Shown here piece after piece: positions 1 through 64,000 of a DNA stretch of 64,000 nt; position 1 is the first letter of the stretch; every line of letters begins with the position of its first letter. Under the pieces are notes generated by a model. That model saw nothing but the letters and a program-made list of their open reading frames with translations. It did not search any database and had not been told where the DNA came from. The stretch is from an uncultured Opitutaceae bacterium (GTDB lineage Bacteria; Verrucomicrobiota; Verrucomicrobiia; Opitutales; UBA2995). Location of the stretch: positions 78 to 64,077 of the forward strand of contig CAYGQM010000019.1 of NCBI GenBank assembly GCA_964352065.1, given 5' to 3'. The position numbers and the translations under genes are program-made.

Positions 1-249
1 GATAATAATGCCATGGAGAATGCGATACGCCCCACCGCCATCGGTAAAAAGAACTGGATGTTCGTTGGACATCCCCAGGCCGGAGAACGCGCCGCCATCC
101 TTTACTCCATCCGCATCAGCTGCCAGCGACTCGAAATCGACATCGCGCAGTATCTCAAAGAAATCCTCTCCATCGACACCCGCGTGGCCGAGGACAATCA
201 ACTCGCCGCCCTCACCCCAGCACGCTGGAAAAAAGCAACCTCAATCTGA
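1..249 (+). CDS. IS66-family transposase, C-terminal fragment (5' end outside the window)
   Basis: Frame 1 is open from base 1. 'ENAIRPTAIGKKNWMFVGHPQAGERAAILYSIRISCQ...EIDIAQYLKEIL' matches the conserved IS66 TnpC C-terminal region (RP.A.GRKNW.F.GS..GG..AA..YSL). Stop TGA at 247-249. Confidence 0.8.
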   Translation, partial: DNNAMENAIRPTAIGKKNWMFVGHPQAGERAAILYSIRISCQRLEIDIAQYLKEILSIDTRVAEDNQLAALTPARWKKATSI

Positions 250-272
250 GGGGCAGACTTTGGGTCGCTTAC
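1..272 (+). mobile_element. Right-hand end of an IS66-family insertion sequence (truncated by the window start)
   Basis: The transposase C-terminus (1-249) is followed about 20 nt later by ...GGGTCGCTTAC ending at 272. This is the reverse complement of the GTAAGCG terminus typical of IS66-family inverted repeats. Confidence 0.7.
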
Positions 273-389
273 GAATCCTCTTCATTGTAGCAGGGTATTT
301 GTATAATGATTTTCACAAATAGCGGAGCAGACTGTAACAGTTAGAAGCAAGAATAAAATTATTCTGTTCGAAGCACTAAAAAGAACCAC

Positions 390-1169
390 CTAACTCGATA
401 TTCGATAGCTTCGGACATCACTATTTGAGGCGTTTTTAAGGACGACAGATCGCCACAATAATCTGCGGAAAAAATAATAGAACAAGACTCGAAATGAATT
501 AAAGATCGATTTACTTGACACACTGCTTGAAGGTGCGCGGTAGTGAATTGGCACTTCAGCAACTCTATTTTTTCTTAATAAATATCTCAACTCTGTTTGA
601 TAAAAATGTCCTCTTGAAAGTAACGAATAATCCAAAAACTTTCCTACAACACTGCGATGGAATCCCTGATAACCCGAAGTCATATCCTTAAAACCTGTTG
701 ACAACAGGAAATTGGAAAGAAACGTACCACCCTTGGAAAGTATATGCCGCTTGATGTTAGAATCCTGAATTGAACCACCGTTTATAAAACGACTACCAAA
801 CGCACAGTCATTGCCTTCGGTTAATACTCTCAAGAACATCGGCAAAGCTCGAGGGTCATGAGATAATCCACCATCCATTTCGATCATTAGCTCATGGCCT
901 TTCTCATGAGCAACCCGATAGCCCTTTAAATATGCATCAACCACATTTTTGTTTTCAGGAGACCAAACTAACTCGAACCTTTCATCTTTTTCCTGAAGTT
1001 CCTCGCATAATTTCTTGGTATCATCCTTGGAAGCATTATCGACCACTAAATAAACCTTCCCAGATTCAAGGAAATCCAACGTTTCGCTTAACAAACTTAT
1101 AAGCGGTTGAAAATCCTTCCCCTCATTAGCTAAAGGAATAATAACCGCAAAATCTATGTTAATAAGCAT
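390..1169 (-). CDS. GT2 glycosyltransferase, Dpm1/ArnC/GtrB-like polyprenyl-phosphate sugar synthase
   Basis: 'FAVIIPLANEGKDF...VYLVVDNASKDDT' GT-A N-terminus, 'IEMDGGLSHDP' DxD-type region, about 260 aa with a hydrophobic C-terminal tail. The start lies 1 nt from the stop of the upstream gene. Confidence 0.75.
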   Translation of the reverse strand: MLINIDFAVIIPLANEGKDFQPLISLLSETLDFLESGKVYLVVDNASKDDTKKLCEELQEKDERFELVWSPENKNVVDAYLKGYRVAHEKGHELMIEMDGGLSHDPRALPMFLRVLTEGNDCAFGSRFINGGSIQDSNIKRHILSKGGTFLSNFLLSTGFKDMTSGYQGFHRSVVGKFLDYSLLSRGHFYQTELRYLLRKNRVAEVPIHYRAPSSSVSSKSIFNSFRVLFYYFFRRLLWRSVVLKNASNSDVRSYRISS

Positions 1170-1170
1170 A

Positions 1171-2172
1171 TCAGTTTCCTATGATCTTAAGATCTTCGAT
1201 CCAAGCATTTAAGAGCCTCAATTCATCTTCCAACACAAGTCCTACTCGAACAAATTCATTGTAACAAATCAGGAGGTTATCATACAGATTTTCTTTACCA
1301 TCCTTAAGTTTTGCACCTTCCAATAAATCCTTTATTTTTTGGTTATTCAAATAACCAGGTATTTCGTCATTAAAGTCTAACATCAAATCGTGGTCATTTC
1401 TGTCCTGATACACATTGGGAGAGTGGAATGATAATTGCGAATCAATGGTCCAAAGAAGCCTTTGCGCGACAAAACTACGCCAGATGTCGGTCATTCTAAA
1501 TGAGCAATAAGAAGGCAAGTACAACAATGGAAAAGCTTCGGAAAACCAAGTAGTGTTTTGACTATTAAATGGACACCAAACTCCTGTATTCAATACGACG
1601 GGTAATTTACGGGGCGAAAAGTTAAACGGCAAATCTCCAATTAACCTATAAATAGCGTCTACATCCGGATTTTCATCAGCCAAGCCCTGCTGAATAGGAG
1701 AAAAATACTCTCCGCTTTCTGTCAAATTTGGAGCAACTTTATTGATTTCAGCTAAAGGCAAGCCTCTAGGCCAAATATTGGAATCTGCAAAATAATTGTA
1801 CACATTAACCCATCCTTTCAGAGAAAGACAATCTCCCACTATGTGGGGAGATTGAGAGAACTCAAATCCATCAGCAGGCAAATTATCGTCGTCAGTCTCC
1901 CAAATCGTTTCGACCCCCGACCTTATAGCCTCCAAATACCCTATATTTTTCCTTGCATAGTGGCCTTTAGGACAAATTGAAGCAAAAGAAAAAGGTAATT
2001 TTTGTTGTTCCTCAAAACTAAAATAATCGCAATCTTGAAGATGAAAATCTGGAGGCGACTTTAAATCCCCAATCAAAATAAATCTATAACCATACCTTGA
2101 AGACATTGAAGCGATACATCTCAAAGGGTGAGAAGGTTGGGAAATGGATGTAACAATGGTTGAACCAATCAT
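1171..2172 (-). CDS. DUF288/STELLO-like putative glycosyltransferase
   Basis: 'IVTSISQPS...FILIGDLKSPPDF...YARKNIGYLEAIRSG...IWETDDDN' resembles the DUF288 (STELLO) signature as I remember it. Not verified by search. Confidence 0.5.
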   Translation of the reverse strand: MIGSTIVTSISQPSHPLRCIASMSSRYGYRFILIGDLKSPPDFHLQDCDYFSFEEQQKLPFSFASICPKGHYARKNIGYLEAIRSGVETIWETDDDNLPADGFEFSQSPHIVGDCLSLKGWVNVYNYFADSNIWPRGLPLAEINKVAPNLTESGEYFSPIQQGLADENPDVDAIYRLIGDLPFNFSPRKLPVVLNTGVWCPFNSQNTTWFSEAFPLLYLPSYCSFRMTDIWRSFVAQRLLWTIDSQLSFHSPNVYQDRNDHDLMLDFNDEIPGYLNNQKIKDLLEGAKLKDGKENLYDNLLICYNEFVRVGLVLEDELRLLNAWIEDLKIIGN

Positions 2173-2408
2173 AGTTAAAAAAGGAAGTTACTAGTCAAAA
2201 GGTGGTACCAAACAACCAACAAGAACGTTGAAATTCATCATGCCAAGACAAAACAGCCTACGGCAATTGGACAGTAAGGGAATAAGATTTGATAGCAATA
2301 CGCACCAAGGTCAAAGTTGTGGTTAGAGCTTCAAAGAAAAATAAGAACACAATTATTTTTTTTGGTTAAACCGGAATTTGTAAAAATGGTTTTCAGCCCT
2401 AAAACTCC

Positions 2409-3338
2409 TTAACCAAATGCGCTAACGAGGTTCTTAACGGTGTTCGCATTTACATGATCATTCGCGGACTTTAGGTTATTGGCATTGTGGCTACCTAAAA
2501 TTACGTTACTGAATTCAATAAGGTCGGAATCGGGGGAAAGAGGCTCATTCTCAAAAACGTCAAGGGCAGCACCTCTGACCAGGCCACTCTTCAGAGCATC
2601 TACTAGAGCATTTTCATCTATGAGTGGACCCCTTGCTACGTTGATAATGAAAGGTTTTTGTTTCATCGACTCAAATACCTCCTTTTTCAAAAGGTGTCGA
2701 TTTTCGAGAGTCAAATTGCAGCACAAACACAGAAAATCGGAATCCAAACAAAGTTCATTTAAAGATTGAAAATCCCCTGAAGAAGGAGGCTCCATTTCGC
2801 TACTTTTTACATCAAAAGCATTGACCCTCATGCCAAAACTTACTGCAAATTTATAAATTGACCTCCCAATAGAACCAAATCCTATCAGACCGAGTTTCTT
2901 TCCTGCTAATCCTTCACCCTCAGGCTTGACCCACTCCCCTTTCCTGACAGACCTATCAACAACTAATAAATGACGAGACAGCATCAACATATAACCCAAA
3001 GCAACCTCTGCGACTGCGTCAGAAAACGCCCCAGGAGAGTTGTAAACTGGAATGCCGATAAGCTTGGCAGCCTCCAAGTCAATGGAATCTAAACCTACTC
3101 CCCATTTACTGATCACTTTTAATCTAGGAGAATAAGCCTCTAACACCTCTCTAGTAAATTCATCATCTCCGGCAATGATACCATCAATCTTTCCTGCATA
3201 TTCAAGTAATTCATGCTCTCTGAGGAATTGCTTAACATCAGGCATGATAAACTCAAAATCAGTCCATAATTCTTTAAACTGTCCTGATCTCAAGCATTTT
3301 TGCATAAGGACATTCAGTATGAGTACTTTCTTTTTCAT
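2409..3338 (-). CDS. D-isomer-specific 2-hydroxyacid dehydrogenase (SerA/GhrA-like, NAD-binding)
   Basis: 'GKKLGLIGFGSIGRSI' Rossmann GxGxxG motif, 'INVARGPLIDENALVDAL' and 'AALDVFENEP...GSHNA' catalytic-region motifs. Confidence 0.85.
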   Translation of the reverse strand: MKKKVLILNVLMQKCLRSGQFKELWTDFEFIMPDVKQFLREHELLEYAGKIDGIIAGDDEFTREVLEAYSPRLKVISKWGVGLDSIDLEAAKLIGIPVYNSPGAFSDAVAEVALGYMLMLSRHLLVVDRSVRKGEWVKPEGEGLAGKKLGLIGFGSIGRSIYKFAVSFGMRVNAFDVKSSEMEPPSSGDFQSLNELCLDSDFLCLCCNLTLENRHLLKKEVFESMKQKPFIINVARGPLIDENALVDALKSGLVRGAALDVFENEPLSPDSDLIEFSNVILGSHNANNLKSANDHVNANTVKNLVSAFG

Positions 3339-3518
3339 GGTGAATCAACTATAGGTGTATTTATTCATTTCGACCTAGGTCTAATTTAATTTTATGGTCA
3401 ATAGATTTGTAGATCGGACACAGGAAAAAAAACTGACACTAATGAAAATAAGGGAAAATGCAGTATTTGTTGGTTTATGCAATGATACTCCGAAACCACC
3501 CATTGACACCATTTAAAT

Positions 3519-4358
3519 ATGAAATCGCGGGACATATCCTCAATACCTTCCATAAAAAATCCTACTAAGTTACTATTGAGTATACTTACTGGAATTTATC
3601 TAGGAAGAACATTGGCATTTAGATTATTTGTTCGTGATATCAAATCTGAATTCAAGGCAACCGCACTGGGACAGATTTGGAATTTCATGGATCCTATTGT
3701 CTACTCGGTAATCTTCATAATCCTGAGTAACGGGCAAATAATCAGCACTGATTCTATCGAAATACCTTATCCTGTGTATGTCGTTGTTGGAATGATGCTG
3801 TTTCAAACATTTTCACAAGCCTTACTGTATCCCTTTGGAATTTTTCAACGATCCAAGCCACTCCTTCAAGAAGTGAATATCCCAATTGAAAGCCTTTGGA
3901 TGTCATTACTCCTGAGGCAAGGTTTTGATTCCATATTCAGAATTGCAGTAATGTTGATCCTTCTCGGATTTTACGGACTAGTCTCACTAAAAGGCATAGC
4001 ACTTTTTCTTATCGTCATTCCAATTACTATTCTCAGCGGAGTGAGCATCGGATTATTGTTCGCACCCTTAAATGGAATCTACGACGACTTTTCAAAACTT
4101 GCCCATATCCTGATGCGCCCACTAATGTTCATCACTCCGACATTCTTTAAAGATTACGATTCATTACCAATCATAAGCACCTTCAACTACTATAACCCTT
4201 TGGCAATCTGCATGGAATCGATGCGCTCGGGTGTCGCGATGACCTATTATACCAATGGAACGCAGTTTCTTACGCTCTGCATATTGTCATTTATAATTTT
4301 CTTTTTGGCAGTTATTTTCTTTACAATAACAATCAATATAGTTGCTGAAAACTTGTAA
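3519..4358 (+). CDS. wzm: ABC-2 type polysaccharide export permease (Wzm/TagG/KpsM-like)
   Basis: 'LAFRLFVRDIKSEFKATALGQIWNFMDPIV' N-terminal signature of ABC-2 permeases and about 6 hydrophobic spans. It lies in an operon with an ABC ATPase. Confidence 0.8.
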   Translation: MKSRDISSIPSIKNPTKLLLSILTGIYLGRTLAFRLFVRDIKSEFKATALGQIWNFMDPIVYSVIFIILSNGQIISTDSIEIPYPVYVVVGMMLFQTFSQALLYPFGIFQRSKPLLQEVNIPIESLWMSLLLRQGFDSIFRIAVMLILLGFYGLVSLKGIALFLIVIPITILSGVSIGLLFAPLNGIYDDFSKLAHILMRPLMFITPTFFKDYDSLPIISTFNYYNPLAICMESMRSGVAMTYYTNGTQFLTLCILSFIIFFLAVIFFTITINIVAENL

Positions 4359-4383
4359 TATCCTAAAACCTTAGATAACAGAT

Positions 4384-5247
4384 ATGATTTCAAAAAAATT
4401 TCCAGACGGTCACTTTTATTCGACAATTCCTTCAGAAAAGGAATTAGAGTCATATTCTCCAGCTGGGTTCGAAAAAATTATTGAATCAAATTCCATCGAC
4501 TACAATATCGACAAACAATTAGCCAACCTGCATGACCTAATCAACGTGGAAAGTGAATTCCCTTTCCCTAAAGATAAAAGCAAGGGATTCAGGTATTACT
4601 ACGATAACCCTTTTTTCAATATTTCTGACGGCTTCTTTTATTCAGCATTCCTGAAAGCTTTTAAGCCAAAAAAAATAATTGAAGTAGGATCAGGTTTCTC
4701 ATCAGCACTTCTCCTAGATACCATTGACAGAGATACTGATTACAACCCACAAGTCACATTTATTGAACCATACAACGAGCGACTACTATCGTTGCTCAGA
4801 ATGAATGACGTGGAAAATTGCAAAATTGAAAAAAGCTTCGTACAGAGCACGAAAATCGAAGAATTCCAAAAACTTGAAGATGGTGATTTACTTTTTATAG
4901 ATTCAAGCCATGTGTCAAAATTCGGAAGTGATTTAAATTTCATATTATTTAATGTATTGCCGAATTTAAACGAGGGAGTATTTGTTCACTTTCACGATAT
5001 TTTTGATAATTTTGAGTACCCTCAACATTGGCTAAAAGAAGGACGATTTTGGAACGAAAATTACCTGCTTCGCTCGTTCCTTTCTTTTAATAATATTTGG
5101 AGCATAGAGATATTCGCCAGATTCATCCACAAACGTTTCAATGAAGTAATCTCAAATGAAACACCGTTCTTATTATGCCACCCAGGAGGAAGCTTATATA
5201 TACGAAGAAACACTCAACAGCCTCAGGATCCTGTTCATATAAAATGA
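4384..5247 (+). CDS. Class I SAM-dependent methyltransferase (Methyltransf_24-like)
   Basis: 'IIEVGSGFSSALLLD' motif I and 'LLFIDSSHVSKFGSDLNFI...GVFVHFHDIF'. The gene is inserted between wzm and wzt. Confidence 0.65.
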   Translation: MISKKFPDGHFYSTIPSEKELESYSPAGFEKIIESNSIDYNIDKQLANLHDLINVESEFPFPKDKSKGFRYYYDNPFFNISDGFFYSAFLKAFKPKKIIEVGSGFSSALLLDTIDRDTDYNPQVTFIEPYNERLLSLLRMNDVENCKIEKSFVQSTKIEEFQKLEDGDLLFIDSSHVSKFGSDLNFILFNVLPNLNEGVFVHFHDIFDNFEYPQHWLKEGRFWNENYLLRSFLSFNNIWSIEIFARFIHKRFNEVISNETPFLLCHPGGSLYIRRNTQQPQDPVHIK

Positions 5248-5304
5248 ATTTCGTAGGATATTACTTTATTTCAAAAATTACGCCAAAACTGTAATTATCC
5301 TTAA

Positions 5305-6549
5305 ATGAAAGAAAAAGCGATAGAAGTGGTAAATATATCAAAGAAGTTTGCCGTTAACAGTGATAAACATCGCAGATATGCATTACTAGACTTATTGAAA
5401 GAAACTGTCGGCATTGAACGTTCAACTTCTCTGAGAAATGATGAATATTGGGCGGTCAACAATATTTCATTTGATGTACTAAAAGGAGAATCCTTAGCCT
5501 TGATCGGAAGAAATGGCTGCGGTAAAACGACGACCCTTAAAATCATAGCAGGCTTACTTAATCCTGACCGTGGCCACATAAAAATTAATGGCAGAATTCA
5601 AGCTATGATTTCTTTGGGCGCAGGGTTTAACTCATCACTATCAGGACGGGAGAATATTTATAATTCAGCAGCCGTTCTGGGGCTCACTAAGCGGGAGACA
5701 CTCAAAATCATGGACGAGATTATAGAATTCTCCGAACTGGAAGAATTCATTAACAGTCCAGTCTCTACCTATAGCTCCGGAATGAAAGCAAGATTAGGGT
5801 TTTCCGTTTCAATTAATTTAAAACCAGATATCCTCATAGTTGATGAGATCCTAAGCGTAGGGGACTACGCTTTTCAGAATAAATGCAATGAAAAGTTCGT
5901 GGAATTACAGAAAAAAAACGTTACCATTCTTCTAGTTTCACATTCTCACTCCAAGGTCATTCAGCTCTGCAATAGAGCTGTCTGGTTGGAAAAAGGAGAA
6001 ATGATTGACTCTGGCGAAGCTTCGCCTGTCGTAAAAAACTACATCGAGCATACTGAAAGACTTTCATATCATAAAAGTCTTTCAAGAATTAAAAACAAGG
6101 GACACGAGTCAATTTACGGACCAATTTATCCGCTATCCGATATTATTCAGGATTTTTACTTTAACCTTTTACCTGATAAAGAGATATTACCACTTTCCAG
6201 AGTTACAATAAATTTCGGATTTAAAGTTACGAGAAAAATTAGTGACCTAAATATCACATTAAATTTTGTTACAAAAGACGGTCGATTGATAACTGCAATT
6301 TCCACACTAAACGAAGACTTCAACTTACCAGACGACAATAATTGCGTAAATCTTACCTTGTCTATCGATAAGCTTCCATTAAACCCAGGGACTTATGTGA
6401 TAACAATGCCAATACACGAAGGACACAGTTATCTGTTTAGAGATATCGTAGCTGAATTCGCCATTTATCCTTCTGGCAAATTACACTGGGGAACTTGTGC
6501 ATTTCCATATAATTACAAGTTCAACTCCAAGACAATTAACTTCCACTAA
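5305..6549 (+). CDS. wzt: Polysaccharide ABC transporter ATP-binding protein with C-terminal extension (Wzt-like)
   Basis: Walker A 'GRNGCGKTT', signature 'YSSGMKARLGF', Walker B 'ILIVDE'. About 150 extra C-terminal residues (nt ~6100-6546) are beta-rich, like the Wzt carbohydrate-binding domain. Confidence 0.85.
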   Translation: MKEKAIEVVNISKKFAVNSDKHRRYALLDLLKETVGIERSTSLRNDEYWAVNNISFDVLKGESLALIGRNGCGKTTTLKIIAGLLNPDRGHIKINGRIQAMISLGAGFNSSLSGRENIYNSAAVLGLTKRETLKIMDEIIEFSELEEFINSPVSTYSSGMKARLGFSVSINLKPDILIVDEILSVGDYAFQNKCNEKFVELQKKNVTILLVSHSHSKVIQLCNRAVWLEKGEMIDSGEASPVVKNYIEHTERLSYHKSLSRIKNKGHESIYGPIYPLSDIIQDFYFNLLPDKEILPLSRVTINFGFKVTRKISDLNITLNFVTKDGRLITAISTLNEDFNLPDDNNCVNLTLSIDKLPLNPGTYVITMPIHEGHSYLFRDIVAEFAIYPSGKLHWGTCAFPYNYKFNSKTINFH

Positions 6550-6580
6550 GAACTAGATCTATCAACAGTTTCACATCATT

Positions 6581-6617
6581 AAATAAAGCATAAAATATGA
6601 GCTTTATTTATTTTTAT
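6581..6617. terminator. AT-rich hairpin between the convergent wzt and 6604-8880 genes (possible bidirectional terminator)
   Basis: AAATAAAGC (6581-6589) pairs perfectly with GCTTTATTT (6601-6609) across an 11-nt loop and is followed by ATTTTTAT. The stem overlaps the stop of the minus-strand gene. Confidence 0.45.
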
Positions 6618-8880
6618 AAGGAATGACTAATGCCGACCCCCAATTGAAGGCACTATTTTCCGTCAAAATACCCCTGAAATCGTTCAAGTTTTCCTCCAAC
6701 ACAAAATAATATTCATCTATATATATCCTAGTATCTTGGGATTTGGTTATAAATTCCGGTTGACCACTAAATTCCACAACAGGAAACTCAACAACTTGCC
6801 ATCCTGGAATTCTTCCATCAAACGTCGAATTCATATTACTATCAAGTAAAGAAATTTCTATAGAGCGAACGGTATTTGTGACCGTTGCATTGTAAACCCT
6901 GGCAAATATTTTTATTTTTGAGACTTCCTCATAATAAACAGGAACAAAATATTTCACTTCTAGTGAAGCAACGGCAGAATGAAAGGCATTAATAGGAGAT
7001 ACACTAACCCTCCCCTTTTCCATTTCCTTAATCTGTTCAGCGGGTAAAATTGAAGACAACAATTCTATTCTTCCCACAAGCCTCTCTTTATATTCTATCT
7101 GTGAACGAAGAGAATCTTGATCAACACTCCAAATCCAACCAGTGTACCTTCCGGTATTTTCACTAATCTTCCTCACTAGAGTCAAAGCTGGCCAATAATC
7201 AAAAAGCGCCCGACGCCTCACTTGTGAAACCGGAATCGAATCAAATCCTTCAGGCCTGGGTTTTGAAAATTCAAAAATAGGCTCAGTCCACCATTCTGTA
7301 ATATATTTAATATCCAATTCCAAAAACAATCTCCCCATATCTAAATTTCTGTTATACTGTGATACCCTTTTTCCTGCAATCAAACCTTCCAAATTCACTA
7401 CTTTTCGATCAGCATAGTAACCAAGAAATCCGGCCGCCCATGACCCTATATTATCGTCTTCATTTGTCAGTTCTTTAAGATGTGAAGCATGGATTGTTTT
7501 CGCCATAGCGATATTTGGATTTTGTTTTTTAACCAAGGTTTCCGGAACGATCTTAGAAGATAGAAAAAGAAAGAGTAAGACTACAAATAAATTTGAAATA
7601 ACAATCCTACTACCTCTCTTTAAGCTCTCGATCCAGTAGAATAACACTATACTTATAGTTACAAAAACAGACAACATACTTATTCCGAAATACCATGGAG
7701 CGAGAGGACAGCCTATACTTGTCCAATAATAAAATAGTTGAAATACAAAAAATACATTAGGCACACCTAACAATACTATAACAATCGACCTACTAAAATT
7801 TTCCCTCTTCTGCCTTGATCCCCACTTCCTAATCATAAGGGCTAATCCCACACCTGAAAATAATAATAGTGGAAACGAAACATATAAAGGCTGAAAACTC
7901 TCTCTACGTCCCGATACAGTCGGAATATTCCCGAATGACACAGCATTAACAAAACCCGAGAATAAATCCTGAAGCACCTCTGCCTTCATCATCACATTCC
8001 TAATAAACAAAGGCTCCGAAAAATACCCAAAGATTTTTTGGAACAATCCATTAAGTTTATGCCCTGCCCAATCCAACTCAAATAAGTCACGCCAAAAACT
8101 TTTTATCGTTCCACTAATGGGCATTAAATGATCAAAGAAGTAATAATTTAAAGAAAAGTAGGGAATGGACAAAACAGTCATAAGAACTCCCGAAATAAAT
8201 AGATTTCGCAATCCAATCCTAGGAGTAAGCGCCAAATACAGAATAATAAGCAAAAGCCCATTATCCAAACGAGCGAGTAGAATCAAAAGACTCAACACTC
8301 CGAATCTGAACGGATTAAAAGTTACCTCCCCCTCCCAAACTCGACGGATATAAACCAAGCATAAGCAAAACAACAGGAGAGATATTGAAGACTCCATTGC
8401 ATTGACCAAAACCATTGGGCAACATGAAAATGAAACGAAGGAAACAATCAGCGATAATTGCCTTGATAGGTAGGCGCAAAGAAGTTCATATACCAAAACC
8501 GCCGCATAAACGGAGATTCCAATATTAATAACAATAACAACTCCTACATAAAAATTAGGATCAGCAAGACCCCTCAGGGGAAACGCAACAAGCATGCATA
8601 TGACGAACCAAAGAGGATGAAATCCATTAGTTGCCGTAATTCCATCAAATGTCGGGTATCCATACTCCCAAACATTTGAGGCAGTCTTAAGGTAATAAAA
8701 ACTGTCATCCGGAATCATTGCCACTCCAGTTAGAAAAAACCTCAAGAAATAAAACATTAAAAACCAGCAGCCTAGAAACACAATCAAAGCTACCTTTTCG
8801 CGCTCTTTGAGGTATAATTTTATCCCACTGAAGAATCCTCCTAATTCTTTAGTATTTTTTTCAAAGCTTGGAATGCCCAT
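6604..8880 (-). CDS. Large polytopic membrane protein, GT-C-fold-like glycosyltransferase candidate with a soluble C-terminal domain
   Basis: The first ~470 aa are hydrophobic spans (about a dozen by eye) with an acidic 'MIPDDSFYY' loop after the first spans, as in GT-C enzymes. The last ~290 aa are hydrophilic. Confidence 0.5.
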   Translation of the reverse strand: MGIPSFEKNTKELGGFFSGIKLYLKEREKVALIVFLGCWFLMFYFLRFFLTGVAMIPDDSFYYLKTASNVWEYGYPTFDGITATNGFHPLWFVICMLVAFPLRGLADPNFYVGVVIVINIGISVYAAVLVYELLCAYLSRQLSLIVSFVSFSCCPMVLVNAMESSISLLLFCLCLVYIRRVWEGEVTFNPFRFGVLSLLILLARLDNGLLLIILYLALTPRIGLRNLFISGVLMTVLSIPYFSLNYYFFDHLMPISGTIKSFWRDLFELDWAGHKLNGLFQKIFGYFSEPLFIRNVMMKAEVLQDLFSGFVNAVSFGNIPTVSGRRESFQPLYVSFPLLLFSGVGLALMIRKWGSRQKRENFSRSIVIVLLGVPNVFFVFQLFYYWTSIGCPLAPWYFGISMLSVFVTISIVLFYWIESLKRGSRIVISNLFVVLLFLFLSSKIVPETLVKKQNPNIAMAKTIHASHLKELTNEDDNIGSWAAGFLGYYADRKVVNLEGLIAGKRVSQYNRNLDMGRLFLELDIKYITEWWTEPIFEFSKPRPEGFDSIPVSQVRRRALFDYWPALTLVRKISENTGRYTGWIWSVDQDSLRSQIEYKERLVGRIELLSSILPAEQIKEMEKGRVSVSPINAFHSAVASLEVKYFVPVYYEEVSKIKIFARVYNATVTNTVRSIEISLLDSNMNSTFDGRIPGWQVVEFPVVEFSGQPEFITKSQDTRIYIDEYYFVLEENLNDFRGILTENSAFNWGSALVIPYKNK

Positions 8881-9014
8881 ATCGCATATTTAATTATTTT
8901 TCGAATCTCTATTAATATAGAAAAAGCTAATTTCCTTTTTCAAAAGATAAACACAAGAATTCATTAACAAACTATTTCATCAACAAATCCCCTAAGTCCA
9001 CCATCAAAGAACAC

Positions 9015-10175
9015 TCAAATGGTAGATAAAAAATCGCGATAATGACTAGATGAACTTACACCATCCTTCAAATATTTTCGAACCCTACTCTCCAAATTTC
9101 GACGAATACCAGTATTTCTCAATATGGCGCTAACCTTTTCTCCAAATTCTTGATAATCCCTAGCACATTGGTCAGAGTATTTATCAAAATATTCAATGCC
9201 ATCACTGGAATCCTTACTGATAATAACCGGCTTACAATACGACAACGCCTCAATCGCTTTTATCTTGAGGCCGGTCCCTAAAACTACTGGCACAATGGCA
9301 ACTGAGGCTCTAGCATAATAAGGCTCTAACGTTTCCACTCGACCCGTAATTTCAATGTCCGCTCTTTCCTTATATTCCTCAAGGGATTCACCTACTTTTC
9401 CCACAATAACAAGCCTTGCAGACGGACAATCTGAAATGACCCGAATCCACGATTCCTCAATAAAGCGTTTGATCCCTAGCTCATTCGGCATGTACTTATT
9501 ACCCACAAAAATTACATTGTTTTCGAGCTTTACACGATTGTAATCCTTTCGTTCCGGGACGAAAGGGAGGTATATCAATTTACTTGTTTCAAAATATTTG
9601 GAGAGGATGTATAGCTCCTCCCTGTTTATACAGATAATCTTGTCAGCTAATTTGTATTTCCTTATCTCAAATCCTTTGTTACAATCGTAGCCTTCAACTC
9701 TTTCCCCTGAAGACTTGAACTGTCTAGCCCTCATGAACTGCAAGTCATGAGTATCTATAATTTTGACAATGTTCTCAGGAACGCCCTTAAAAAGATCTGT
9801 CGTCCAAAGATAATTGGTAAGCAAATGAGAATACTGCTTGCTCTGCATGAGAGACCGTCCGGCATCAATTACATTGGAGCAATAGTTCCTATAATAAATA
9901 GATTTATCCCGCAATTCCGGCAATCTTTCCCGCATCTTTTTTTCTTTTGTTGTAATAGAACACTCGTGCTCAACCTCATCGATAAATGTAATTTTGCATT
10001 CGCGACCAATCAGGTCCAATAACCTGTTCCTACTTACCCGTACAGTCAAAAGTTCCAATCGCCATCCTTCATCCAAAAGAAAACGCAAAATCTGCAGACT
10101 CCTTACAACTCCTCCACCCGCCACGGGAAACATTTGGTGGGGATAAACAAATAATAATTTTCCTACTTTTTCCAT
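9015..10175 (-). CDS. GT-B glycosyltransferase (GT4/Glycos_transf_1-like)
   Basis: 'VAIVPVVLGTGLKIKAIEALSYCKPVIIS' C-terminal GT1/GT4 sugar-donor motif. N-terminal 'LLFVYPHQMFPVAGGGVVRS'. Confidence 0.75.
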   Translation of the reverse strand: MEKVGKLLFVYPHQMFPVAGGGVVRSLQILRFLLDEGWRLELLTVRVSRNRLLDLIGRECKITFIDEVEHECSITTKEKKMRERLPELRDKSIYYRNYCSNVIDAGRSLMQSKQYSHLLTNYLWTTDLFKGVPENIVKIIDTHDLQFMRARQFKSSGERVEGYDCNKGFEIRKYKLADKIICINREELYILSKYFETSKLIYLPFVPERKDYNRVKLENNVIFVGNKYMPNELGIKRFIEESWIRVISDCPSARLVIVGKVGESLEEYKERADIEITGRVETLEPYYARASVAIVPVVLGTGLKIKAIEALSYCKPVIISKDSSDGIEYFDKYSDQCARDYQEFGEKVSAILRNTGIRRNLESRVRKYLKDGVSSSSHYRDFLSTI

Positions 10176-12916
10176 TTCATCAAATTCTTCAAGGGACCAA
10201 ATTTCTCAGTTATTGCTCTGTAACCCAACCAGATCAAGGCTAAGCCAGAATAGACAGCATATTCCTTCCATCTGTACAAATGATCTCCCTGAAAGCTAAA
10301 TACCATAAGAAGCAAAGGGAAAATGAACAAGCGATACCGCTGCCTACCAAACAAGGAAATGTCACCTTTATGCCGGTAAATATTGTAAATCGTGAGTTGC
10401 GTAATCAACTGACTTAATAACAAAGGAAAACCGATTGGGTTGAGCGAGAATAAACTCACATACCCGAAACTCTTCAGAGAATGTAAAATCGGGAAAAGGT
10501 ATTTTCGCCTGATCGCACTCAAGCTATTGAACAATCGGAAGGAGACCAAAACGGAAAGTAACACACCGATCCAACTGAGACCTGCGGCTACGTTCCAGAA
10601 TCCGCCGATATACAAACCGATACATGCGGAAACTCCACTAAAAATATATGCTCTCGGAGAAAATGGATAATTCAAAAACTGCCTGGCTTCTCTGCTGATC
10701 CTGGGATTTTTCTCTTTCGCTTCTGTTTTGAAATCATTCCAAAAATATCCAATTTCGTAAATGGACATCAGAGAAAGAAACAAGAAGCTGATTGCTCCGA
10801 ATAATCTCCAGTCAAGAGAATAAGCCAGTAGCAACAGCAAGTAATCTTCGCCAAACAACTGGCGAATGACAAAGTTTCTTCCTGGATATTTGGCTTCCGC
10901 ATAATATCGAAAAGGGAAGTAGAAGTTCTTAAAGGCCTTGAATTTCTCATCTCCCCACTCAAGCAGGAAACTGCGCTTACTGACCTCTAACAATTGCCTG
11001 TCACTAATGGAATCCGTAATAAAAATGCATTCCACTAAATCGAGATTCGGCATCCTTTCTTGAAGAGCTTTCACTTTGCCTTGTACACAAACCGATTTTC
11101 TATCCTGTAGAAATTTTCCCGCAACCAACTCAGCAGCAGGTATGATCCATTTGAGAAGAGGATTTATGACAAAGCTGAATCCATTCGACACAACAAAAAC
11201 ACGACCTTTTGCCTTTTCAAGATAGTCCGTGAGAACCGGATTAGCAAACTGCATGGCGGTCCGCTTGGCCATAAAGCTCCAAGTTAATAAGTTCCATGGA
11301 GTTAGGATCGCAACGAGGTGAACCCTAATGTAATCCCGCCATTTCTCAGACTTCAACCCAGACTTTTTGCAAATATAATCCCCAAATCTAGTCAGAAAGA
11401 ATACAATGCTTTTCGGCCAAGATTTTTCGAGAAACCATTCTGTCGAATTATTAAGGAACAAAGTGTGATCGAAATCAACGAGTATCAAATCGTTCTCTCC
11501 GGCACTTTCAAGTTCATCCCGAAGCAAAAGGTGATTCCTACTGAAGGACCTTATTCCCTTACCATAGTCTGGTTGATGATCTTCTTCGTATTGTCCTTTG
11601 AATTTTTTTAACAATTCAGGCGAAACGATATTTGCTCGTAGCTTTTGGTAATCTTTAAAACGAAAAGGAGCTTCCTTAGCCGAACCAATTCGATCAATTA
11701 TAAACTGAGCTCCATGAACAGGCTTTCGGAAGCAATCCGTGGAATTTTCCAAACTAATGAGGTAACGGGTTAGCAGAAAACCGAGGAATATATTAAGGTT
11801 CCTCAATCTTTCTTCCGGAGCATTAAACGCTTCTACCTCTTCCAGGACCTTATCAATTTCAGACTCCTGTTTCGCTTCGAAAACAATTTCCTTATTAGAT
11901 ATGATGTCATTCGCCATATTGATGACGGGCTTACCACGGGACAGAGCATAAAATTGAAGCCCACTTCCAGTTGTGGCGATAATGTCCGCCCAATCGACTA
12001 GTTCTCTATAATCGACATTCAGCACGAAGAACTGAATTTCTGGAATAGATATCAAGTCCCAATTTTCAAAAGAGGGATGGGGCTTGAAAATGGTAATGCC
12101 CACAAAGCGAGTTGCCAAAGCCTTGGCAGCTTCATAGCTATTTTTAAAACCCGGCAAATGCTTTTCCCTGTCTCTTCCATCAAATGGAATAAATCCGAGG
12201 CTTAAATCATCGGGAGGAAAAAAAACCATTTTCTTACACGAAATACCGAGCTTCAAAATTGTACTAGCCTCATCATCGAGGGGATTTTGACGATACTTGG
12301 GAATCTCATTCCTGTTCCAGGAATTTAAGTAATTTCTGCCCACTATTTCAAATCCGTGGTATTCCCAGGGTTTTACAAGTTCCTTCAGCCTCTTGCTCGA
12401 TAATACGGAGTGACCGATCAGACCCCCTTCTTCCAAAAACCAGGTCTTGGGGAAATTACCGCGTTCAAGAAGCAAACATTTGATACCAATTTTGCGAGCA
12501 ATCTCTCCAGCTATGCCGGCATGAGGACAGAGCGTGTTCCAGATTAGAAAAACATCTGGCTTTACCTCACTTAAAATCTTGTAGCCGAAAGAAACGAGAA
12601 ACTTGTAGAGTTCCTCGACAGTAAATTCAGACAAATCCTGCTTGGCTAGTAATTGAATTCTCGCAATCCACTTGTTAGGATCCTCGATGAATTTCTGCCC
12701 CAACTTAAAGTCATCTTCATCAAATTTCAAATGAGTTTTCCAATTGGCAATGTTCCAATCGAGTGGGACATAGTACTTCGAGAACCCCCTGTGATAAGGA
12801 CCGGACCAGAAAATAATATTGAATCCAAAAGTTTCTAGAGAATCAATGAGAGACCTAAAAAAAGTCAGATCATCTTCTTTAAGTGGCGCCAAATTGGAAA
12901 TAAGCACTCTTCCCAT
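10163..12916 (-). CDS. Three-domain fusion: Capsule_synth (KpsC/KpsS-like) domain + HAD-IB phosphatase-like domain + polytopic membrane domain
   Basis: N-terminal part: 'LLLERGNFPKTWFLEEGG', 'MVFFPPDDLSLGF', 'IFKPHPSF', 'IIATTGSGLQFYALSRGKPVI'. Middle part: HAD motifs 'LVDFDHTLF' (DxDxT) and 'ITDSISD'. The last ~230 aa are hydrophobic spans. Confidence 0.55.
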   Translation of the reverse strand: MGRVLISNLAPLKEDDLTFFRSLIDSLETFGFNIIFWSGPYHRGFSKYYVPLDWNIANWKTHLKFDEDDFKLGQKFIEDPNKWIARIQLLAKQDLSEFTVEELYKFLVSFGYKILSEVKPDVFLIWNTLCPHAGIAGEIARKIGIKCLLLERGNFPKTWFLEEGGLIGHSVLSSKRLKELVKPWEYHGFEIVGRNYLNSWNRNEIPKYRQNPLDDEASTILKLGISCKKMVFFPPDDLSLGFIPFDGRDREKHLPGFKNSYEAAKALATRFVGITIFKPHPSFENWDLISIPEIQFFVLNVDYRELVDWADIIATTGSGLQFYALSRGKPVINMANDIISNKEIVFEAKQESEIDKVLEEVEAFNAPEERLRNLNIFLGFLLTRYLISLENSTDCFRKPVHGAQFIIDRIGSAKEAPFRFKDYQKLRANIVSPELLKKFKGQYEEDHQPDYGKGIRSFSRNHLLLRDELESAGENDLILVDFDHTLFLNNSTEWFLEKSWPKSIVFFLTRFGDYICKKSGLKSEKWRDYIRVHLVAILTPWNLLTWSFMAKRTAMQFANPVLTDYLEKAKGRVFVVSNGFSFVINPLLKWIIPAAELVAGKFLQDRKSVCVQGKVKALQERMPNLDLVECIFITDSISDRQLLEVSKRSFLLEWGDEKFKAFKNFYFPFRYYAEAKYPGRNFVIRQLFGEDYLLLLLAYSLDWRLFGAISFLFLSLMSIYEIGYFWNDFKTEAKEKNPRISREARQFLNYPFSPRAYIFSGVSACIGLYIGGFWNVAAGLSWIGVLLSVLVSFRLFNSLSAIRRKYLFPILHSLKSFGYVSLFSLNPIGFPLLLSQLITQLTIYNIYRHKGDISLFGRQRYRLFIFPLLLMVFSFQGDHLYRWKEYAVYSGLALIWLGYRAITEKFGPLKNLMKWKK

Positions 12917-15900
12917 TATTTTCTTCCTGATTTATGCGCGAAAAGACTTACAGTTTTTCGCTGAGTCAATCTACCCAATGGTTTTTGCCGTGTCAGCATA
13001 TTTTCCCAGAATGTATCCTTGAACCGGATATTAAAGCCATTTCGAATTAGCAATTCACAGATACTGGAAAACCTCTCATAACTATGATCATCATCAAGGT
13101 GTATTTCGACGTACATATTTCGAACGAGATGTAGCTTTGTTTCAATTTCCTCAATCACATCATACTCGGCTCCTTCAATATCCATTTTTAGCATATCGAT
13201 TGTTTTCGTAATATAGCTGGATAATCTTTCGACCTGCACTTTTCCTTTTACAAACCTAGAGCGATCCTCCTTACCCTCATTCAGCCGACCAGCCATAGAA
13301 TCTTCGGAACTGGAGTAGAACTGCATTTCTCCGGTCTCACGACCAAGCGCAACTTCATGCATTTTAACATTTTTCCACTCATTCTTTGCCACATTGCTTT
13401 TTAATGTCTTAAAGTTAAGTTTGTTCGGTTCGAATGCGAAAATCTTGGACCGTGGAAACTTAGTTTTAAAATAGCATATCGAGAAACCAACATGAGAACC
13501 GCAATCAATGATAGTGGGAATTTTCTTCCTGGTTTTAAACCAATAGTCTTCCTCAATGAATATTTCATGAATCAGAGTCCAAAGAGAGTTCTTATCAATA
13601 AACTTCAATTTACAGGAACAAATAGTGACCCAGTCCCCATCTCGAATGAGGTCAAGAAACACGTGTTTTTCATCCCGCTGCTTCTGATGCAGGCGCAAAA
13701 GCTCAACCACGTCTTTCTTCTCCAATAATTCAACCCAGTTAAACACCTCACTAGTTTTATGAACCAATTCGTTGAGATTGTAACTTTTGTTTAGGACTGA
13801 ATAATCCCTTTTAGAATCCAGAATATTGAATAGGTTAAAATTCCTTTCCAAAAGCTTCCCAATATAACCTACATCGCCCCGCAGGTGGTTTACAAAATCT
13901 GCTCTGGCGAGAATGGCGTCTCTAACCCGTTTGCTTGCTACAATCCTTTCAAGAGAGATCGGTTCATTGATCGATTTCTCTACAAGCCCGTCGAACCCAA
14001 GATAAAGGTCTCGATAGTCAGGATTATCGCTGCTTACAAACTTGAAGTACCTATCTAAAAACGGCTTGGATTTTGCTAACTCACGAGCTACAGCCTCGCT
14101 ACCACTAAGATTAGAAATGAAGTGATTGTTTGCAACCAAACTCCGCAAGACATTTACTTGGTCGGTGAACAATCCAAATAGCACATTATCCGAAGCGATC
14201 CATTGAAAGAACTCCGCGTAAGCCTCGTGGTTTGCTTCAATTGAGACATCAAAAAAGCAACCAATCCAACTGCCGTCGTCGAAGGTAATTAGATTTTCCT
14301 TAAGAATCTCTTGAAAGTAAAAATGTAAGATCTCCTTTCTTCCGAAGATAGATTGTAAAAATACCCTAATGGATGAGGTTGTCCTCATATCACCAAGAAT
14401 CCATGTCACAAATTCCGAACTCCCTAGAATGCAATCCTTAACTCGTATACTTTGGGCTATTCTATTTAGTGAATTTGTTTCATTGATAGACTTTTCAACA
14501 AGTCCATCATTACCCAAAAAAAGGTCTCTGCATTCAGATTCATCGCTACTAATGAACCTGAAGTATTTGTCTAAAAAGGGCTTTGATTTTGCTAACTCAC
14601 GAGCAACAACATCACTGCCGCTTAATGTTTTCAAAAATTTTTTATTGGAAACTGCACTCCTGATAAAACTAGCCTGACCAACGAGCAATTCACACAGTCC
14701 TACATCCGAAGCAACTTTGCGAATAAAAACCTCATTGCCTTTGACATTTCCGTTTCTCTCTGGATTGACGAAATAATAGATGCCAGTGTCATCATCAAAG
14801 GCTTCAAAGTTTGTTTTCAGCACTTCATTAAAATAAAATCGCAAGACTTCAGTATTTCCGAAAATTGCACGCAATAAATCTTTATTGGATACAATTTCCT
14901 TAAATATTTGCTTAGACCTAAGAATGCGTATCAGAAGATTCCTCCGTTGAATCAGAGAATTCAGCTCTTCATCTGCAACCAGATAAGTATTCCAAAACTC
15001 TCTAGTATTAACAAGAGATTTAACATGAATGGAACTGCATGAAAGAAGCTCGAGAACCGAAGAGTTATTATAGAAGTCAAAAAAACCCGCGGAAAATAAA
15101 AACCCTTTATCTATTTTTCTAGATTCAAGAAGTTGTTCCAGAAATTTCTCCTTAGAAAACAGTCTCGAAAGAGCTTTCTCATTACTTGATAAAGCCTGAA
15201 CAAATTCCTTCGATGTTACAATATCCCAAAAGACGGAATGATCCAACAGTTCTTGATGATAATCTGCATTTCTCATCAATGCATCTGTGAATTCCTTGTC
15301 CCTGATCACCAAATCGTAAAACGCAGTATTTTCAATCAACAATGTTCGTATAGAACTGGATTTAATTACTGCGTTTACAACCAAAGGCTTAAATAGTCCA
15401 AACTCTAGTAATTCGTTAAGCCAATCTTCATCACTAAATAGAAGATCGAGCAACTCCTTACTTTGTAATGCAAGTTGCCTTAAACCACAGTTATTGATCC
15501 CAAAATTTATTTTTGTTACGCCGGAATTGATCAGTGCATTTATTTTTTGAATGGCCAAATTATCTCTCAGAAGTCGGTCCACATAATCAGATTTTTCGAC
15601 AGAAATTTGAAGTGCAAGTTTCTGCTTTAGGACGTGGAGTATTACGCCTTCATTCCGCCCAATTTCCTGTAGGAATCGTTTGTTCAAGAACAACTTCTCT
15701 AACCACGAATCTTCGTTTACCAGCATTCGCATGACAGAAGCGTCATTCAATAACTTCCGCTGAAAACCAGCATACTTCAAGTATTCCGAATAATAATATC
15801 TCTTAGTTGAAACAATATCGATTATTTGTTTTCGGCTTTGTTCGTAAGAGATCAATTTAGAAAGAAATTCCTTCGAAATGGAGGCTTGCTCAATAACCCG

Positions 15901-16440
15901 CATACTTTGAAGCATATGGGCAGTCAAACTTTCTGAGTTTTGTGCAAATGCTATGAATTCCGGTGATCGCAGAAGCTTATTCTGCCAAACATCGAATTGG
16001 AGCAATTCTCTAATCAAGGATTCACTATAGGAGGCTCTTTCAAGAAACCACTTCCCTTCCATAAAAGTCTTAAAGACAGATTCGTTCGACAAAACGCTTC
16101 TAAAGAACTCCTTTCTTGAGCCAAACTCTTCGGGTAGAGCCGGATCCCGACTCATCCGATTCCACCATTCATCATCCCAAAGAACAACTTTTTCAAAAAC
16201 AGGACTATTTAATAAAAACCCTTGGAATAAAAGGTTATCCACAACTTTACCTTGAAACTCCAAGTCCTCAGCAAAATGGTAAACGAATTCCGTATTGCCC
16301 GTTACGGTCGATAAGACAACAGACTCGCTGCCAGAAATTTCCTTATCAATACAGGCAGAGGTGAACGCTTTTACCAATTTTCTGCCTGGCTCAAATCGAT
16401 AAAGATTCTTAACTAAAAGCCTTAGCGCAGTTTTGAACAT
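12916..16440 (-). CDS. FkbM-family methyltransferase with a ~900-aa N-terminal helical-repeat region
   Basis: C-terminal 'IIDCGSHVGFSICYFKTKFPRSKIFAFEPNKLNFKTLKSNV' is the FkbM motif. The N-terminus is a long run of degenerate helix-like repeats plus a 172-aa tandem duplication. The stop shares 1 nt with the next start (TAATG). Confidence 0.75.
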   Translation of the reverse strand: MFKTALRLLVKNLYRFEPGRKLVKAFTSACIDKEISGSESVVLSTVTGNTEFVYHFAEDLEFQGKVVDNLLFQGFLLNSPVFEKVVLWDDEWWNRMSRDPALPEEFGSRKEFFRSVLSNESVFKTFMEGKWFLERASYSESLIRELLQFDVWQNKLLRSPEFIAFAQNSESLTAHMLQSMRVIEQASISKEFLSKLISYEQSRKQIIDIVSTKRYYYSEYLKYAGFQRKLLNDASVMRMLVNEDSWLEKLFLNKRFLQEIGRNEGVILHVLKQKLALQISVEKSDYVDRLLRDNLAIQKINALINSGVTKINFGINNCGLRQLALQSKELLDLLFSDEDWLNELLEFGLFKPLVVNAVIKSSSIRTLLIENTAFYDLVIRDKEFTDALMRNADYHQELLDHSVFWDIVTSKEFVQALSSNEKALSRLFSKEKFLEQLLESRKIDKGFLFSAGFFDFYNNSSVLELLSCSSIHVKSLVNTREFWNTYLVADEELNSLIQRRNLLIRILRSKQIFKEIVSNKDLLRAIFGNTEVLRFYFNEVLKTNFEAFDDDTGIYYFVNPERNGNVKGNEVFIRKVASDVGLCELLVGQASFIRSAVSNKKFLKTLSGSDVVARELAKSKPFLDKYFRFISSDESECRDLFLGNDGLVEKSINETNSLNRIAQSIRVKDCILGSSEFVTWILGDMRTTSSIRVFLQSIFGRKEILHFYFQEILKENLITFDDGSWIGCFFDVSIEANHEAYAEFFQWIASDNVLFGLFTDQVNVLRSLVANNHFISNLSGSEAVARELAKSKPFLDRYFKFVSSDNPDYRDLYLGFDGLVEKSINEPISLERIVASKRVRDAILARADFVNHLRGDVGYIGKLLERNFNLFNILDSKRDYSVLNKSYNLNELVHKTSEVFNWVELLEKKDVVELLRLHQKQRDEKHVFLDLIRDGDWVTICSCKLKFIDKNSLWTLIHEIFIEEDYWFKTRKKIPTIIDCGSHVGFSICYFKTKFPRSKIFAFEPNKLNFKTLKSNVAKNEWKNVKMHEVALGRETGEMQFYSSSEDSMAGRLNEGKEDRSRFVKGKVQVERLSSYITKTIDMLKMDIEGAEYDVIEEIETKLHLVRNMYVEIHLDDDHSYERFSSICELLIRNGFNIRFKDTFWENMLTRQKPLGRLTQRKTVSLFAHKSGRK
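13873..14877 (-). repeat. Diverged tandem duplication (2 x 172 aa, period 516 nt) inside the FkbM gene
   Basis: 'ARELAKSKPFLDKYFRFISSDESECRDLFLGNDGLVEKSINE' and 'ARELAKSKPFLDRYFKFVSSDNPDYRDLYLGFDGLVEKSINE'. The DNA word GCTAACTCACGAGC occurs at 14075 and 14591. Confidence 0.9.
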
Positions 16441-16463
16441 GATTCGCAGAAGGATGGTAATAT

Positions 16464-17144
16464 CTAAAAGAATACACCCTTATCAGGGTATATCGACATT
16501 AGCGCTTGTGCGATGATTAAATCTTCCTCCGTTTTTATTACGTGGCCCGCAAGGCTATTGACTGCGTAAAAGCCAACCTTTCCAGAATAGGTAGCGCAGT
16601 TACCTGAATTGAAAGCAGAAAGAAACGGTTCTGATTTCCATCCAGTAATACTCCAACAAATTCTTTGAATGGGATCCAATTCCTGAGAGTTTGTTTTTTC
16701 GTCAAAAGTGAAATTTATCGGGCACCCATTCATTGCACATTCAATAAGAATTTCAGTACAGCTCATTAGAGCGTCATATTCAGAGTTGACCATATATTGA
16801 ACAAAACCCCTAACCTCATCCACGGTTAACAGCGGAGCAATACTGTGAACCTGAAAAATATAATCACAACTCACATGCTTTAAAAAATCGGATGTATATT
16901 GTTCACTCGTGGATTGGTTATCTCCAAGAGCTTCCGGTCTTAAGTAAAAGTTCACTCCCTCATGATCTGCAATGTCCTGGAATTCAATAGCCTCGGAATT
17001 AACCCAAATTTCTTCAAATACACCTGATTTCTTACACTTCCTGATAGCACGGCTAATCAAGGAAATCCCATCTATTTCCCGCAGATTCTTTTTTTTCAAC
17101 CTCTGACTTCCCATCCGAGCAGGAATCATTGCAATTGTCTTCAT
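16464..17144 (-). CDS. CMP-sugar synthetase (acylneuraminate/ulosonate cytidylyltransferase family, CTP_transf_3)
   Basis: 'MKTIAMIPARMGSQRLKKKNLREIDGISLI' is the N-terminal signature of NeuA/KdsB/PseF-type cytidylyltransferases. ATGA overlap with the upstream gene. Confidence 0.8.
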   Translation of the reverse strand: MKTIAMIPARMGSQRLKKKNLREIDGISLISRAIRKCKKSGVFEEIWVNSEAIEFQDIADHEGVNFYLRPEALGDNQSTSEQYTSDFLKHVSCDYIFQVHSIAPLLTVDEVRGFVQYMVNSEYDALMSCTEILIECAMNGCPINFTFDEKTNSQELDPIQRICWSITGWKSEPFLSAFNSGNCATYSGKVGFYAVNSLAGHVIKTEEDLIIAQALMSIYPDKGVFF

Positions 17145-18157
17145 AATTTTGCGTTCCCGTAAATTTTGTTAATAGTGTTCATGACATGTAAAGCATCCTG
17201 AGAATTGCCTGAATATTCTGAATGAATTTCATTCAAAATTGAGTTAACAAAATCTTCTACCTCTAATCTCCAAGAATCATCCCGGTCAAAATAGATCATC
17301 TGTTCCTGTGGTTTTCCAAATGCCGAAGCAGAATCTTCAAATTGTTTTTTTGCAAAAACCAACTTCTCTTCTCCGTAACTTCTGGTAGACGAAAGAATCC
17401 CTTCAAGATTGATATACCCATCTTCCAAACAGATTTCCAAAGAGAAATGATGTTTCCAGTGAGTTGCCGAAGAGTGAAGCATAGCAACTTGGCCTTTGGC
17501 GGTTTCCAAAAGAGCAAATGCATTATCTTCGTGAGGTATTTTCCAGAAACAGGTTTTTACAGTACTCTTGACAGATTCAAAATCTCCACAGAAATAGCGC
17601 ATCAAATCAAGCATATGGATCCCTTGGTCCAATAATATACCACCTCCGGCAAGATGGGATTGATTGCGCCAGGAATTCTCAAACATGATGCCACCGCATT
17701 TACCATAAACACCACGCATCCAAAGAATATCTCCAAATTCCTTTGAATCAATCATCTGCTTGGCTTCCATTACTGAATAATGGTAACGGTGGTTGAAACC
17801 GTATTTAAGCTTCAATCCAGGATGTGCCCGTTCGGCTTCCATAACCCTCTCAACATCCTCAACACAGGTGCCTGGTGGTTTTTCACAAAAAACATGCAAA
17901 CCACGATTCAGAGAATCTATCACAATCTGAGGGGCGACATTGTTGAAACAACAAACGAATACAACATCCAGATCTTGCTTGAGAACCTCTTGATAGTCAG
18001 CAGAAACAAAGCACTCAGTATACCCGGCTAGCTTCTCAACGTTTTGGTCGCAGATGGCTTTCAGTTCCAACAGAGGATGTTCATCAATGCATTGCATCCG
18101 GATTTGACCCATTTTACCAAATCCTATGACTCCTGCTTTAAGTATTTTACTACTCAT
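17141..18157 (-). CDS. Gfo/Idh/MocA-family NAD(P)-dependent oxidoreductase
   Basis: 'LKAGVIGFGKMGQIRMQ' Rossmann N-terminus and 'VFCEKPP' (EKP motif typical of this family). Confidence 0.85.
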   Translation of the reverse strand: MSSKILKAGVIGFGKMGQIRMQCIDEHPLLELKAICDQNVEKLAGYTECFVSADYQEVLKQDLDVVFVCCFNNVAPQIVIDSLNRGLHVFCEKPPGTCVEDVERVMEAERAHPGLKLKYGFNHRYHYSVMEAKQMIDSKEFGDILWMRGVYGKCGGIMFENSWRNQSHLAGGGILLDQGIHMLDLMRYFCGDFESVKSTVKTCFWKIPHEDNAFALLETAKGQVAMLHSSATHWKHHFSLEICLEDGYINLEGILSSTRSYGEEKLVFAKKQFEDSASAFGKPQEQMIYFDRDDSWRLEVEDFVNSILNEIHSEYSGNSQDALHVMNTINKIYGNAKL

Positions 18158-18160
18158 AGA

Positions 18161-18775
18161 TTACGGATGTCCAAGTCTTTGTAATCGCAGCGTTGTAACA
18201 ACGAAATGGTTAATCATCAGGTGGAAATCTTCAACAGGACCGTATTCTCCTTTGGCGAAAGGAGCATGAAAACTGATATCAACCGCCTCCCGTAGCTTGC
18301 CTCCATCAAAACCCGTTAAACCAATGGTGGAAGCACCCCGTTCCTTAGCAAGTGTTACGGCTTCGATAACATTTGGAGAATTTCCACTGGCCGAGATAGC
18401 CACTACCCCATCTATAGAACATAGGCGATCTTCCAGTTGCCTCGAAAAGATTTTCTCATACCCATAATCATTTCCAATAGCTGTTACTAGCGCTTCGTTA
18501 CAGCAGAGACTTTCTGTGATAAAATTTGGAAAGCCTTCAACTCGTGTGTTATTGCCCAAATCAGCAGCAAAATGATTGGCCGTAGAAGCGCTGCCTCCGT
18601 TTCCACAAAAATATATGCGCCCCCCCTTTTTAGCTATGCCTTCTAGCGCCAACAAAACCCTTTCGCAGTCCGAACTAAATCCAGCATCTGTAAACTTGGA
18701 TGCAAAGTAACGAAAGTACTGGTCACAAAAACCAGTTATGGAATTTGATGATGAGAAATATTCTAGAAGAGACAT
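18161..18775 (-). CDS. SIS-domain sugar-phosphate isomerase (GmhA-like)
   Basis: 'RIYFCGNGGSASTANHFAADL' and 'VVAISASGNSPNVIEAV' are the GmhA/SIS signatures. Confidence 0.8.
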   Translation of the reverse strand: MSLLEYFSSSNSITGFCDQYFRYFASKFTDAGFSSDCERVLLALEGIAKKGGRIYFCGNGGSASTANHFAADLGNNTRVEGFPNFITESLCCNEALVTAIGNDYGYEKIFSRQLEDRLCSIDGVVAISASGNSPNVIEAVTLAKERGASTIGLTGFDGGKLREAVDISFHAPFAKGEYGPVEDFHLMINHFVVTTLRLQRLGHP

Positions 18776-18783
18776 GAGATTAC

Positions 18784-19788
18784 TTACCTTTTTTGGGCCA
18801 CCAATCTTAGATTTGAACTTAAAAGATTTTCCTGAAGGAACGTTTGGAGTTTTATTTTGGAATACTCGTCACGATTTGTCATAAAATATTCAGTCCAACG
18901 TGGCAGAGAAATTGTTGGATCTTCCTTGATAGCCTTTTCCAATAGCTGCACGTCGAGTTGACCTGGGGTACTTAATTCCTGAATAACGAAGCCGCTCTGC
19001 TCGATAAGGCTTTTAATTCCCTCTACGGTAGGAAGATTCATATGTTCCAGTGGGGAAATCTTGGCATGCTCCCAGAGCATTTGAATATCAAAACCGCTGG
19101 CAACTCGGGTGGTTAACAAAAAATAACCGCCACTCGATAAAATACTGAAAATCTCTTTAGTAAACGTTCTTGGGTCATGCTGCTGCTCAAAAGTTCTAAA
19201 CGCAGCAACCAAGCCAATATTACCTAAAATATTGGGCGAAAGATTACTTGAGACGATAGTCCGAATTCCGTGTCGATCCAAGGAATTTTCAGAATGACGA
19301 GGGTTTAAACTGTAAGCCAGGTCAAAACCCAAAGCCCGTAGTGAGATAAGTAAATCGGGCGTTTCACTTTCAACCTCCACTACAGACTTTGGAACATCCT
19401 GATTAAATTTCAAAAGTCGGTTTACCCAACTGGAATGGATTTGAGTTTGATGAGCCCTGAGAGCCTGAGTCGCTGCGATATAGGGCTTAGACTGCAAATA
19501 TTTTGCTCTGGGAGACTTATTGAAATACCAACTAACCTGCTCGGATGAAGGTCGCTTGTTTAAGTATAGTGACCCAGTTTTACTGCATAGCGAGTAATTG
19601 AATCCCACTTTGGAGAAACCTGCTTGGGGCTCAGAAACAGCATACGGGGAGGCAATTTCAACGAATGAGCTTTTTTCCTCTGTTAATTTTGCCAAAGAAT
19701 CGTTAATCGCCAAAGAAAACTGTTCGGAAACCTCGGGTGGATGAACCTGAGCCTCATCCAGATAATTTTCAGTAACTACATGCTTCAT
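18784..19788 (-). CDS. Methyltransferase-fold-like protein with an atypical motif I
   Basis: 'FEQQHDPRTFTKEIFSILSSGGYFLLTT' resembles post-motif II/III of class I methyltransferases. The glycine-rich motif I position reads 'VVEVESETPD'. Confidence 0.4.
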   Translation of the reverse strand: MKHVVTENYLDEAQVHPPEVSEQFSLAINDSLAKLTEEKSSFVEIASPYAVSEPQAGFSKVGFNYSLCSKTGSLYLNKRPSSEQVSWYFNKSPRAKYLQSKPYIAATQALRAHQTQIHSSWVNRLLKFNQDVPKSVVEVESETPDLLISLRALGFDLAYSLNPRHSENSLDRHGIRTIVSSNLSPNILGNIGLVAAFRTFEQQHDPRTFTKEIFSILSSGGYFLLTTRVASGFDIQMLWEHAKISPLEHMNLPTVEGIKSLIEQSGFVIQELSTPGQLDVQLLEKAIKEDPTISLPRWTEYFMTNRDEYSKIKLQTFLQENLLSSNLRLVAQKR

Positions 19789-20599
19789 TGTTGGTCAAAT
19801 CGAGTTTGGGAATAAGAGATCGAACAGATTCAAAAACGCTGGGATGAAGACTTACACTTTGCAAAGACATTTCAGGTTCCAAAAGATATTCAAAATCAGA
19901 GGAAGACACCCAATCCCTGGAGAGTGACTGATAAAAGGCCCCGGCTTCCTTAAGAATCAGGGCACCGGCAAAATCATCCCATATTTTAGCCTCCCAATTC
20001 ACATTGACTGCCAAACGCCCGGAAGCTACCCAGCATAATTGAAGCGCTTGAGAACCCAAATTGCGGAATTTCCCCAATCTGAGCCAAGCAGATAAAACAT
20101 TTGGGTGATCACCTATTTCCGCTAGGAAGCCAGAACTTAAAGAAATCAATTCAGGGTATTTGTTTTGGTCAATGAACAGGGGCGTTCCATTGAAGTATGC
20201 TCCACTACCTGCCTGAGCAGAATAAAGATCCTTAAGCACTGGGCTATAAACCCAGCCGGCCCGAGGAACTCCCGCATCGAGTAATCCTATAGAAATTGCA
20301 AAAAAAGGACTTCCCGATGCATAATTTACTGTGCCATCCAATGGATCAACCACCCAGATACGGTGATCAGCCAGACTCTCAGGTTCTACGCGGAAATTTT
20401 CCTCCGCAAGGACCAAATCATCCGGAAATCGGCTCCTTATCGATTCTGCTATTCTGCGCTCAACTTCGATGTCTGCCTCAGTGACCAAATCTTGGAATCC
20501 CTTACTTTCAATGGCCTTTAGGCTGACCTGTTTTTGGACCAAGTACTCTCCGGCTTCTATCAACAATTGCTCAACGAAATCGGCATCAATCGAGTTCAT
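19769..20599 (-). CDS. Inositol monophosphatase-family phosphatase (SuhB/CysQ superfamily)
   Basis: 'LAEE' metal-site segment and 'WVVDPLDGTVNYASGSPFFAISIG' (the WxxDPLDGT signature). Confidence 0.85.
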   Translation of the reverse strand: MNSIDADFVEQLLIEAGEYLVQKQVSLKAIESKGFQDLVTEADIEVERRIAESIRSRFPDDLVLAEENFRVEPESLADHRIWVVDPLDGTVNYASGSPFFAISIGLLDAGVPRAGWVYSPVLKDLYSAQAGSGAYFNGTPLFIDQNKYPELISLSSGFLAEIGDHPNVLSAWLRLGKFRNLGSQALQLCWVASGRLAVNVNWEAKIWDDFAGALILKEAGAFYQSLSRDWVSSSDFEYLLEPEMSLQSVSLHPSVFESVRSLIPKLDLTNNEACSY

Positions 20600-20831
20600 G
20601 ATAAAGCATGTGGGCGGGATTCGGGAACCATCATCTCCGAAGCGTTATCCATTTCTACAACAACCTGAATTGGTGTAGATCCAACATCGAAACACGAACA
20701 TTGCTCGATTGATAAAAGGAAACTTAAGCCTTAAAATTAGAGGTGACATCAGGAAGGTTAAAAGGAAAGTTCAAACTTTTTCCATTTCTGTTAGCGGGGT
20801 CAAGTAGATGCTATGGTGAATAGCCAAAAAC

Positions 20832-21671
20832 TTAAAAAAGCTCCTGAAGGTCCCTTCTTGGAAACACCTCCAAATCCCCTCCGACAGTTGCGTTGTAGAT
20901 ATTCACACCCAATTTATCGCATGCTTCTTTTACTCTCGTGTAGCCATAAATCTGGCCACCTATATTGGGAGCTGACCAAGGATCTCCCTTTTTCAGGTAT
21001 TCAGGGTGAAAGTGATTAGGATCAGAATCGGCCTGCATAGTAAGGGCAAAACCTTCGATAAGTTCCCCAGTCCCAGGATCTCGGACATGACCTTCACCAG
21101 TTGCTAAACCTTCCGGCATAGAAAATCGAGTATCGCAACCTATCAGATAGATGGGATTAAAACCCATGAATACAGCCAGTTGTAAACAGGTTATCGTTAC
21201 CGTATTGGGCATGCGGAGAAAATCAGGAGGATTCACAGCAAAATAACCTTCATGCCCCATATGCGGCTCCTGAAGTTTCTCCGTCGTCCAGATGATATTT
21301 TTCCGATCCGCCCAGTCTCTTGTTTCTCGAAACTCGTTGGGGAGAAAGAATGTTGTCTTAGGCAATAGCAGGGATTGTTGATCAATCTCTGGTGCGATAT
21401 TCGGAGTCACCCTACGATCTACAGCACAAAAAAACAAAGGGCGCCACGATATGCGATCGTAAAGCAAGTGACACCGATTGACTCCCCAAATAATGTCATT
21501 ACCCAGTTTTTCTAATGGAGTCTCTTTGAGACTGGGACCATTTCCCATTATGAAGCATCGTTGTCCTTTATATTTGTCCCGAAAACACTCGAATTTTCCA
21601 TGATTGCCGTCAGAGGGCTGAACACCATCTGCATTCAAAAAATAGTTCTTCAAGGCTTTTAAAATATTCAT
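20832..21671 (-). CDS. DUF115 (MptE/Maf-like) protein, candidate CMP-sugar-dependent transferase
   Basis: 'RCFIMGNGPSLKETPL' is the characteristic DUF115 N-terminal motif. The gene lies next to the CMP-sugar genes. Confidence 0.55.
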   Translation of the reverse strand: MNILKALKNYFLNADGVQPSDGNHGKFECFRDKYKGQRCFIMGNGPSLKETPLEKLGNDIIWGVNRCHLLYDRISWRPLFFCAVDRRVTPNIAPEIDQQSLLLPKTTFFLPNEFRETRDWADRKNIIWTTEKLQEPHMGHEGYFAVNPPDFLRMPNTVTITCLQLAVFMGFNPIYLIGCDTRFSMPEGLATGEGHVRDPGTGELIEGFALTMQADSDPNHFHPEYLKKGDPWSAPNIGGQIYGYTRVKEACDKLGVNIYNATVGGDLEVFPRRDLQELF

Positions 21672-21777
21672 TCGAAACAGAACAGGTTGGTCGGCAAAAG
21701 CTATTATTCAACAAGGAATCGCAGTGACGCATTTCTGTCTGGTAATACGAAGCCCAAAATTCTATTGCTCCCAATCA

Positions 21778-22569
21778 ATGCCCCAAAAGCTAGCGAAATT
21801 ATCAATCATCATCCCCGCCAGAGATGAGGCAGGGTGCCTGAGAGAGACCTTGGAGAATTTGTTGAAAACGCTTCAGTATAATGATGTTCCCTTCGAGATT
21901 GTGGTGGTGGATGACCATAGTTCGGACGATACTTGGAAGATTCTGACGGCAATGCAGAAGAACCATCCGGAAATACGCAGCGTGCAGAATCCCGGGGAAC
22001 CTGGATTCGGAAACGGTGTTCGATTCGGACTTTCACAGATGACTGGAGACGCCGCCGTCGTTTTTATGGCTGATCAATCCGATAGCCCTGAAGACGTTGT
22101 CCACTATTGGAAAAAACTGAACGAAGGATACGACTGCGTCTTTGGCAGTCGCTTTATTAAGGGCGGTACCGTGATCGACTACCCCAAGTTCAAGTATTTG
22201 CTCAACCGCGTCGCAAACAAAATGGTTCAGATACTGTTTCGTATCAAATTGAACGATACAACCAACGCTTTCAAAGCTTACAGAAAAGAGGTTATCGAAG
22301 GCTGCCAACCCCTGCTTTCTCCACACTTCAACCTGACCGTAGAACTTCCCCTCAAGGCCATTATCCGTGGCTATTCATGGACAACAGTTCCGATCAGCTG
22401 GCGCAACCGAAAAAGCGGCACCGCCAAGTTTAAGATCAAAGAAATGGGCAGCCGTTACATTTTCATCATCCTATACGCTTGGCTGGAAAAGTTTTTCAGT
22501 CGGGGGGATTATCACCGTTCGAACCAAAGTTCCCAGACCAGCAAGCCTGAAGAGGACCCGACTAAATAA
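21778..22569 (+). CDS. GT2 glycosyltransferase, Dpm1/ArnC-like polyprenyl-phosphate sugar synthase
   Basis: 'LSIIIPARDEAGCL...FEIVVVDDHSSDDT...VFMADQSDSPED'. I prefer ATG 21778 (MPQKLAKLSIII) over the GTG at 21724 in the ORF track. Confidence 0.8.
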   Translation: MPQKLAKLSIIIPARDEAGCLRETLENLLKTLQYNDVPFEIVVVDDHSSDDTWKILTAMQKNHPEIRSVQNPGEPGFGNGVRFGLSQMTGDAAVVFMADQSDSPEDVVHYWKKLNEGYDCVFGSRFIKGGTVIDYPKFKYLLNRVANKMVQILFRIKLNDTTNAFKAYRKEVIEGCQPLLSPHFNLTVELPLKAIIRGYSWTTVPISWRNRKSGTAKFKIKEMGSRYIFIILYAWLEKFFSRGDYHRSNQSSQTSKPEEDPTK

Positions 22570-23833
22570 TCATTCCCCCGGCAACGGTCGCGTTTGTATT
22601 CGGATCGATCAGGATGAAGCTGCCAGTCGCCCTGTTGTTCTTGTAGGAGTCATAAAACAAAGGCGCTGACACCCGAAGACAGATCCGACCCACTTCGTTC
22701 AGCTTGAACTCTGGGTCTCCCTCTACTTTATGGAGCGTATTGACATTCACTTTGTAGCGAGATTCGCGGACGATCGCTTTGACCTCTTTAGTCGTGTGTT
22801 TCAAAATAAACCTACTTCCAGGACGCAAAGTTTCTGTATCCGAAAACCAACAAATCATCGCCTCAATATCCTGCCCAACTTCCGGTTTATTGTTGGGCTT
22901 CACGATCATGTCACCCCGACTGATATCAATATCATCGTAGAGCAGCATCGAGACAGACTGCGGCGCAAACGCCTCCAACAACTCGCCATCCATCGTATGA
23001 ATGGACTTGATTCGACTTGTGAATCCCGAGGGAAGCACGGTTACCTCATCGCCCGGCTTGAAAACACCACTGGCAACCCTACCAGCATAACCGCGAAAGT
23101 CATGATGCTCGGAGGATTGGGGCCTGATTACCCACTGAACTGGAAACCGGGAATCGACGTGATTATGCGCATTTCCAATATATACGGTTTCAAGGGTTTC
23201 CAATAACGGAGCCCCCCCATACCACGGCATATTCTCTGATCGGTCTACGACGTTGTCCCCCAATAATGCACTGATCGGAATGAAGCGCACGTCCGCCAAG
23301 TCCAATCGGGAAGCGAACTTGCGGAAGTCAGACTCAACGTTCCGGTACACCGATTCATCCCAATCCACCAAATCCATCTTGTTGATACAGACGACAATGT
23401 GCTGAATCTGCAGCAAAGTGGCAATAAACGCATGCCGGCAGGTTTGCTCCACTACTCCATGGCGCGCATCAACCAGCAGAATCGCAAGGTTGGCCGATGA
23501 GGCCCCGGTTACCATATTGCGCGTGTATTGAATATGTCCCGGGGTATCGGCTATGATAAACTTTCGCCGAGGCGTGGCAAAGTACCGGTAGGCGACATCA
23601 ATCGTGATCCCTTGCTCTCGCTCCGCTTTCAAACCGTCTGTTAATAGGGCAAGGTTAACATTTTCATCGCCCTTCTTTTTAGAGGAGACTTCGACAGCAT
23701 CCCACTGGTCTTCAAAGATCGATTTACTGTCGTACAACAATCGCCCGATCAGCGTACTCTTACCATCGTCGACGCTACCCGCCGTGGTAAAGCGCAGTAG
23801 GTCCATATTCGTGTCTTGTATGTCTGATTCCAT
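22562..23833 (-). CDS. cysN: Sulfate adenylyltransferase subunit 1 (GTPase)
   Basis: 'LRFTTAGSVDDGKSTLIGRLL' G1, 'DTPGHIQYTRNMVTGAS' G3, 'NKMDLV' G4. Lies directly downstream of cysD. Confidence 0.93.
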   Translation of the reverse strand: MESDIQDTNMDLLRFTTAGSVDDGKSTLIGRLLYDSKSIFEDQWDAVEVSSKKKGDENVNLALLTDGLKAEREQGITIDVAYRYFATPRRKFIIADTPGHIQYTRNMVTGASSANLAILLVDARHGVVEQTCRHAFIATLLQIQHIVVCINKMDLVDWDESVYRNVESDFRKFASRLDLADVRFIPISALLGDNVVDRSENMPWYGGAPLLETLETVYIGNAHNHVDSRFPVQWVIRPQSSEHHDFRGYAGRVASGVFKPGDEVTVLPSGFTSRIKSIHTMDGELLEAFAPQSVSMLLYDDIDISRGDMIVKPNNKPEVGQDIEAMICWFSDTETLRPGSRFILKHTTKEVKAIVRESRYKVNVNTLHKVEGDPEFKLNEVGRICLRVSAPLFYDSYKNNRATGSFILIDPNTNATVAGGMII

Positions 23834-23841
23834 GGGAAAAA

Positions 23842-24756
23842 TTAAAAGTATCCTTCTTTCTTTCGGTCCTCCATCGCAGTTTCCGAACGTTTATCGTCGG
23901 CTCGCGCACCCCGCTCTGTCACACGGGCTGCAGCTACCTCTACCACAATGTCCTCAACAGAATTGGCGGGAGATTCCACGGCGCCGGTATTGGTCATATC
24001 ACCCACCGTTCTGAAACGCACAACTCGCTCCTCCACCGGTTCACTATCCGACGGGGTTACAAATTCGGACTTGGCCAGTAAAACGCCCTGCCGATTAAAG
24101 ACTTCCCGCTTGTGAGAAAAGTAAATAGGCGGAAGGTCAATCTGCTCCCAAAGGATATACTGCCAAACATCCAGCTCCGTCCAGTTGCTCAAGGGAAATA
24201 TCCGAAAATTCTCACCAAAGTGCTTCTTCCCGTTAAACAAGTTCCATAACTCAGGACGCTGATTTTTCGGATCCCATTGACCAAACTCGTCTCTATGTGA
24301 AAAGAAACGCTCTTTGGCCCGAGCCTTCTCTTCGTCCCGACGGGCGCCTCCCAAACACGCATCAAAGTTGAATTCTTCGATTGCATCCAAGAGCGTAACT
24401 ATCTGAAGACGATTGCGACTGGCGTTGACTCCCTTTTCTTCTGTCACCTTACCTTGGTCAATGGAATCCTGAACCAATCTCACGATAAGCCGTTCCCCGA
24501 GCTTTTCCAAGAGCTCATCGCGGAACTTTATCGTCTCCGGAAAGTTATGCCCCGTATCAACGTGGAGCAACGGAAACGGAAGTTTGGCCGGGTGAAACGC
24601 CTTCAAGGCCAGGTGCAGCATCACGATCGAGTCCTTGCCGCCAGAGAAGAGCAACACAGGATTCTCAAACTGAGCCGCGACTTCTCGCATGATGAAAATC
24701 GCTTCGGATTCCAGTTGTTTGATATGACTTAGTCGGTAGTCCATGGTTATAACCAA
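23842..24756 (-). CDS. cysD: Sulfate adenylyltransferase subunit 2
   Basis: 'LKQLESEAIFIMREV...VLLFSGGKDSIVMLHL' PAPS-reductase-fold PP-loop, and C-terminal '...RAKERFFSHRDEFGQWDPKNQRPELW'. Confidence 0.93.
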   Translation of the reverse strand: MVITMDYRLSHIKQLESEAIFIMREVAAQFENPVLLFSGGKDSIVMLHLALKAFHPAKLPFPLLHVDTGHNFPETIKFRDELLEKLGERLIVRLVQDSIDQGKVTEEKGVNASRNRLQIVTLLDAIEEFNFDACLGGARRDEEKARAKERFFSHRDEFGQWDPKNQRPELWNLFNGKKHFGENFRIFPLSNWTELDVWQYILWEQIDLPPIYFSHKREVFNRQGVLLAKSEFVTPSDSEPVEERVVRFRTVGDMTNTGAVESPANSVEDIVVEVAAARVTERGARADDKRSETAMEDRKKEGYF

Positions 24757-24763
24757 TGTGGCA

Positions 24764-25378
24764 TTATTCGGAAAATTGGATTAGCGGAAGAATATTTTGC
24801 AGCAGCGCAGTCGAACAGTCTCCAACATTGGACCGCTCTGTGTTAACAGTGATAACTTTGTCCGATACAGGAGCTTCAAATGCCGAGTCTTTTCCCGTAA
24901 ATTGCTTTAACTCGCCGGATTTCGCTTTCGCATAGAGCCCTTTTACATCCCGCTCCGCACACGTTTCATACGACGCTTCCACATAAATTTCGGTAAAGTC
25001 CTGCTCTCCGATAACGGCCTTCGCTCGTTCCCGCAGTTCGATTTTGGGCGTTATGAAAGAAACCAGCGTGATGACACCGGACTGCGCAAACAACTTTGCC
25101 ACCTCAGAAATCCGGCGAATATTTTCTGAACGATCCTCATCCGAGAATCCGAGATTGCTGTTCAGACCTGTGCGCACATTGTCACCATCCAAAACCTGCA
25201 CAAAGTAACCTGCTGCAAATAGTTGCTTTTCAAGGGCATAGGCTAGCGTGCTCTTTCCGGACCCAGACAATCCATAGAACCAAAACACGTGCCCGCGCTG
25301 CTTCAATTGAGCCTCTTTTCGGTCTCTTGGCAGGAGACCATCGAAGTCAGGATGTATTTCTTTAGTTTCTTTGGTCAT
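24764..25378 (-). CDS. cysC: Adenylylsulfate (APS) kinase
   Basis: 'VFWFYGLSGSGKSTLA' P-loop, 'LDGDNVRTGLNSNLGFS', 'FISP'-type segment 'FITP'. Confidence 0.92.
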   Translation of the reverse strand: MTKETKEIHPDFDGLLPRDRKEAQLKQRGHVFWFYGLSGSGKSTLAYALEKQLFAAGYFVQVLDGDNVRTGLNSNLGFSDEDRSENIRRISEVAKLFAQSGVITLVSFITPKIELRERAKAVIGEQDFTEIYVEASYETCAERDVKGLYAKAKSGELKQFTGKDSAFEAPVSDKVITVNTERSNVGDCSTALLQNILPLIQFSE

Positions 25379-25506
25379 AAACCTCAGTTAAGAGCAATGA
25401 TGATCTTTGAAAAAAGATCCAGCCATAAATTCACATCTTTAAATTGATGACCAGACAGTATTTCCTAAATCTACCTGTCTCCCTATTTAGACGTATTTTT
25501 AACTAA

Positions 25507-27369
25507 ATGAATATTCTTTTCGTACACTACGGTACATTTTCCTCGAACAGCATGAACCATATAGGACCCTTCGCTGCCGAGCTGAAAAAGCAGGGACATA
25601 ACGTGGCGATTACCCTACCAGCCATAGACCCGACTTTCGGTTACTTCCCTTATCCAGAAATACCCGTCTTCACCTTCGAAGATTTTCTAGGGAATCCACA
25701 TCGCTTTGAAGGTCGTGGCCCCAATATTATTCATGCGTGGACCCCACGGGAAATAGTCAGGCAATTTGTGGAGAGCCTGCAACAAATAGTCCATGCGCGC
25801 TGTATCATCCACTTGGAGGATGACGAAGATTCTATTCGCCCACAAGAGCCGCTATCTGGCGACGGCGCACTCCACCGAACAGACCCAAACCACGGATCAT
25901 GGTTTATGGAAAGCGCCGATGGTTTTACGACGATAATCGATAGTCTCATCGAAGACATTCCCCGTGGAATACCTTATCACGTTCTTTCCCCGGGGTTTGA
26001 CCAAATTGCAGCTCAAATTAACCCCGAGCCCGCATTTTCAAAAGCGATCTTTGGGATCCCGGAGCACTACAAGGTAATCACCTACCCAGGCGGAGCTTCA
26101 GGGCCCAACGGCGAAGACCTGATTGACCTATTCGAAGCAGTAAACCTTCTCAATGAGCATGGAACTCCCACGATTTTGCTGAAAACCGGGTTTCCCGACC
26201 TGACGCTTCGAAGCCAATTACCAGCGAACGCTAAAAACTGGATTCGGGATGTCGGATTCCTGAAACGCAACCAAGTCTGGTGCCTTATTGAACTCGCCGA
26301 CATCGTGGTCCAACCGGGCCGCATAAACGCTTACAACGAAAAACGACTCCCTTCCAAACTCCCCGACTTTTTCTGCTTAGGCAAACCCGTTATCACCACA
26401 CGAGCAAATATTGGAAAATCGCTAATCAACGAAGAGCAGGCACTCATTTTGCACGACTCCCGACCTGAGGAAATCGCTGCAAAATGCCAGCGACTCTTAT
26501 CAGATGATAACCTGCGTACCAAAATCGCAAACGAAGGGAAAAAGCTTGGAAATAACCGGTTTAATCTCACTAAGAATACACAGAAACTTTCGGACTTTTA
26601 CGCAGCGATGAACGACTCATCAAAAGCGTCCAACGCAGCCAAGGCAGGAGACCATGTCGCTCAGGCTATCGAAAAACTCTCAGAGCGTCTTCGCCCGATA
26701 AAAAAGCCTGACGAAGAAATTATTAGAATTAGCGACTACCTCAGAACAGTAACGTATAAGGAGTCCCAGACCAAACGCGTTCCCCAAAAGAAGCCACCGA
26801 TACAAGTGGAGATGCAGCTGTACTTCCCGCAATCACCAGCACAGTTGGAACTCGGATCCCTACGACTGTGGCACTTACCCAGAAAACACCAGCAATTCAA
26901 AGTTCCGTTTTCCCCGCCCGAACCTCTGGAGTGGCTCAGGATCGACCCCGGCCAATTCCCTGGTAGTTATATCATAAAAAGCTGGGCCCTCTTGGACAAG
27001 GACGAGGAAGTCCTCTATCAATGGACTCCCGAGGATAAGACACCGCTATGCTGCCAACCCAATGGTATCACGATTGGACCGGCAACCATCGACGGACAGG
27101 AATACTGGGCACTCACACATGACCCTCAGCTATTGTTCGCCCCTCTCCCCGAGTTACCGCCGGCGCGGATTCAGTGGTTAACAATTGAATTTATAACCAT
27201 GGAAGCAGAGTCACCGCTTCAAAACCGCTTGTCACTGCGCAGACGTCTGACATCGAAGGAATCGACGGTTCTCACAGAAAGAAATCAAACAATCACCCAG
27301 CTCCTTGAAACCGTTGAACGCCGGAAATCTTTTTACCTGAGACTCGTCGACCGAATCCGGAAAAGATAA
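25507..27369 (+). CDS. GT-B (GT4-like) glycosyltransferase with a ~250-aa C-terminal region of unknown function
   Basis: 'MNILFVHYGTFSSNS...' N-terminus and 'IVVQPGRINAYNEKRLPSKLPDFFCLGKPVITT' donor-binding region. I recognise no motif after about aa 370. Confidence 0.6.
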   Translation: MNILFVHYGTFSSNSMNHIGPFAAELKKQGHNVAITLPAIDPTFGYFPYPEIPVFTFEDFLGNPHRFEGRGPNIIHAWTPREIVRQFVESLQQIVHARCIIHLEDDEDSIRPQEPLSGDGALHRTDPNHGSWFMESADGFTTIIDSLIEDIPRGIPYHVLSPGFDQIAAQINPEPAFSKAIFGIPEHYKVITYPGGASGPNGEDLIDLFEAVNLLNEHGTPTILLKTGFPDLTLRSQLPANAKNWIRDVGFLKRNQVWCLIELADIVVQPGRINAYNEKRLPSKLPDFFCLGKPVITTRANIGKSLINEEQALILHDSRPEEIAAKCQRLLSDDNLRTKIANEGKKLGNNRFNLTKNTQKLSDFYAAMNDSSKASNAAKAGDHVAQAIEKLSERLRPIKKPDEEIIRISDYLRTVTYKESQTKRVPQKKPPIQVEMQLYFPQSPAQLELGSLRLWHLPRKHQQFKVPFSPPEPLEWLRIDPGQFPGSYIIKSWALLDKDEEVLYQWTPEDKTPLCCQPNGITIGPATIDGQEYWALTHDPQLLFAPLPELPPARIQWLTIEFITMEAESPLQNRLSLRRRLTSKESTVLTERNQTITQLLETVERRKSFYLRLVDRIRKR

Positions 27370-27420
27370 AGGGTTGATCAATTTATTCAATCCACTCTCA
27401 ATGCTCTGTTTTTGACTTAG

Positions 27421-30400
27421 ATGCCGCTTCTAAAAAGGTTAACCCATATTGCCAGCGAATTCCTCCCGATTAAGACCTATCGGCACGAACTTAAGCAAAC
27501 TCCAGACGGGAAAACGTTTTCAATTGATGGGCCCAGGTGGTTACGTCCTCGCAAAGGGGAATTCCTGCTTCGAGGTTGGTGCTTCAACGAAAAACGAAGT
27601 ATCAAGTCGATCCGTATCAAGACCCGCCAAGGGACTCAGGTCGCACGCTATGGAATCGAAAGGCAAGACCTGCTCGAAGCGTTTAATTCACAGAACGAAA
27701 GAATTCTCTATTCCGGATTCGAAGTGCCGTTAAAAGTCCCACGCGGCTCCACTCCTTTCGAACTGCAGTATCAATACGAGGGGGGAGACTGGGATACCCT
27801 GATTTGCGAAACGTTGATTCGTCCAAGACTGAAAGCCTTCGACCAGGAAAACTCGAATTTAGCAAAAAGTCCCTACGGGAAATGGGTCAAAAAACACGAC
27901 ACCTTATCAAAGAGAGACCACGATGGGATCAGGCAATACATAAAAATCCTTCCGAAAAAACCCCTCATCTCAGTCGTAGTACCCACCTACAACACCTCCG
28001 TAAAACTACTGGATTTGATGGTTAAAAGTATCCGGGATCAGCTCTACGAAAATTGGGAGCTTTGTATCGCTGACGATCATTCAACTTTAAAGAGCACCCG
28101 GAAGCGATTGCAATATTGGGCTCAAAGAGATGAGCGGATCCGGGTGCACTTTCGGGAAACCAACGGTCACATCTCCGAGTGTACCAATAGCGCCATCGAA
28201 ATGGTCCGCGGAGACTACATTGCACTGGTAGATCATGATGACGAAATCCCCGCCCATGCACTCTTCTATGTTGCTCTTGAAATCGTCAGGCACCCGACAG
28301 CTCAAATCATCTACTCCGATGAAGACAAAATAACTCCGGATGGATATCGTCTGGATCCCTATTTCAAACCAGACTTCGGTCCAGATCTCCTCTGTTCTCA
28401 TAACTTCGTCTCCCATCTGGGTGTTTATAAGACAGAACTCATCCGAAAAATTGGGGGGTTTCGAAAAGACTTTGTCGGGTCTCAAGACTGGGACCTGGTA
28501 TTGAGATGCCTGGATCATGTGGAACACAGTGAGATCCGACATATCCCGAGAATACTTTATCATTGGCGCCTCGCTAAAGGATCCACCAGCGCAAGTGTCG
28601 GCAATAAAGATTACGCAGTCACTGCAGGGCGCAGAGCGCTAACGGAGTATCTGGAAAAACATGAACCCACGGGATCTGTCGAAGATGGTCCCACTGCCGG
28701 GTCGTTTAGAATACGCTACTCAACACCAGGAGATCCTCTCGTCTCCATTATCATACTGACAAAGAACAACGCTGAAATCCTGGATCGCTGCGTGGAGTCC
28801 ATCTTGAAAAAGACGGGCTATCGCAATTTCGAGCTTCTGATTGTGGACAATAACAGCGACGAGATTTCCGCTATAGACCTCCTCGCAAATCTTAATAAGA
28901 AACAAGAAATCACCGTATTAGAAAATCTGGTACCCTTCAACTTCTCTGAACTCAACAACTGGGCTGCACAAAAAGCAAAAGGGGAAGTTCTTGTATTCCT
29001 GAATAATGACATGGAGGTCATCGAAGGCGACTGGCTTAAGGAACTCACGAGTCATGCACTCAGAGACGGCGTTGGTCCGGTGGGGACGAAACTTCTATTT
29101 CCCGACGACTATGTTCAGCATGCGGGAATCATCATGGGGATCGCTGGGACTGCGGGGCACGCTTTTAAATTCCTTCATCGACAAAACCCGGGACAAATCG
29201 GTCGAGCTGGTATCATTCAAAACTACTCAGCCGTAACGGCCGCCTGCATGGCGATCCGGTCATCTACCTTTCACTCCCTAGGTGGATTTGATGCCGTCAA
29301 TCTGGGTATCGCCTACAACGATGCGGACTTGTGCCTCAGAGCCTGGGAAAAGGGCTACCGTACTGTCTACACACCCTATGCCCTGCTTTACCATCATGAA
29401 TCCGCTTCAAGAGGATTGGAGAACAGTACCGAGAAGAAGTTAAGGTGGAGAAAGGAAGCAGACTACTTACTCAACAAATGGATGCCAGTAATTCAAAATG
29501 ACCCTTTCTATAACCCGGCACTGACGCTCGTCAAAGAGAACTTCGAGCTAGCAAACCCGCCCCGCTACGAATGTCCCTGGAGATCTTATATCAAGACCGA
29601 CGCTGGACTACTCGACACTCTCTACTTTCAACTACCCTGGACACCCAAAATCAAAGCCGAACTTACTGAGGCTCAGCTATGGCTTCAAGTGAATGAGATC
29701 ACTGTCATATTTGGTGTCATCGCACCCAAGGGCTCTACGATCAATATACGAAAGGACGGACTGGACCTCATTTACCTCGAATACAATGACGTTCCCCCAC
29801 TCTACGAGGGATCCGATAAAGAGACTGCCCTAAACCTCTCCACAACCTTCGACTCAGAACCCAAAGACGCAATCATCACGGTAGAGGTCACGACCGAGGG
29901 ATCCACGAAAACTCACACCCCCTTTCAAATCCGATCCGGGGATATCAGGCCCGACAAATTAAAAAGACCGATCCTTCACAATGTTGACGGCATAATCGCA
30001 CCCCCAGACCTGAGTAACCGAATCGTCATCGGTTGGTGTTTCGCCCTCAATCCCCTCCTGATTCGAGAAATACAGATACGATTGGACGAAACTCCACTCG
30101 TCCTGGAATATCCCCTTAAGAGGGAGGATGTTTCCTCCGTATACACCGATCAGGGTGATGCGCAAAAATGTGGGTTCGAATGCGAACTGCCACCGAATCG
30201 CCACGATGGAACTTTCACCATCGAATGCAAAATCAATTCGGAGTCCTGGATCCAGATCTGCCAGATGAGTCTCAAGTCCTTGAAGGAGATAAAGACCCGG
30301 CCAAACATCAACGCCCTTCCTGAAACACAAACATTCGATACGCAACCTTTGTTCAATGTGGAAACCATTTTCGTTGAACAACAAAAGAAACTAAAAACCA

Positions 30401-32772
30401 GGATAAGAGGTTGGGTTTTCCTCAAAGATGGCCCCGCAATCTCCAAGGTTCGCATGTTGTACCGGGACAAAACCCTCCTTTGCCGCTACGGGATGCAACG
30501 TGAAGACGTCCAACAGGAATTCCCCGACCAATTGACCGCAGCTCAATCCGGCTTCGAATTACAAGTCGAAGATATCCCCGGTAATCCGAATCTGCGTTTT
30601 GAATTCAAAATCGAAGGAGGCGTTTGGCTAGAATTCGATCAACGTAAAGCCGCACAAATCCACAACACATATTACACGGAACGAAAGATACCCTCATCCA
30701 AAAGTGGTGTTCACTCAAATGTTGAAAACGCACAGATAGGAAGACGATACGGCCACCAGTTTATGATGACCGGGTGGTGTTTTCGCATCGATGGAGAACC
30801 CATTAAGGAAATCCGGATCCGAACGGGTAAGAGCAAGTTTCCAGGCAAGATAGGAATTGAGCGGAAAGACGTATTCTCAGAAAACGGATCCACCCATACA
30901 AACAGCCTCGCATCAGGATTCGAGATACCGCTTGATAATATTCCTAGAAATTCGAAGTTAAAATTTGAATACAAGACAGATAACGGAAAGTGGATGTTGT
31001 TCGCCATAGAGGATTTCTCTCGTTTTCCAGTCTCTCACTACGCATCTCAATCCGAGGAAAAACGGAATTTCAATAAATGGCTTGAGGACTACGATCACCT
31101 GATCTCGATCCAGCCAGACCAAGTCGCTTCCTACAAATCTGAATTCAAGAAGAGTCCAAAAATTTCCGTCATCATGCCGGTGTATAATACCCCGGAAATC
31201 TATCTCAGGAAAGCGATTCAGTCAGTGATCGACCAGTACTACGATCATTGGGAGCTTTGTATCGCTGATGACGCCTCAACCCAAGATCACGTATGGAAGA
31301 TCTTAACCGAATTCGCTAGCCAGGACTCTCGAATCAAGATAATGCAGCGAGATACAAACGGCCACATCTGCAGAGCATCCAACTCCGCATTGAGTCTGGC
31401 AACCGGAGAATGGTGTGCGTTTCTAGACCACGATGACGCCTATCCCAAAGATGCCCTGCTTAGGACCGTTATCTACATCAACCGCTTTCCCAATGCCGGC
31501 CTCTTCTACTCCGATGAAGACAAGCTCGACAAAAATGACCGACGTCATGACCCCTACTTCAAGCCGGATTGGAATCCTGAGCTATTAGAGGGCCAGAATT
31601 TCATCTGCCATCTAACCGTCACGAAACTCGCCTTGGTAAATGAAGTCGGCAAGTTTCAACCGGGATTGGAGGGTAGCCAGGACTGGGACCTGTTCCTCAA
31701 AATCACAGAACGTCTCGATCATGATCAGGTGATTCACATGCCATACCTACTCTACCACTGGAGAGCGATTGAAGGCTCCACTGCGTTGGCACTGGATGAG
31801 AAGGGTTACATACGCGAGTCTTCTCTAAATACTCTGAAAGGCCACTGTAAACGCACCAATCCAGATGTAGAGATATTGCCAATCGCCCACGGACATTGGA
31901 GACTCAAGTATCCTGTTCCTGAGACCGAGCCTCTAGTTTCTATCATCATACCGACCAAGGACCAATCTGCGATACTTGGTTCCTGCATCGAAAGTATCAG
32001 GAATCAAACGACTTACCCGAACTACGAAATAATCGTTGTAGACAATAATTCGGTAGAAGACTCTACCACTCAATTGTTCAAAGAACTGAAGACACTCGGC
32101 ATTGAAATATTGAGCTATCCAAACCCGTTTAACTTTTCAGCAATCAACAATTTCGCAGCCAAGCATGCAAACGGCGTTTACCTCGCATTCCTGAACAATG
32201 ACATGTCTATCATCGACGGAGATTGGCTCAACGAAATGATCAGCCATGCATGTAAACCTCATGTAGGTGCGGTCGGCGCCAAACTCTACTATCCGGAAGA
32301 CTGTGTGCAACACGCAGGCGTTATACTCGGAATCAACGGCGTGGCTGGGCACTGTTTCAAATATGCAGCTCGCGGAGAACCGGGCCAACGGAACCGGCTC
32401 AACCTGACCCAACAGTTTTCAGCGATTACAGCCGCATGTTTGGTAGTTGAAAAAGAAATCTTCGAAGAAATTAACGGTTTCGAAGAACAACACCTGGGGG
32501 TCGCATTTAACGATATCGACCTCTGCTTAAGAATTCGTGAAGCCGGTTATGTAAACATCTGGACTCCTCACGCTCAACTTTATCACCACGAATCACTCTC
32601 CCGTGGGGACGACAACGACCAATCTAAAAAAACGCGAGTCGACAATGAAATCGACTACATGCGCAAACGATGGGGCGAACAATTAAGATACGATCCAACC
32701 TACAACCCAAATCTTACATTGGAGTTCGAAGATTTTTCACTGGCCTGGCCACCTCGATTACCGAAAGCATGA
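27421..32772 (+). CDS. 1,783-aa multidomain glycosyltransferase with four GT2 domains (two [GT2-GT2] modules) and four beta-rich accessory domains
   Basis: GT2 starts at 'LISVVVPTYNT' (~27,961), 'LVSIIILTKNN' (~28,738), 'ISVIMPVYNT' (~31,160) and 'LVSIIIPTKDQ' (~31,932). Each is followed by a D.D/DHDD motif. Modules A and B are colinear. Confidence 0.85.
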   Translation: MPLLKRLTHIASEFLPIKTYRHELKQTPDGKTFSIDGPRWLRPRKGEFLLRGWCFNEKRSIKSIRIKTRQGTQVARYGIERQDLLEAFNSQNERILYSGFEVPLKVPRGSTPFELQYQYEGGDWDTLICETLIRPRLKAFDQENSNLAKSPYGKWVKKHDTLSKRDHDGIRQYIKILPKKPLISVVVPTYNTSVKLLDLMVKSIRDQLYENWELCIADDHSTLKSTRKRLQYWAQRDERIRVHFRETNGHISECTNSAIEMVRGDYIALVDHDDEIPAHALFYVALEIVRHPTAQIIYSDEDKITPDGYRLDPYFKPDFGPDLLCSHNFVSHLGVYKTELIRKIGGFRKDFVGSQDWDLVLRCLDHVEHSEIRHIPRILYHWRLAKGSTSASVGNKDYAVTAGRRALTEYLEKHEPTGSVEDGPTAGSFRIRYSTPGDPLVSIIILTKNNAEILDRCVESILKKTGYRNFELLIVDNNSDEISAIDLLANLNKKQEITVLENLVPFNFSELNNWAAQKAKGEVLVFLNNDMEVIEGDWLKELTSHALRDGVGPVGTKLLFPDDYVQHAGIIMGIAGTAGHAFKFLHRQNPGQIGRAGIIQNYSAVTAACMAIRSSTFHSLGGFDAVNLGIAYNDADLCLRAWEKGYRTVYTPYALLYHHESASRGLENSTEKKLRWRKEADYLLNKWMPVIQNDPFYNPALTLVKENFELANPPRYECPWRSYIKTDAGLLDTLYFQLPWTPKIKAELTEAQLWLQVNEITVIFGVIAPKGSTINIRKDGLDLIYLEYNDVPPLYEGSDKETALNLSTTFDSEPKDAIITVEVTTEGSTKTHTPFQIRSGDIRPDKLKRPILHNVDGIIAPPDLSNRIVIGWCFALNPLLIREIQIRLDETPLVLEYPLKREDVSSVYTDQGDAQKCGFECELPPNRHDGTFTIECKINSESWIQICQMSLKSLKEIKTRPNINALPETQTFDTQPLFNVETIFVEQQKKLKTRIRGWVFLKDGPAISKVRMLYRDKTLLCRYGMQREDVQQEFPDQLTAAQSGFELQVEDIPGNPNLRFEFKIEGGVWLEFDQRKAAQIHNTYYTERKIPSSKSGVHSNVENAQIGRRYGHQFMMTGWCFRIDGEPIKEIRIRTGKSKFPGKIGIERKDVFSENGSTHTNSLASGFEIPLDNIPRNSKLKFEYKTDNGKWMLFAIEDFSRFPVSHYASQSEEKRNFNKWLEDYDHLISIQPDQVASYKSEFKKSPKISVIMPVYNTPEIYLRKAIQSVIDQYYDHWELCIADDASTQDHVWKILTEFASQDSRIKIMQRDTNGHICRASNSALSLATGEWCAFLDHDDAYPKDALLRTVIYINRFPNAGLFYSDEDKLDKNDRRHDPYFKPDWNPELLEGQNFICHLTVTKLALVNEVGKFQPGLEGSQDWDLFLKITERLDHDQVIHMPYLLYHWRAIEGSTALALDEKGYIRESSLNTLKGHCKRTNPDVEILPIAHGHWRLKYPVPETEPLVSIIIPTKDQSAILGSCIESIRNQTTYPNYEIIVVDNNSVEDSTTQLFKELKTLGIEILSYPNPFNFSAINNFAAKHANGVYLAFLNNDMSIIDGDWLNEMISHACKPHVGAVGAKLYYPEDCVQHAGVILGINGVAGHCFKYAARGEPGQRNRLNLTQQFSAITAACLVVEKEIFEEINGFEEQHLGVAFNDIDLCLRIREAGYVNIWTPHAQLYHHESLSRGDDNDQSKKTRVDNEIDYMRKRWGEQLRYDPTYNPNLTLEFEDFSLAWPPRLPKA
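29960..31020 (+). repeat. Three tandem copies of a ~110-120-aa accessory domain (a fourth copy at ~27,520-27,830)
   Basis: Recurring pattern 'GW(C/V)F.......I..I(R/Q)I......G.....R.DV......SGFE......P....L.FE.....G.W': IVIGWCFALNP..., TRIRGWVFLKDG..., FMMTGWCFRIDG..., and N-terminal LLRGWCFNEKR.... Confidence 0.8.
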
Positions 32773-34649
32773 AGCCGAGTTTCAGTAGCATCGCAAAAAG
32801 ACCGATCGCGATAGAAGCCCTGTTTGCGTTCATCTGTTTTCTGTTTCTCGTACCCCAACCGTACCTCACCATTCCAGCCCTGGATGCCTCCTGGCAAGTT
32901 ACCCTCGAGGAGGCATTCTTCAAAAACTGGGAGTTTGGGACAACGATCAACTTCACGGGAGGTCCCCTTAGCTTTCTCTATACTCCCACCTCTCTCGGGT
33001 ACTACGTCTTCGGTCAGATCTTTGCTGAGTCACTGGTTATTTTCATTTCTTTGCTCCTGATATTCAGAGGTCTAAGAAATCAATCACTATGGATAAAGAT
33101 TCTCGCAGCCCTGTGCCTTAGCTTGAGTGCAGCAACCGGGAAAGACGGTATTTACCTCATATCGATTTCAGCAGCGAGCCTCACACTCCTAAATGGGAAA
33201 CCTTCCAAGTGGCTCACTTATGCGATTCCATGTTTCCTAACAGTCCTGAGTATGATGAAGTTCAGCTTTGCTACGTTGAGCATCGCTTGTATCACTATTC
33301 TAACCATCGCAGCCATTCTGCAAAAAGAACCCATCAAGGCAGTAAAACTGGTAAGCACCTATCTCGTATCGTTCCTGACCATCTGGATTCTCATTGGACA
33401 AAATCCACTGACTATTCCCGCCTTTTTTACTAATTCTCTCCAGATTTCCCAAGGTTACCTCTGGAATATGAACCTGAGTGAAAACGCGGGGACTTTTTGG
33501 TATCTGATCTCTTTTCTAATAGTATGCAGTCTTCCGATCTTTGGTTTCTGCCTCTTGGAAAGGAAACAGCTAGATGCCTGGATTATACTTTTGATTGCGG
33601 CCGCATCCATTTACCTTGCCTGGAAAGCAGGTATAACCAGAGCAGGTTCACACATGGGGTTTTTCTTACAAGCGACCTTTGTAGTTGTCCTACTGACACA
33701 AACACTGGCGAAGACTTTGTTTGTCCGTAGAATTTGGCTCGGAACGGTTACTATATTTTATTTCGTTGGTCTGACCTTTTTTTATCCCGGAGGCATCAAA
33801 CCCATCGGATCATTTACCTGGAATATTCTTAAGACCAATACAAATTTCCTTCGCAATCCCGATGCCCTCAACCAGACCTTTACCAAAGTAATTCCCATGG
33901 TACTCGCAGAAAACGAGTTACCTCAAATCAAGAAACTGATCGGCGACGCAAGCATTGACCTGCTCCATTTCCAGCAATCAGTTCTATTGCTCAACGATTT
34001 TAATTTTCAACCCCGGCCAACGGTACAGAACTATCCCGCCTACAACGAACACTTGTCTAGGTTGAACCAGGAGCACATCCGGAAAAATCCTCCCGCATAT
34101 ATCTTAGTTCGTTATGCCTTGGTCGACCAAAGGTACCCCTACTCCGACGACACTCTTTACAATCTGGAAGTATTTCAGAACTACCACCCCTTGATGGTAG
34201 AAAAAGGCTACATGCTACTCAAACGGACGGATACTCCAAAACAACTTTCAGAAGGAGAGACCGTTATAGCAACCAGTATTCAGTCAGGAGAAAATGTAGA
34301 TATTTCCCAGTTTTCGGAAAAGCTACTTTGGTTAAAAGTAAACTACCGTCCTTCACTCCTTCACAAAGTCTGCGCATTTCTTTACAAGCCCGAAGTCATT
34401 ATAATACGAGTCACACTTACCGATGGTACGGATAAGAACTTTCGGCTCGTCGGAGGTAACTTGAAAACAGGTTTCTTACTCAACCCGCTTATCGAAGGAG
34501 ACAAGGCACTTGAGGATTTCCTCAATTCACACTCCCCTGTTACGCCGATCACAAGCTTTACCATCGCGAGTATACCGGGAAACACTTTTGGCAGAACCAA
34601 GGAATTTGAATTCGAGCTTATCGAAATAAAGAAAGAGGCGACTCCCTAA
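32769..34649 (+). CDS. Polytopic membrane protein of unknown function (626 aa) with a soluble C-terminal domain
   Basis: ATG 32769 overlaps the TGA of the upstream GT (ATGA, 32769-32772). The N-terminal ~380 aa are hydrophobic spans. The longer start in the ORF track (32670) lies inside the upstream gene. Confidence 0.6.
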   Translation: MKPSFSSIAKRPIAIEALFAFICFLFLVPQPYLTIPALDASWQVTLEEAFFKNWEFGTTINFTGGPLSFLYTPTSLGYYVFGQIFAESLVIFISLLLIFRGLRNQSLWIKILAALCLSLSAATGKDGIYLISISAASLTLLNGKPSKWLTYAIPCFLTVLSMMKFSFATLSIACITILTIAAILQKEPIKAVKLVSTYLVSFLTIWILIGQNPLTIPAFFTNSLQISQGYLWNMNLSENAGTFWYLISFLIVCSLPIFGFCLLERKQLDAWIILLIAAASIYLAWKAGITRAGSHMGFFLQATFVVVLLTQTLAKTLFVRRIWLGTVTIFYFVGLTFFYPGGIKPIGSFTWNILKTNTNFLRNPDALNQTFTKVIPMVLAENELPQIKKLIGDASIDLLHFQQSVLLLNDFNFQPRPTVQNYPAYNEHLSRLNQEHIRKNPPAYILVRYALVDQRYPYSDDTLYNLEVFQNYHPLMVEKGYMLLKRTDTPKQLSEGETVIATSIQSGENVDISQFSEKLLWLKVNYRPSLLHKVCAFLYKPEVIIIRVTLTDGTDKNFRLVGGNLKTGFLLNPLIEGDKALEDFLNSHSPVTPITSFTIASIPGNTFGRTKEFEFELIEIKKEATP

Positions 34650-34660
34650 GGAATCGCCTC
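34635..34660 (-). terminator. Hairpin downstream of the giant gene (possible terminator)
   Basis: GAGGCGA (34635-34641) pairs with TCGCCTC (34654-34660) across a 12-nt loop. On the minus strand it is followed by TCTTTCTTTATTT. It overlaps the 3' end of the convergent plus-strand gene. Confidence 0.4.
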
Positions 34661-34686
34661 TGTAAAATAAGCTCTGTGCCTACGAT

Positions 34687-37600
34687 CTATTCGGAGACTT
34701 CGTATATTTCGACCAGTCCTATTCCCGTGCTACCATTTGCGCCCGACATAATAGCGGTATAAGCACCTGGTTCGAGAGTGATCAAGATTGCAGATTCCTT
34801 GGCATCAGCCGGAGCGAGTAATGAGGCTACCGTTGCAGAATTCGCAGCAGACTGCCAATCATCGTTCTCAGTGATCTTATTACCCCCTGCGAATAGCTCA
34901 AGTTTGGAATCGCCAAGAGCGCCTGAAACGCCGGCAGCCCCTAGACTTGGACCAATCGCACGAATTAGCACTTCTTTAGGACGGCTGCCAGTAACTACGA
35001 ACCCTCCAATAGTTCTCTGATCCCCACTGCCAACCAGCGCACGGGTAGAGATGTTGATCAAGCGACTGGATACGCCCCCTGAATTTTCATCTTCGACATA
35101 ATAGACCTCTACGAGTCCGATGCCCGTTCTACCTTCCGAGTCCCGGACATGTACGGTGTAAGCTCCCGGCAACAGGTCCGCCACAAGCACCGCCTCATTC
35201 GGATCGATTGGAGCCAATCCAAACTGAGCAACCAGCGCTGGTGATGTTCCATTGATCCAGGATGCATTCGAACCAACAACGATTCCATCTTTAACCAGCA
35301 GAAGATCGGGATTAGGAACGACATCAGCCGGATCTAAACCACCTTGAACCAGGGAATTTCCCAACGCGCGAATTAGAACTCTGGATGACTGAAGTCCATC
35401 ACCTTTCACCACAAAACCGGCGATCATCGTCTCCTGATCAACTCCGACCCATCCACGGGTTGAAACGTTAACCAACTCAACTTCATCAATCGGTGTAAGG
35501 TTGATGTTCAATACGATTTCACCTTCATCTCCCTCAACACCGTCTACCGCTATATGATAGGTTCTTCCCGGAATGGCGAGGAACTCAAGCCGGCTGTAAC
35601 TTACAGAAGCTCCGGCATCGTCATTGCCCCCAATTTCATTCAAAGCCATAAGTCCGGCACCTCGGTAAACGCCAATTGATGTATCGAACGTGCTACCCAT
35701 GGTATCAATAACAACCATACCCTTGACCGCTGGCGACCAGGACCACCACGATGATTTTCCACCCGAGACACCTCCATGAACGGGCTCCCCATCTTGAACC
35801 GTGCCGTTGTAGTTATTTCCATTCGCGATCACGGAATTCTCATTACCAAGATCAAATGAATCTTCAAAATCATCATTCTCAGGACTGAGTCCCAGCTGGA
35901 TAAAGATGATGCCTCCCGCGACTTCATTATCCACAACAGCTCCATCTACAGCGATACGATAGGTAGTTCCTGCGATGGCTTCAAACGCCAAGCTGGTCGG
36001 GTCCTCGCGTTGCGGATCTTCGATCGGCGTTACGGAGATCAACGACGTGACCAACGGGCCAACATAAGCACCTACTAGTGTAGCAATCGTGCTTTCATCC
36101 GTCGTTATACGAACAATTCCGTTCCCCGGTGCGGTCCAACACCACCATACGGATTTTCCACCGGGAGAGTTTGCATGCATCGGTTCGCCACTCTCACGGG
36201 TAGCAAATTGGTTTGACGCAGAACTTGTATCGGTAAATCCGTTCAATTCTCCACAATCAGCGAAGTTGTCTCCTCCAGAACTTCCTACAGCTGAGAAACT
36301 GAGAAATACCTTCCCTTGGTCCGGTTCCAAAGTTACCGCATCGACCGCAATATAATACACCGTTCCAGCCAAGACTTGGAATACCACCTGACTCGTCAGA
36401 TCCGGACTCGTGTGGTTATTGCTAGAACCATTTGCTACCGGAATAAGTGAGCCCATCGAGCTTCCTTCATAAACTGCAAGTACTGTGTCAAAATCACTTC
36501 CTGCAGTATCCAATATCGCGATACCATTGATTTCAGGACTTAACCGCCACCAAACAGAATGATTCGGAGCAACACCAGCATGAAATGGTTCGGCCAGTTC
36601 GGCATCCGCGTTATTCACGAAACTGGTAAACGTTCCTTTGCTACCGGTTATCGGAATTGCGTTCGTGAAATCATTATTCGTAGCTCCCAGAACCAGGTTC
36701 AGGTTAATAGACCCTGCTTCCGTGATTCCTGAAACAGGATCAAAAACACCATCCACAGCTATATGGTAAGTCGTTCCAGCCAGGACGCCAAACGCAACCG
36801 CGCTGGTATTAATACCGGGCAATACATCATCATTGCTGCTCACTTCTGTAAGGGTGCTTACAGAATTTCCTTCATAGACACCCAGCAATGTATTGATAGA
36901 ACTTCCTGCCGTGTCTAAAAAGAGTGTTCCATTAGCGGGGGCAGTCCAGGTAAACCAAAGCGACTTACCACCGGCATTGCCTGCATGCTGTGGCTCTCCA
37001 GGTTCTTGGAAAGCTTCAGAGTTATTTACCGTAATCGAGGCAGCATTACCGATGAGGATATCGCCACCGCTAAAGCTTCCCACTACTCGTTGGCGCTCCA
37101 GCACAAGACTCAATTCGATAGTTCCAACAAAGTCTGTTTCTTCTCCTGCAAGTTGATCGTCGCTTCCATCAACGAGGATGTAGTATACTGCACCATTCGC
37201 CGCATTGAAGCTTACAGCCCCCGTTTTTTCATTATTGGGTCCGTCGTCTTCCCCTGCGATGAGGGCTAACGTGTCCAAAGAAGTGCCTGCGTAAATCGCG
37301 ATTATCGTATCAAAATCGGAACCTGCCGTAGAGACTGAAACACGTCCATCTTTAGGAGAAGTCCACTTCCACCATACAGAGCGTCCGGCGGACTCTTCCA
37401 GATGGTTCGGCTCTCCTTCTTCAATCGATGTCTCAAAGTTGTGGGACGTAACCGAGAACTCTGGACCCGAAACCTCAATTGCGCCCGCGAAGTCATCATT
37501 TGATGGACTTTTCAAACGCAGCTGGATACCTCCGGTGGCTCCGTCTTTACCGTCCACTGCGATTTGGTATTCTGTGCCCTGCACTGCATCAAATAAAACT

Positions 37601-40600
37601 GCACTACCGACGTTCCCCGGAGCGAGGTCGTCATTTTCTGCAATCAAGTTAAGACCACTGATGCTCTGCCCCGTGTAGACAGCTAACAGGGTGTCAATCG
37701 CACTGTCTCTGGTAGTAATACTCACTGGACCCGTTTGTGGGGCCACCCAGCTCCACCAAACGGAACTACCTCCCGGTTCTCCCCCATGATTGGGTTCACC
37801 CGTTTCTTTATCGGCCCCTTCATTGCTTCCAAAAATTACCCCTGGATCATACCCCACTATTGTTGAAGGGCTGCTAATCAGGTTGTTCGTTTCAATCAAA
37901 ACGAAGTTGAAAAATATAGTTCCCTCATCTGCCTCCGCGCCCGAGGATTTACCGTCTACAGCGAAGTAATAGGTTTCACCTGCTGAGGCTAGAAAACTGA
38001 TCTGGCTCGCCCCGTCAGGACTGGAGTAGTTATCATTTTCAGTTACCAAAGTGAGCGTGCTGACAAAGTCTCCGGTATACGCAGCGAGCACGGTATCAAG
38101 AGGATCACCATTCGCATTGGCGCTTCCTGCCGTGTCTACTGACACAAGGACATCCGTCTGGGCTTCCCACTTCCACCAGATAGAAGATCCACCAGCATTT
38201 CCGCCGTGACTTGGTTCACCCGCTTCCTTGCTGGCATTGAAGTTGAATGCACTAAAGCTGAAAGATCCACTCCCTACGGGTGCCGCTCTTTCAAATGCAT
38301 CATTAGCGGGTAGCAAGCTGAGATTAAGCTCAACATCTCCAGCAGCCGTATTGCCAGTAACCGGATTGAAGCTTCCATCAATCGCGATGAAATAAGTAGT
38401 TCCTTCGGTTGCAATAAACTGCACGCTACTTGAGGTGTCACTACCAGAGGCGTCGTTGTTGCTAACGATCTCTATCAACTCACCTAATTCGGTTCCGGAA
38501 TAGACTGCCAGGAGTGAGTCGAAGGTGGATCCCGAAGTATCAATTAAAGCCAGTCCGGTCGCGGGAGCAGTCCATTCAAACCAAATCGACTTCCCGCCGG
38601 AATTTCGTGCATGCAATGGTTCAGTAGGTTCCTGAGTTGCTGTCGCATTGGTCGTGGTGATATTGAAGCCGTATCCGAAGATACCAACCGCATCTTCAAA
38701 TTTATCGGCTGGCTCAAACTCTCCACCCCCTGTGGTAGCGTTCGTGAAAGAAAGACTCAAAGCAACATTACCGGTAGCATTCTGGATATCACTACCTGCA
38801 ACGCCATCCACCATGATGAAATAAGTGACTCCACTTTCCACCAATACGGTGAGTGAACTTCCCAAGTCTTCAATACTGGCATTGTCATTAAAACCAACCA
38901 GAGTCAGATCATCTACGCTGCTTCCGAAAGCAATTGCCAGGATCGTATCGAAATCGCTTTCCAGAGTATTAATTCTCAGCTGTCCCTGTGCGGGAGCCGT
39001 CCATTGCCACCAGACGGAGCGACCGAATGTGTTGAATTCCTGAAATCCTTCGCCAAGTTCTGACGACGCGGCGTAATTATTTGCCGCCACATCACCCTCA
39101 ATACCCGGTATATCTTGAGCAAGTGAGAAATTGTCGTTCGCCGGTGCTTCGGTAAACCCGTAGTTCAACAACGCAGTTCCACGTTCACCTTCTCCGCTTT
39201 CGTTAAGTCCATCAACGGCAATCTTATAGCTGGTACCACCAAATACTGGAGTGCTGATAAACGAAACGACCTTACCAGGCTCGGCATTATCATTCGATGC
39301 TACCTCAGTCAGGCTATTGACTGTATCTCCTGTGTAGACAGCCAACAAGGTATCAAAGTCCGAAGCGGATGTATCCAAATCGATGCGACCATCTGCAGGA
39401 GCAATCCACTCCCACCAAATGGATCTATCACCAATATTCTCGGCGTGAACGGGCTCCCCAACCTCATGAGTTGCAAAATCAGTTACGCCTGACGTCGTGC
39501 CCGAGTCATCAGTGAGAAGAATGCGATCTATGAAATCATCATTTTCAGAAATCATAAACAGGCTAAGAACGATATCACCAAAGGCACCGTCTTTACCATC
39601 AACCGCGAGCTTGTACGACTGACCCGCTTCAGCGAGAATAACCACTCGGCTGGAGGTTATAACGCCTCCAAGGTCGTCATTGGCGGTGACATTTGAAAGT
39701 CCCGCGATAGTGTCTCCGGTGTAAACAGACAACAGCGTGTCTATCTCACTACCAGCTGTATCAATCACAACCATACCTTCTGCCGGTGCGAGATAGTCAT
39801 ACCATACAGAACTACCGCCTGCGTTGCTCGCATGATTACTTTCCCCCGCTTCCTTACCCGCGTTGTTGGTATAACTTTCAATCAGAAACGATCCTCCCGT
39901 AAGCAGCGTAGCATCTGAGAAGAAATCATTGAATGGAGAAAGACTCAATGAGAGCTGTATATTGCCCGTTGCAATCGTATTACCAACGAAATCATATTTA
40001 CCATCCACAGCTATAAAATACTTTTGACCTTCATTCACAGACAGCACGACCTGACTGGTTCCGTCTGGAGCAAACGCCGCAAAATCATCATTGGAAGCCA
40101 ACGCCAACAAGTTGGAAAGGCTAGTTCCCCGGTAGACTCCAAGAAGGGTATCAAAATCGCTGCCATCCGTTGATACGGTCAAATTTCCGCTATTCGGTGC
40201 GATCCATTCGAACCACACTGATCGACCGCCAGAGTTGCTGGCATGCAGGGGTTCGCCCGGCTCCTTAAAGGCATTCTCATTACTTTGGAAGGCTTCAGAA
40301 TTAAAGCCCGACATATCAATCGCACCATCAAAAGTTCCTACGATCGCTGCTTGCACGAGTTCCAGTTCCAATTCGAACTGGGTAGGTAATCCACGTATGG
40401 CAAAAAAGTATTCTTGATTCTCACCGACAGGGAGAGATACTGTTTTATTAACACCAATCGCCAACTGTCCGTTTTCGAAGTCGACAAAGTTATCTCCGAC
40501 ATAGGCTGCTACACTCAGGTCTTCAGTCAGAGAAACCGCTGAAATGTTCAAGATACCATCTGAAGGTGCTGTCCAACGATACCAGACAGAACCACCGGCG

Positions 40601-43600
40601 ACTGCATCTTCTGTCGTTGAATGAGACGGCTCACCAGCCTCCATATCTGCGTTAAAGGTTGTGTGAATGATTCCTTCGTTTACGCCGGTGAGTTCCCAAG
40701 CATTCTCCAGATCGTTATTAGCAGGCATGGACACACTGACCCTTAGCAATCCTGAGGCTCCATTTTTTCCATCAACAGCTACACGGTACCGTTCGCCAGC
40801 AACTGCTTCAAAGACAATTTTTCCGTAGAGATTTCCATCAAAGTCATCGCTAGAGCCCACCAGATTCAACTGCGCAAGCGCGTCTCCTGTATAGACAGCA
40901 AGTAGGGAATCAACAAGACTACCTTCCGTGCTGATTTCTACGGGACCCGTCGATGGAGAAACCCATGACCACCAAAGCGACTTTCCGCCGGCTACTCCTC
41001 CGTGAACGGGTTCTCCCACTTGAAGATCAGCAGCGCCGTTGTTTCCTTCGTCCTGATCAACAAACCCTGATAGGATAAAGGATTGTTGGAAATCGTTATT
41101 GTTGGTCCGTGTAGTTAGGGATAGTGTAATTTGCCCCTCAAGAGCACCAAAACCGGCATTGTAGCCATCTATAGCTATAAAGTATTCAGTTCCAGCTGTT
41201 CCAGTAAAAGCCACCTGAGATGCCAAATCTGGACTTGTGTAATTATCATTCGAATCCACTTCCACAAGGGAGCCTAAGCTATTCCCCGTATATACCCCAA
41301 GAAGCGTATCAAAATCACTTCCAGAAGTGTCGATAATCACCTGACCATTCGAAGGCGCGGTCCAACGCCACCATGAGGACCTACCCCCGATATTTCCAGC
41401 GTGGTCCGGTTCACCTAACTCTTCAGTTGCATTCAAGTTAAAGCCGCCAACGCTCAATGAAGTGCCGGCAATTACACTGGCATTTTCGAAAAGATCATTC
41501 TGTGGCAAAAGATTTAATTGCAGGTATATATCTCCCTCAGTCGTTGTGGATCCATCAAATTCACCGTCCACTGCAATCCAGTAAGTAGTCCCACCGATTG
41601 CTAAGAAATTAACTTCACTGGTCTCACCAGGTCCACTATCATTGTCACTCGCTACTTCCTGGAGGCTAGTGATCTCGTCGCCAACATAAACTGCCAGTAT
41701 CGTATCAAAATAACTGTCTGGAAAAGCGATAGGATCGAAGTCATCCCAATAGGTCTTTAAATTGACCAATCCATCTGCTGGTGCAGTCCATTTCCACCAC
41801 GCAGATTTACCAGCTGCGTTCCCACCATGTTGGGGCTCAAGTGGCTCCTGAGTTGCGTTGTAATTATCTCCCTGTGCGGTAATCGTATAGAGATCATCCG
41901 CATCGTCACCAAGATCCTCAGCATTACTGAAATTATCATTATACTCCTGAATGATCTTTAAAGTGATATTACCTTCTGAAGGCACGGCACCTATGGGGCC
42001 ATCCACCGCGATACGGTATACGATTCCACGCTGCGCTACGAATCGAACAGCACTATCAGAAGTATACAAGACGATGGGTTGGCCTGTCTGTGGATCCGTT
42101 TCAATTCCTGTAACATTGTCCCCAACGAGAGTAGGCTCCAGGGAGTTTAATTGCCCACCCGTGTAAACCGCGATAACTGGCTTCCAGTTGATTTCGTCAA
42201 GAACAGTCGTCGCAGTCGTTGAGATAGAAACCGTTCCAGTCGTAGGAGCTTCCCAAGACCACCAGATCGACTTACCCACACTCGCAAGCGCGTGATTAGG
42301 CTCTCCGCCTTCTCGACCTGCGGTGACGTTACTGGAATCTTCCTCATGTGCGAGGGATTTGAGAAATTGACTCGAGTCGTTGGTATAAGAAAAGAGGTCA
42401 TTGAAGGTCTCAAAAGACAGATCGAATTTGTAATCACCAAAGTCTCCACCCGCACCGTCCAAGGCGATTGAAAAAATATCTCCTTTGTCAACCGACAAAC
42501 GGATTTCGCTGGTGTCAACGGTTCCGTCTTTGTTGTCATTGCCCGCTACTTGAGTCAGATTCGTAAGGCTCGGCCCACGGTAAACGCCCAGAAGGGTATC
42601 AAAGTTACTGCCATCGGTAGAAAGGATAACGTCACCAACCGCCACAGAAGTCCAAGAGAACCAAACTGATTTTCCTCCTACTACACCCGCATGGTCGGGT
42701 TCAGCGCCTTCGAAAGTCGCAGCGGCGGTATTTCCTACAACCGTTGCTGCAAATCCTCCAAGGAAACGACGGTCGTCGAAGAAGTCATTATCCACGGGCG
42801 TGGGTTGGCTCAAATCATACTGAGTTACAAAGCCGGCGGATAACCCCGGATCGATGTTGATCGTATTCCCAATGGTATCTTCTCCACGAAGATATTGAAC
42901 ATCCGATGGGCTAGCTGTGGCGTCAACCGTCGTGAAGAAATCCGTGGAGTTTGTGTAGCCGGTTACAAATACGCGGCTCGGATCAAAAGTGCTATTAATT
43001 GCCACCTTATTGCCTTCGTCATCACTGAATCCACCGAGGTAGGTACTAAAATCGAGCGAAGATCCATCCACACTAAAGTTGGCGATAAAAACATCTTTGC
43101 TGCCGTTTGCAACAATATCGAATGCATTGCTTGATACAGGAAAATCTTCCGAGGCTGTAAAACCGGTTACGACTGCTTCATCATCAGCATTAATCACAAT
43201 GGATTGTAAAACATCATCCGCTTCTCCACCCAGATAGGTGCTAAATACCATCTGATCATTGTTATCAAGCTGGGTGGGATCCAACTTAAACAACCATCCA
43301 TTCAATCCACCTTCGTATTTAGTCTGCAAAGCATCATTAGAAGTTGGAAAATCAGTCGAAGAGGTAGATCCACCGATATAAAGCAACCCAGCAGAATCAA
43401 TTGCGATATCATAACCGACATCATCGGCGTCGAACTGACTACCTCCAGGCGTAGGTGTAAATCCGTCTTCACCCACTCCCTGCTCACCGTCGCCACCTTC
43501 ACCAAGTCCGCGAGGTCCGCCACCCAACCAGGTAGCATAGGTCAAAGCATCCAGACGCGCGATTTGCCCTGCCAGTAACACCGCAGTGTAATTCGCACGG

Positions 43601-45837
43601 GCGGCATCATAGGCAGACACAACATCCGCATAATCAGCAAGTGCATCGGCCCGGGCATCAAGGACATCTTGCTCTGCAGGTGTCGGAGCAAATGGGTCGG
43701 CAGCCTCGTAGTCTGGTACCGCTTGAGGAAGCTCGTAAGTCCAACGCGGAACAGACCCAAGATTCGAAACATTGAAAATTTGTAGGTCATCAGAATAACC
43801 CTGCAGAGCTATCGCATAAGCATTCAAATCCGACGCATATTGAATAAAGCCATCTTCATCGCCTAAGTCAGTATCGAATTCGGGAACGTCAGCGACTGGC
43901 TGAGTTGGAGGCGTAACAAGGCTCGGAGCTGATTCAGGACTAATCTCGATCGCAAACGAATCGAATCCCCCGTTAAAGCTACTGTCGAATGAGGTGTAGT
44001 TGTTCGTTATAGGAAAACTGTTTATTAGAGTAATCACTCCCGTTTCTTCGTCTACTTCCTCAGCAACGATAGGAAAATAAATAATAGGGAATGGCGCCGA
44101 GTCGTCTGGATCTGTATCGAACGATTTGGAGGCGCCTGTGGCCCAGATATGCACATCACTGATATTGGAATCATCCACGGAAACTTCGTAAAGGTAATCG
44201 TCTTCACCTCCAGCAATCAGGGTTGAATACTCAATGTCTGAAACAGCACCTATCGGATTTGCTGCCAATACCGTCACGAACGAGTCGATCGTTCCACCAC
44301 CTAAAAAACGGGGTTGAAGGTTAATGGCGTTATCCGTAACCGGAAAGATCTGGAACCCCGTAAAATCCAAATTCGGCTCGATCGGCGTCGTCGTGCCAAC
44401 TATATAAGCTCGACCCGCACTGTCCACATCGATGCCATAAGCAACGTCATACATCAATCCGTTGGCAGCACCTTCTCCGAGAAGCGCACTGTAAACGATA
44501 TCATCACCTTGTGGATTCAGTTTAAGAACAATAGCATCCTCAGTGTTGGTTCCGTCACCGAATCCTAAATTCGCCGACTCTGCAATCAACGTAAAGCTGT
44601 CCAAAGGCACTGGGTTGTGCAGTAACCCAACGTATTCGCCTTCTTCGTATGAAACCTGGGTGTAGTACCGATAGTCTGCAGGAAAGTCTTCGGAAGCAGT
44701 AGCCCCTGCTACATAGACGCTACCAGACGCATCCAGTGCCAAGTCGTAAGCGACGTCTTGGCCACTGCCGCCGCTACCGTTGGTTTGTCCTGCCCCACCA
44801 ATATAAGTGCTCCACTCAAAGCTCAGCCCGTCAGGTGCAACTTTGGACACAAAAATATCCGACGTTCCACCGTTGTAGCTACTGTCCAAAGTACCTGAAA
44901 ACTGAGTCGTTGGAAAATCGAACGAAGATGTCACACCCGTAAGATAAACATGTCCGGTATCGTCTACTTCGATACCATAAGCAACCTCCCCACCGGTTCC
45001 TCCGAAAATCTTTGAGTATTCAATAACAGGATCAATTACCAGAGGAAGTGTCTCATCATAGTCCTTAACCAGGAATTGCACAGTTTCTTCATCAATCAAA
45101 TGAAACTCACCTTCTACCTGAATGGAATTTCCGTCTACGACCTGATAAATATACGGACGACGCTGAACCAAATCACCGTCATGAATCCTCAAGATCAAAT
45201 CTCCAGATGCATTTACACTGAGCTCTTCAACCCCATCAAATTTCATCCGAATATTTTCAAATGAAGCTCCTGGTTGAACGATAAAATCATATTGCACTTG
45301 GCGCTGGTTACCGTAGTAAACCACATCGATTCCGTCGTAGAGATTCTTGTACCGCACCTTTTGAAATGTGGAAACGTTACGCACCCACTTTTCGCGGTCC
45401 CGTCCTCGAAAATAATTTACCTTGGAGGCAAGCTCTCCTTCTGACTCCATTCGGACATCTTCATTAGATCCATCAAACTGCATGCGAACCGCATACGCTT
45501 GCGGAACTTCCGGCATCTTATGTGAAGAAGGAATTCCGGATTTGAATGAAGGGGCTTCAGTAACCGGCTGATAAATCATCATGATCCGCTCTTCGGGAGT
45601 GAGAAGTAGCTGATAACCTAAACCGCGGGCGACATACTTAACCCGATCGTCGAGCTGACCGCGGTTTTCCTCAAAATGGAGAGGAATCGCATCAAACCGC
45701 TGGAGGGTCTCGTTGGAGGGGGACTCTGAGATCTCTCCAGCAGACTCGGCTTGTGACCAAACTGATGAGAAAAGGAAACCTAGGGTCAAGACAGTGAGTA
45801 GTTTTTTTGTCATAGGGACAGGTATTAATTTAAACAT
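34687..45837 (-). CDS. Giant secreted protein (3,716 aa): signal peptide, SBBP-type beta-propeller region, 18 tandem ~135-aa modules, twin C-terminal module
   Basis: 'MTKKLLTVLTLGFLFSSVWSQAES' signal peptide (alternative start ATG 45813). 'PLHFEENRGQ' N-domain. Repeated '...YSTYLGG...D.A.DSSG..Y..G.T.S.DFP' SBBP-like units. A single uninterrupted 11-kb ORF. Confidence 0.9.
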   Translation of the reverse strand: MFKLIPVPMTKKLLTVLTLGFLFSSVWSQAESAGEISESPSNETLQRFDAIPLHFEENRGQLDDRVKYVARGLGYQLLLTPEERIMMIYQPVTEAPSFKSGIPSSHKMPEVPQAYAVRMQFDGSNEDVRMESEGELASKVNYFRGRDREKWVRNVSTFQKVRYKNLYDGIDVVYYGNQRQVQYDFIVQPGASFENIRMKFDGVEELSVNASGDLILRIHDGDLVQRRPYIYQVVDGNSIQVEGEFHLIDEETVQFLVKDYDETLPLVIDPVIEYSKIFGGTGGEVAYGIEVDDTGHVYLTGVTSSFDFPTTQFSGTLDSSYNGGTSDIFVSKVAPDGLSFEWSTYIGGAGQTNGSGGSGQDVAYDLALDASGSVYVAGATASEDFPADYRYYTQVSYEEGEYVGLLHNPVPLDSFTLIAESANLGFGDGTNTEDAIVLKLNPQGDDIVYSALLGEGAANGLMYDVAYGIDVDSAGRAYIVGTTTPIEPNLDFTGFQIFPVTDNAINLQPRFLGGGTIDSFVTVLAANPIGAVSDIEYSTLIAGGEDDYLYEVSVDDSNISDVHIWATGASKSFDTDPDDSAPFPIIYFPIVAEEVDEETGVITLINSFPITNNYTSFDSSFNGGFDSFAIEISPESAPSLVTPPTQPVADVPEFDTDLGDEDGFIQYASDLNAYAIALQGYSDDLQIFNVSNLGSVPRWTYELPQAVPDYEAADPFAPTPAEQDVLDARADALADYADVVSAYDAARANYTAVLLAGQIARLDALTYATWLGGGPRGLGEGGDGEQGVGEDGFTPTPGGSQFDADDVGYDIAIDSAGLLYIGGSTSSTDFPTSNDALQTKYEGGLNGWLFKLDPTQLDNNDQMVFSTYLGGEADDVLQSIVINADDEAVVTGFTASEDFPVSSNAFDIVANGSKDVFIANFSVDGSSLDFSTYLGGFSDDEGNKVAINSTFDPSRVFVTGYTNSTDFFTTVDATASPSDVQYLRGEDTIGNTINIDPGLSAGFVTQYDLSQPTPVDNDFFDDRRFLGGFAATVVGNTAAATFEGAEPDHAGVVGGKSVWFSWTSVAVGDVILSTDGSNFDTLLGVYRGPSLTNLTQVAGNDNKDGTVDTSEIRLSVDKGDIFSIALDGAGGDFGDYKFDLSFETFNDLFSYTNDSSQFLKSLAHEEDSSNVTAGREGGEPNHALASVGKSIWWSWEAPTTGTVSISTTATTVLDEINWKPVIAVYTGGQLNSLEPTLVGDNVTGIETDPQTGQPIVLYTSDSAVRFVAQRGIVYRIAVDGPIGAVPSEGNITLKIIQEYNDNFSNAEDLGDDADDLYTITAQGDNYNATQEPLEPQHGGNAAGKSAWWKWTAPADGLVNLKTYWDDFDPIAFPDSYFDTILAVYVGDEITSLQEVASDNDSGPGETSEVNFLAIGGTTYWIAVDGEFDGSTTTEGDIYLQLNLLPQNDLFENASVIAGTSLSVGGFNLNATEELGEPDHAGNIGGRSSWWRWTAPSNGQVIIDTSGSDFDTLLGVYTGNSLGSLVEVDSNDNYTSPDLASQVAFTGTAGTEYFIAIDGYNAGFGALEGQITLSLTTRTNNNDFQQSFILSGFVDQDEGNNGAADLQVGEPVHGGVAGGKSLWWSWVSPSTGPVEISTEGSLVDSLLAVYTGDALAQLNLVGSSDDFDGNLYGKIVFEAVAGERYRVAVDGKNGASGLLRVSVSMPANNDLENAWELTGVNEGIIHTTFNADMEAGEPSHSTTEDAVAGGSVWYRWTAPSDGILNISAVSLTEDLSVAAYVGDNFVDFENGQLAIGVNKTVSLPVGENQEYFFAIRGLPTQFELELELVQAAIVGTFDGAIDMSGFNSEAFQSNENAFKEPGEPLHASNSGGRSVWFEWIAPNSGNLTVSTDGSDFDTLLGVYRGTSLSNLLALASNDDFAAFAPDGTSQVVLSVNEGQKYFIAVDGKYDFVGNTIATGNIQLSLSLSPFNDFFSDATLLTGGSFLIESYTNNAGKEAGESNHASNAGGSSVWYDYLAPAEGMVVIDTAGSEIDTLLSVYTGDTIAGLSNVTANDDLGGVITSSRVVILAEAGQSYKLAVDGKDGAFGDIVLSLFMISENDDFIDRILLTDDSGTTSGVTDFATHEVGEPVHAENIGDRSIWWEWIAPADGRIDLDTSASDFDTLLAVYTGDTVNSLTEVASNDNAEPGKVVSFISTPVFGGTSYKIAVDGLNESGEGERGTALLNYGFTEAPANDNFSLAQDIPGIEGDVAANNYAASSELGEGFQEFNTFGRSVWWQWTAPAQGQLRINTLESDFDTILAIAFGSSVDDLTLVGFNDNASIEDLGSSLTVLVESGVTYFIMVDGVAGSDIQNATGNVALSLSFTNATTGGGEFEPADKFEDAVGIFGYGFNITTTNATATQEPTEPLHARNSGGKSIWFEWTAPATGLALIDTSGSTFDSLLAVYSGTELGELIEIVSNNDASGSDTSSSVQFIATEGTTYFIAIDGSFNPVTGNTAAGDVELNLSLLPANDAFERAAPVGSGSFSFSAFNFNASKEAGEPSHGGNAGGSSIWWKWEAQTDVLVSVDTAGSANANGDPLDTVLAAYTGDFVSTLTLVTENDNYSSPDGASQISFLASAGETYYFAVDGKSSGAEADEGTIFFNFVLIETNNLISSPSTIVGYDPGVIFGSNEGADKETGEPNHGGEPGGSSVWWSWVAPQTGPVSITTRDSAIDTLLAVYTGQSISGLNLIAENDDLAPGNVGSAVLFDAVQGTEYQIAVDGKDGATGGIQLRLKSPSNDDFAGAIEVSGPEFSVTSHNFETSIEEGEPNHLEESAGRSVWWKWTSPKDGRVSVSTAGSDFDTIIAIYAGTSLDTLALIAGEDDGPNNEKTGAVSFNAANGAVYYILVDGSDDQLAGEETDFVGTIELSLVLERQRVVGSFSGGDILIGNAASITVNNSEAFQEPGEPQHAGNAGGKSLWFTWTAPANGTLFLDTAGSSINTLLGVYEGNSVSTLTEVSSNDDVLPGINTSAVAFGVLAGTTYHIAVDGVFDPVSGITEAGSINLNLVLGATNNDFTNAIPITGSKGTFTSFVNNADAELAEPFHAGVAPNHSVWWRLSPEINGIAILDTAGSDFDTVLAVYEGSSMGSLIPVANGSSNNHTSPDLTSQVVFQVLAGTVYYIAVDAVTLEPDQGKVFLSFSAVGSSGGDNFADCGELNGFTDTSSASNQFATRESGEPMHANSPGGKSVWWCWTAPGNGIVRITTDESTIATLVGAYVGPLVTSLISVTPIEDPQREDPTSLAFEAIAGTTYRIAVDGAVVDNEVAGGIIFIQLGLSPENDDFEDSFDLGNENSVIANGNNYNGTVQDGEPVHGGVSGGKSSWWSWSPAVKGMVVIDTMGSTFDTSIGVYRGAGLMALNEIGGNDDAGASVSYSRLEFLAIPGRTYHIAVDGVEGDEGEIVLNINLTPIDEVELVNVSTRGWVGVDQETMIAGFVVKGDGLQSSRVLIRALGNSLVQGGLDPADVVPNPDLLLVKDGIVVGSNASWINGTSPALVAQFGLAPIDPNEAVLVADLLPGAYTVHVRDSEGRTGIGLVEVYYVEDENSGGVSSRLINISTRALVGSGDQRTIGGFVVTGSRPKEVLIRAIGPSLGAAGVSGALGDSKLELFAGGNKITENDDWQSAANSATVASLLAPADAKESAILITLEPGAYTAIMSGANGSTGIGLVEIYEVSE
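34690..35475 (-). repeat. Twin C-terminal module (2 x ~125 aa), also present in the neighbouring Calx-beta protein
   Basis: 'LVNVSTRGWVGVDQETMIAGFVVKG...VLIRALGNSL...LLPGAYTVHVR...GIGLVEVYYV' and 'LINISTRALVGSGDQRTIGGFVVTG...VLIRAIGPSL...LEPGAYTAIMS...GIGLVEIYEV'. Confidence 0.9.
35480..42800 (-). repeat. 18 tandem, diverged copies of a ~135-aa protein module (about 405-nt period)
   Basis: Each copy starts 'ND.F' and carries 'GEP.H(A/G)...GG(K/R)S(V/I)WW.WTAP..G.....T.GS.FDT(L/I)L.VY.G.SL..L..VA.NDD......Y.IAVDG'. I counted 18 copies in the translation. End coordinates are approximate. Confidence 0.9.
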
Positions 45838-46266
45838 TTAAAGAGCTAATAAGTAGGAGCAGGCTGCGAGCGTGGCACAATTGGTTCTAAATTCATTTAC
45901 CATCCTCCCATTCGATACTGTACTAAGGGGGAATCAGAAGCTAAGAGCCGACATAGCTGGCTTTTTTAGAAAAATTTGAAATCTAGAGGAAATCCCTCCG
46001 TATATAGAACCTCATCTGGGAGTACCCCACTGTGAGCCTTGGATAACCATTCTAACCCTAAGGTCTCGTAGGCCCATAAACACAGGGGATAAGCGGGCAA
46101 TCAGCTTGTTTAGGAGAAGCGATAAGAAAGTATTTATCACTGCGCGATCCATACCCACCTGAAGATTCATTGACACCTTGTCCCAATGATCCGTGTTAAT
46201 TAGTTTCTAAAAACCATCAAGGTGCAGAAAACCTTAGAAAACCAAGATTTCTGGGGGCCTTGTCGT

Positions 46267-49236
46267 TCAATTCAGGGTATAAATCTCTACAGAACCAATA
46301 CCAGCATCGCCGCCTGCTGACCTCAGATGAAGTGTGTATACACCAGGTTCAAGGTCCAACAACATAGCAGATTCAGTATCCATCGGTGCGAAAAGCGTAG
46401 CCTCGATCTCGTCCCAATTGATTGCATCAAACCAGTTATCATTCGAATAAATCACTACGCCTGAGCTGTTGAATAAGAGCAATTCCGGATCTGCCAACGA
46501 AGGACTTCCCGGAACAATCAGCGAAGGACCCATACCACGAAACAGCAGCTGTTTTGATTCACTACCACCAATGATTAAGCCTCCGATCAAAATTTCCGCA
46601 CCGGATGAAACTCGTCCACGGGTCGAGATGTTGACGAGATCCCCATCTAGGCCAGCCGATGCATCTACATACAGTTCAATTGCGCCGATACCCGTCCCCC
46701 CATTTCCAGAAACGATCGCCGAGTAAGTCCCTGCTGGCAGAGTCGTGATAATTGCGCTTTCACTGGTATTGAGACCGGTTAGACCCGTATCAATAATCGC
46801 CTGGATCTGCGACGTGTCATCAATCCAATTATCGTTTTCCTCGACCACCATTTGGGTTGTATTGTCTATTATCTGCAATGAAGGATTCGGTAATACGTTT
46901 TCAACTCCAACAAGAGATGGCCCAACCGCACGTATGAGAACCTTTTGAGGTCCGTTAAAGATGATAAAGCCTCCGATAAGAACCTCATCATTCAGGCCCA
47001 CATATCCCCGAGTCGATAGATTAACCAATTCACCGGTTTCGCGATCGTCATCATAAATGAGTGCCTCGCCATTTGAGAGATCCCCGATCCGGGCGTTGTT
47101 ACTGGGTTCACTTAATGAAAGACTTACCCGTTCACTCTGTTCGGGAATAGAATCATTGAGTATAACAAGATTAAACAGTTTGGGCGACAAATCACCAGCT
47201 TCCCAAAAAAGTGCAGTGTCGAGTATGACATAATCGGAGCCAGCCACTGCATTCGAGTCTGCCGAGGAGACTCTAACCGAGGCTTCACCAACGCCATCAC
47301 CAAATCGATCAACCTGAATCAGAATCTCTTCACTTCCTTCAGTACCGGAATAAAGGATACGATCAAATTCAAACCAGGTACCCGGCTGTTCCTCATCGTC
47401 CGTTATTGTGATGGTATGGACACTATTTGCTCCAGCAACCGAACCGCTATCGACATCAGAAAGATAGACCGTAAAAACTTCCGGACCTTCAAACAATTCG
47501 TCGTTGAGAAGTCCTATAGAAATCTCTTTGGCAGAAGAGTCTCCATCCGCCCAGTTTAATACACCCACCTGACTAATGAAATCCAAAGACGCCATCGCCG
47601 AACCGGCGTTGGTTTCATAAGCGACAGAAACCGCACCGGTGGATCCTCCCAAACGTTGAATACTCACTGACACAGCGCTACTGTCCTCTGAAACTGTTTG
47701 AGACGATTCCGCAAAAACGACCGTCCCGGAATCATTGAGATCGTCATCCTCGATGATCACGCTAACAATAAAGTTATCATTGAAGAGTCCACCCGTTGAA
47801 GAATCCAAGGAGATAAAAAACGCTTCGTCTGACTCGAAGGCAGCATCGTCAATAATCGGAACCAAGATCGTCTTATCTGCGCCGTCACCGTCTTCCCAAG
47901 ACAAAGAACCATCTATGCCCGTAAAATCCGCACCCGCATTCGCAGTAGAATCGGAAAATGAATAATCGACATCAATCTTCCCGAAGGTGCCTCCGGTTCT
48001 TGAGACTACGATACCAGCCGTTCCCGATGACTCCTCAACCGACAGAAGTTCACTGGCAAACCCTATCGTTCCCACTTCCGATGTTGCGTTGTCATCATCC
48101 TGAATTGTAACCGTAACCGTCGAAACAATAAGGACCGCATCTCCCGTGCCAAGAGTAAGCTCCACCTCAAAGCTTTTATCGACTTCATCGACCTGATCAT
48201 CAGCTACAGAAATGCTAATCGACCGCGAGGTATTGGATCCGTTTATCCAGTTCAAAGTCCCGCTGGCGCTCGTAAAATCGATACCATCCAGTGCAGTGCC
48301 GCCCCGGGTTGCATACTGCACCGAAACCGCGCCCTGATTGCCCCCGGTTCTTTCCACAACCAAATCGACTTGCTCTTCAGATTCCGCAACTTGAATTTCT
48401 GAAACAGACCAGCCAATATTTCCCGCAGAAGATTCGTCGTCCTCAATGATTACCCTGACCTGCGAGGTAGATCCGAGTTCAGCAGAATCTGGATCAGAAA
48501 GAAGTATCGTAAACTCCTCATCAGGCTCAGAGATAAAATCGTCATTCAAACTGATGAAGACGCTTTTCTGAATATCCCCAACGCCAAAGGTCAATGCTCC
48601 GCTTTTCGATTGGAAATCGGTAACTGCCAAAGCCGTTACTCCCGACGTTTCATAATTGACAGTCGCAGATGAATTGATGCCCCCGCTTCGGGTCGCGACG
48701 ACTTCCACCATTGCCTCGTCCTCAGCGACGCGTACCACCCCTTGGGCCCACTGAATAAATGCAGTCTCGTCGTCGAGAATCGTTATTTGAAGATCTTTTC
48801 GACTCCCAATGGTAACACCCGTTCCCGGATTGAATAATTGCAATAGAAACGTCTCATCACCCTCTTCTAGAGCATCCTGACTAATTCTGACACTGATCTG
48901 AAGCTCCTCTTTCCCTGAAGTGAACAAAGCCTGGCGACTGGATATCGCCTGATAATCAAATCCCGAGGTTGCTGATACCTCTACAGATCGGTAGAAGACC
49001 CTCGCAAGGCCGCTCAAATTGCCGCTACGGATCAGCGTTACATCGACTGTTCCAGCAGACTCATCGTAAGAAACTGCCGCTTCGCTCCATTGAATTTCAG
49101 CATTCTGAGCAAAGGCAGAAATTGCTGAAATGAAGAGGGCAGGAACAATCCACTGGAATCGTCCTAGATTTTTAATTAGTAGTTTCAAGGCTACGAAGCT
49201 TCGGCCCAAACCTGTTTGAAGTGAGTAGCGAAGCAA
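46267..49236 (-). CDS. Secreted protein with six Calx-beta domains and the twin C-terminal module (989 aa)
   Basis: Six units of the type 'V.Y.T..GTA..G.DF....G.L.W..GD...K.I.I.I.DD...E.DE.F.V.L'. Signal-like 'WIVPALFISAISAFAQN'. The only start offered is TTG at 49236, with no in-frame ATG before the signal peptide, so the start is uncertain. Confidence 0.85.
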   Translation of the reverse strand: MLRYSLQTGLGRSFVALKLLIKNLGRFQWIVPALFISAISAFAQNAEIQWSEAAVSYDESAGTVDVTLIRSGNLSGLARVFYRSVEVSATSGFDYQAISSRQALFTSGKEELQISVRISQDALEEGDETFLLQLFNPGTGVTIGSRKDLQITILDDETAFIQWAQGVVRVAEDEAMVEVVATRSGGINSSATVNYETSGVTALAVTDFQSKSGALTFGVGDIQKSVFISLNDDFISEPDEEFTILLSDPDSAELGSTSQVRVIIEDDESSAGNIGWSVSEIQVAESEEQVDLVVERTGGNQGAVSVQYATRGGTALDGIDFTSASGTLNWINGSNTSRSISISVADDQVDEVDKSFEVELTLGTGDAVLIVSTVTVTIQDDDNATSEVGTIGFASELLSVEESSGTAGIVVSRTGGTFGKIDVDYSFSDSTANAGADFTGIDGSLSWEDGDGADKTILVPIIDDAAFESDEAFFISLDSSTGGLFNDNFIVSVIIEDDDLNDSGTVVFAESSQTVSEDSSAVSVSIQRLGGSTGAVSVAYETNAGSAMASLDFISQVGVLNWADGDSSAKEISIGLLNDELFEGPEVFTVYLSDVDSGSVAGANSVHTITITDDEEQPGTWFEFDRILYSGTEGSEEILIQVDRFGDGVGEASVRVSSADSNAVAGSDYVILDTALFWEAGDLSPKLFNLVILNDSIPEQSERVSLSLSEPSNNARIGDLSNGEALIYDDDRETGELVNLSTRGYVGLNDEVLIGGFIIFNGPQKVLIRAVGPSLVGVENVLPNPSLQIIDNTTQMVVEENDNWIDDTSQIQAIIDTGLTGLNTSESAIITTLPAGTYSAIVSGNGGTGIGAIELYVDASAGLDGDLVNISTRGRVSSGAEILIGGLIIGGSESKQLLFRGMGPSLIVPGSPSLADPELLLFNSSGVVIYSNDNWFDAINWDEIEATLFAPMDTESAMLLDLEPGVYTLHLRSAGGDAGIGSVEIYTLN
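46270..47028 (-). repeat. Twin C-terminal module (2 x ~125 aa), paralogous to 34690-35475
   Basis: 'LVNLSTRGYVGLNDEVLIGGFIIFNGPQKVLIRAVGPSL...LPAGTYSAIVS...GIGAIELYV' and 'LVNISTRGRVSSGAEILIGGLIIGG...LLFRGMGPSL...LEPGVYTLHLR...GIGSVEIYTL'. Confidence 0.9.
47040..49100 (-). repeat. Six tandem Calx-beta domains (~115 aa each)
   Basis: Unit boundaries are marked by acidic ends 'ILDDE', 'IEDDE', 'IQDDD', 'IEDDD', 'ITDDE', 'IYDDD'. Coordinates are approximate. Confidence 0.8.
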
Positions 49237-49323
49237 ATGAAATATAAAATTTCACACTTTCATTACTGCCTTCAGGCACCCCTCCCAAACAAAAGGTTTG
49301 CGCCCCCCAGTAAGAGGTAAACC

Positions 49324-50244
49324 ATGGCACTGATGTTGGCTAATGAAGCGCCTAAAGTTTCCTTTATCGTTCCCGTATACAATCGACTGGATTGCACGGA
49401 AACCTTTCTTAGAACCTTCTTTGAAACCGTCGGCCCTGTTTCCTATGAGTTAATTATCGCCAACGATTGCAGCTGCGATGGGACCTATGAATTCCTCGAT
49501 AAAATCGATGACAACCACGTAACGGTAATTCACAACGAAACTCGGTCTGGCTACGCCAAATCCGTAAACAGGGCAGCGAAACTCGCCACTGGAGAATTCC
49601 TTGGACTTATGAACAATGACCTGATCCTCACCGAAGGGTGGTTCGAGCCCATGATAGAATGCTTCAACCGAAAGCTAAAAGTCGGAACCGTCGGTAACAT
49701 CCAGCGCAATGTTCAAAGTAAGTCTTTGGACCACGCCGGTATCGTATTCGATCTCGTCGGCCTTCCAGATCATTACGGAAAAAACTACCCGTTTCTTCCA
49801 AGCTTCGACTATCGTGATTTTCCGGCAGTGACCGCAGCCTGTATGTTATTGAAGCGCGCGCTTTTTGAAGAGTTGAACGGGTTCGACGAGACCTACCTGA
49901 ACGGATGCGAAGACGTCGATCTTTGTCTCAGAATTGGGAAGAAAGGCTTTCGCCACTTCGTCGCTGGACACAGTCAAATATGGCATCACGTTAGTGCCTC
50001 ACCCGGCCGGCGTGATCACGACAAATCCAACAACAGAATTTTGCTATCCCGGTGGGGCGAGGAAATGAACCGGCACGGTCAACGGGATTGGCCCTTTCAA
50101 TACTTAATGCGCTACTGGAAAACGCCTTGGCTTTACAACGGTACTAAGCTCATTGATGCGCTCTTGCGCTTGGCCAGATTAAAGACTGGTGACTCCAAAT
50201 GGGCCATTCAGAAACGTGCTCAAATAATGAACCCTGAAAACTAG
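49324..50244 (+). CDS. GT2 glycosyltransferase
   Basis: 'VSFIVPVYNRLDCTETFLRTF...YELIIANDCSCDGT' and 'LMNNDLILTEGW'. C-terminal 'CEDVDLCLRI...WHH' as in rhamnosyl/galactosyl GT2 enzymes. Confidence 0.85.
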   Translation: MALMLANEAPKVSFIVPVYNRLDCTETFLRTFFETVGPVSYELIIANDCSCDGTYEFLDKIDDNHVTVIHNETRSGYAKSVNRAAKLATGEFLGLMNNDLILTEGWFEPMIECFNRKLKVGTVGNIQRNVQSKSLDHAGIVFDLVGLPDHYGKNYPFLPSFDYRDFPAVTAACMLLKRALFEELNGFDETYLNGCEDVDLCLRIGKKGFRHFVAGHSQIWHHVSASPGRRDHDKSNNRILLSRWGEEMNRHGQRDWPFQYLMRYWKTPWLYNGTKLIDALLRLARLKTGDSKWAIQKRAQIMNPEN

Positions 50245-50747
50245 GATGCGGTCCAATACTCCGTTAATCCACCTGTAAGTCCGAAGATTGGATCTCTTGG
50301 TGGTACCGGTAGCGCGGCAATGTTCTCCAACACAGCAGGCCTCTCTTCGGGTCTGCCATACTGCATATCCCAATCGAACCCTTTCGGATAACCACCAATC
50401 ACTCCAAAATCGGCGCTGGATCCTTTATTGAAGTGTCCCACACCAGCTGGGATCAAAATAACGTCACCCGCATGAATATGAAGGAGCTTTCCATTCTCAC
50501 CTCCCAAGAGTACTTTTGCTTCACCTTGGTAGCAACCCAGTACCTCGTGTGAGGTGCTATGGTAATGATGGAAGGAGTAAATTCCGTTACGCCAAAACCG
50601 AGACCATCCATTACCGGAAAACATCCTCTCCAGTTGATCTGCGGCCTTACGACCTCTACCGACATCCAATTGTGAATACACCAATAACGGTAATGGATTA
50701 TTGGGAATCGATCCGTCGTCCGGAAACACAAAAGGCGTCACTTTCAC
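50241..50747 (-). CDS. Cupin-domain protein (YjlB-like)
   Basis: 'FHHYHSTSHEVLGCYQGEAKVLLGG...IHAGDVILIPAGVGH' cupin motifs. I place the start at GTG 50747 (or 50741), just after the hup terminator. The longer ORF-track start (50909) would overlap hup. Confidence 0.65.
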   Translation of the reverse strand: MKVTPFVFPDDGSIPNNPLPLLVYSQLDVGRGRKAADQLERMFSGNGWSRFWRNGIYSFHHYHSTSHEVLGCYQGEAKVLLGGENGKLLHIHAGDVILIPAGVGHFNKGSSADFGVIGGYPKGFDWDMQYGRPEERPAVLENIAALPVPPRDPIFGLTGGLTEYWTAS

Positions 50748-50752
50748 ACAAT

Positions 50753-50781
50753 AAAAAAGGCCGGAAAATCCGGCCTTTTTC
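50753..50781. terminator. Rho-independent terminator downstream of hup (bidirectional shape)
   Basis: AAAAAA-GGCCGG-AAAAT-CCGGCC-TTTTT. A perfect 6-bp GC stem (50759-50764 / 50770-50775) flanked by an A-run and a T-run, about 22 nt after the hup stop. Confidence 0.85.
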
Positions 50782-50802
50782 AAATTATTTTGGAAACTAG
50801 TT

Positions 50803-51075
50803 CTATTGAACCGCGTCCTTAAGAGCTTTCCCTGGGGAGAACTTAACTGCGTTACGCGCAGCAATTTGGATTTCGGCTCCAGTCTGTGGATTACGTCCAG
50901 TGCGCGCATTGCGACGAGACACTGAGAAGTTACCGAATCCGACTAGGGATACAGCATCTCCACCAGAAAGAGACTTAGTCACTGCTTCTAAAGCAGCGTC
51001 CAAAGATTTACCAGCATCGGCTTTTGAAAGTCCGGTCTGTTCGGAGATAGCATCAACAAGATCAGCTTTATTCAT
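50803..51075 (-). CDS. hup: HU-family nucleoid-associated DNA-binding protein
   Basis: 'MNKADLVDAISEQTGLSKADAGKSLDA...FGNFSVSRRNARTGRNPQTGAEIQIAARNAVKFSPGKALKDAV', a 90-aa classic HU/IHF fold sequence. Confidence 0.95.
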   Translation of the reverse strand: MNKADLVDAISEQTGLSKADAGKSLDAALEAVTKSLSGGDAVSLVGFGNFSVSRRNARTGRNPQTGAEIQIAARNAVKFSPGKALKDAVQ

Positions 51076-51227
51076 ATTTAGTACCTTTCGATTATAGAGG
51101 TTTAGGTTATGTTCTAACGATAGTGAGGTAATTGGTGAGACAAGGCCAATTTTTAAGCGATTACAAGCGCCATTTAGGGGGTTTCGACTTGTTCAGAGCC
51201 AAAAAATCCAGAAAAGTCGTGAAATTA

Positions 51228-51989
51228 ATGTCTCATGCCTCTTTACACATTAGAAACCTCACCAAAAGCTTTGGTGAAACCACCGCTGTCGATCGACTAA
51301 CACTGTCCATAAAACCTGGGGAAATCCTCGGTTTGCTCGGCGCTAACGGAGCTGGAAAATCTACCACAATGCAGATGATGCTGGGCTTAATTAAGCCTAC
51401 ATCCGGAAGAATCGAAGTATTTGGCCTGGACTTGGAAAAGTACAGAATCGAGATCCTGAAGCGCATGAATTTCTCCTCTACCTACGCCAATCTCCCGTCC
51501 AATTTGACGGTTGCACAAAACTTAAAGGTGTTTGCTGGACTCTATAGTATTAAGAAGCCCAAAGAGATAATAGAGGAAATGATGGCGGTTTTTGAGATCT
51601 CCCATTTGGCAAAACGGGTCACAGGCCAACTTTCATCGGGAGAATCCACCCGACTCAACCTGTGTAAAGCGTTCCTCAACAATCCTGAACTGCTATTACT
51701 CGATGAACCCACGGCAAGTCTTGACCCTGATATCGCCGACAAGGTTCGCACTATGATTAACAGGCTGCGCTACGAAAAGAATCTCTCGATCCTGTACACA
51801 TCCCACAACATGAGGGATATCGAAACTATCTGTGATCGCATCATATTTCTCCACAAAGGAAAGATCATCATTGAAGGAACCCGTGAAGAGATCGCACAAC
51901 ACTTTAACGAACAGTCTCTCGAAGATGTATTTATAAAAATAGCCCGCGATGGTGAGTTGATCAGCACCGAGGAGGACGGCGAATCATGA
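51228..51989 (+). CDS. ABC transporter ATP-binding protein (ABC-2/NatA-type exporter)
   Basis: Walker A 'GANGAGKST', signature 'LSSGESTRLNL', Walker B 'LLLLDEPT'. I prefer ATG 51228 (MSHASLHIRNL) over the GTG at 51132. Confidence 0.9.
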   Translation: MSHASLHIRNLTKSFGETTAVDRLTLSIKPGEILGLLGANGAGKSTTMQMMLGLIKPTSGRIEVFGLDLEKYRIEILKRMNFSSTYANLPSNLTVAQNLKVFAGLYSIKKPKEIIEEMMAVFEISHLAKRVTGQLSSGESTRLNLCKAFLNNPELLLLDEPTASLDPDIADKVRTMINRLRYEKNLSILYTSHNMRDIETICDRIIFLHKGKIIIEGTREEIAQHFNEQSLEDVFIKIARDGELISTEEDGES

Positions 51990-52783
51990 ATCCACGAGTT
52001 GTTCTAGCTCTCATAAATCGCTACAGCTATCTTTTCTTACGAAACCCTGTGCGTTTGGTGGAGCTGGTATTCTGGCCGGCATTGGAACTCCTCGTCTGGG
52101 GGTTCCTCACCATGTATATCCAAAAGGAAACTTCCGGAGATTTCTCAACTTTCATACGATTCCTGATCGGAGCGACCATCTTCTGGGACGTCCTTTTTCG
52201 GGCTCAAATGGGTATTTCCATTTCTTTCCTGGAAGACATGTGGACAAGAAATCTTCTGAATATCTTTGTCGCTCCCATCCGTATCAAAGAATACCTCGCA
52301 GCTATGTTCTGCATGGGGCTCATTCGAGTCAGTATCGTGATCATTGTTCTGTCGATTCTTGCCTGGCTTCTGTATGCATTTAATCTCTATGCGTTCAGCT
52401 GGTATCTTATTCCTTTTTTCATATCGCTGATGGTTTTTGGATTTTCCCTGGGAATCATATCGGTCTCGCTGATACTTAGATGGGGCCAAGCAGCGGAGTC
52501 ACTCGCATGGGCCTTGCCCTTCTTGATCCAACCCTTCTCGGCTGTATTTTATTCGGTGGATACCCTCCCCAAAGTGATGCAGTTTGTCGCCTGGTGCTTC
52601 CCGAGTACCTATGTTTTTGAGGGCATGAGAGAATTCATCCGCTCCGGAATAATGGATTGGAACGCCATTTTGATGTCAGGCGTTCTGAATCTCGTTTACC
52701 TGTCTTTTGCTGCGGGGATCTTCAAGTGGATGTTTACAAAAGCCAGAAAACTTGGATTACTCACAAAGATTGCGACTCAGTAA
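51986..52783 (+). CDS. ABC-2 family transporter permease
   Basis: ATGA overlap with the ATPase gene, six hydrophobic spans, 'FWPALELLVWGFL' ABC-2-type N-terminus. Confidence 0.85.
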   Translation: MNPRVVLALINRYSYLFLRNPVRLVELVFWPALELLVWGFLTMYIQKETSGDFSTFIRFLIGATIFWDVLFRAQMGISISFLEDMWTRNLLNIFVAPIRIKEYLAAMFCMGLIRVSIVIIVLSILAWLLYAFNLYAFSWYLIPFFISLMVFGFSLGIISVSLILRWGQAAESLAWALPFLIQPFSAVFYSVDTLPKVMQFVAWCFPSTYVFEGMREFIRSGIMDWNAILMSGVLNLVYLSFAAGIFKWMFTKARKLGLLTKIATQ

Positions 52784-52805
52784 AACTTTGCTACGTTACT
52801 AACCT

Positions 52806-53150
52806 ATGAAAAAGAAACTACTCATTTTCACTGCTATTCTAAGCGGAATCCTGATCCAAGGCTGCACCCAGGAAAGCGAAGATATTTGGATAGATGTCCG
52901 CTCTCAGGAAGAATATGACACAGGTCATCTGGAAAATGTCTGGCACATTCCCCACGAGCAAATCGCGGAAAGAATCCTCGAGGTGACAGACAATAAAGAT
53001 GCAACGATCCACCTTTACTGTCGCAGCGGCGGTAGAGCGGGTAGAGCAAAAGCTGCTCTGGAAGAACTTGGATTCGTAAACATTATCAACGAAGGCGGAT
53101 ACGAAGACATACTGAAGAACCGTGCATCTGAACAAACTCTTCCCAATTAA
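52806..53150 (+). CDS. Rhodanese-domain sulfurtransferase, probable lipoprotein
   Basis: Lipobox-like 'LIQGC' after a signal peptide. Active-site loop 'YCRSGGRAG'. Confidence 0.85.
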   Translation: MKKKLLIFTAILSGILIQGCTQESEDIWIDVRSQEEYDTGHLENVWHIPHEQIAERILEVTDNKDATIHLYCRSGGRAGRAKAALEELGFVNIINEGGYEDILKNRASEQTLPN

Positions 53151-53170
53151 CCGGCCTTACCTCTATATCC

Positions 53171-53533
53171 ATGAGCCAACTAAAGGAAAAGCATTTCGAA
53201 ATCGAACACTTCGATGAAATCAAAGGAGTTCCCTGCCCTTGTGGAATCTCCAAACGGGCATTCTTTTCTCCCAGTAATCCAACCGCCACGGTGCATCGCG
53301 TTGATATCTCAATCGATGCAAAAACTCACTATCACAAAAAAATCACCGAGTTTTACTTGATTCTAGAGATGGAAGAAGGTGCTTACATGGAATTGGATGG
53401 AGAAAAATACTCCGTTCAGCCTATGAGTACGATCATGATCAAGCCAGGTTGCCGCCATCGGGCTGTTGGAAAAATGAAAATCGTCAATTTCGCAGTTCCA
53501 GCCTTCGATCCGGAAGACGAATGGTTCGATTGA
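53171..53533 (+). CDS. Small cupin-domain protein
   Basis: 'HYHKKITEFYLILE...' and 'IMIKPGCRHRAVG' two-motif cupin pattern, 120 aa. Confidence 0.7.
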   Translation: MSQLKEKHFEIEHFDEIKGVPCPCGISKRAFFSPSNPTATVHRVDISIDAKTHYHKKITEFYLILEMEEGAYMELDGEKYSVQPMSTIMIKPGCRHRAVGKMKIVNFAVPAFDPEDEWFD

Positions 53534-53634
53534 TCCATTACATCCGATTACAATATTTCATACCGAAATAACGCTTGCAATTGGGTCTCCCAGACCTACT
53601 TTCCTCCCCTTTACTTCGAAACTCGATAAGAGCA

Positions 53635-53865
53635 ATGTCTAGAATTTGTGCAATTACAGGTAAACGGCCCATCACCGGAGGATCTATTTCTCGGAAGGGT
53701 CAAAGCAAAAAAAGCGGTGGTATTGGAACTCACGTTACAAAATCCAATAAACGCGTATTCCGCCCCAATCTGCAACGCAAACGCGTTCGTCTGCCCAATG
53801 GCACCGTGAAGCGTATCTGGATCTCAGCCAAGGCTTTGAAATCTGGAAAAGTAGAAGTCGTTTAA
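53635..53865 (+). CDS. rpmB: 50S ribosomal protein L28
   Basis: 'MSRICAITGKRPITGGSISRKG...HVTKSNKRVFRPNLQRKRV....G..KRIWISAKALKSG'. ATG 53635 is preferred over the upstream TTG of the ORF track. Confidence 0.92.
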   Translation: MSRICAITGKRPITGGSISRKGQSKKSGGIGTHVTKSNKRVFRPNLQRKRVRLPNGTVKRIWISAKALKSGKVEVV

Positions 53866-53889
53866 GGCGAAACTCCTATAATTTTTTTT

Positions 53890-53921
53890 AAAAAACCCGG
53901 CTCAGCGAGTCGGGTTTTTTT
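53890..53921. terminator. Rho-independent terminator after rpmB (bidirectional, shared with the convergent BASS gene)
   Basis: AAAAA-ACCCGGCT-CAGCG-AGTCGGGT-TTTTTT. An 8-bp stem (one G-U pair) at 53895-53902 / 53908-53915, then a T-run. Confidence 0.85.
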
Positions 53922-54891
53922 ATCCCGTTTTTTGGAACCGGGGGATAAACACAGCTCCTAAGAGTAGCTGAATCGGGTGGTAGATCATCAGTGGCAGCAA
54001 TATTATTCCAAATGCTGGATCTGCGCCCAGCAGCGAGACTCCCAAGGGTATTCCTGTGGCCAACGTTTTTTGAGTTCCACAAAAGAAAACCGCCGCCCGA
54101 TCACTTTGCTCAAACTTCAAGCTGTGTAAAAGCAACAGGCACACGATCGAGATAACCAGAAAGAGGAATAGGCAAATAAGGGTCGTCAAAAAGATCAGAC
54201 TCAGACTTTGACCATCCCAGGCACCACCTACCACCGAGTTCGCGAAAGCGGCGAAAACAATAAATACAATCACCAGTTGACTAAAATGCCCTACGTACGG
54301 ACGGATTTTTTCCAAAGATCCTTTGAAAAGTACATGGACGACCTGACCAACGAGGAGAGGTAAAATGATCAATTTAGAAAGCTTAACAACAACTGTTCCC
54401 AAACCCGCCATCTCGCTCATGTCTGCCTGAACCAATAGAGTCATCCAAAGGGGGGTAATCACTACTCCGATTACATTGGCGACCGTCGTATTAAATAAAG
54501 AGACCGCGGTATTCCCTTTCGCCTGTGAGGTAAACACAATCGCCGATGAAATAGTAGTCGGCAGTGCAGCCAGCAAATAAAAACCTACCCTAAGCGGTTG
54601 GGAGAGGTAAGGACCCCACACTAAATCACCGCTTATAATAACCAAAGGAAAGACCAGAAAGATAAAGATTTGGGTAAACAGATGGGCCTTCCAACGTAAA
54701 AAGGATCTTTTAAGAACTTCTGTCGGTAGCATCCATCCTTGAAAAAAGAAAATTAAGACGATTCCAATTTTTGTCGTTAGCTCTGATCGCAAGTATCCCC
54801 CAGTAGCGCCCCATTCAGGAAAAACGAATGCCAGACAGACAGCCGATAGAAGTCCCAGAAGAAGCCACTGTTTTTTGAGAAAGGCCCTCAT
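53920..54891 (-). CDS. Bile acid:sodium symporter (BASS/SBF-like) family transporter
   Basis: About 10 hydrophobic spans. 'LLAALPTTISSAIVFTSQAKGN' and 'FCGTQKTLATGIPL' resemble the two SBF core motifs. Confidence 0.75.
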   Translation of the reverse strand: MRAFLKKQWLLLGLLSAVCLAFVFPEWGATGGYLRSELTTKIGIVLIFFFQGWMLPTEVLKRSFLRWKAHLFTQIFIFLVFPLVIISGDLVWGPYLSQPLRVGFYLLAALPTTISSAIVFTSQAKGNTAVSLFNTTVANVIGVVITPLWMTLLVQADMSEMAGLGTVVVKLSKLIILPLLVGQVVHVLFKGSLEKIRPYVGHFSQLVIVFIVFAAFANSVVGGAWDGQSLSLIFLTTLICLFLFLVISIVCLLLLHSLKFEQSDRAAVFFCGTQKTLATGIPLGVSLLGADPAFGIILLPLMIYHPIQLLLGAVFIPRFQKTG

Positions 54892-56493
54892 CTATCCGAC
54901 AGGCCCTTTGCGCTTCAGAACTCTCTTCAACAGTCGCTGCAACTCATACATCTCGCTGAACTTTATAAGCCACAAAAAACCAAAATAAATAGCGACGGAG
55001 ATGGGTATTACAATCAACACCATGACCGCGGATTCTCCTTTGTTAGTAAACGGTAGAACCACCACCGTTTGCTTTAGAAATAGTATCACGCCTCCCATTA
55101 CAACAGAGCCACCAGCAATTTTCAGCAAATCACCCAACAGGTCACGCAGTAAGTTTTTCTTTAGTTTTTGAGATAACATCCCAGTCAAAAGGACAGTCTG
55201 TCCCAGAATCGACAACACATTAGCAATCGCCAAGCCAACTACACCGAGTGGCCACATTAGCGCCAAACTCAGCGCGAGATTTAGCACGAAACTAAACATC
55301 GCTACCTTCATCGGCGTTGAAGTATCTTTGTAGGCGTAGAAACCCCTCACCAACAATGCCACCATCGAATACAAAGGAAGGCCTATCGCAAACGTCCAGA
55401 GCAACGGAAGTGTCAAAGAAGTATCGGATGCACTAAATGCCCCCCATTCAAAAAGGAACCTTAGTATCGGCTCACCCAATACGAGAAAACCCATCGTCGC
55501 CGGAATGGTGATCGCGAACATCAATCGCATCGCCTGTTGGAACGTCGATGAAAACTCCTTCTTCTCATTCCTCGAGGCCAACTCAGAGAACGCCGGGAAA
55601 TAGACGGTCGCGATCGCGATCGTAAATACCCCAAGTGGAAGTTCCACGAGCCGATTTGCCAAATAATAGACCGAAACGGCCGACTCATCCAGAAAATGGG
55701 CCAACGATCTGGATATCAATAGGTTGATCTGAATAACCGAAGCGCCCAGAATACCGGGAAGCAATAGACGACCGAATTCCCTAACTTCCGGACAAGGTTT
55801 GAAATCCAGCTCGAATCGCCAGCCTTCACGGCGTAAGGCTATCCAGGGAATCATTAACTGTAACCCACCACCGAACAGCACGCCGATACACAACCAATAC
55901 ATACGGTATAAGGGAACTTCAGTCGCGAAGTAGCCCAACGCTCCTAAAAACAGAATAATCGACAGGTTCAACCAGACCGCCGTCAGTGCAGGAATGGCAA
56001 ATCGATGCAGCACGTTTAGCGCCGCCGCGAATGCTGCGGCTAAACACACCAGAGCCATATAGGGAAACAGGAGAACTCCCAGCACCATCGCCAAGTCCCA
56101 ACGCTCCTGCAGTCCCAGTATTTTGCTGACCATGATCATGAGCAAGCTCCCCAATCCCACGATGACAAAGAGCAGGGTCATCACCCGGCTCAGAATCTTG
56201 TTGTACAACCAAAACAACCGGTCCTCCCCGTAATTTTCCTTTTGCTCGGTAAGGAGCGGTAGCAACGCCGCGGTCAATGCTCCCTCACCCAGTAACCGCC
56301 TGAAAAGATTGGGGAAAGTAAAAGCCAGGATAAACGCCGAATTTAGAACTGAACTCCCAAAGATAGAAAAAACCAGGATGTCTCGAAACAGTCCCAATAC
56401 TCTCGATCCGACAGTGGATAAAGAGACAACAAGGATACTAAGAAAGCGGGATCGCATAGGATTAACGAGGACCATGGAACAAACCTCGCCCAA
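54892..56493 (-). CDS. murJ: Lipid II flippase MurJ
   Basis: 'STVGSRVLGLFRDILVFSIFGSSVLNSAFILAFTFPNLFRRLLGEGAL', the canonical MurJ N-terminus, with about 14 TM spans. The start may be one of the downstream ATGs (M7 or M13). Confidence 0.9.
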   Translation of the reverse strand: MGEVCSMVLVNPMRSRFLSILVVSLSTVGSRVLGLFRDILVFSIFGSSVLNSAFILAFTFPNLFRRLLGEGALTAALLPLLTEQKENYGEDRLFWLYNKILSRVMTLLFVIVGLGSLLMIMVSKILGLQERWDLAMVLGVLLFPYMALVCLAAAFAAALNVLHRFAIPALTAVWLNLSIILFLGALGYFATEVPLYRMYWLCIGVLFGGGLQLMIPWIALRREGWRFELDFKPCPEVREFGRLLLPGILGASVIQINLLISRSLAHFLDESAVSVYYLANRLVELPLGVFTIAIATVYFPAFSELASRNEKKEFSSTFQQAMRLMFAITIPATMGFLVLGEPILRFLFEWGAFSASDTSLTLPLLWTFAIGLPLYSMVALLVRGFYAYKDTSTPMKVAMFSFVLNLALSLALMWPLGVVGLAIANVLSILGQTVLLTGMLSQKLKKNLLRDLLGDLLKIAGGSVVMGGVILFLKQTVVVLPFTNKGESAVMVLIVIPISVAIYFGFLWLIKFSEMYELQRLLKRVLKRKGPVG

Positions 56494-56584
56494 GTTGAAC
56501 CTAAAAATGGTTCACAACCTGCTTCATTTGCATTGAGCTTGGCTCATCGATGTCTAGCTCTAACCATGCTCTCAATACCTCCGC

Positions 56585-57616
56585 ATGAGATTCATCAATA
56601 AACTTACCCAAAAACTCCAACGCCACCCCAAACGTATCGTCTTCCCTGACGGCACGGATCACCGCGTTCTTCAGGCGGCCAGACAATTTGCCACTAAACG
56701 TTTGGGAGCCCCCATTCTGATTGGAGAGCGGCAAAAGATTAAAGAAACCGCTTTTCGGCTCGATATAAATCTTGATGGCATTCGTTTGATCAATCCACTA
56801 AGAAGCGAGGAGCTAGAAGGCTTTGCCGACCAATATTTTAGGAGTCGACAAAGCAAAGGTATCACTGAAGAAGAAGCACTAAAAACCGTCAAAAAGCCCA
56901 ACTACTTTGCCTCAATCATGCTGGCAAATGCCCAGGCCGATGGACTGGTATTCGGTGCAGGAACTCCCGCTTCCGAAGCGTTGCCGTCGCTATTCAGGAC
57001 GATTCCGATGCGGAACAATGTTAAGACTGCTTCCAGTGTTTTGATTCTGGATCTGGAGGAAAAACAGGAATTCGGTATCGAAGGTGGCTTGTTTCTCTCG
57101 GATTGCGCGGTCCTTCCCGACCCCAATGCCGAGCAATTAGCGGATATGGTTATTTCAACCGCCTCACTCGCCTACCACTTAACCGGCGAAACGCCCCGGG
57201 TAGCATTGCTGAGCTATAGCACGCACAGTCAGAATCCAACGGATCCCTCGGTGTCCAAAATGGCAATCGCTGCGAAACTCGCGCAGAAAAAATCAGAAAT
57301 CTTGGATTTTCCTATCAAAATCGATGGAGAGATCCAGGCAGACGTTGCCCTCGATAGGTATGCCGCTAAGCAGAAAGACGCAGAGGGTGGAGTTGCCGGA
57401 CAAGCGAACGTACTCATATTCCCAAACCTAAACGCAAGTAATATTGCCGCTAAAATGGTTACCCTCCTCGCTGGCGGTTATGGATACGGTCAGATCATGA
57501 CCGGCATCAGTAAACCGGCAGCCCAAGTCTCACGAGGAGCCAGTGCCCACGATATCTTTGCGACCGCCGTAATCGTCGGTGCTCAAGCCACCGACCGTGA
57601 AATATTGCTGACCTAA
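56585..57616 (+). CDS. pta: Phosphate acetyltransferase, catalytic PTA_PTB domain only
   Basis: 'RIVFPDGTDHRVLQAA', 'NYFASIMLANAQADGLVFG', 'ALLSYSTHSQ', 'ANVLIFPNLNASNIAAK', 'RGASAHDI'. Confidence 0.9.
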   Translation: MRFINKLTQKLQRHPKRIVFPDGTDHRVLQAARQFATKRLGAPILIGERQKIKETAFRLDINLDGIRLINPLRSEELEGFADQYFRSRQSKGITEEEALKTVKKPNYFASIMLANAQADGLVFGAGTPASEALPSLFRTIPMRNNVKTASSVLILDLEEKQEFGIEGGLFLSDCAVLPDPNAEQLADMVISTASLAYHLTGETPRVALLSYSTHSQNPTDPSVSKMAIAAKLAQKKSEILDFPIKIDGEIQADVALDRYAAKQKDAEGGVAGQANVLIFPNLNASNIAAKMVTLLAGGYGYGQIMTGISKPAAQVSRGASAHDIFATAVIVGAQATDREILLT

Positions 57617-57620
57617 ATCT

Positions 57621-58799
57621 ATGGAAAAAAGCGAACCCACTAAACCCACCAAATCAAAGGTTCGACCTAACACGGAGACGCTCCTCACCAGGCCTACGAA
57701 CAAGGAAACCAAACGGATCTTTGTCGCCGCGACTCGTATGAATGACGGCAAAACGACCACCTGCCTGGGTCTTTATGCGTCGCTGAAAAACACTTTCGAC
57801 CGTGTCGGATTTATTAAGCCGATCGGGCAGCGATTTCTGAAAGTCCAGGGGAAGGATATCGACGAAGATTCATTCTTACTGGATTCGATTTACGACGTCG
57901 CCACACCGATATCTGCCATGTCGCCGATCGCAGTCGATGGCACCTTTACCCGGCGTTATCTGGATAAACCCAATACCACCCTGAAGAAAACGATTCACCA
58001 GATTTGCACTGCCTTCGACCGGGCAGCTTGGGAAAAAGATTGTATCTTGATTGAGGGTACCGGTCATGCGGGTGTGGGTTCAGTATTCGACCTATCTAAT
58101 GCCAAAGTCGCCAAGCTGTTGGACGCAAAAGTGGTGATTGTAGCCCAGGGAGGTATCGGTAGACCCGTAGACGAAATAGCCTTGAACAAGGCACTTTTTG
58201 ATAAAGAAGGACTGGAGGTTGTAGGAGCTATTCTAAACAAAGTTAGAGCCGACAAAATCGAAATGGTGCAAGAGTATGCAAGAAAGGGACTCGCTCGATT
58301 AGGAGTACCTTTACTCGGAGTCCTTCCCAAGAAAAACATTCTGAGTGCGCCCAACTTGTCACAAATAGCCAAAGAGATAAAGGGTTATTGGCTGAACGGC
58401 CAACTTCATGGATCCAAACAACGAATCAACCGTGTTGTGATCGGAGCAATGACCGCTAAGCACATCATCGACTATCTTTCACCAGGCACCCTTATCATAA
58501 CTCCGGGTGATCGGGAAGATATCTTACTCTGGGCAATCGCTAGCGCCACAATCTCTGGAGCGAGACTCATCTCCGGTATCATCCTTACCCGTGACATTTC
58601 GCCGCACCCTAAGATCCTCGAGATGTTGTCTTCCACTGATATTCCCGTCATCACAGTCGAGCGGGATAGCTACGAAGTCGCTTCTGCAATCAACAATATG
58701 ACAGTAAAAACAGAACCCCAGGATTTGGACAAGATACCCGTTATCAAGGAAATGGTCTTAGACAACGTTGACCTTTCCCAGTTAATAAAAGCCTTCTAA
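57621..58799 (+). CDS. Pta N-terminal-domain-like protein (BioD/CobQ-type P-loop fold + DRTGG domain)
   Basis: 'IFVAATRMNDGKTTTCLGL' nucleotide-binding-like start and 'LIITPGDREDILLWAI...ISGIILT' DRTGG-like segment. It starts 4 nt after the pta stop. Confidence 0.7.
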   Translation: MEKSEPTKPTKSKVRPNTETLLTRPTNKETKRIFVAATRMNDGKTTTCLGLYASLKNTFDRVGFIKPIGQRFLKVQGKDIDEDSFLLDSIYDVATPISAMSPIAVDGTFTRRYLDKPNTTLKKTIHQICTAFDRAAWEKDCILIEGTGHAGVGSVFDLSNAKVAKLLDAKVVIVAQGGIGRPVDEIALNKALFDKEGLEVVGAILNKVRADKIEMVQEYARKGLARLGVPLLGVLPKKNILSAPNLSQIAKEIKGYWLNGQLHGSKQRINRVVIGAMTAKHIIDYLSPGTLIITPGDREDILLWAIASATISGARLISGIILTRDISPHPKILEMLSSTDIPVITVERDSYEVASAINNMTVKTEPQDLDKIPVIKEMVLDNVDLSQLIKAF

Positions 58800-58818
58800 G
58801 ACTTCCATGGGATTCGAC

Positions 58819-59994
58819 TTAGGGACAAAGTGCGTTCAACAACCGCTCGGTCTCATAGGTCAACTGCTGTCCATCCAGTAAATCTTGACTCCATTTCCTT
58901 ACCGCATCCTGATAGCCACTCAGATCACTTTCCAATGTCGTTAATAACACTTCGTTGAGCGAGTGACAGGCGTTAAAAAAATAGGGGTGTATTCTCGTAG
59001 CCAATACCTCCAATTCGGATTGTTTCTGTCTTAGTAACTTGATGATTACCGGATTCAACCGATGCAAATACCAAGTATCGAATTCCAAGAGTTTGGTTTG
59101 TCCGTTCTCCAATACTTCCATCCTCGCAAGAGCCTCTAACTCTTGGATCGATTCGTTCTCTGACAGACAGATTGCTGACTCAGACGAGGTCGTTTCGGAA
59201 ACAAATGTCCGCCAGAGAAGTTCCATTTCAGCACCGTTCAAACCGGGATACAGAGGCGAAAAAAACTGATTTAACTGAGTCCAATCAAAACCACTCTCCC
59301 AAAATTGAATCAGGCGGCGCTGAAAGGTGCGTTTATCCAAACCACCAGCTTCCAGCCAGCGGTATAGAAGGTAATCCCAACCGATGTCCGTCGTTCTGTC
59401 GTAACTCTGGATGCGTTGAGAAACCGACGGTATTTCAGTATTCCTTAGTCGCCGCAAAAGAAGTGTATTGGCTTGAGGATTGCCGACCAATAGTCCTTTT
59501 ACTAAGACAGCGTTGACTAACCAAAGAGGTGGAGCTCGATCATTACCTTCCCGAAACGCGAAACGGATAAGTAGAGCCCGGACCAGCCACTCCGCCTTTA
59601 CACTGGCATTTAATCCAGCATTGAGTTCAAGGCGCACCGTTCCAGTAGCACTGCTATCTATTCGAGGAATCGGATCTTCAGTCAGTCGCACCAAAATCTT
59701 TTGAGGAAATCGGTCTGGCCAATCAAAGGTCGAAGCACAACCCGCCAGTGCTTTTTTACTAAGCTCTTCGATTGCTCGGAGCTCAGCCAATCTTGTCCCT
59801 ACTATATCGAAATCCTGCGTAGACACCCATTCGGGTGTGGCTTCCTCTTGCCCGCTAAGGGGACCAAGGCAGAGCGCCAGCATTACGATAACCAAGACGA
59901 CAGACCTCCCACAAGGAATGGAAGACGTCCTTACTTCTTCGCGGTAAGAATCAATTGTGATTCGTGAACGTTCGCTGATTGAATAGATTCCCAC
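58819..59994 (-). CDS. Hypothetical exported or membrane-anchored protein (391 aa)
   Basis: Long ORF with one hydrophobic segment 'VVLVIVMLALCLGPLSG'. No motif recognised. The first 64 nt overlap the upstream gene, so the true start may be further downstream. Confidence 0.5.
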   Translation of the reverse strand: MGIYSISERSRITIDSYREEVRTSSIPCGRSVVLVIVMLALCLGPLSGQEEATPEWVSTQDFDIVGTRLAELRAIEELSKKALAGCASTFDWPDRFPQKILVRLTEDPIPRIDSSATGTVRLELNAGLNASVKAEWLVRALLIRFAFREGNDRAPPLWLVNAVLVKGLLVGNPQANTLLLRRLRNTEIPSVSQRIQSYDRTTDIGWDYLLYRWLEAGGLDKRTFQRRLIQFWESGFDWTQLNQFFSPLYPGLNGAEMELLWRTFVSETTSSESAICLSENESIQELEALARMEVLENGQTKLLEFDTWYLHRLNPVIIKLLRQKQSELEVLATRIHPYFFNACHSLNEVLLTTLESDLSGYQDAVRKWSQDLLDGQQLTYETERLLNALCP

Positions 59995-60572
59995 AGAGAC
60001 TGAAATTCTTCATCAATAACGTAGCCAGCGGATAACTGTTTCCAAACGAAATCTTTTGCAAATGGTGGCACGCGGAAGGAACCCACAAAAAGCTCTTCAG
60101 GTTCCATTTTGAATATCCCAGCCGCATTTAAAAAATCACCCTCCATGGAAACCATAAGAGTCCGATCCCAACTGCCGAAACCACTGTCGGCCGTGGCAGA
60201 GAGAAGTAACTTATCACCATCGAGGCGGAACAGTGGCCGTTGTGGTTCAATGTACAAAGCAGGCTTCTCGTCCGGATACTCAGTCTTAAACGACGATGCC
60301 CATCTATTGAGCTCAGTTTCTAAAAACGCCACTTCTACGTCTCCACTCTGCAATTCGTTGGCCTTAAGTCGCCACGCATCTCCGCCACCGGAGCGGCCCT
60401 TCAATACATATTTCTGCCCCGGCTCCAGCACATCCGGCAGATCTGTGACCCCCTTGACCGGGAGTGTAACTAGGTAGAATGCGCCACAAAGACCTCCGAG
60501 GGCCAAACCGAATAAGGCACCTAAGAGAAGTTTGAACGCTGACTGTAGATCGAGGTTATTTTCAGATGACAT
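59931..60572 (-). CDS. Hypothetical membrane-anchored protein (213 aa)
   Basis: An N-terminal TM 'LLLGALFGLALGGLCGAFYLV' followed by a soluble domain. Lies directly downstream of the FmdB gene. Confidence 0.5.
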   Translation of the reverse strand: MSSENNLDLQSAFKLLLGALFGLALGGLCGAFYLVTLPVKGVTDLPDVLEPGQKYVLKGRSGGGDAWRLKANELQSGDVEVAFLETELNRWASSFKTEYPDEKPALYIEPQRPLFRLDGDKLLLSATADSGFGSWDRTLMVSMEGDFLNAAGIFKMEPEELFVGSFRVPPFAKDFVWKQLSAGYVIDEEFQSLWESIQSANVHESQLILTAKK

Positions 60573-60574
60573 AG

Positions 60575-60871
60575 CTAATTATCGGATTTGGATGCAGAAC
60601 TGCTTCCACCCGAATCGCTAGCGCCCGACTTTTTCGAACTATCACTCGTTTCTTTCTTGGTCTCAGATGTTGAGGAATCTTTCGCAGACTTCTTGTAATC
60701 GGTCTCATAGAAACCGCTTCCTTTGAAAATAATTCCGGCACCTGTTCCAATTTTGCGTTTGAGTGTTTGGTCTTCACAAGTTGGGCATTGCGTGAGTGGA
60801 TCGTCTTTCATTGACTGAAAGAACTCAAAATTCCCCCCACAAGCGGTGCACACATAATCGTAATTAGGCAT
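60575..60871 (-). CDS. FmdB-family zinc-ribbon protein
   Basis: 'MPNYDYVCTACGGNFEFFQSMKDDPLTQCPTCE...LKRKIG' (CxxC...CPxC) with a Ser/Lys-rich tail. ATG 60871 is preferred over the ORF-track start at 60979. Confidence 0.85.
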   Translation of the reverse strand: MPNYDYVCTACGGNFEFFQSMKDDPLTQCPTCEDQTLKRKIGTGAGIIFKGSGFYETDYKKSAKDSSTSETKKETSDSSKKSGASDSGGSSSASKSDN

Positions 60872-60920
60872 AATTCTTTTAAGGTTTTTTACCGGATAAC
60901 TGTTAAACTGCGAATCAGAA

Positions 60921-61508
60921 CTATAGCGTCCCAAATTCGATAGCGCGGTAAACTGAGGTGAAATACACCAGAATGACAAGACTTATGATAAAGAGCGCGA
61001 CGACTGAAAGCGGCCCCAAAATAAACAGTACCCCACAATAGCCAAGCAGCGGTAAAAGTCCGTAACTGACGGTCCGTGAATAGACTTTTACTGTTAACCC
61101 AACATCCATTGCATCCTTAAAGGATTCGAAATTTTGATACCTGTACAGACTCGATGAAAAAAGCTGGATTCCAATAGGGATGCTGATCATGAAAGCCACC
61201 CGACCCAGATCATGCGAAACGACTCCTACCAACCAAGACACGAACAACCCAATAAACATTGGAATTCCCACCCAGACGATCGCGAGCACAAGAAACCTTA
61301 ACCCGTCGATAAACAAGTCTTTCCAGCGATCCCAATCCGGGTAGATGAACGGAGCTCCAGCCTTGACCAATACTGTTGTCCGGTAAAGGTATCCCATAGC
61401 GAAGATATTCACGACGGGTATCAACATCAACAAGCTACCAATTCCTAATTTGGCCCAACACCCCGGGGTATTAAACACTTTCCGCCATACTTGCTCAACT
61501 GAAGCCAT
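60921..61508 (-). CDS. Small polytopic membrane protein (DUF4013-like?)
   Basis: Four to five hydrophobic spans. 'GCWAKLGIGSLLMLIPVVNIFAMGYLYR' resembles the DUF4013 N-terminus from memory only. Confidence 0.45.
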   Translation of the reverse strand: MASVEQVWRKVFNTPGCWAKLGIGSLLMLIPVVNIFAMGYLYRTTVLVKAGAPFIYPDWDRWKDLFIDGLRFLVLAIVWVGIPMFIGLFVSWLVGVVSHDLGRVAFMISIPIGIQLFSSSLYRYQNFESFKDAMDVGLTVKVYSRTVSYGLLPLLGYCGVLFILGPLSVVALFIISLVILVYFTSVYRAIEFGTL

Positions 61509-61544
61509 AATTCTTCTTTTCTAAAACCTAGGATTTTTATCGAT

Positions 61545-62423
61545 ATGGATTTTAAAGCAACGCTTAACACTTATCAAATGCGCGTTGAACAAGGTATTAA
61601 CATTTGGACTCCGCCCAAAGATACCAAACCCGCCCATCTCCACGCAGCCATGCGATACAGTTTGGAGGCTGGTGGTAAACGTTTGAGACCAGTACTGGTC
61701 CTTGCAATCGCGGAACTCTTCGAAGCATCTGAAGATCCGATGCCTGCGGCCATCGCGCTTGAAAGCATACACACCTATTCGTTGATCCACGATGACCTCC
61801 CAAGTATTGATAACAGCGACCTCCGCCGAGGGAAACCCACCTGCCATAAGGCATTTGATGAACCGACCGCACTTCTCGCAGGGGATGCCCTTCTCACGTT
61901 GGCGTTTGAAATCTTGGCAGAAGCTTACCATGACTCCCCCGTTCTGGCGAAAGATCTTATTCTTGATCTGAGTAAAGCAGCAGGCAGTCAGCGCCTCATC
62001 GGCGGACAGATGGAAGACATTCTGGGAGAGGGTTCCGATTACACGATTGATCAGCTCGACTTTATCCACCTGAACAAGACTGCCGCACTCATAACCGTTG
62101 CTATGACCCTGGGCGCTCGTTTGGGGAAAGCTTCCAAACAGGAACTTGAAACGATTCGGAAAATCGGGCGCCATGTCGGCTTAGCGTTTCAGATCACGGA
62201 CGATATTTTGGATGCAACCTCCGACGATCAAACGATGGGCAAACCTACCGGTGCTGACGCGGAAAACGAAAAAACGACTTATATCAAACTATACGGTATC
62301 CACGGGGCCCGAGATAAGGCGAACGAACATACCCAGGCCGCGATGAAACTTTGCGGGACTCTCAATCGGAACACCCAATTTCTCGAAGCACTCGTCCAGT
62401 ATCTGGAACATCGAATCAGCTAA
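61545..62423 (+). CDS. ispA: Polyprenyl (farnesyl/geranylgeranyl) diphosphate synthase
   Basis: First Asp-rich motif 'LIHDDLPSIDNSDLRRGKPT' and second 'FQITDDILD'. Confidence 0.92.
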   Translation: MDFKATLNTYQMRVEQGINIWTPPKDTKPAHLHAAMRYSLEAGGKRLRPVLVLAIAELFEASEDPMPAAIALESIHTYSLIHDDLPSIDNSDLRRGKPTCHKAFDEPTALLAGDALLTLAFEILAEAYHDSPVLAKDLILDLSKAAGSQRLIGGQMEDILGEGSDYTIDQLDFIHLNKTAALITVAMTLGARLGKASKQELETIRKIGRHVGLAFQITDDILDATSDDQTMGKPTGADAENEKTTYIKLYGIHGARDKANEHTQAAMKLCGTLNRNTQFLEALVQYLEHRIS

Positions 62424-62437
62424 TAAGCCTCCAAAAA

Positions 62438-63835
62438 TCAGAGCCAACCAAACGGCCCTCTGATCGCCACCGTTAGGCCCGGCTTTTGCAGGTTTACGAA
62501 TACAATCTGCCCATCCGGCGAATGACAAACTCCCGCGAATTCCGTGTCGCCCGTAGCGTTTCTGCCTAGCTTAAACCATTCGCCTTCCGGAGTCACTCCC
62601 ACCAGAAAATTATCCCCCTTACCGTCTTCGCAAAGCAGCAGGCCACCATCTGGAGTCACATCAAGATTATCGCACATCTCAACGATCTCACCATCATTGG
62701 GTTCCAGATAGAGTTCGAGCTTCGCGGGTACCTCCTTTTCCCGGTCAGTTCCCTCAAACGGACTCGGACTGTAGGCAAAGACCTGTCCTTTCAAAACCCG
62801 ACCGCCGTTGGTGCACACCCAAAAGATACGCTCATCGCTGTAAAACATTCCTTCACCCCGTGCAAACCGGGCCGCTCCCGCCTCATACCCACGATATCGC
62901 AGATCGTCTAACGGGGCTTCAGGGTCATCCAAATCGATCCACTCCACTTCATAGGACGTGTTAAGCTTAAACTCTTCTGTAGAAAGATCCTGCCAATTTC
63001 GGGTATCGCTGCTGGGCCAGTCCTTTACCACGAGGGCCTGAAGTCTCCCCCCTTGAGCCAATTTCCCAGGCACTTTGGGTATGAAACGATAAATGAGGCC
63101 GTCCCCTCGGTCTTCCGTCTGGTATACCACGCCCGACTTTGGATCCACCGCAATCGCCTCGTGGTTAAACCGCCCCATATCCTTCAAGGGGATAGGCTTC
63201 GCCAACTTCGGCCGATCCGTTGCCGGCACTTCAAAGTTGTAGCCGTGATCTTTTTCAATCCCGTCACCTGCCAACCGTACGGTTTCTTCGCAGGTCACCC
63301 AGGAATTCCAAGGCGTAGGACCACCGGCACAATTCCGATGAGTACCTGCCAGACTTAAAAATTCTCGCTCAACTTTCCGCGTCTTCGGATTGTAGACCAG
63401 AGTCGTCGTGCCCCCCAACCCTGGTTGCTCACCGAATCCGTAGTCATAAAAATCCTCTTTATCGACCTTTCCGAGTAGCTCATTCTGAATACCAAAGGGA
63501 CTCGCAAGACCCTGATCAGGGTTCGACTCATGATTACAGATCAGTATAATCCGTCCCATCCGTCCCGGAAACACAGCCATACCATCGTGATTACCAGGAG
63601 TAACCAGACCATCGCTCATCCGCTGCCCCATCCTCGAGATCACCTGATACTCAAATCCTCTCGGTAAATCGAGGACCTTCGCAGGATCTTTTCTCAAGGG
63701 TCCATAAAGGCTGGAAACCGGCAAGTGTTGAGCTGCACTCAATACACCCGAGGCTCGATGCATGGTCAAAAAACCGGCCGATACGACACTGGCCGACTTT
63801 AGGAATGTACGTCTACTCTGTAGTGAAATTTTCAT
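62438..63835 (-). CDS. Tat-signal DUF839/PhoX-like beta-propeller protein (possible phosphatase)
   Basis: 'SRRTFLKSASVVSAGF' twin-arginine signal. 'GTHRNCAGGPTPWNSWVTCEE', 'NHEAIAVDP' and 'EFAGVCHSPDG..VFVNLQ' resemble DUF839/PhoX motifs. Confidence 0.7.
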   Translation of the reverse strand: MKISLQSRRTFLKSASVVSAGFLTMHRASGVLSAAQHLPVSSLYGPLRKDPAKVLDLPRGFEYQVISRMGQRMSDGLVTPGNHDGMAVFPGRMGRIILICNHESNPDQGLASPFGIQNELLGKVDKEDFYDYGFGEQPGLGGTTTLVYNPKTRKVEREFLSLAGTHRNCAGGPTPWNSWVTCEETVRLAGDGIEKDHGYNFEVPATDRPKLAKPIPLKDMGRFNHEAIAVDPKSGVVYQTEDRGDGLIYRFIPKVPGKLAQGGRLQALVVKDWPSSDTRNWQDLSTEEFKLNTSYEVEWIDLDDPEAPLDDLRYRGYEAGAARFARGEGMFYSDERIFWVCTNGGRVLKGQVFAYSPSPFEGTDREKEVPAKLELYLEPNDGEIVEMCDNLDVTPDGGLLLCEDGKGDNFLVGVTPEGEWFKLGRNATGDTEFAGVCHSPDGQIVFVNLQKPGLTVAIRGPFGWL

Positions 63836-64000
63836 AGGTAAAAGAAGATTGCGACTTATCAGAAACCCTGTGGGTTAAATGAAAATAGGTAAAGGTATTT
63901 GCAATCCCGTAACCTAACTTTTGCAAAGATGGATTGGTGGTCATCATTTATTATTCAAGCAGGCGACTGGTGGGGCGCTTCGCAGCCAATTCTGGCATTG

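Follow-up and report, generated by a model that had tools for sequence, protein, structure and literature searches.

A giant secreted protein of an Opitutales-like bacterium with 18 tandem modules of a divergent PPC-type branch

To which family does a module belong that is repeated 18 times in one giant protein, and what could such an array do? This question is raised by an ORF on the minus strand (34687..45837) of the window analyzed here, a stretch of 64,000 nucleotides from an uncultured Opitutaceae bacterium (contig CAYGQM010000019.1). As reported in a preliminary description based on the DNA sequence alone, the ORF of 11.15 kb is a single reading frame without interruption. It encodes 3,716 amino acids (aa) followed by a stop codon. 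The protein has a mass of ~392 kDa, contains only 2 Cys and is very acidic (pI ~4.05, net charge ~-382), with 526 Asp and Glu residues versus 144 Lys and Arg residues.

Chance cannot account for a frame that stays open over 3,716 codons. Using the full-length protein as query, collinear orthologues with 58-65% amino acid identity and 0 stops were found in two metagenome-assembled genomes. The identities at the first, second and third codon positions were 0.74/0.83/0.41 and 0.71/0.76/0.34, respectively, a pattern which demonstrates purifying selection on the gene; the second positions were 76-83% identical and the third positions were near saturation. The gene could be regarded as non-functional, be it a pseudogene, an artefact of the assembly or the outcome of recent slippage. 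No point in favour of this was found, and the open frame, the collinear orthologues without stops, the codon-position pattern, the gene order conserved in the genomes bearing the orthologues and the absence of a tandem repeat at DNA level all speak against it, so that its probability is negligible and it is effectively refuted. The ORF is a real gene for a secreted protein of a marine Verrucomicrobia-like or Opitutales-like bacterium.

The N-terminus (aa 1 to about 30; 45748..45837) is a probable Sec signal peptide. In line with the signal peptide noted in the preliminary description, sequence reading and a hydropathy scan found an n-region with K-K, followed by a hydrophobic core at aa 12-27 and by a site of the form S-Q-A/E. 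Met9 is a possible alternative start. The proposed head of SBBP propeller type was likewise found by Pfam, preceded by a DUF7948 domain (PF25778; aa 55-271; 45025..45675; E 2.7e-65). The SBBP beta-propeller region (PF06739; aa 272-1014; 42796..45024) was matched in four stretches with 60.5 bits. Around aa 640-760 it is interrupted by a non-propeller insert. DUF7948 followed by SBBP repeats at the N-terminus is typical of SBBP repeat-containing proteins; at least 3,596 homologues of the head were obtained, among them proteins with the same pair, and the NCBI name of an orthologue is "SBBP repeat-containing protein". The tails of these proteins carry PKD, Big, Calx-beta, DUF11 and FN3 domains among the matches listed. 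Since PF04151 (see below) was present in none of the matches listed, an array of the present type behind an SBBP head appears to be a rarer combination.

The array itself (aa 1015-3452; 35482..42795) consists of exactly 18 modules, in agreement with the earlier count. They were found by a motif search and then by an HMM trained on the 18 modules and their homologues (aa 1015-3448; E per module 4e-23 to 5e-50). The modules range in size from 126 to 155 aa. Module 1 comprises aa 1015-1147 (42397..42795; E 1.3e-40). Module 2 (aa 1148-1302; 41932..42396; E 4.8e-30) is the longest, lacks the opening ND and carries two extra loops. It is followed by module 3 (aa 1303-1444; 41506..41931; E 1.1e-37), by the reference module 4 (aa 1445-1577; 41107..41505; E 4.7e-50) and by module 5 (aa 1578-1704; 40726..41106; E 7.6e-40), the latter two being modelled with AlphaFold. 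Module 6 (aa 1705-1830; 40348..40725; E 4.2e-23) is the most degenerate and lacks the FDT/NDD cluster as well as D113. Next to module 7 (aa 1831-1967; 39937..40347; E 1.1e-42), module 8 (aa 1968-2096; 39550..39936; E 6.8e-43) carries E-S-N-H. Module 9 (aa 2097-2231; 39145..39549; E 1e-43) precedes module 10 (aa 2232-2374; 38716..39144; E 2.3e-39), which has E-G-F-Q and is the sole module without His35. The remaining copies are modules 11 (aa 2375-2509; 38311..38715; E 1.1e-43), 12 (aa 2510-2649; 37891..38310; E 5.8e-40), 13 (aa 2650-2777; 37507..37890; E 1.5e-45), 14 (aa 2778-2916; 37090..37506; E 5.8e-42), 15 (aa 2917-3051; 36685..37089; E 8.9e-44), 16 (aa 3052-3186; 36280..36684; E 7.4e-38), 17 (aa 3187-3319; 35881..36279; E 2e-37) and 18 (aa 3320-3452; 35482..35880; E 8.2e-41).

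The pairwise identity between the modules averaged 35% (range 21-47%). With Tandem Repeats Finder the ORF gave no tandem array, which shows that the divergence of the copies extends to the DNA, as had been stated. Orthologous modules were ~58% identical compared with ~35% between paralogous ones, which makes the array old; together with the codon-position pattern this sustains the earlier view of an old array under selection. Within the 18 modules E32, S43 and W45 were invariant (18/18 each), and H35 and P33 were present in 17/18 and 16/18, respectively. The statement that each module opens with "ND.F" held in part: ND or a near variant was found in 13/18, and the remaining modules are without it. 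Family-wide (1,682 modules from 150 proteins), N3 was conserved in 92%, D4 in 94%, E29 in 83% (plus 12% Q), E32 in 95%, S/T43 in 98% and W45 in 99%, and H35 was kept in 68%.

The module had been described as not assignable to a named family. This has to be revised: the 18 modules are a divergent, unnamed branch of the PPC/collagen-binding-domain (CBD) fold (Pfam PF04151). The whole protein scored 43.7 bits in five stretches, above the Pfam gathering cutoff of 25.9 bits, and PF04151 matched 34 of the 36 family members scanned at E <= 1e-5. Single modules reached at best 23.5 bits, under the cutoff, with 11/18 matching at E <= 1. This shortfall lies within the spread of the PPC family itself, since in the same scan the bona fide PPC domains of ColG obtained only 26.3 bits (s3a) and 43.1 bits (s3b). 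Relatives are named "PPC domain-containing protein" by NCBI. No peptidase domain was found in the 3,716 aa by Pfam and NCBIfam; the original PPC position C-terminal to a secreted peptidase is not the one seen here. The whole protein had no NCBIfam match at E <= 1. The galactose-binding-domain-like PF23759 (GBD_T9SS_assoc) showed a weak cumulative match to the whole protein (40.4 bits) and matched 20/36 family members, which suggests that its fold and that of the modules fall into one broad group of sandwiches. However, the matches to this profile were fragments only (about positions 35-70 of its 116), none of the modules alone was above threshold (best E 0.057), and a T9SS-type C-terminal domain was not detected in the protein.

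The resemblance to PPC-type jelly rolls pointed out before was borne out by the Pfam scans, by profile coordinates and by structure prediction of a two-module fragment, a check which the preliminary description had suggested. The AlphaFold model of modules 4-5 is all-beta (pLDDT 94.2, pTM 0.76), and its best PDB match by Foldseek was 5IKU, the Ca2+-bound tandem CBD of ColG (E 2e-11, probability 1.00). The predicted beta-sandwich could be superposed on solved PPC/CBD structures; the TM-scores were low (0.35-0.38), as the comparison involved pairs of domains that are oriented differently to each other. Further strong fold matches were botulinum HA70/HA3 and CUB domains. At the level of sequence a similarity to ColG was not detectable: the profile of the 18 modules found nothing meaningful among PDB sequences (best E 0.36, a chalcone isomerase). 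The CBDs of ColG are PPC domains which require Ca2+ for collagen binding (PMC6168687), and in the s3a-s3b linker Ca2+ turns a helix into a strand (PMC4356367).

The comparison with ColG locates what is particular to the modules. Both share the sandwich fold, a match of the central ~70 residues to PF04151, in which the module scores about as high as s3a does, and the head-to-tail arrangement with a short linker; ColG has 1-2 copies and the present protein 18, without a peptidase. In an hhalign of the module profile against s3a/s3b (P 0.38, not significant and used as a topological map only), which was cross-checked by the common Pfam profile coordinates, the opening Asn-Asp of the module aligned to that of ColG. 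There, N903 and D904 of the N-terminal linker are reportedly Ca2+ ligands (numbering of Wilson et al. 2003). W45-W46-x-W48 falls on Y-Y-S-F of s3b and T-F-Y-F of s3a in profile coordinates; contrary to the earlier impression, the WW.W block is therefore the "YY.F" strand of PPC domains and ordinary family variation. The E-P-x-H block is indeed foreign to classical PPC domains. From ND to profile position 3 the module has 40 residues versus 26 in both s3a and s3b, and E-P-x-H sits in this insertion of ~14 residues, which follows the opening ND, precedes the PPC core, is outside of the Pfam model and is absent from ColG. In module 4 it spans T27 to G40 (41386..41427) and includes E29 and E32-P-D-H35. 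ColG carries a short acidic Ca2+ loop instead; its ligands D927 and D930, located just before the aromatic strand, correspond to G41 and S44 of the module. Judging by this alignment, any cation site in the modules is not that of ColG.

Conserved polar residues of 1,890 modules fell into two co-conserved clusters, E32/H35/S43/Y72/A111/D113 and D66/N86-D87-D88/S96, the second being an addition with respect to ColG. The couplings were computed on gap-poor columns. With H35 present, Y72 was found in 96% (60% without H35), A111 in 89% (41%) and D113 in 83% (45%). Similarly, D87 was found in 79% of the modules with D66 versus 17% of those without, and S96 in 84% versus 28%. When H35 is absent, Y72 tends to be Phe, and A111 is replaced by Arg, Gln or Ser. 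The co-conservation indirectly favours the conserved metal or ligand site proposed earlier. Covariation and the non-significant ColG alignment (hhalign P 0.38) suggest that the conserved residues would cluster in space. According to the coupling data residues 10-22 may form one kinked strand. An attempt to assign the conserved loops all to one pole by strand parity was given up, as the parity changes if these residues are one strand.

The replacements seen without H35 are the signature of packing and hydrogen bonding, and H35 is kept in only 68% of the family modules. Both would suit a passive spacer, in which the E-P-x-H insertion is a fold-stabilizing latch of His-Tyr-Asp hydrogen bonds without metal or ligand, and the array provides length and bulk. 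We consider this quite improbable: E32 (95%), N3-D4 (92-94%) and D66/N86-D87-D88/S96 are typical cation ligands, the candidate ligands are co-conserved as sets, the protein is extremely acidic, and the homologous ColG domains bind Ca2+ (PMC6168687, PMC4356367).

The reading we put forward, with about even confidence, is that the array may form a metal-stabilized stalk, most likely with Ca2+, of a very acidic giant surface protein. The protein is composed of three widely reused cassettes, the DUF7948 and SBBP head, the 18 sandwiches and a C-terminal PPC-like pair. The modules have kept the Asn-Asp and the aromatic strand of ColG, with the acidic Ca2+ loop replaced by the insertion carrying E29 and E32-P-x-H35. 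The network E32/H35/S43/Y72/D113 would pin this insertion to the sandwich. Together with N3-D4 and the acidic cluster D66, N86-D87-D88 and S96 the network could provide one or two cation sites per module. Metal binding would then make the modules and their short junctions stiffer, as Ca2+ does in s3a-s3b and in repeat-rich Ca2+-dependent adhesins, and the array would form a long stalk, resistant to proteases, that keeps the head at a distance from the cell. Metal binding, stiffness, the cell-attached end and the surface localization of the protein are features that we infer.

Repeat stalks stiffened by Ca2+ are found in Marinomonas MpIBP, in Salmonella SiiE and in classical cadherins. The proposed principle is the same, i.e. 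tandem beta-sandwiches in a very acidic protein with conserved Asp/Asn/Glu at or near the domain junctions, and the "DxNDNxPxF" of cadherins recalls the short "P-x-N-D-x-F" linker of the modules. This is a resemblance and not a membership: those proteins have an Ig or cadherin fold and the present one a PPC jelly roll, its repeats are far more diverged than those of MpIBP, an RTX or type I secretion signal was not seen, and Ca2+ binding is a proposal here. The stalk reading is weakened by several points. The site, if there is one, would not be that of ColG; His is no typical Ca2+ ligand; a latch of hydrogen bonds with a structural role only would explain H35-Y72-A111-D113 just as well; and the extender repeats of well-known giant adhesins are usually near-identical, the present modules being 35% identical. 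Since each module is conserved in the orthologues, the modules could also have individual roles.

An alternative is a multivalent binding array, in which each module would be lectin-like or collagen-binding-like, with E-P-x-H and the acidic clusters as a possibly metal-dependent ligand site and 18 copies giving avidity for a polymer, e.g. a proteinaceous matrix or a polysaccharide from algae or a host. The closest solved structures, the ColG CBDs, are substrate-binding PPC domains (PMC6168687), and botulinum HA70/HA3 and CUB bind sugars or other ligands. The polar loop residues are near-invariant in 1,682 modules, each module is conserved among the orthologues although the copies within the protein differ from one another, and secreted proteins with a single module occur (e.g. 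P0117, 156 aa). Nevertheless, Pfam scans of the protein and of single modules revealed no CBM or lectin family, the collagen-contact tyrosines of ColG could not be mapped to the module, and the genomic context suggests no ligand. Furthermore, the conserved residues do not look like an aromatic platform but like a network for a cation or for hydrogen bonds, and the Trp residues that are invariant lie on the PPC core strand. A binding array is a serious possibility, but on balance unlikely.

Behind the array, the last 264 aa (aa 3453-3716; 34690..35481) form a separate unannotated tandem of two ~125-aa beta-sandwich units, absent from the preliminary description. Its fold is closest to the ColG tandem CBD, and it belongs to no named family: the segment had no match in Pfam including sorting and anchor models (E <= 10) or among PDB sequences, and NCBIfam gave none for the whole protein (E <= 1). 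An hhalign of module and tandem returned a weak "D..L.l...NDD" stretch only (E 0.024), and no homology at sequence level is claimed. The same tandem ends the upstream neighbour on the same strand (46267..49236), a protein of 989 aa with six Calx-beta domains (aa 736-986, about 46270..47031 of the window; 43% identity, E 2e-43). Gene order was conserved in the two metagenome-assembled genomes, with this neighbour in locus L001, and the gene lies within a region of cell-surface glycan biosynthesis. Scanning the upstream gap of 429 bp for promoters and terminators yielded nothing of use, and no conserved partner gene was found beside other proteins with this tandem in two long contigs. Many secreted proteins without relation to each other carry the tandem at their extreme C-terminus. 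It is no less widespread than the module and, being unnamed, may matter more.

A bolder combination would be that the insertion, E32/H35/S43/Y72/D113 and D66/NDD/S96 form a site foreign to classical PPC domains, for a metal or a metal-dependent ligand, and that, in addition, the C-terminal tandem is a new tag for surface retention or secretion. We regard this as doubtful. If true, an unnamed subfamily of roughly 36,000 members would represent adhesive or lectin-like modules of a new class, and the tag, which the Calx-beta neighbour shares, would serve several phyla of Gram-negative bacteria.

The partner domains in family members are mostly of structural or adhesion type (Ig, SdrD_B, dockerin), and enzymes are rare. 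An enzymatic role for E and H was dropped in view of these partners, of the ~130-aa sandwich and of the lack of a match to a catalytic family. In total, 36,354 cluster representatives bear the module, many of them in arrays of 6-27 copies, so that the architecture is not unusual. We found neither a dedicated family model nor a study of the module subfamily, and a literature search on PPC arrays in Verrucomicrobia, on DUF7948 and on SBBP yielded nothing relevant. The fold family itself is known; what is new is a refinement at the subfamily level. Taken by itself, the window yields a modest result, namely a protein that fits well into a fold family already known. Beyond it, the module occurs in tens of thousands of proteins of environmental bacteria (above all Verrucomicrobiota, Planctomycetota and Kiritimatiellota), often in giant arrays, and these proteins are at present labelled "PPC domain-containing" or "hypothetical" only. 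Recognition as a PPC subfamily would justify a dedicated family model, and a distinct subfamily with a defined insertion and two polar clusters would offer a testable handle on these giant surface proteins.

The giant ORF runs without interruption over 3,716 codons plus stop (34687..45837, minus strand), in a single frame as the preliminary description had proposed. It encodes a protein of about 392 kDa with a pI of about 4.05, 526 Asp + Glu vs 144 Lys + Arg residues and two Cys. At the N-terminus (MFKLIPVPMTKKLLTVLTLGFLFSSVWSQA/ES) lie a basic n-region, a hydrophobic core and a small-x-small site, which together, as read from the sequence, resemble a Sec signal peptide. By Pfam, DUF7948 (aa 55-271, E 2.7e-65) was found beside four SBBP propeller repeats, which confirmed the SBBP-type propeller head described earlier. 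At least 3,596 homologues of this head ('SBBP repeat-containing protein') were present, with diverse tails. The propeller is broken by an Ala/Asp/Tyr-rich segment of ~120 aa (aa about 640-760, window about 43560..43920, minus strand) containing …DVLDARADALADYADVVSAYDAARANYTAVLLAGQIARLDAL…, which looks helical and matched no family.

In one genome scan, two orthologous fragments came up, both from metagenome-assembled genomes. The fragment of 'Verrucomicrobia bacterium KW1-S08_24' covered aa 1-1198 with 65% identity and that of an 'uncultured Opitutales bacterium' aa 2671-3716 with 58.5% identity. The aligned frame of both was free of stops. Identities at codon positions 1/2/3 were 0.74/0.83/0.41 and 0.71/0.76/0.34, respectively; with third positions near saturation and second positions conserved, this is a pattern of purifying selection. 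Additionally, gene order was kept on one side (GT2 - Calx-beta protein - giant gene) and on the other (giant gene - 659-aa membrane protein - four-domain GT2). The giant gene is real.

A motif scan for E-[PSG]-x-[HQ] followed by W-[WFY]-x-[WYL] returned exactly 18 blocks, 126-155 residues apart. The module HMM recognized 18 of 18 modules (E 4e-23 to 5e-50) and no further copies when the window was translated in all six frames. Within the array (aa 1015-3452) pairwise identity ranged from 21 to 47% with a mean of 35%, and Tandem Repeats Finder reported no DNA-level array in the ORF. Linkers between modules comprise 2-4 residues and open with P-x-N-D-x-F. Orthologous modules were ~58% identical vs ~35% for paralogous ones, hence the array is older than the split of these lineages. 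The 18 tandem copies, their divergence at DNA and protein level and the old age of the array were thus described correctly, while the opening 'ND' ascribed to each module is present in 13 of the 18 and missing from the remainder.

The whole protein scored 43.7 bits against PF04151 (PPC), for which the cutoff is 25.9 bits, and cumulatively 40.4 bits against GBD_T9SS_assoc. Scanned singly, 11 of the 18 modules matched PPC, the best (module residues 44-113 on profile positions 3-69 of 70) with 23.5 bits, just below the cutoff. This shortfall need not speak against membership, since the textbook PPC domains s3a and s3b of collagenase ColG scored 26.3 and 43.1 bits in the identical scan. NCBI labels the homologues retrieved by the module profile (Opitutaceae, Verrucomicrobiae) 'PPC domain-containing protein', and for about one in three a PF04151 match is precomputed. 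Of 36 multi-module relatives scanned, 34 matched PF04151 at E <= 1e-5. An AlphaFold2 model of modules 4-5 (input alignment of 66 rows; mean pLDDT 94.2, pTM 0.76) showed eight to nine strands per module. Its top PDB match was 5IKU, the Ca2+-bound s3a-s3b of ColG (E 2e-11, probability 1.00). The collagen-binding domains of ColG are PPC domains (PMC6168687). Pfam scores and modelled fold thus identify the module as a PPC-type jelly roll. The likeness to PPC jelly rolls noted in the preliminary description was well founded; its view of the module as unassignable to any named family is not upheld.

Two conserved blocks had been regarded as foreign to PPC. For WW.W this is not the case: Pfam profile positions 4-5-6-7 read Y-Y-S-F in s3b, T-F-Y-F in s3a and W45-W46-R47-W48 in module 4, so the block is the ordinary aromatic strand of PPC. 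For E-P-x-H the view stands. The stretch that runs from the opening Asn-Asp up to profile position 3 measures 26 residues in both ColG domains but 40 in the module. Global hhalign against ColG, an alignment insignificant on its own (P 0.38), placed the 14-residue insertion at T27..G40. It bears E29 and E32-P-x-H35 and lies outside the 70-position Pfam model; E-P-x-H is thus a subfamily-specific feature. D927 and D930, reportedly the acidic loop ligands of ColG (Wilson et al. 2003), align to module G41 and S44.

Among 1,682 modules of 150 proteins, conserved positions included W45 (99%), S/T43 (98%), E32 (95%), D4 (94%), Y108 (93%), N3 and L80 (92% each) and G74 (90%), followed by W48 (88%), Y72 (86%), P33 (85%), E29 (83%, plus 12% Q) and H35 (68%). 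Mean-field coupling analysis of 1,145 gap-poor modules recovered sheet-like ladders (71-98, 56-102, 55-101, 47-109). Strong couplings (z) linked H35 to A111 (12.3), Y72 (9.2) and D113 (5.3), D113 to G40 (5.9) and S43 (5.7), E32 to W45 (4.4), D4 to T27 (7.0), D66 to D88 (7.2) and D87 (7.0), and N86 to S96 (9.1). Contingency counts over 1,890 modules (every Fisher P < 1e-20) confirmed two co-conserved sets. With H35 present vs absent, Y72 was found in 96% vs 60% (Phe substituting), A111 in 89% vs 41% (Arg, Gln or Ser substituting), D113 in 83% vs 45% and E32 in 100% vs 81%. With D66 present vs absent the values were 79% vs 17% for D87, 69% vs 16% for D88, 67% vs 20% for N86 and 84% vs 28% for S96. 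Couplings and co-conservation support the view that the invariant residues form discrete units. Both a metal site and a hydrogen-bonded latch would fit these units; that they are a purely structural, metal-free latch seems improbable to us.

Two modules deviate. In module 6 (40348..40725, minus strand), D113 and most of the D66/NDD cluster are gone, with AIRG standing in for AVDG. Module 10 (38716..39144, minus strand) is the sole one with E-G-F-Q replacing E-P-x-H and has Ala for Tyr72, in agreement with the family-wide H35-Y72 co-variation.

An exhaustive HMM search of the 18-module profile against 1.84 billion cluster representatives found 36,354 module-bearing proteins at E <= 1e-3, 21,999 at 1e-10 and 8,200 at 1e-30. 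The best 150 of the 36,354 had 6-27 copies each and lengths up to 5,262 aa. Named sources were Opitutaceae, Verrucomicrobiae, Kiritimatiellales, Planctomycetia/Planctomycetota and one Maricaulaceae isolate. Secreted standalone single-module proteins occur as well (e.g. P0117, 156 aa). Partner domains were mainly Ig, SdrD_B, CarboxypepD_reg, dockerin and Flg_new_2, now and then lysyl oxidase. For the subfamily we found no NCBIfam model, no solved structure by sequence and no paper. The module represents an uncharacterised subfamily of the PPC / collagen-binding-domain fold that is both distinctive and very abundant, and thousands of architectures resemble the 18-copy one.

The window is a surface-glycan biosynthesis region. 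It encodes MurJ and a PAPS-synthesis set alongside many GT1/GT2 enzymes, methyltransferases and two ABC-2 (Wzm/Wzt-type) transporter pairs, of which one has a Wzt C-terminal domain. Its first ~20 kb (1..20000) had a G+C content of 36-42% vs 45-51% in the rest (20000..64000). This part encodes GT2, a STELLO-like GT, an ABC-2/Wzt transporter, methyltransferases, a cytidylyltransferase and SIS, as well as a 758-aa ORF (6604..8880, minus strand) matching no Pfam family at E <= 1e-5. It resembles a variable island of the O-antigen-like kind and may have been acquired horizontally. A sulfate-activation set (19769..25378) consists of an inositol-monophosphatase-family (CysQ-like) gene, a PAPS_reduct-domain protein (CysD-like), an EF-Tu-type GTPase (CysN-like) and APS kinase; its position within the glycan locus hints that the surface glycan made there is sulfated.

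A 1,783-aa protein with four GT2 domains (27421..32772, plus strand) is internally duplicated: one stretch of the Opitutales contig is matched both by aa 358-719 (49% identity) and by aa 1423-1782 (83%). At its 3' end the gene shares 103 nt with the next listed ORF, for which internal Met34 is the probable start; that start would overlap the stop codon. The 659-aa polytopic membrane protein (32670..34649, plus strand) has a soluble C-terminal part, no Pfam match and 68% identity in the same contig. Its gene is convergent with the giant gene at a gap of 37 bp. The protein is possibly a glycosyltransferase of GT-C type or a polymerase that has gone unrecognised.

The last 264 aa of the giant protein (aa 3453-3716; 34690..35481, minus strand) form a tandem of two ~125-aa beta-sandwich units with the pattern 'N-x-S-T-R..V..GD...I.GF...G ... 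NDDW ... L.PG.YT ... TG.GLVE.Y'. It had no match in Pfam, NCBIfam or PDB sequences. Its AlphaFold model (pLDDT 92.4, pTM 0.87) matched 5IKU best (E 2e-8), the fold being closest to the tandem collagen-binding domains of ColG. At least 2,934 homologues exist. Their N-terminal parts vary (FN3, plastocyanin, M10 peptidase, DUF11, cyclophilin), and Chthoniobacterales, Chromatiales, Competibacteraceae and Terriglobia are among the named sources. For 116 of the 120 best hits, the end of the tandem is no more than 10 residues away from the C-terminus. The upstream Calx-beta protein (46267..49236, minus strand) ends with a copy too (aa 736-989, window about 46270..47031, minus strand; 43% identity, E 2e-43), so that two adjacent genes of the window have it in common. 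In the two genomic contexts inspected, no conserved partner gene turned up beside its carriers. By its distribution the tandem behaves as a shared secretion, retention or anchor module and is a candidate new one.

In the closest structural relatives of the array modules, the collagen-binding domains of ColG, Ca2+ is bound at the N-terminal linker. There it makes the linker between the domains switch from a helix to a strand (PMC4356367), and function depends on the ion (PMC6168687). The 18 sandwiches would form a cation-stabilised stalk that displays the DUF7948-SBBP head, our best reading, to which we give an even chance. Its main rival, in which each module would itself be a binding unit and the array would confer avidity, we regard as rather doubtful; the stalk and the binding units are compatible with each other. 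If the insertion makes a new binding site, this would be a finding of greater interest, and the same would apply if the C-terminal tandem is a new sorting or anchor domain.

Follow-up and report, generated by a model that had tools for sequence, protein, structure and literature searches.

Several described systems come close to the module reported here. The Hathewaya (Clostridium) histolytica collagenase ColG, a secreted multidomain protein, ends in a pair of ~115–125-aa jelly-rolls, s3a-s3b (5iku, 1nqj), whose two copies act as a bivalent tether. The PPC domain (PF04151) is likewise a C-terminal beta-jelly-roll of secreted bacterial proteins, ~70 aa long. The T9SS C-terminal domain, a single ~80-aa Ig-like unit, folds as a beta-sandwich and forms the very C-terminus of many paralogous proteins that are exported by Sec and differ widely in their passengers; its secretion system operates in a phylum other than Verrucomicrobiota. 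Type I dockerin (PF00404), which is ~60 aa long and EF-hand-like, is a non-covalent anchoring module whose internal duplication provides two binding faces; its partner is cohesin, at least in cellulosomes, and we know of no dockerin-like module outside cellulosomes with a proven function. Verrucomicrobiota, among them Chthoniobacterales/Udaeobacter of soil and Opitutales of the sea, occur in abundance and few are in culture; to our knowledge, hardly anything has been described of how they present proteins at the surface.

Two neighbouring secreted proteins of a marine verrucomicrobium, a giant protein and a Calx-beta protein encoded in the window (the whole 64-kb stretch of DNA that was analysed), end in two tandem copies of the same ~125-aa module, hereafter the twin. 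We suggest that the very large family it belongs to most probably holds secreted proteins on the cell surface. The features concerned are as follows.

34687..45837, minus strand: gene of the giant protein, 3,716 aa, secreted (ORF list, Pfam, repeat census)
45748..45837, minus strand: Sec-type signal peptide of the giant protein, MFKLIPVPMTKKLLTVLTLGFLFSSVWSQA followed by ES (read from the translation; cleavage site inferred)
35533..43113, minus strand: stalk of 19 PPC-like repeats, aa 909-3435, period ~134 aa (iterated HMM search within the protein)
35080..35481, minus strand: twin copy A of the giant protein, aa 3453-3586 (four-copy HMM 192.9 bits, full-length match; alignment)
34690..35067, minus strand: twin copy B of the giant protein, aa 3591-3716 (four-copy HMM 186.2 bits; translation)
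34634..34661, minus strand: terminator-like hairpin, 12-bp stem then T-run, 26 nt past the stop codon of the giant gene (consensus scan, pattern match only)
46267..49236, minus strand: gene of the Calx-beta protein, 989 aa, secreted, six Calx-beta domains and the twin (ORF list, Pfam)
49108..49236, minus strand: N-terminal region of the Calx-beta protein with an inferred Sec-type signal peptide, ...FQWIVPALFISAISAFA followed by QNA; true start codon uncertain (translation)
46645..47034, minus strand: twin copy A of the Calx-beta protein, aa 735-864 (four-copy HMM 177.8 bits)
46270..46644, minus strand: twin copy B of the Calx-beta protein, aa 865-989 (four-copy HMM 186.3 bits; copy modelled alone with AlphaFold2)

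The giant protein runs from its signal peptide through DUF7948 and SBBP beta-propeller repeats to the 19 PPC-like repeats, the twin and the stop codon (Pfam matches to DUF7948 at E=2.7e-65, SBBP, PPC and GBD_T9SS_assoc; repeat matches at E=1e-10 to 1e-37), while Pfam recognises Calx-beta in 6 stretches of the 989-aa protein (E=5.2e-96). The passengers are thus unrelated in their Pfam contents, as the sequence-only reading had claimed. Its central claim, that one C-terminal module of a given consensus ends both proteins, is borne out by the ORF translations and by a BLASTP alignment of the two tails (42% identity over 267 columns, E=2e-46), a likeness that is far beyond chance. The four copies are 38–40% identical to each other and have 27 invariant columns; conserved acidic or amide positions include N, D in the NDxW motif and two E. 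An HMM built from the four copies, a check proposed in that reading, was run over all six reading frames of the window and found those four and nothing more. The idea of a heterodimer-like pair with separate A and B subtypes was considered and rejected, there being no position-specific columns between copies A and B. Rejected too was a derivation of the twin as two extra copies of the PPC-like repeats in the giant protein, since hhalign aligns the two over 9 columns with a probability of 2%.

Both proteins stop 2–3 residues past the last strand (3 in the giant protein), the giant protein at ...GIGLVEIYEVSE (...VEIYEVSE, stop) and the Calx-beta protein at ...GIGSVEIYTLN (stop). Neither C-terminus carries a hydrophobic or basic tail, and the PEP-CTERM signature (PEP motif, hydrophobic helix and basic cluster, in this order) is absent from both. 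The T9SS sorting-domain model TIGR04183 gave 12.1 bits (E=0.14, cutoff 23) and did so on the Calx-beta tail only, so that the earlier statement that no PEP-CTERM, LPXTG or T9SS-type tail can be recognised still holds. As read from the translations, the signal peptides of both proteins lack a lipobox cysteine. Since these signal peptides are of the cleavable kind and no other tail is present, the twin is the only candidate anchor of the two window proteins.

No Pfam model covers the module. PF04151 scores the giant's tail at 15.5 bits (E=0.033, gathering score 25.9), a weak match confined to the PGxYT...G region, and leaves the Calx-beta tail unmatched. The only curated model that recognises the family at all is NCBIfam NF038127 (DVUA0089 family, FDP_fam), which describes a 150-position unit rather than the twin and a family without established function. 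Against its cutoff of 29, the window tails reach 18.9 and 25.0 bits, just below, and a twin protein of locus L002 reaches 40.2 bits in two stretches; among 55 representatives, 8 match at E<=0.001, the strongest of them at E=1.7e-13, and the other 47 do not. By these scores the window copies are outlying relatives, not members by the curated rule. DVUA0089 itself is among the targets of a sigma-54 regulator assigned to exopolysaccharide/biofilm synthesis in Desulfovibrio vulgaris (PMC4641369). In the literature on DVUA0089, on choice-of-anchor and on pre-peptidase C-terminal in Verrucomicrobia, no description of the module was found.

Sequence profiles of the twin and of the single module found no PDB chain at E<0.1. 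Structure prediction, which had also been proposed, gave a confident beta-jelly-roll (pLDDT 90–92): the AlphaFold2 model of the twin has a pLDDT of 90.1 and a pTM of 0.83, and that of a single module (Calx-beta copy B) is an eight-stranded beta-sandwich with a pLDDT of 91.6. Each module is thus predicted to be an eight-stranded beta-jelly-roll of the PPC/collagen-binding-domain class, and the pair is modelled as a compact unit of two near-equivalent copies placed head to tail. The best PDB matches of the model in Foldseek are the Tk-SP C-terminal domain (3afg/9ues, E=2–3e-5), and the single module also matches the PPC domain of a Bacillus anthracis collagenase (5sv5, E=6.4e-5, TM 0.69); the top match of the twin model is the ColG tandem s3a-s3b itself (5iku, E=1e-5). 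Further matches are the ColG/ColH collagen-binding domains and the claudin-binding C-terminal domain of the C. perfringens enterotoxin. The best-matching structures are C-terminal binding or stabilising jelly-rolls, and T9SS C-terminal domains are absent among the 50 structural matches listed. No established unrelated function was therefore matched, the nearest folds, PPC and collagen-binding, being themselves C-terminal binding or secretion-associated domains.

The kinship to these domains is structural only, with ~10% identity, a sub-threshold PF04151 score and the 2% hhalign probability against the PPC-like repeats. Single domains of ColG and ColH (ColH s3, 3jqw) match the module at TM 0.51–0.69 (1nqj 0.69), but identity in the structural alignments is 7–12%, there is no HMM-level relation, and the two domains are oriented differently towards each other (pair TM 0.29). 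Moreover, the ColG pair is found on one enzyme, whereas the twin family occurs on hundreds of passenger types in environmental Verrucomicrobiota, for which collagen is an unlikely target. The PPC domain is superimposable in the predicted model, but the twin module is paired, runs to ~125 aa and includes an N-terminal NxSTRG strand and an NDxW loop of its own.

The family comprises at least 18,437 clusters at 50% identity. Our census is a biased sample of it, consisting of the 150 best-scoring representatives of these clusters and 150 ORFs in 77 related loci, which were found with a 6-sequence alignment and all belong to one verrucomicrobial order, Chthoniobacterales. Two copies are present in 108 of the 150 representatives, four in 28 and six, as three separate pairs, in 2; exactly two are present in 130 of the 150 locus ORFs. 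In 138/150 representatives and 139/150 locus ORFs, at most 5 residues follow the last module, and in neither set is the twin followed by a recognisable sorting tail, PEP-CTERM-like or other. As to the questions of whether the module is always C-terminal and always paired, it comes mostly in pairs (two, four or six copies), and ~5% of the representatives carry the pair N-terminally or internally. The latter cases are real (P0203, P0241, P0245, P0265 and P0150), with minority layouts in which a signal peptide and the twin precede DUF1800, He_PIG or a beta-helix, or in which reprolysin and the twin are followed by 331 aa; internal pairs also occur among proteins with multiplied copies (P0145 and P0152). 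The carriers are Sec-exported and the module is nearly always a terminal pair, a distribution far from random placement in cytoplasmic proteins. Two or more twin genes are present in 35/77 loci, often as tandem gene arrays, with many paralogues per genome.

The twin-bearing proteins number in the thousands, are Sec-exported and have very diverse passengers, with 66 different Pfam families on 55 of them. These include the NCBI 'choice-of-anchor' families Q, U, GloVer and NxxGxxAF, a GH44 glycoside hydrolase, kelch/RCC1 propellers, and Calx-beta and Ig-like stalks, as well as enzymes unrelated to carbohydrates (cyclophilin, beta-lactamase-fold proteins, S8 and M12 proteases, and a PQQ dehydrogenase in L001). 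In Chthoniobacterales, passengers 37–47% identical to twin-bearing ones end instead in Dockerin_1, placed at the extreme C-terminus (23.0–36.7 bits, Pfam cutoff 22.9); an NHL propeller, for example, is joined to a dockerin in L024 and to the twin in L065. Type I dockerin thus occupies the same slot on homologous passengers in the same lineage, although its fold and sequence are unrelated to those of the twin. The twin is also more conserved than its passenger: in the Calx-beta orthologue on a related Opitutales contig, around which synteny is kept, the twin is 78–82% identical and the Calx-beta passenger 55%. The diverse Sec-exported passengers, the terminal pairs with no further tail, the exchange with dockerin and the higher conservation support a shared terminal job. 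Of the proposal in the sequence-only reading that the module is a shared sorting, anchoring or glycan-binding unit, the part that stands is a terminal unit with a common job in unrelated surface proteins; of the three roles named there, anchoring is the more probable and sorting the less so, with glycan binding a candidate.

We put the chance that the twin is a bivalent, non-covalent tethering module with a putative ligand at about even. On this reading, the pair at the very end of Sec-exported proteins would, after export, bind a conserved component, polymer or protein, in the envelope of the cell that made them, candidates being LPS, capsule, exopolysaccharide or an outer-membrane protein. 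Two binding sites would confer avidity, and the passenger, here the 3,716-aa repeat stalk and the Calx-beta adhesin, would be held on the cell surface. The role would be comparable to that of dockerin for cellulosomal enzymes or of the tandem s3a-s3b for ColG. In its favour are the modelled fold, the multiplied copies, the minority of pairs placed elsewhere than at the end, the exchange with dockerin, the lack of any other candidate anchor, the range of passengers and the higher conservation of the twin. Part of the genomic context joins them: the twin genes of the window lie inside a ~50-kb island of glycan biosynthesis, sulfation and export, and a twin gene is found beside Wza, the exosortase EpsH and UGDH in L002, L052 and L061. 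Against such a tether stands the near-absolute end 0–5 residues past the last strand: carbohydrate-binding or adhesion modules are usually placed less strictly, and the rule is more reminiscent of sorting domains. The structural-only kinship to PPC and collagen-binding domains and the want of a proven function for dockerin-like modules outside cellulosomes also weigh against it. A crude BLAST with the glycan genes of the window and of L002 as queries detected glycan genes near the twin in only 3/77 Chthoniobacterales loci, and a general linkage to glycan or exosortase loci was rejected. The earlier question of which secretion or anchoring genes co-occur with the module is answered in part: no secretion, processing or translocon gene recurs next to the twin in these loci, the only recurrent neighbours being an ECF sigma factor and a Ser/Thr kinase.

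It is unlikely, in our estimate, that the twin instead acts as a C-terminal tag for sorting or secretion. A translocon of the outer membrane or a processing enzyme would then recognise it in the periplasm, and the twin would direct export and perhaps covalent attachment and might afterwards be removed, much as T9SS C-terminal domains or PEP-CTERM/exosortase do elsewhere, but in Verrucomicrobiota. Such a tag would account for the extreme positional rule, the many paralogues in tandem arrays, the very diverse passengers including the 'choice-of-anchor' families, the mutual exclusion with other tails among the twin-bearing proteins examined (a trait shared with T9SS C-terminal domains) and the higher conservation of the twin; the PPC domain, moreover, is described by Pfam as removed from secreted peptidases. 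N-terminal and internal layouts, however, are tolerated by binding modules and not by terminal sorting signals, and multiplication to four or six copies favours a binder via avidity while adding nothing for a signal. Taken together, such layouts speak more for binding or anchoring than for a sorting signal that must be terminal. The twin can be exchanged for dockerin, a binder rather than a signal; its 250 aa far exceed the size of known tags; and its recurrent neighbours include neither a processing enzyme nor a translocon. As a 2 x 125-aa jelly-roll pair in a verrucomicrobium it differs from the T9SS C-terminal domain, which is missing from the structural matches noted above.

We consider it equally unlikely that the twin is a substrate- or host-targeting module resembling a CBM or collagen-binding domain. 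Its target would then be a polymer outside the cell, for instance polysaccharide of plants or algae, protein fibres or mineral-organic matter, and secreted enzymes and adhesins would be concentrated there and not on the producer. The fold evidence serves this possibility as it does the tether, the nearest structures binding collagen, claudin or sugars; some passengers are glycoside hydrolases or proteases (GH44, S8, M12), and tandem copies could provide avidity on insoluble substrates, as in ColG. Many passengers, though, are not polymer-degrading (cyclophilin, PQQ dehydrogenase, kelch/RCC1 propellers, Calx-beta and Ig-like stalks), the adhesin-like giants would be left without any link to the cell, and the twin is not seen together with a cell-anchoring tail among the proteins examined, although such tails are common beside CBM, PKD and PPC modules. 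That passengers so varied share one conserved module argues for a single constant ligand, and the higher conservation of the twin likewise speaks against external targeting.

The most far-reaching reading, which strikes us as quite improbable, is that the twin is the recognition element of an undescribed, Verrucomicrobiota-wide surface-display system, in which every pair-ended protein would be captured by a dedicated partner, be it a receptor or translocon of the outer membrane or a particular glycan of the envelope. If true, this would be a fourth general way to decorate a diderm surface beside T9SS C-terminal domains, PEP-CTERM/exosortase and GlyGly-CTERM/rhombosortase, and the adjacent pairs of ECF sigma factor and Ser/Thr kinase would switch the system on in soil Chthoniobacterales. 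Very unlikely is a passive stabilising or folding domain, a Ca2+-binding jelly-roll devoid of targeting role as in the Tk-SP C-terminal domain and some PPC domains: the top structural match (E ~2e-5) is of this kind and the conserved acidic or amide positions could conceivably bind Ca2+, yet neither the spread over 66 Pfam families in 55 proteins nor the pairing, the exchange with dockerin or a conservation higher than that of the supposedly stabilised domains is expected of a folding aid.

Returning to the bivalent tether, were it correct, the twin would point to a conserved envelope ligand and could serve as a portable two-domain tag for surface display. Its immediate value lies in the definition of a new domain family with a clear architecture rule (pairs, at the terminus), itself without a Pfam model, that marks at least 18,000 protein clusters, and in a simple sequence handle with which the surface-attached or secreted proteome of Verrucomicrobiota may be predicted.

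Some smaller observations were made along the way. Among the matches listed for the DUF7948 N-terminus, only P0382 ends in a hydrophobic, IPTL-CTERM-like tail. The MurJ encoded in the window is 76% identical to that of 'Opitutia bacterium ISCC 51', which places the window in Verrucomicrobiota, class Opitutia; no T9SS gene is present in these 64 kb. Stand-alone 'twin-only' proteins of ~237 aa were rejected as a separate class, because their gene calls are truncated and take the conserved internal Met of 'VMIGGF' as start; at the two loci read, these calls begin downstream of Pro/Thr-rich linkers or frameshifts.

The module that ends both neighbouring window proteins is, by its predicted fold, a jelly-roll of PPC/CBD-like type that serves in obligate pairs as a terminal tag. 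The two genes, as read from their ORF translations, adjoin each other:

34687-45837, minus strand: giant gene, 3,716 aa
46267-49236, minus strand: Calx-beta gene, 989 aa

As the sequence-only reading had proposed, the same twice-repeated motif (hereafter the twin, copies A and B) closes both translations: the 260-aa tails align at E=2e-46 with 42% identity (BLASTP), the four ~125-aa copies share 27 invariant columns at 38-40% pairwise identity, and an HMM of the four copies matches just these four sites in a six-frame translation of the window, with no fifth copy there. The remainders of the two proteins (their passengers) are indeed unrelated, Pfam giving DUF7948, SBBP and PPC-like repeats in the giant protein and six Calx-beta domains in its neighbour. 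Both start with a Sec-type signal peptide lacking a lipobox cysteine, as read from the translation. That reading had also recognised no PEP-CTERM, LPXTG or T9SS-type tail on either protein, and we agree: the stop codon lies 2-3 residues past the last beta-strand, and TIGR04183 (T9SS sorting domain) scores 12 bits against a cutoff of 23.

Whether the module is always C-terminal and always paired, as had been asked, can be answered with "mostly". No more than 5 residues follow the last module in 138 of the 150 best-scoring family representatives, and in 139 of 150 module-bearing ORFs from an independent sample of 77 loci in genome assemblies, all from Verrucomicrobiota of the order Chthoniobacterales, including Udaeobacter. 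A minority carry the twin N-terminally or internally, real exceptions being signal peptide-twin-DUF1800, twin-He_PIG, twin-beta-helix, reprolysin-twin-331 aa, and modules followed by PKD domains. Among the few proteins of either set with residues past the last module, none showed a PEP-CTERM-like tail or any other sorting tail that could be recognised. Exactly two copies are present in 108 of the representatives (four in 28, three in 11, five in 1, six in 2) and in 130/150 of the locus ORFs; several of the three-copy proteins are N-terminally truncated fragments, and both six-copy proteins have their copies laid out as three separated pairs. Copies A and B are equivalent, with no position-specific residues, and copies within one protein average 66% alike versus 55-57% between proteins.

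Two to four twin genes stand side by side in 35/77 Chthoniobacterales loci, mirroring the adjacency in the window. In L011, L021, L023, L050, L065, L079 and other related loci, as many as four twin genes with differing passengers follow one another in tandem on the same strand. As several MAGs give three or four separate loci each, well over ten twin paralogues per genome are suggested. A paralogue pattern of this sort is typical of sorting domains and, together with the very strict rule that the protein stops directly behind its last strand, speaks for a sorting or secretion tag; we nevertheless hold that reading unlikely, the tolerance of N-terminal and internal positions being among our grounds for preferring a tether.

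The family is large, comprising at least 18,437 clusters (50% identity) at E<=1e-3 and 9,183 at E<=1e-30, and no Pfam-A model covers the module, PPC (PF04151) reaching 15.5 bits at most. The closest catalogued sequence family is NCBIfam NF038127 ("DVUA0089 family"), for which we know of no established function; it scores 18.9 and 25.0 bits on window copies, below its cutoff of 29, reaches 40.2 bits on a relative, and matches 8/55 representatives. Public gene calls for many members begin at the inner conserved Met of "VMIGGF" (~237 aa) since the ORF is interrupted upstream by Pro/Thr-rich linkers or by frameshifts. Such calls mask the true architectures, as in two related loci (L001:5536-6705 and L002:5299-6714).

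Searches with twin and single-module profiles matched no solved structure by sequence. AlphaFold2 models (twin, pTM 0.83 and pLDDT 90.1; single module, pLDDT 91.6) predict each module to be a beta-sandwich of eight strands plus a short helical excursion, which Foldseek groups with the PPC/collagen-binding-domain jelly-rolls: the Tk-SP C-terminal domain (3afg, 9ues), B. anthracis collagenase PPC (5sv5, TM 0.69), the ColG and ColH collagen-binding domains, and the claudin-binding C-terminal domain of C. perfringens enterotoxin, at sequence identities of ~10%. The best match of the twin model is the ColG tandem s3a-s3b (5iku), and this C-terminal collagen-binding pair is the closest known analogue of the twin in form and likely action. 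Judged by what defines each class, the module does not count as a T9SS C-terminal domain, a PEP-CTERM tail or a Pfam PPC member. The PPC link is one of fold and not of a demonstrable sequence family, since hhalign finds no relation between the module and the giant protein's own 19 tandem PPC-like repeats (period ~134 aa, aa 909-3435), which form most of that protein:

35533-43113, minus strand: PPC-like repeat array, hits of ~80 aa each at E=1e-10 to 1e-37

Pfam registers these repeats only faintly (PPC sums to 43.7 bits, and no stretch passes by itself), and ~55 aa per unit are left without annotation.

Passengers are highly diverse, with 66 Pfam families across 55 full-length relatives and none common to more than 12 of these proteins. 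Among them are InlB B-repeats, FN3, Big_3_5, Calx-beta, RCC1 and kelch propellers, PMP repeats, GH44, S8 and M12 peptidases, beta-lactamase-fold proteins, cyclophilin, and the NCBI "choice-of-anchor" families Q, U, GloVer and NxxGxxAF. The N-termini of twin proteins resemble Sec signal peptides, and linkers are frequently Pro/Thr-rich. A search of the same loci for passenger homologues without the twin gave three that end, at the very C-terminus, in a type I dockerin above the Pfam gathering score:

L043:5378-7720, plus strand: dockerin protein, homologous to the passenger of twin-bearing L068
L027:866-3142, minus strand: dockerin protein, homologous to the passenger of twin-bearing L073
L024:4388-6034, plus strand: NHL propeller and dockerin, versus NHL propeller and twin in L065

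Dockerins anchor proteins non-covalently and are not secretion signals. C-terminal type I dockerins thus occur on verrucomicrobial secreted proteins paralogous to twin proteins, in organisms that, to our knowledge, are not cellulosomal. P0513, the Calx-beta orthologue on a related Opitutales contig, is 78% identical to the window protein in copy A, 82% in copy B and 55% in the passenger. From these identities the tail appears to be under tighter constraint than the exposed passenger, as one would predict for a part in contact with a conserved component.

We give an even chance to the twin being a bivalent binding unit by which an exported passenger would be held non-covalently, the target most likely being some conserved part of the envelope of the producing cell itself. 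This tethering reading draws on the class of fold, the pairwise multiplication, the tolerance of N-terminal and internal positions, dockerin exchange, the lack of any other anchor on the adhesin-like giants, and conservation of the twin above its passenger. The same fold evidence would serve an external polymer as target, which is improbable given the many non-enzymatic, non-carbohydrate passengers and a twin that, in the proteins examined, was not seen together with a cell anchor. A purely stabilising jelly-roll would leave the distribution unexplained and is very unlikely. A surface-display system dedicated to the twin, with a partner of its own, is a quite doubtful reading. Interest rests on the family's size, clean architecture rule and absence from Pfam; the twin may show how surface attachment of proteins works in abundant Verrucomicrobiota.

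MurJ assigns the host to Verrucomicrobiota, class Opitutia (76% identity to "Opitutia bacterium ISCC 51", other named matches being Opitutales), and both twin genes sit inside a ~50-kb glycan synthesis island with many GT2 and GT4 glycosyltransferases, methyltransferases, a CMP-sugar synthase, cysD, cysN and cysC for PAPS synthesis, and two Wzm/Wzt exporters:

3519-6549, plus strand: first ABC-2 (Wzm/Wzt-type) polysaccharide exporter pair, Wzt with a Wzt_C glycan-binding domain
22562-25378, minus strand: PAPS genes (cysN-like GTPase, cysD, APS kinase)
27421-32772, plus strand: 1,783-aa protein with four GT2 domains
51132-52783, plus strand: second ABC-2 (Wzm/Wzt-type) exporter pair

The PAPS genes beside the four-GT2 protein suggest production of a sulfated polysaccharide by this island; a sulfotransferase was not recognised. 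G+C is 36-41% in 1-20000 versus 46-49% in 20001-64000, and the low-G+C part, with glycosyltransferases, Wzm/Wzt, an FkbM-type methyltransferase and the CMP-sugar synthase, has the look of a glycan cassette that is hypervariable or was acquired laterally, beside a core-composition part of the island. The order cupin-GT2-Calx-beta-giant is kept in a related Opitutales contig (MurJ 92% identical):

L080:17098-21566, plus strand: adjacent genes for the Calx-beta (971 aa) and giant (3,707 aa) proteins, order unchanged

This makes the pair a stable one and not the product of a recent local duplication of the tail. No ABC-transporter family was found among the called genes between cupin and SBF genes of that contig, so the second exporter pair appears absent there.

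Elsewhere, a twin gene adjoins Wza, exosortase EpsH and UGDH in three related loci (L002, L052, L061), one of them as follows:

L002:5299-6714, plus strand: 471-aa protein of FN3, Pro/Thr linker and twin; neighbours at 6731-9770 are Wza (Poly_export), EpsH, UDP-glucose dehydrogenase and a 1,068-aa TPR protein

L052 and L061 likewise gave BLAST homologues for Wza, EpsH and UGDH, so this exosortase EPS placement may recur. Glycan genes were found in just 3/77 Chthoniobacterales loci by a crude BLAST test. The recurrent neighbours there are an ECF sigma factor (PF07638; ~213 aa, 18 loci, median 69 bp from the twin gene) and a TPR-containing Ser/Thr kinase (~860 aa, 20 loci, median 522 bp), which may form a regulatory cassette for twin gene arrays:

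L035:13777-14427, minus strand: ECF sigma factor
L010:2580-5165, minus strand: Ser/Thr kinase with TPR repeats

Three window ORFs drew no Pfam match, the first two no NCBIfam match either:

6604-8880, minus strand: 758-aa ORF
32670-34649, plus strand: 659-aa ORF
58819-59994, minus strand: 391-aa ORF

The 659-aa ORF is convergent with the giant gene at the latter's 3' end, and it shares ~100 nt with the end of the gene for the 1,783-aa glycosyltransferase.
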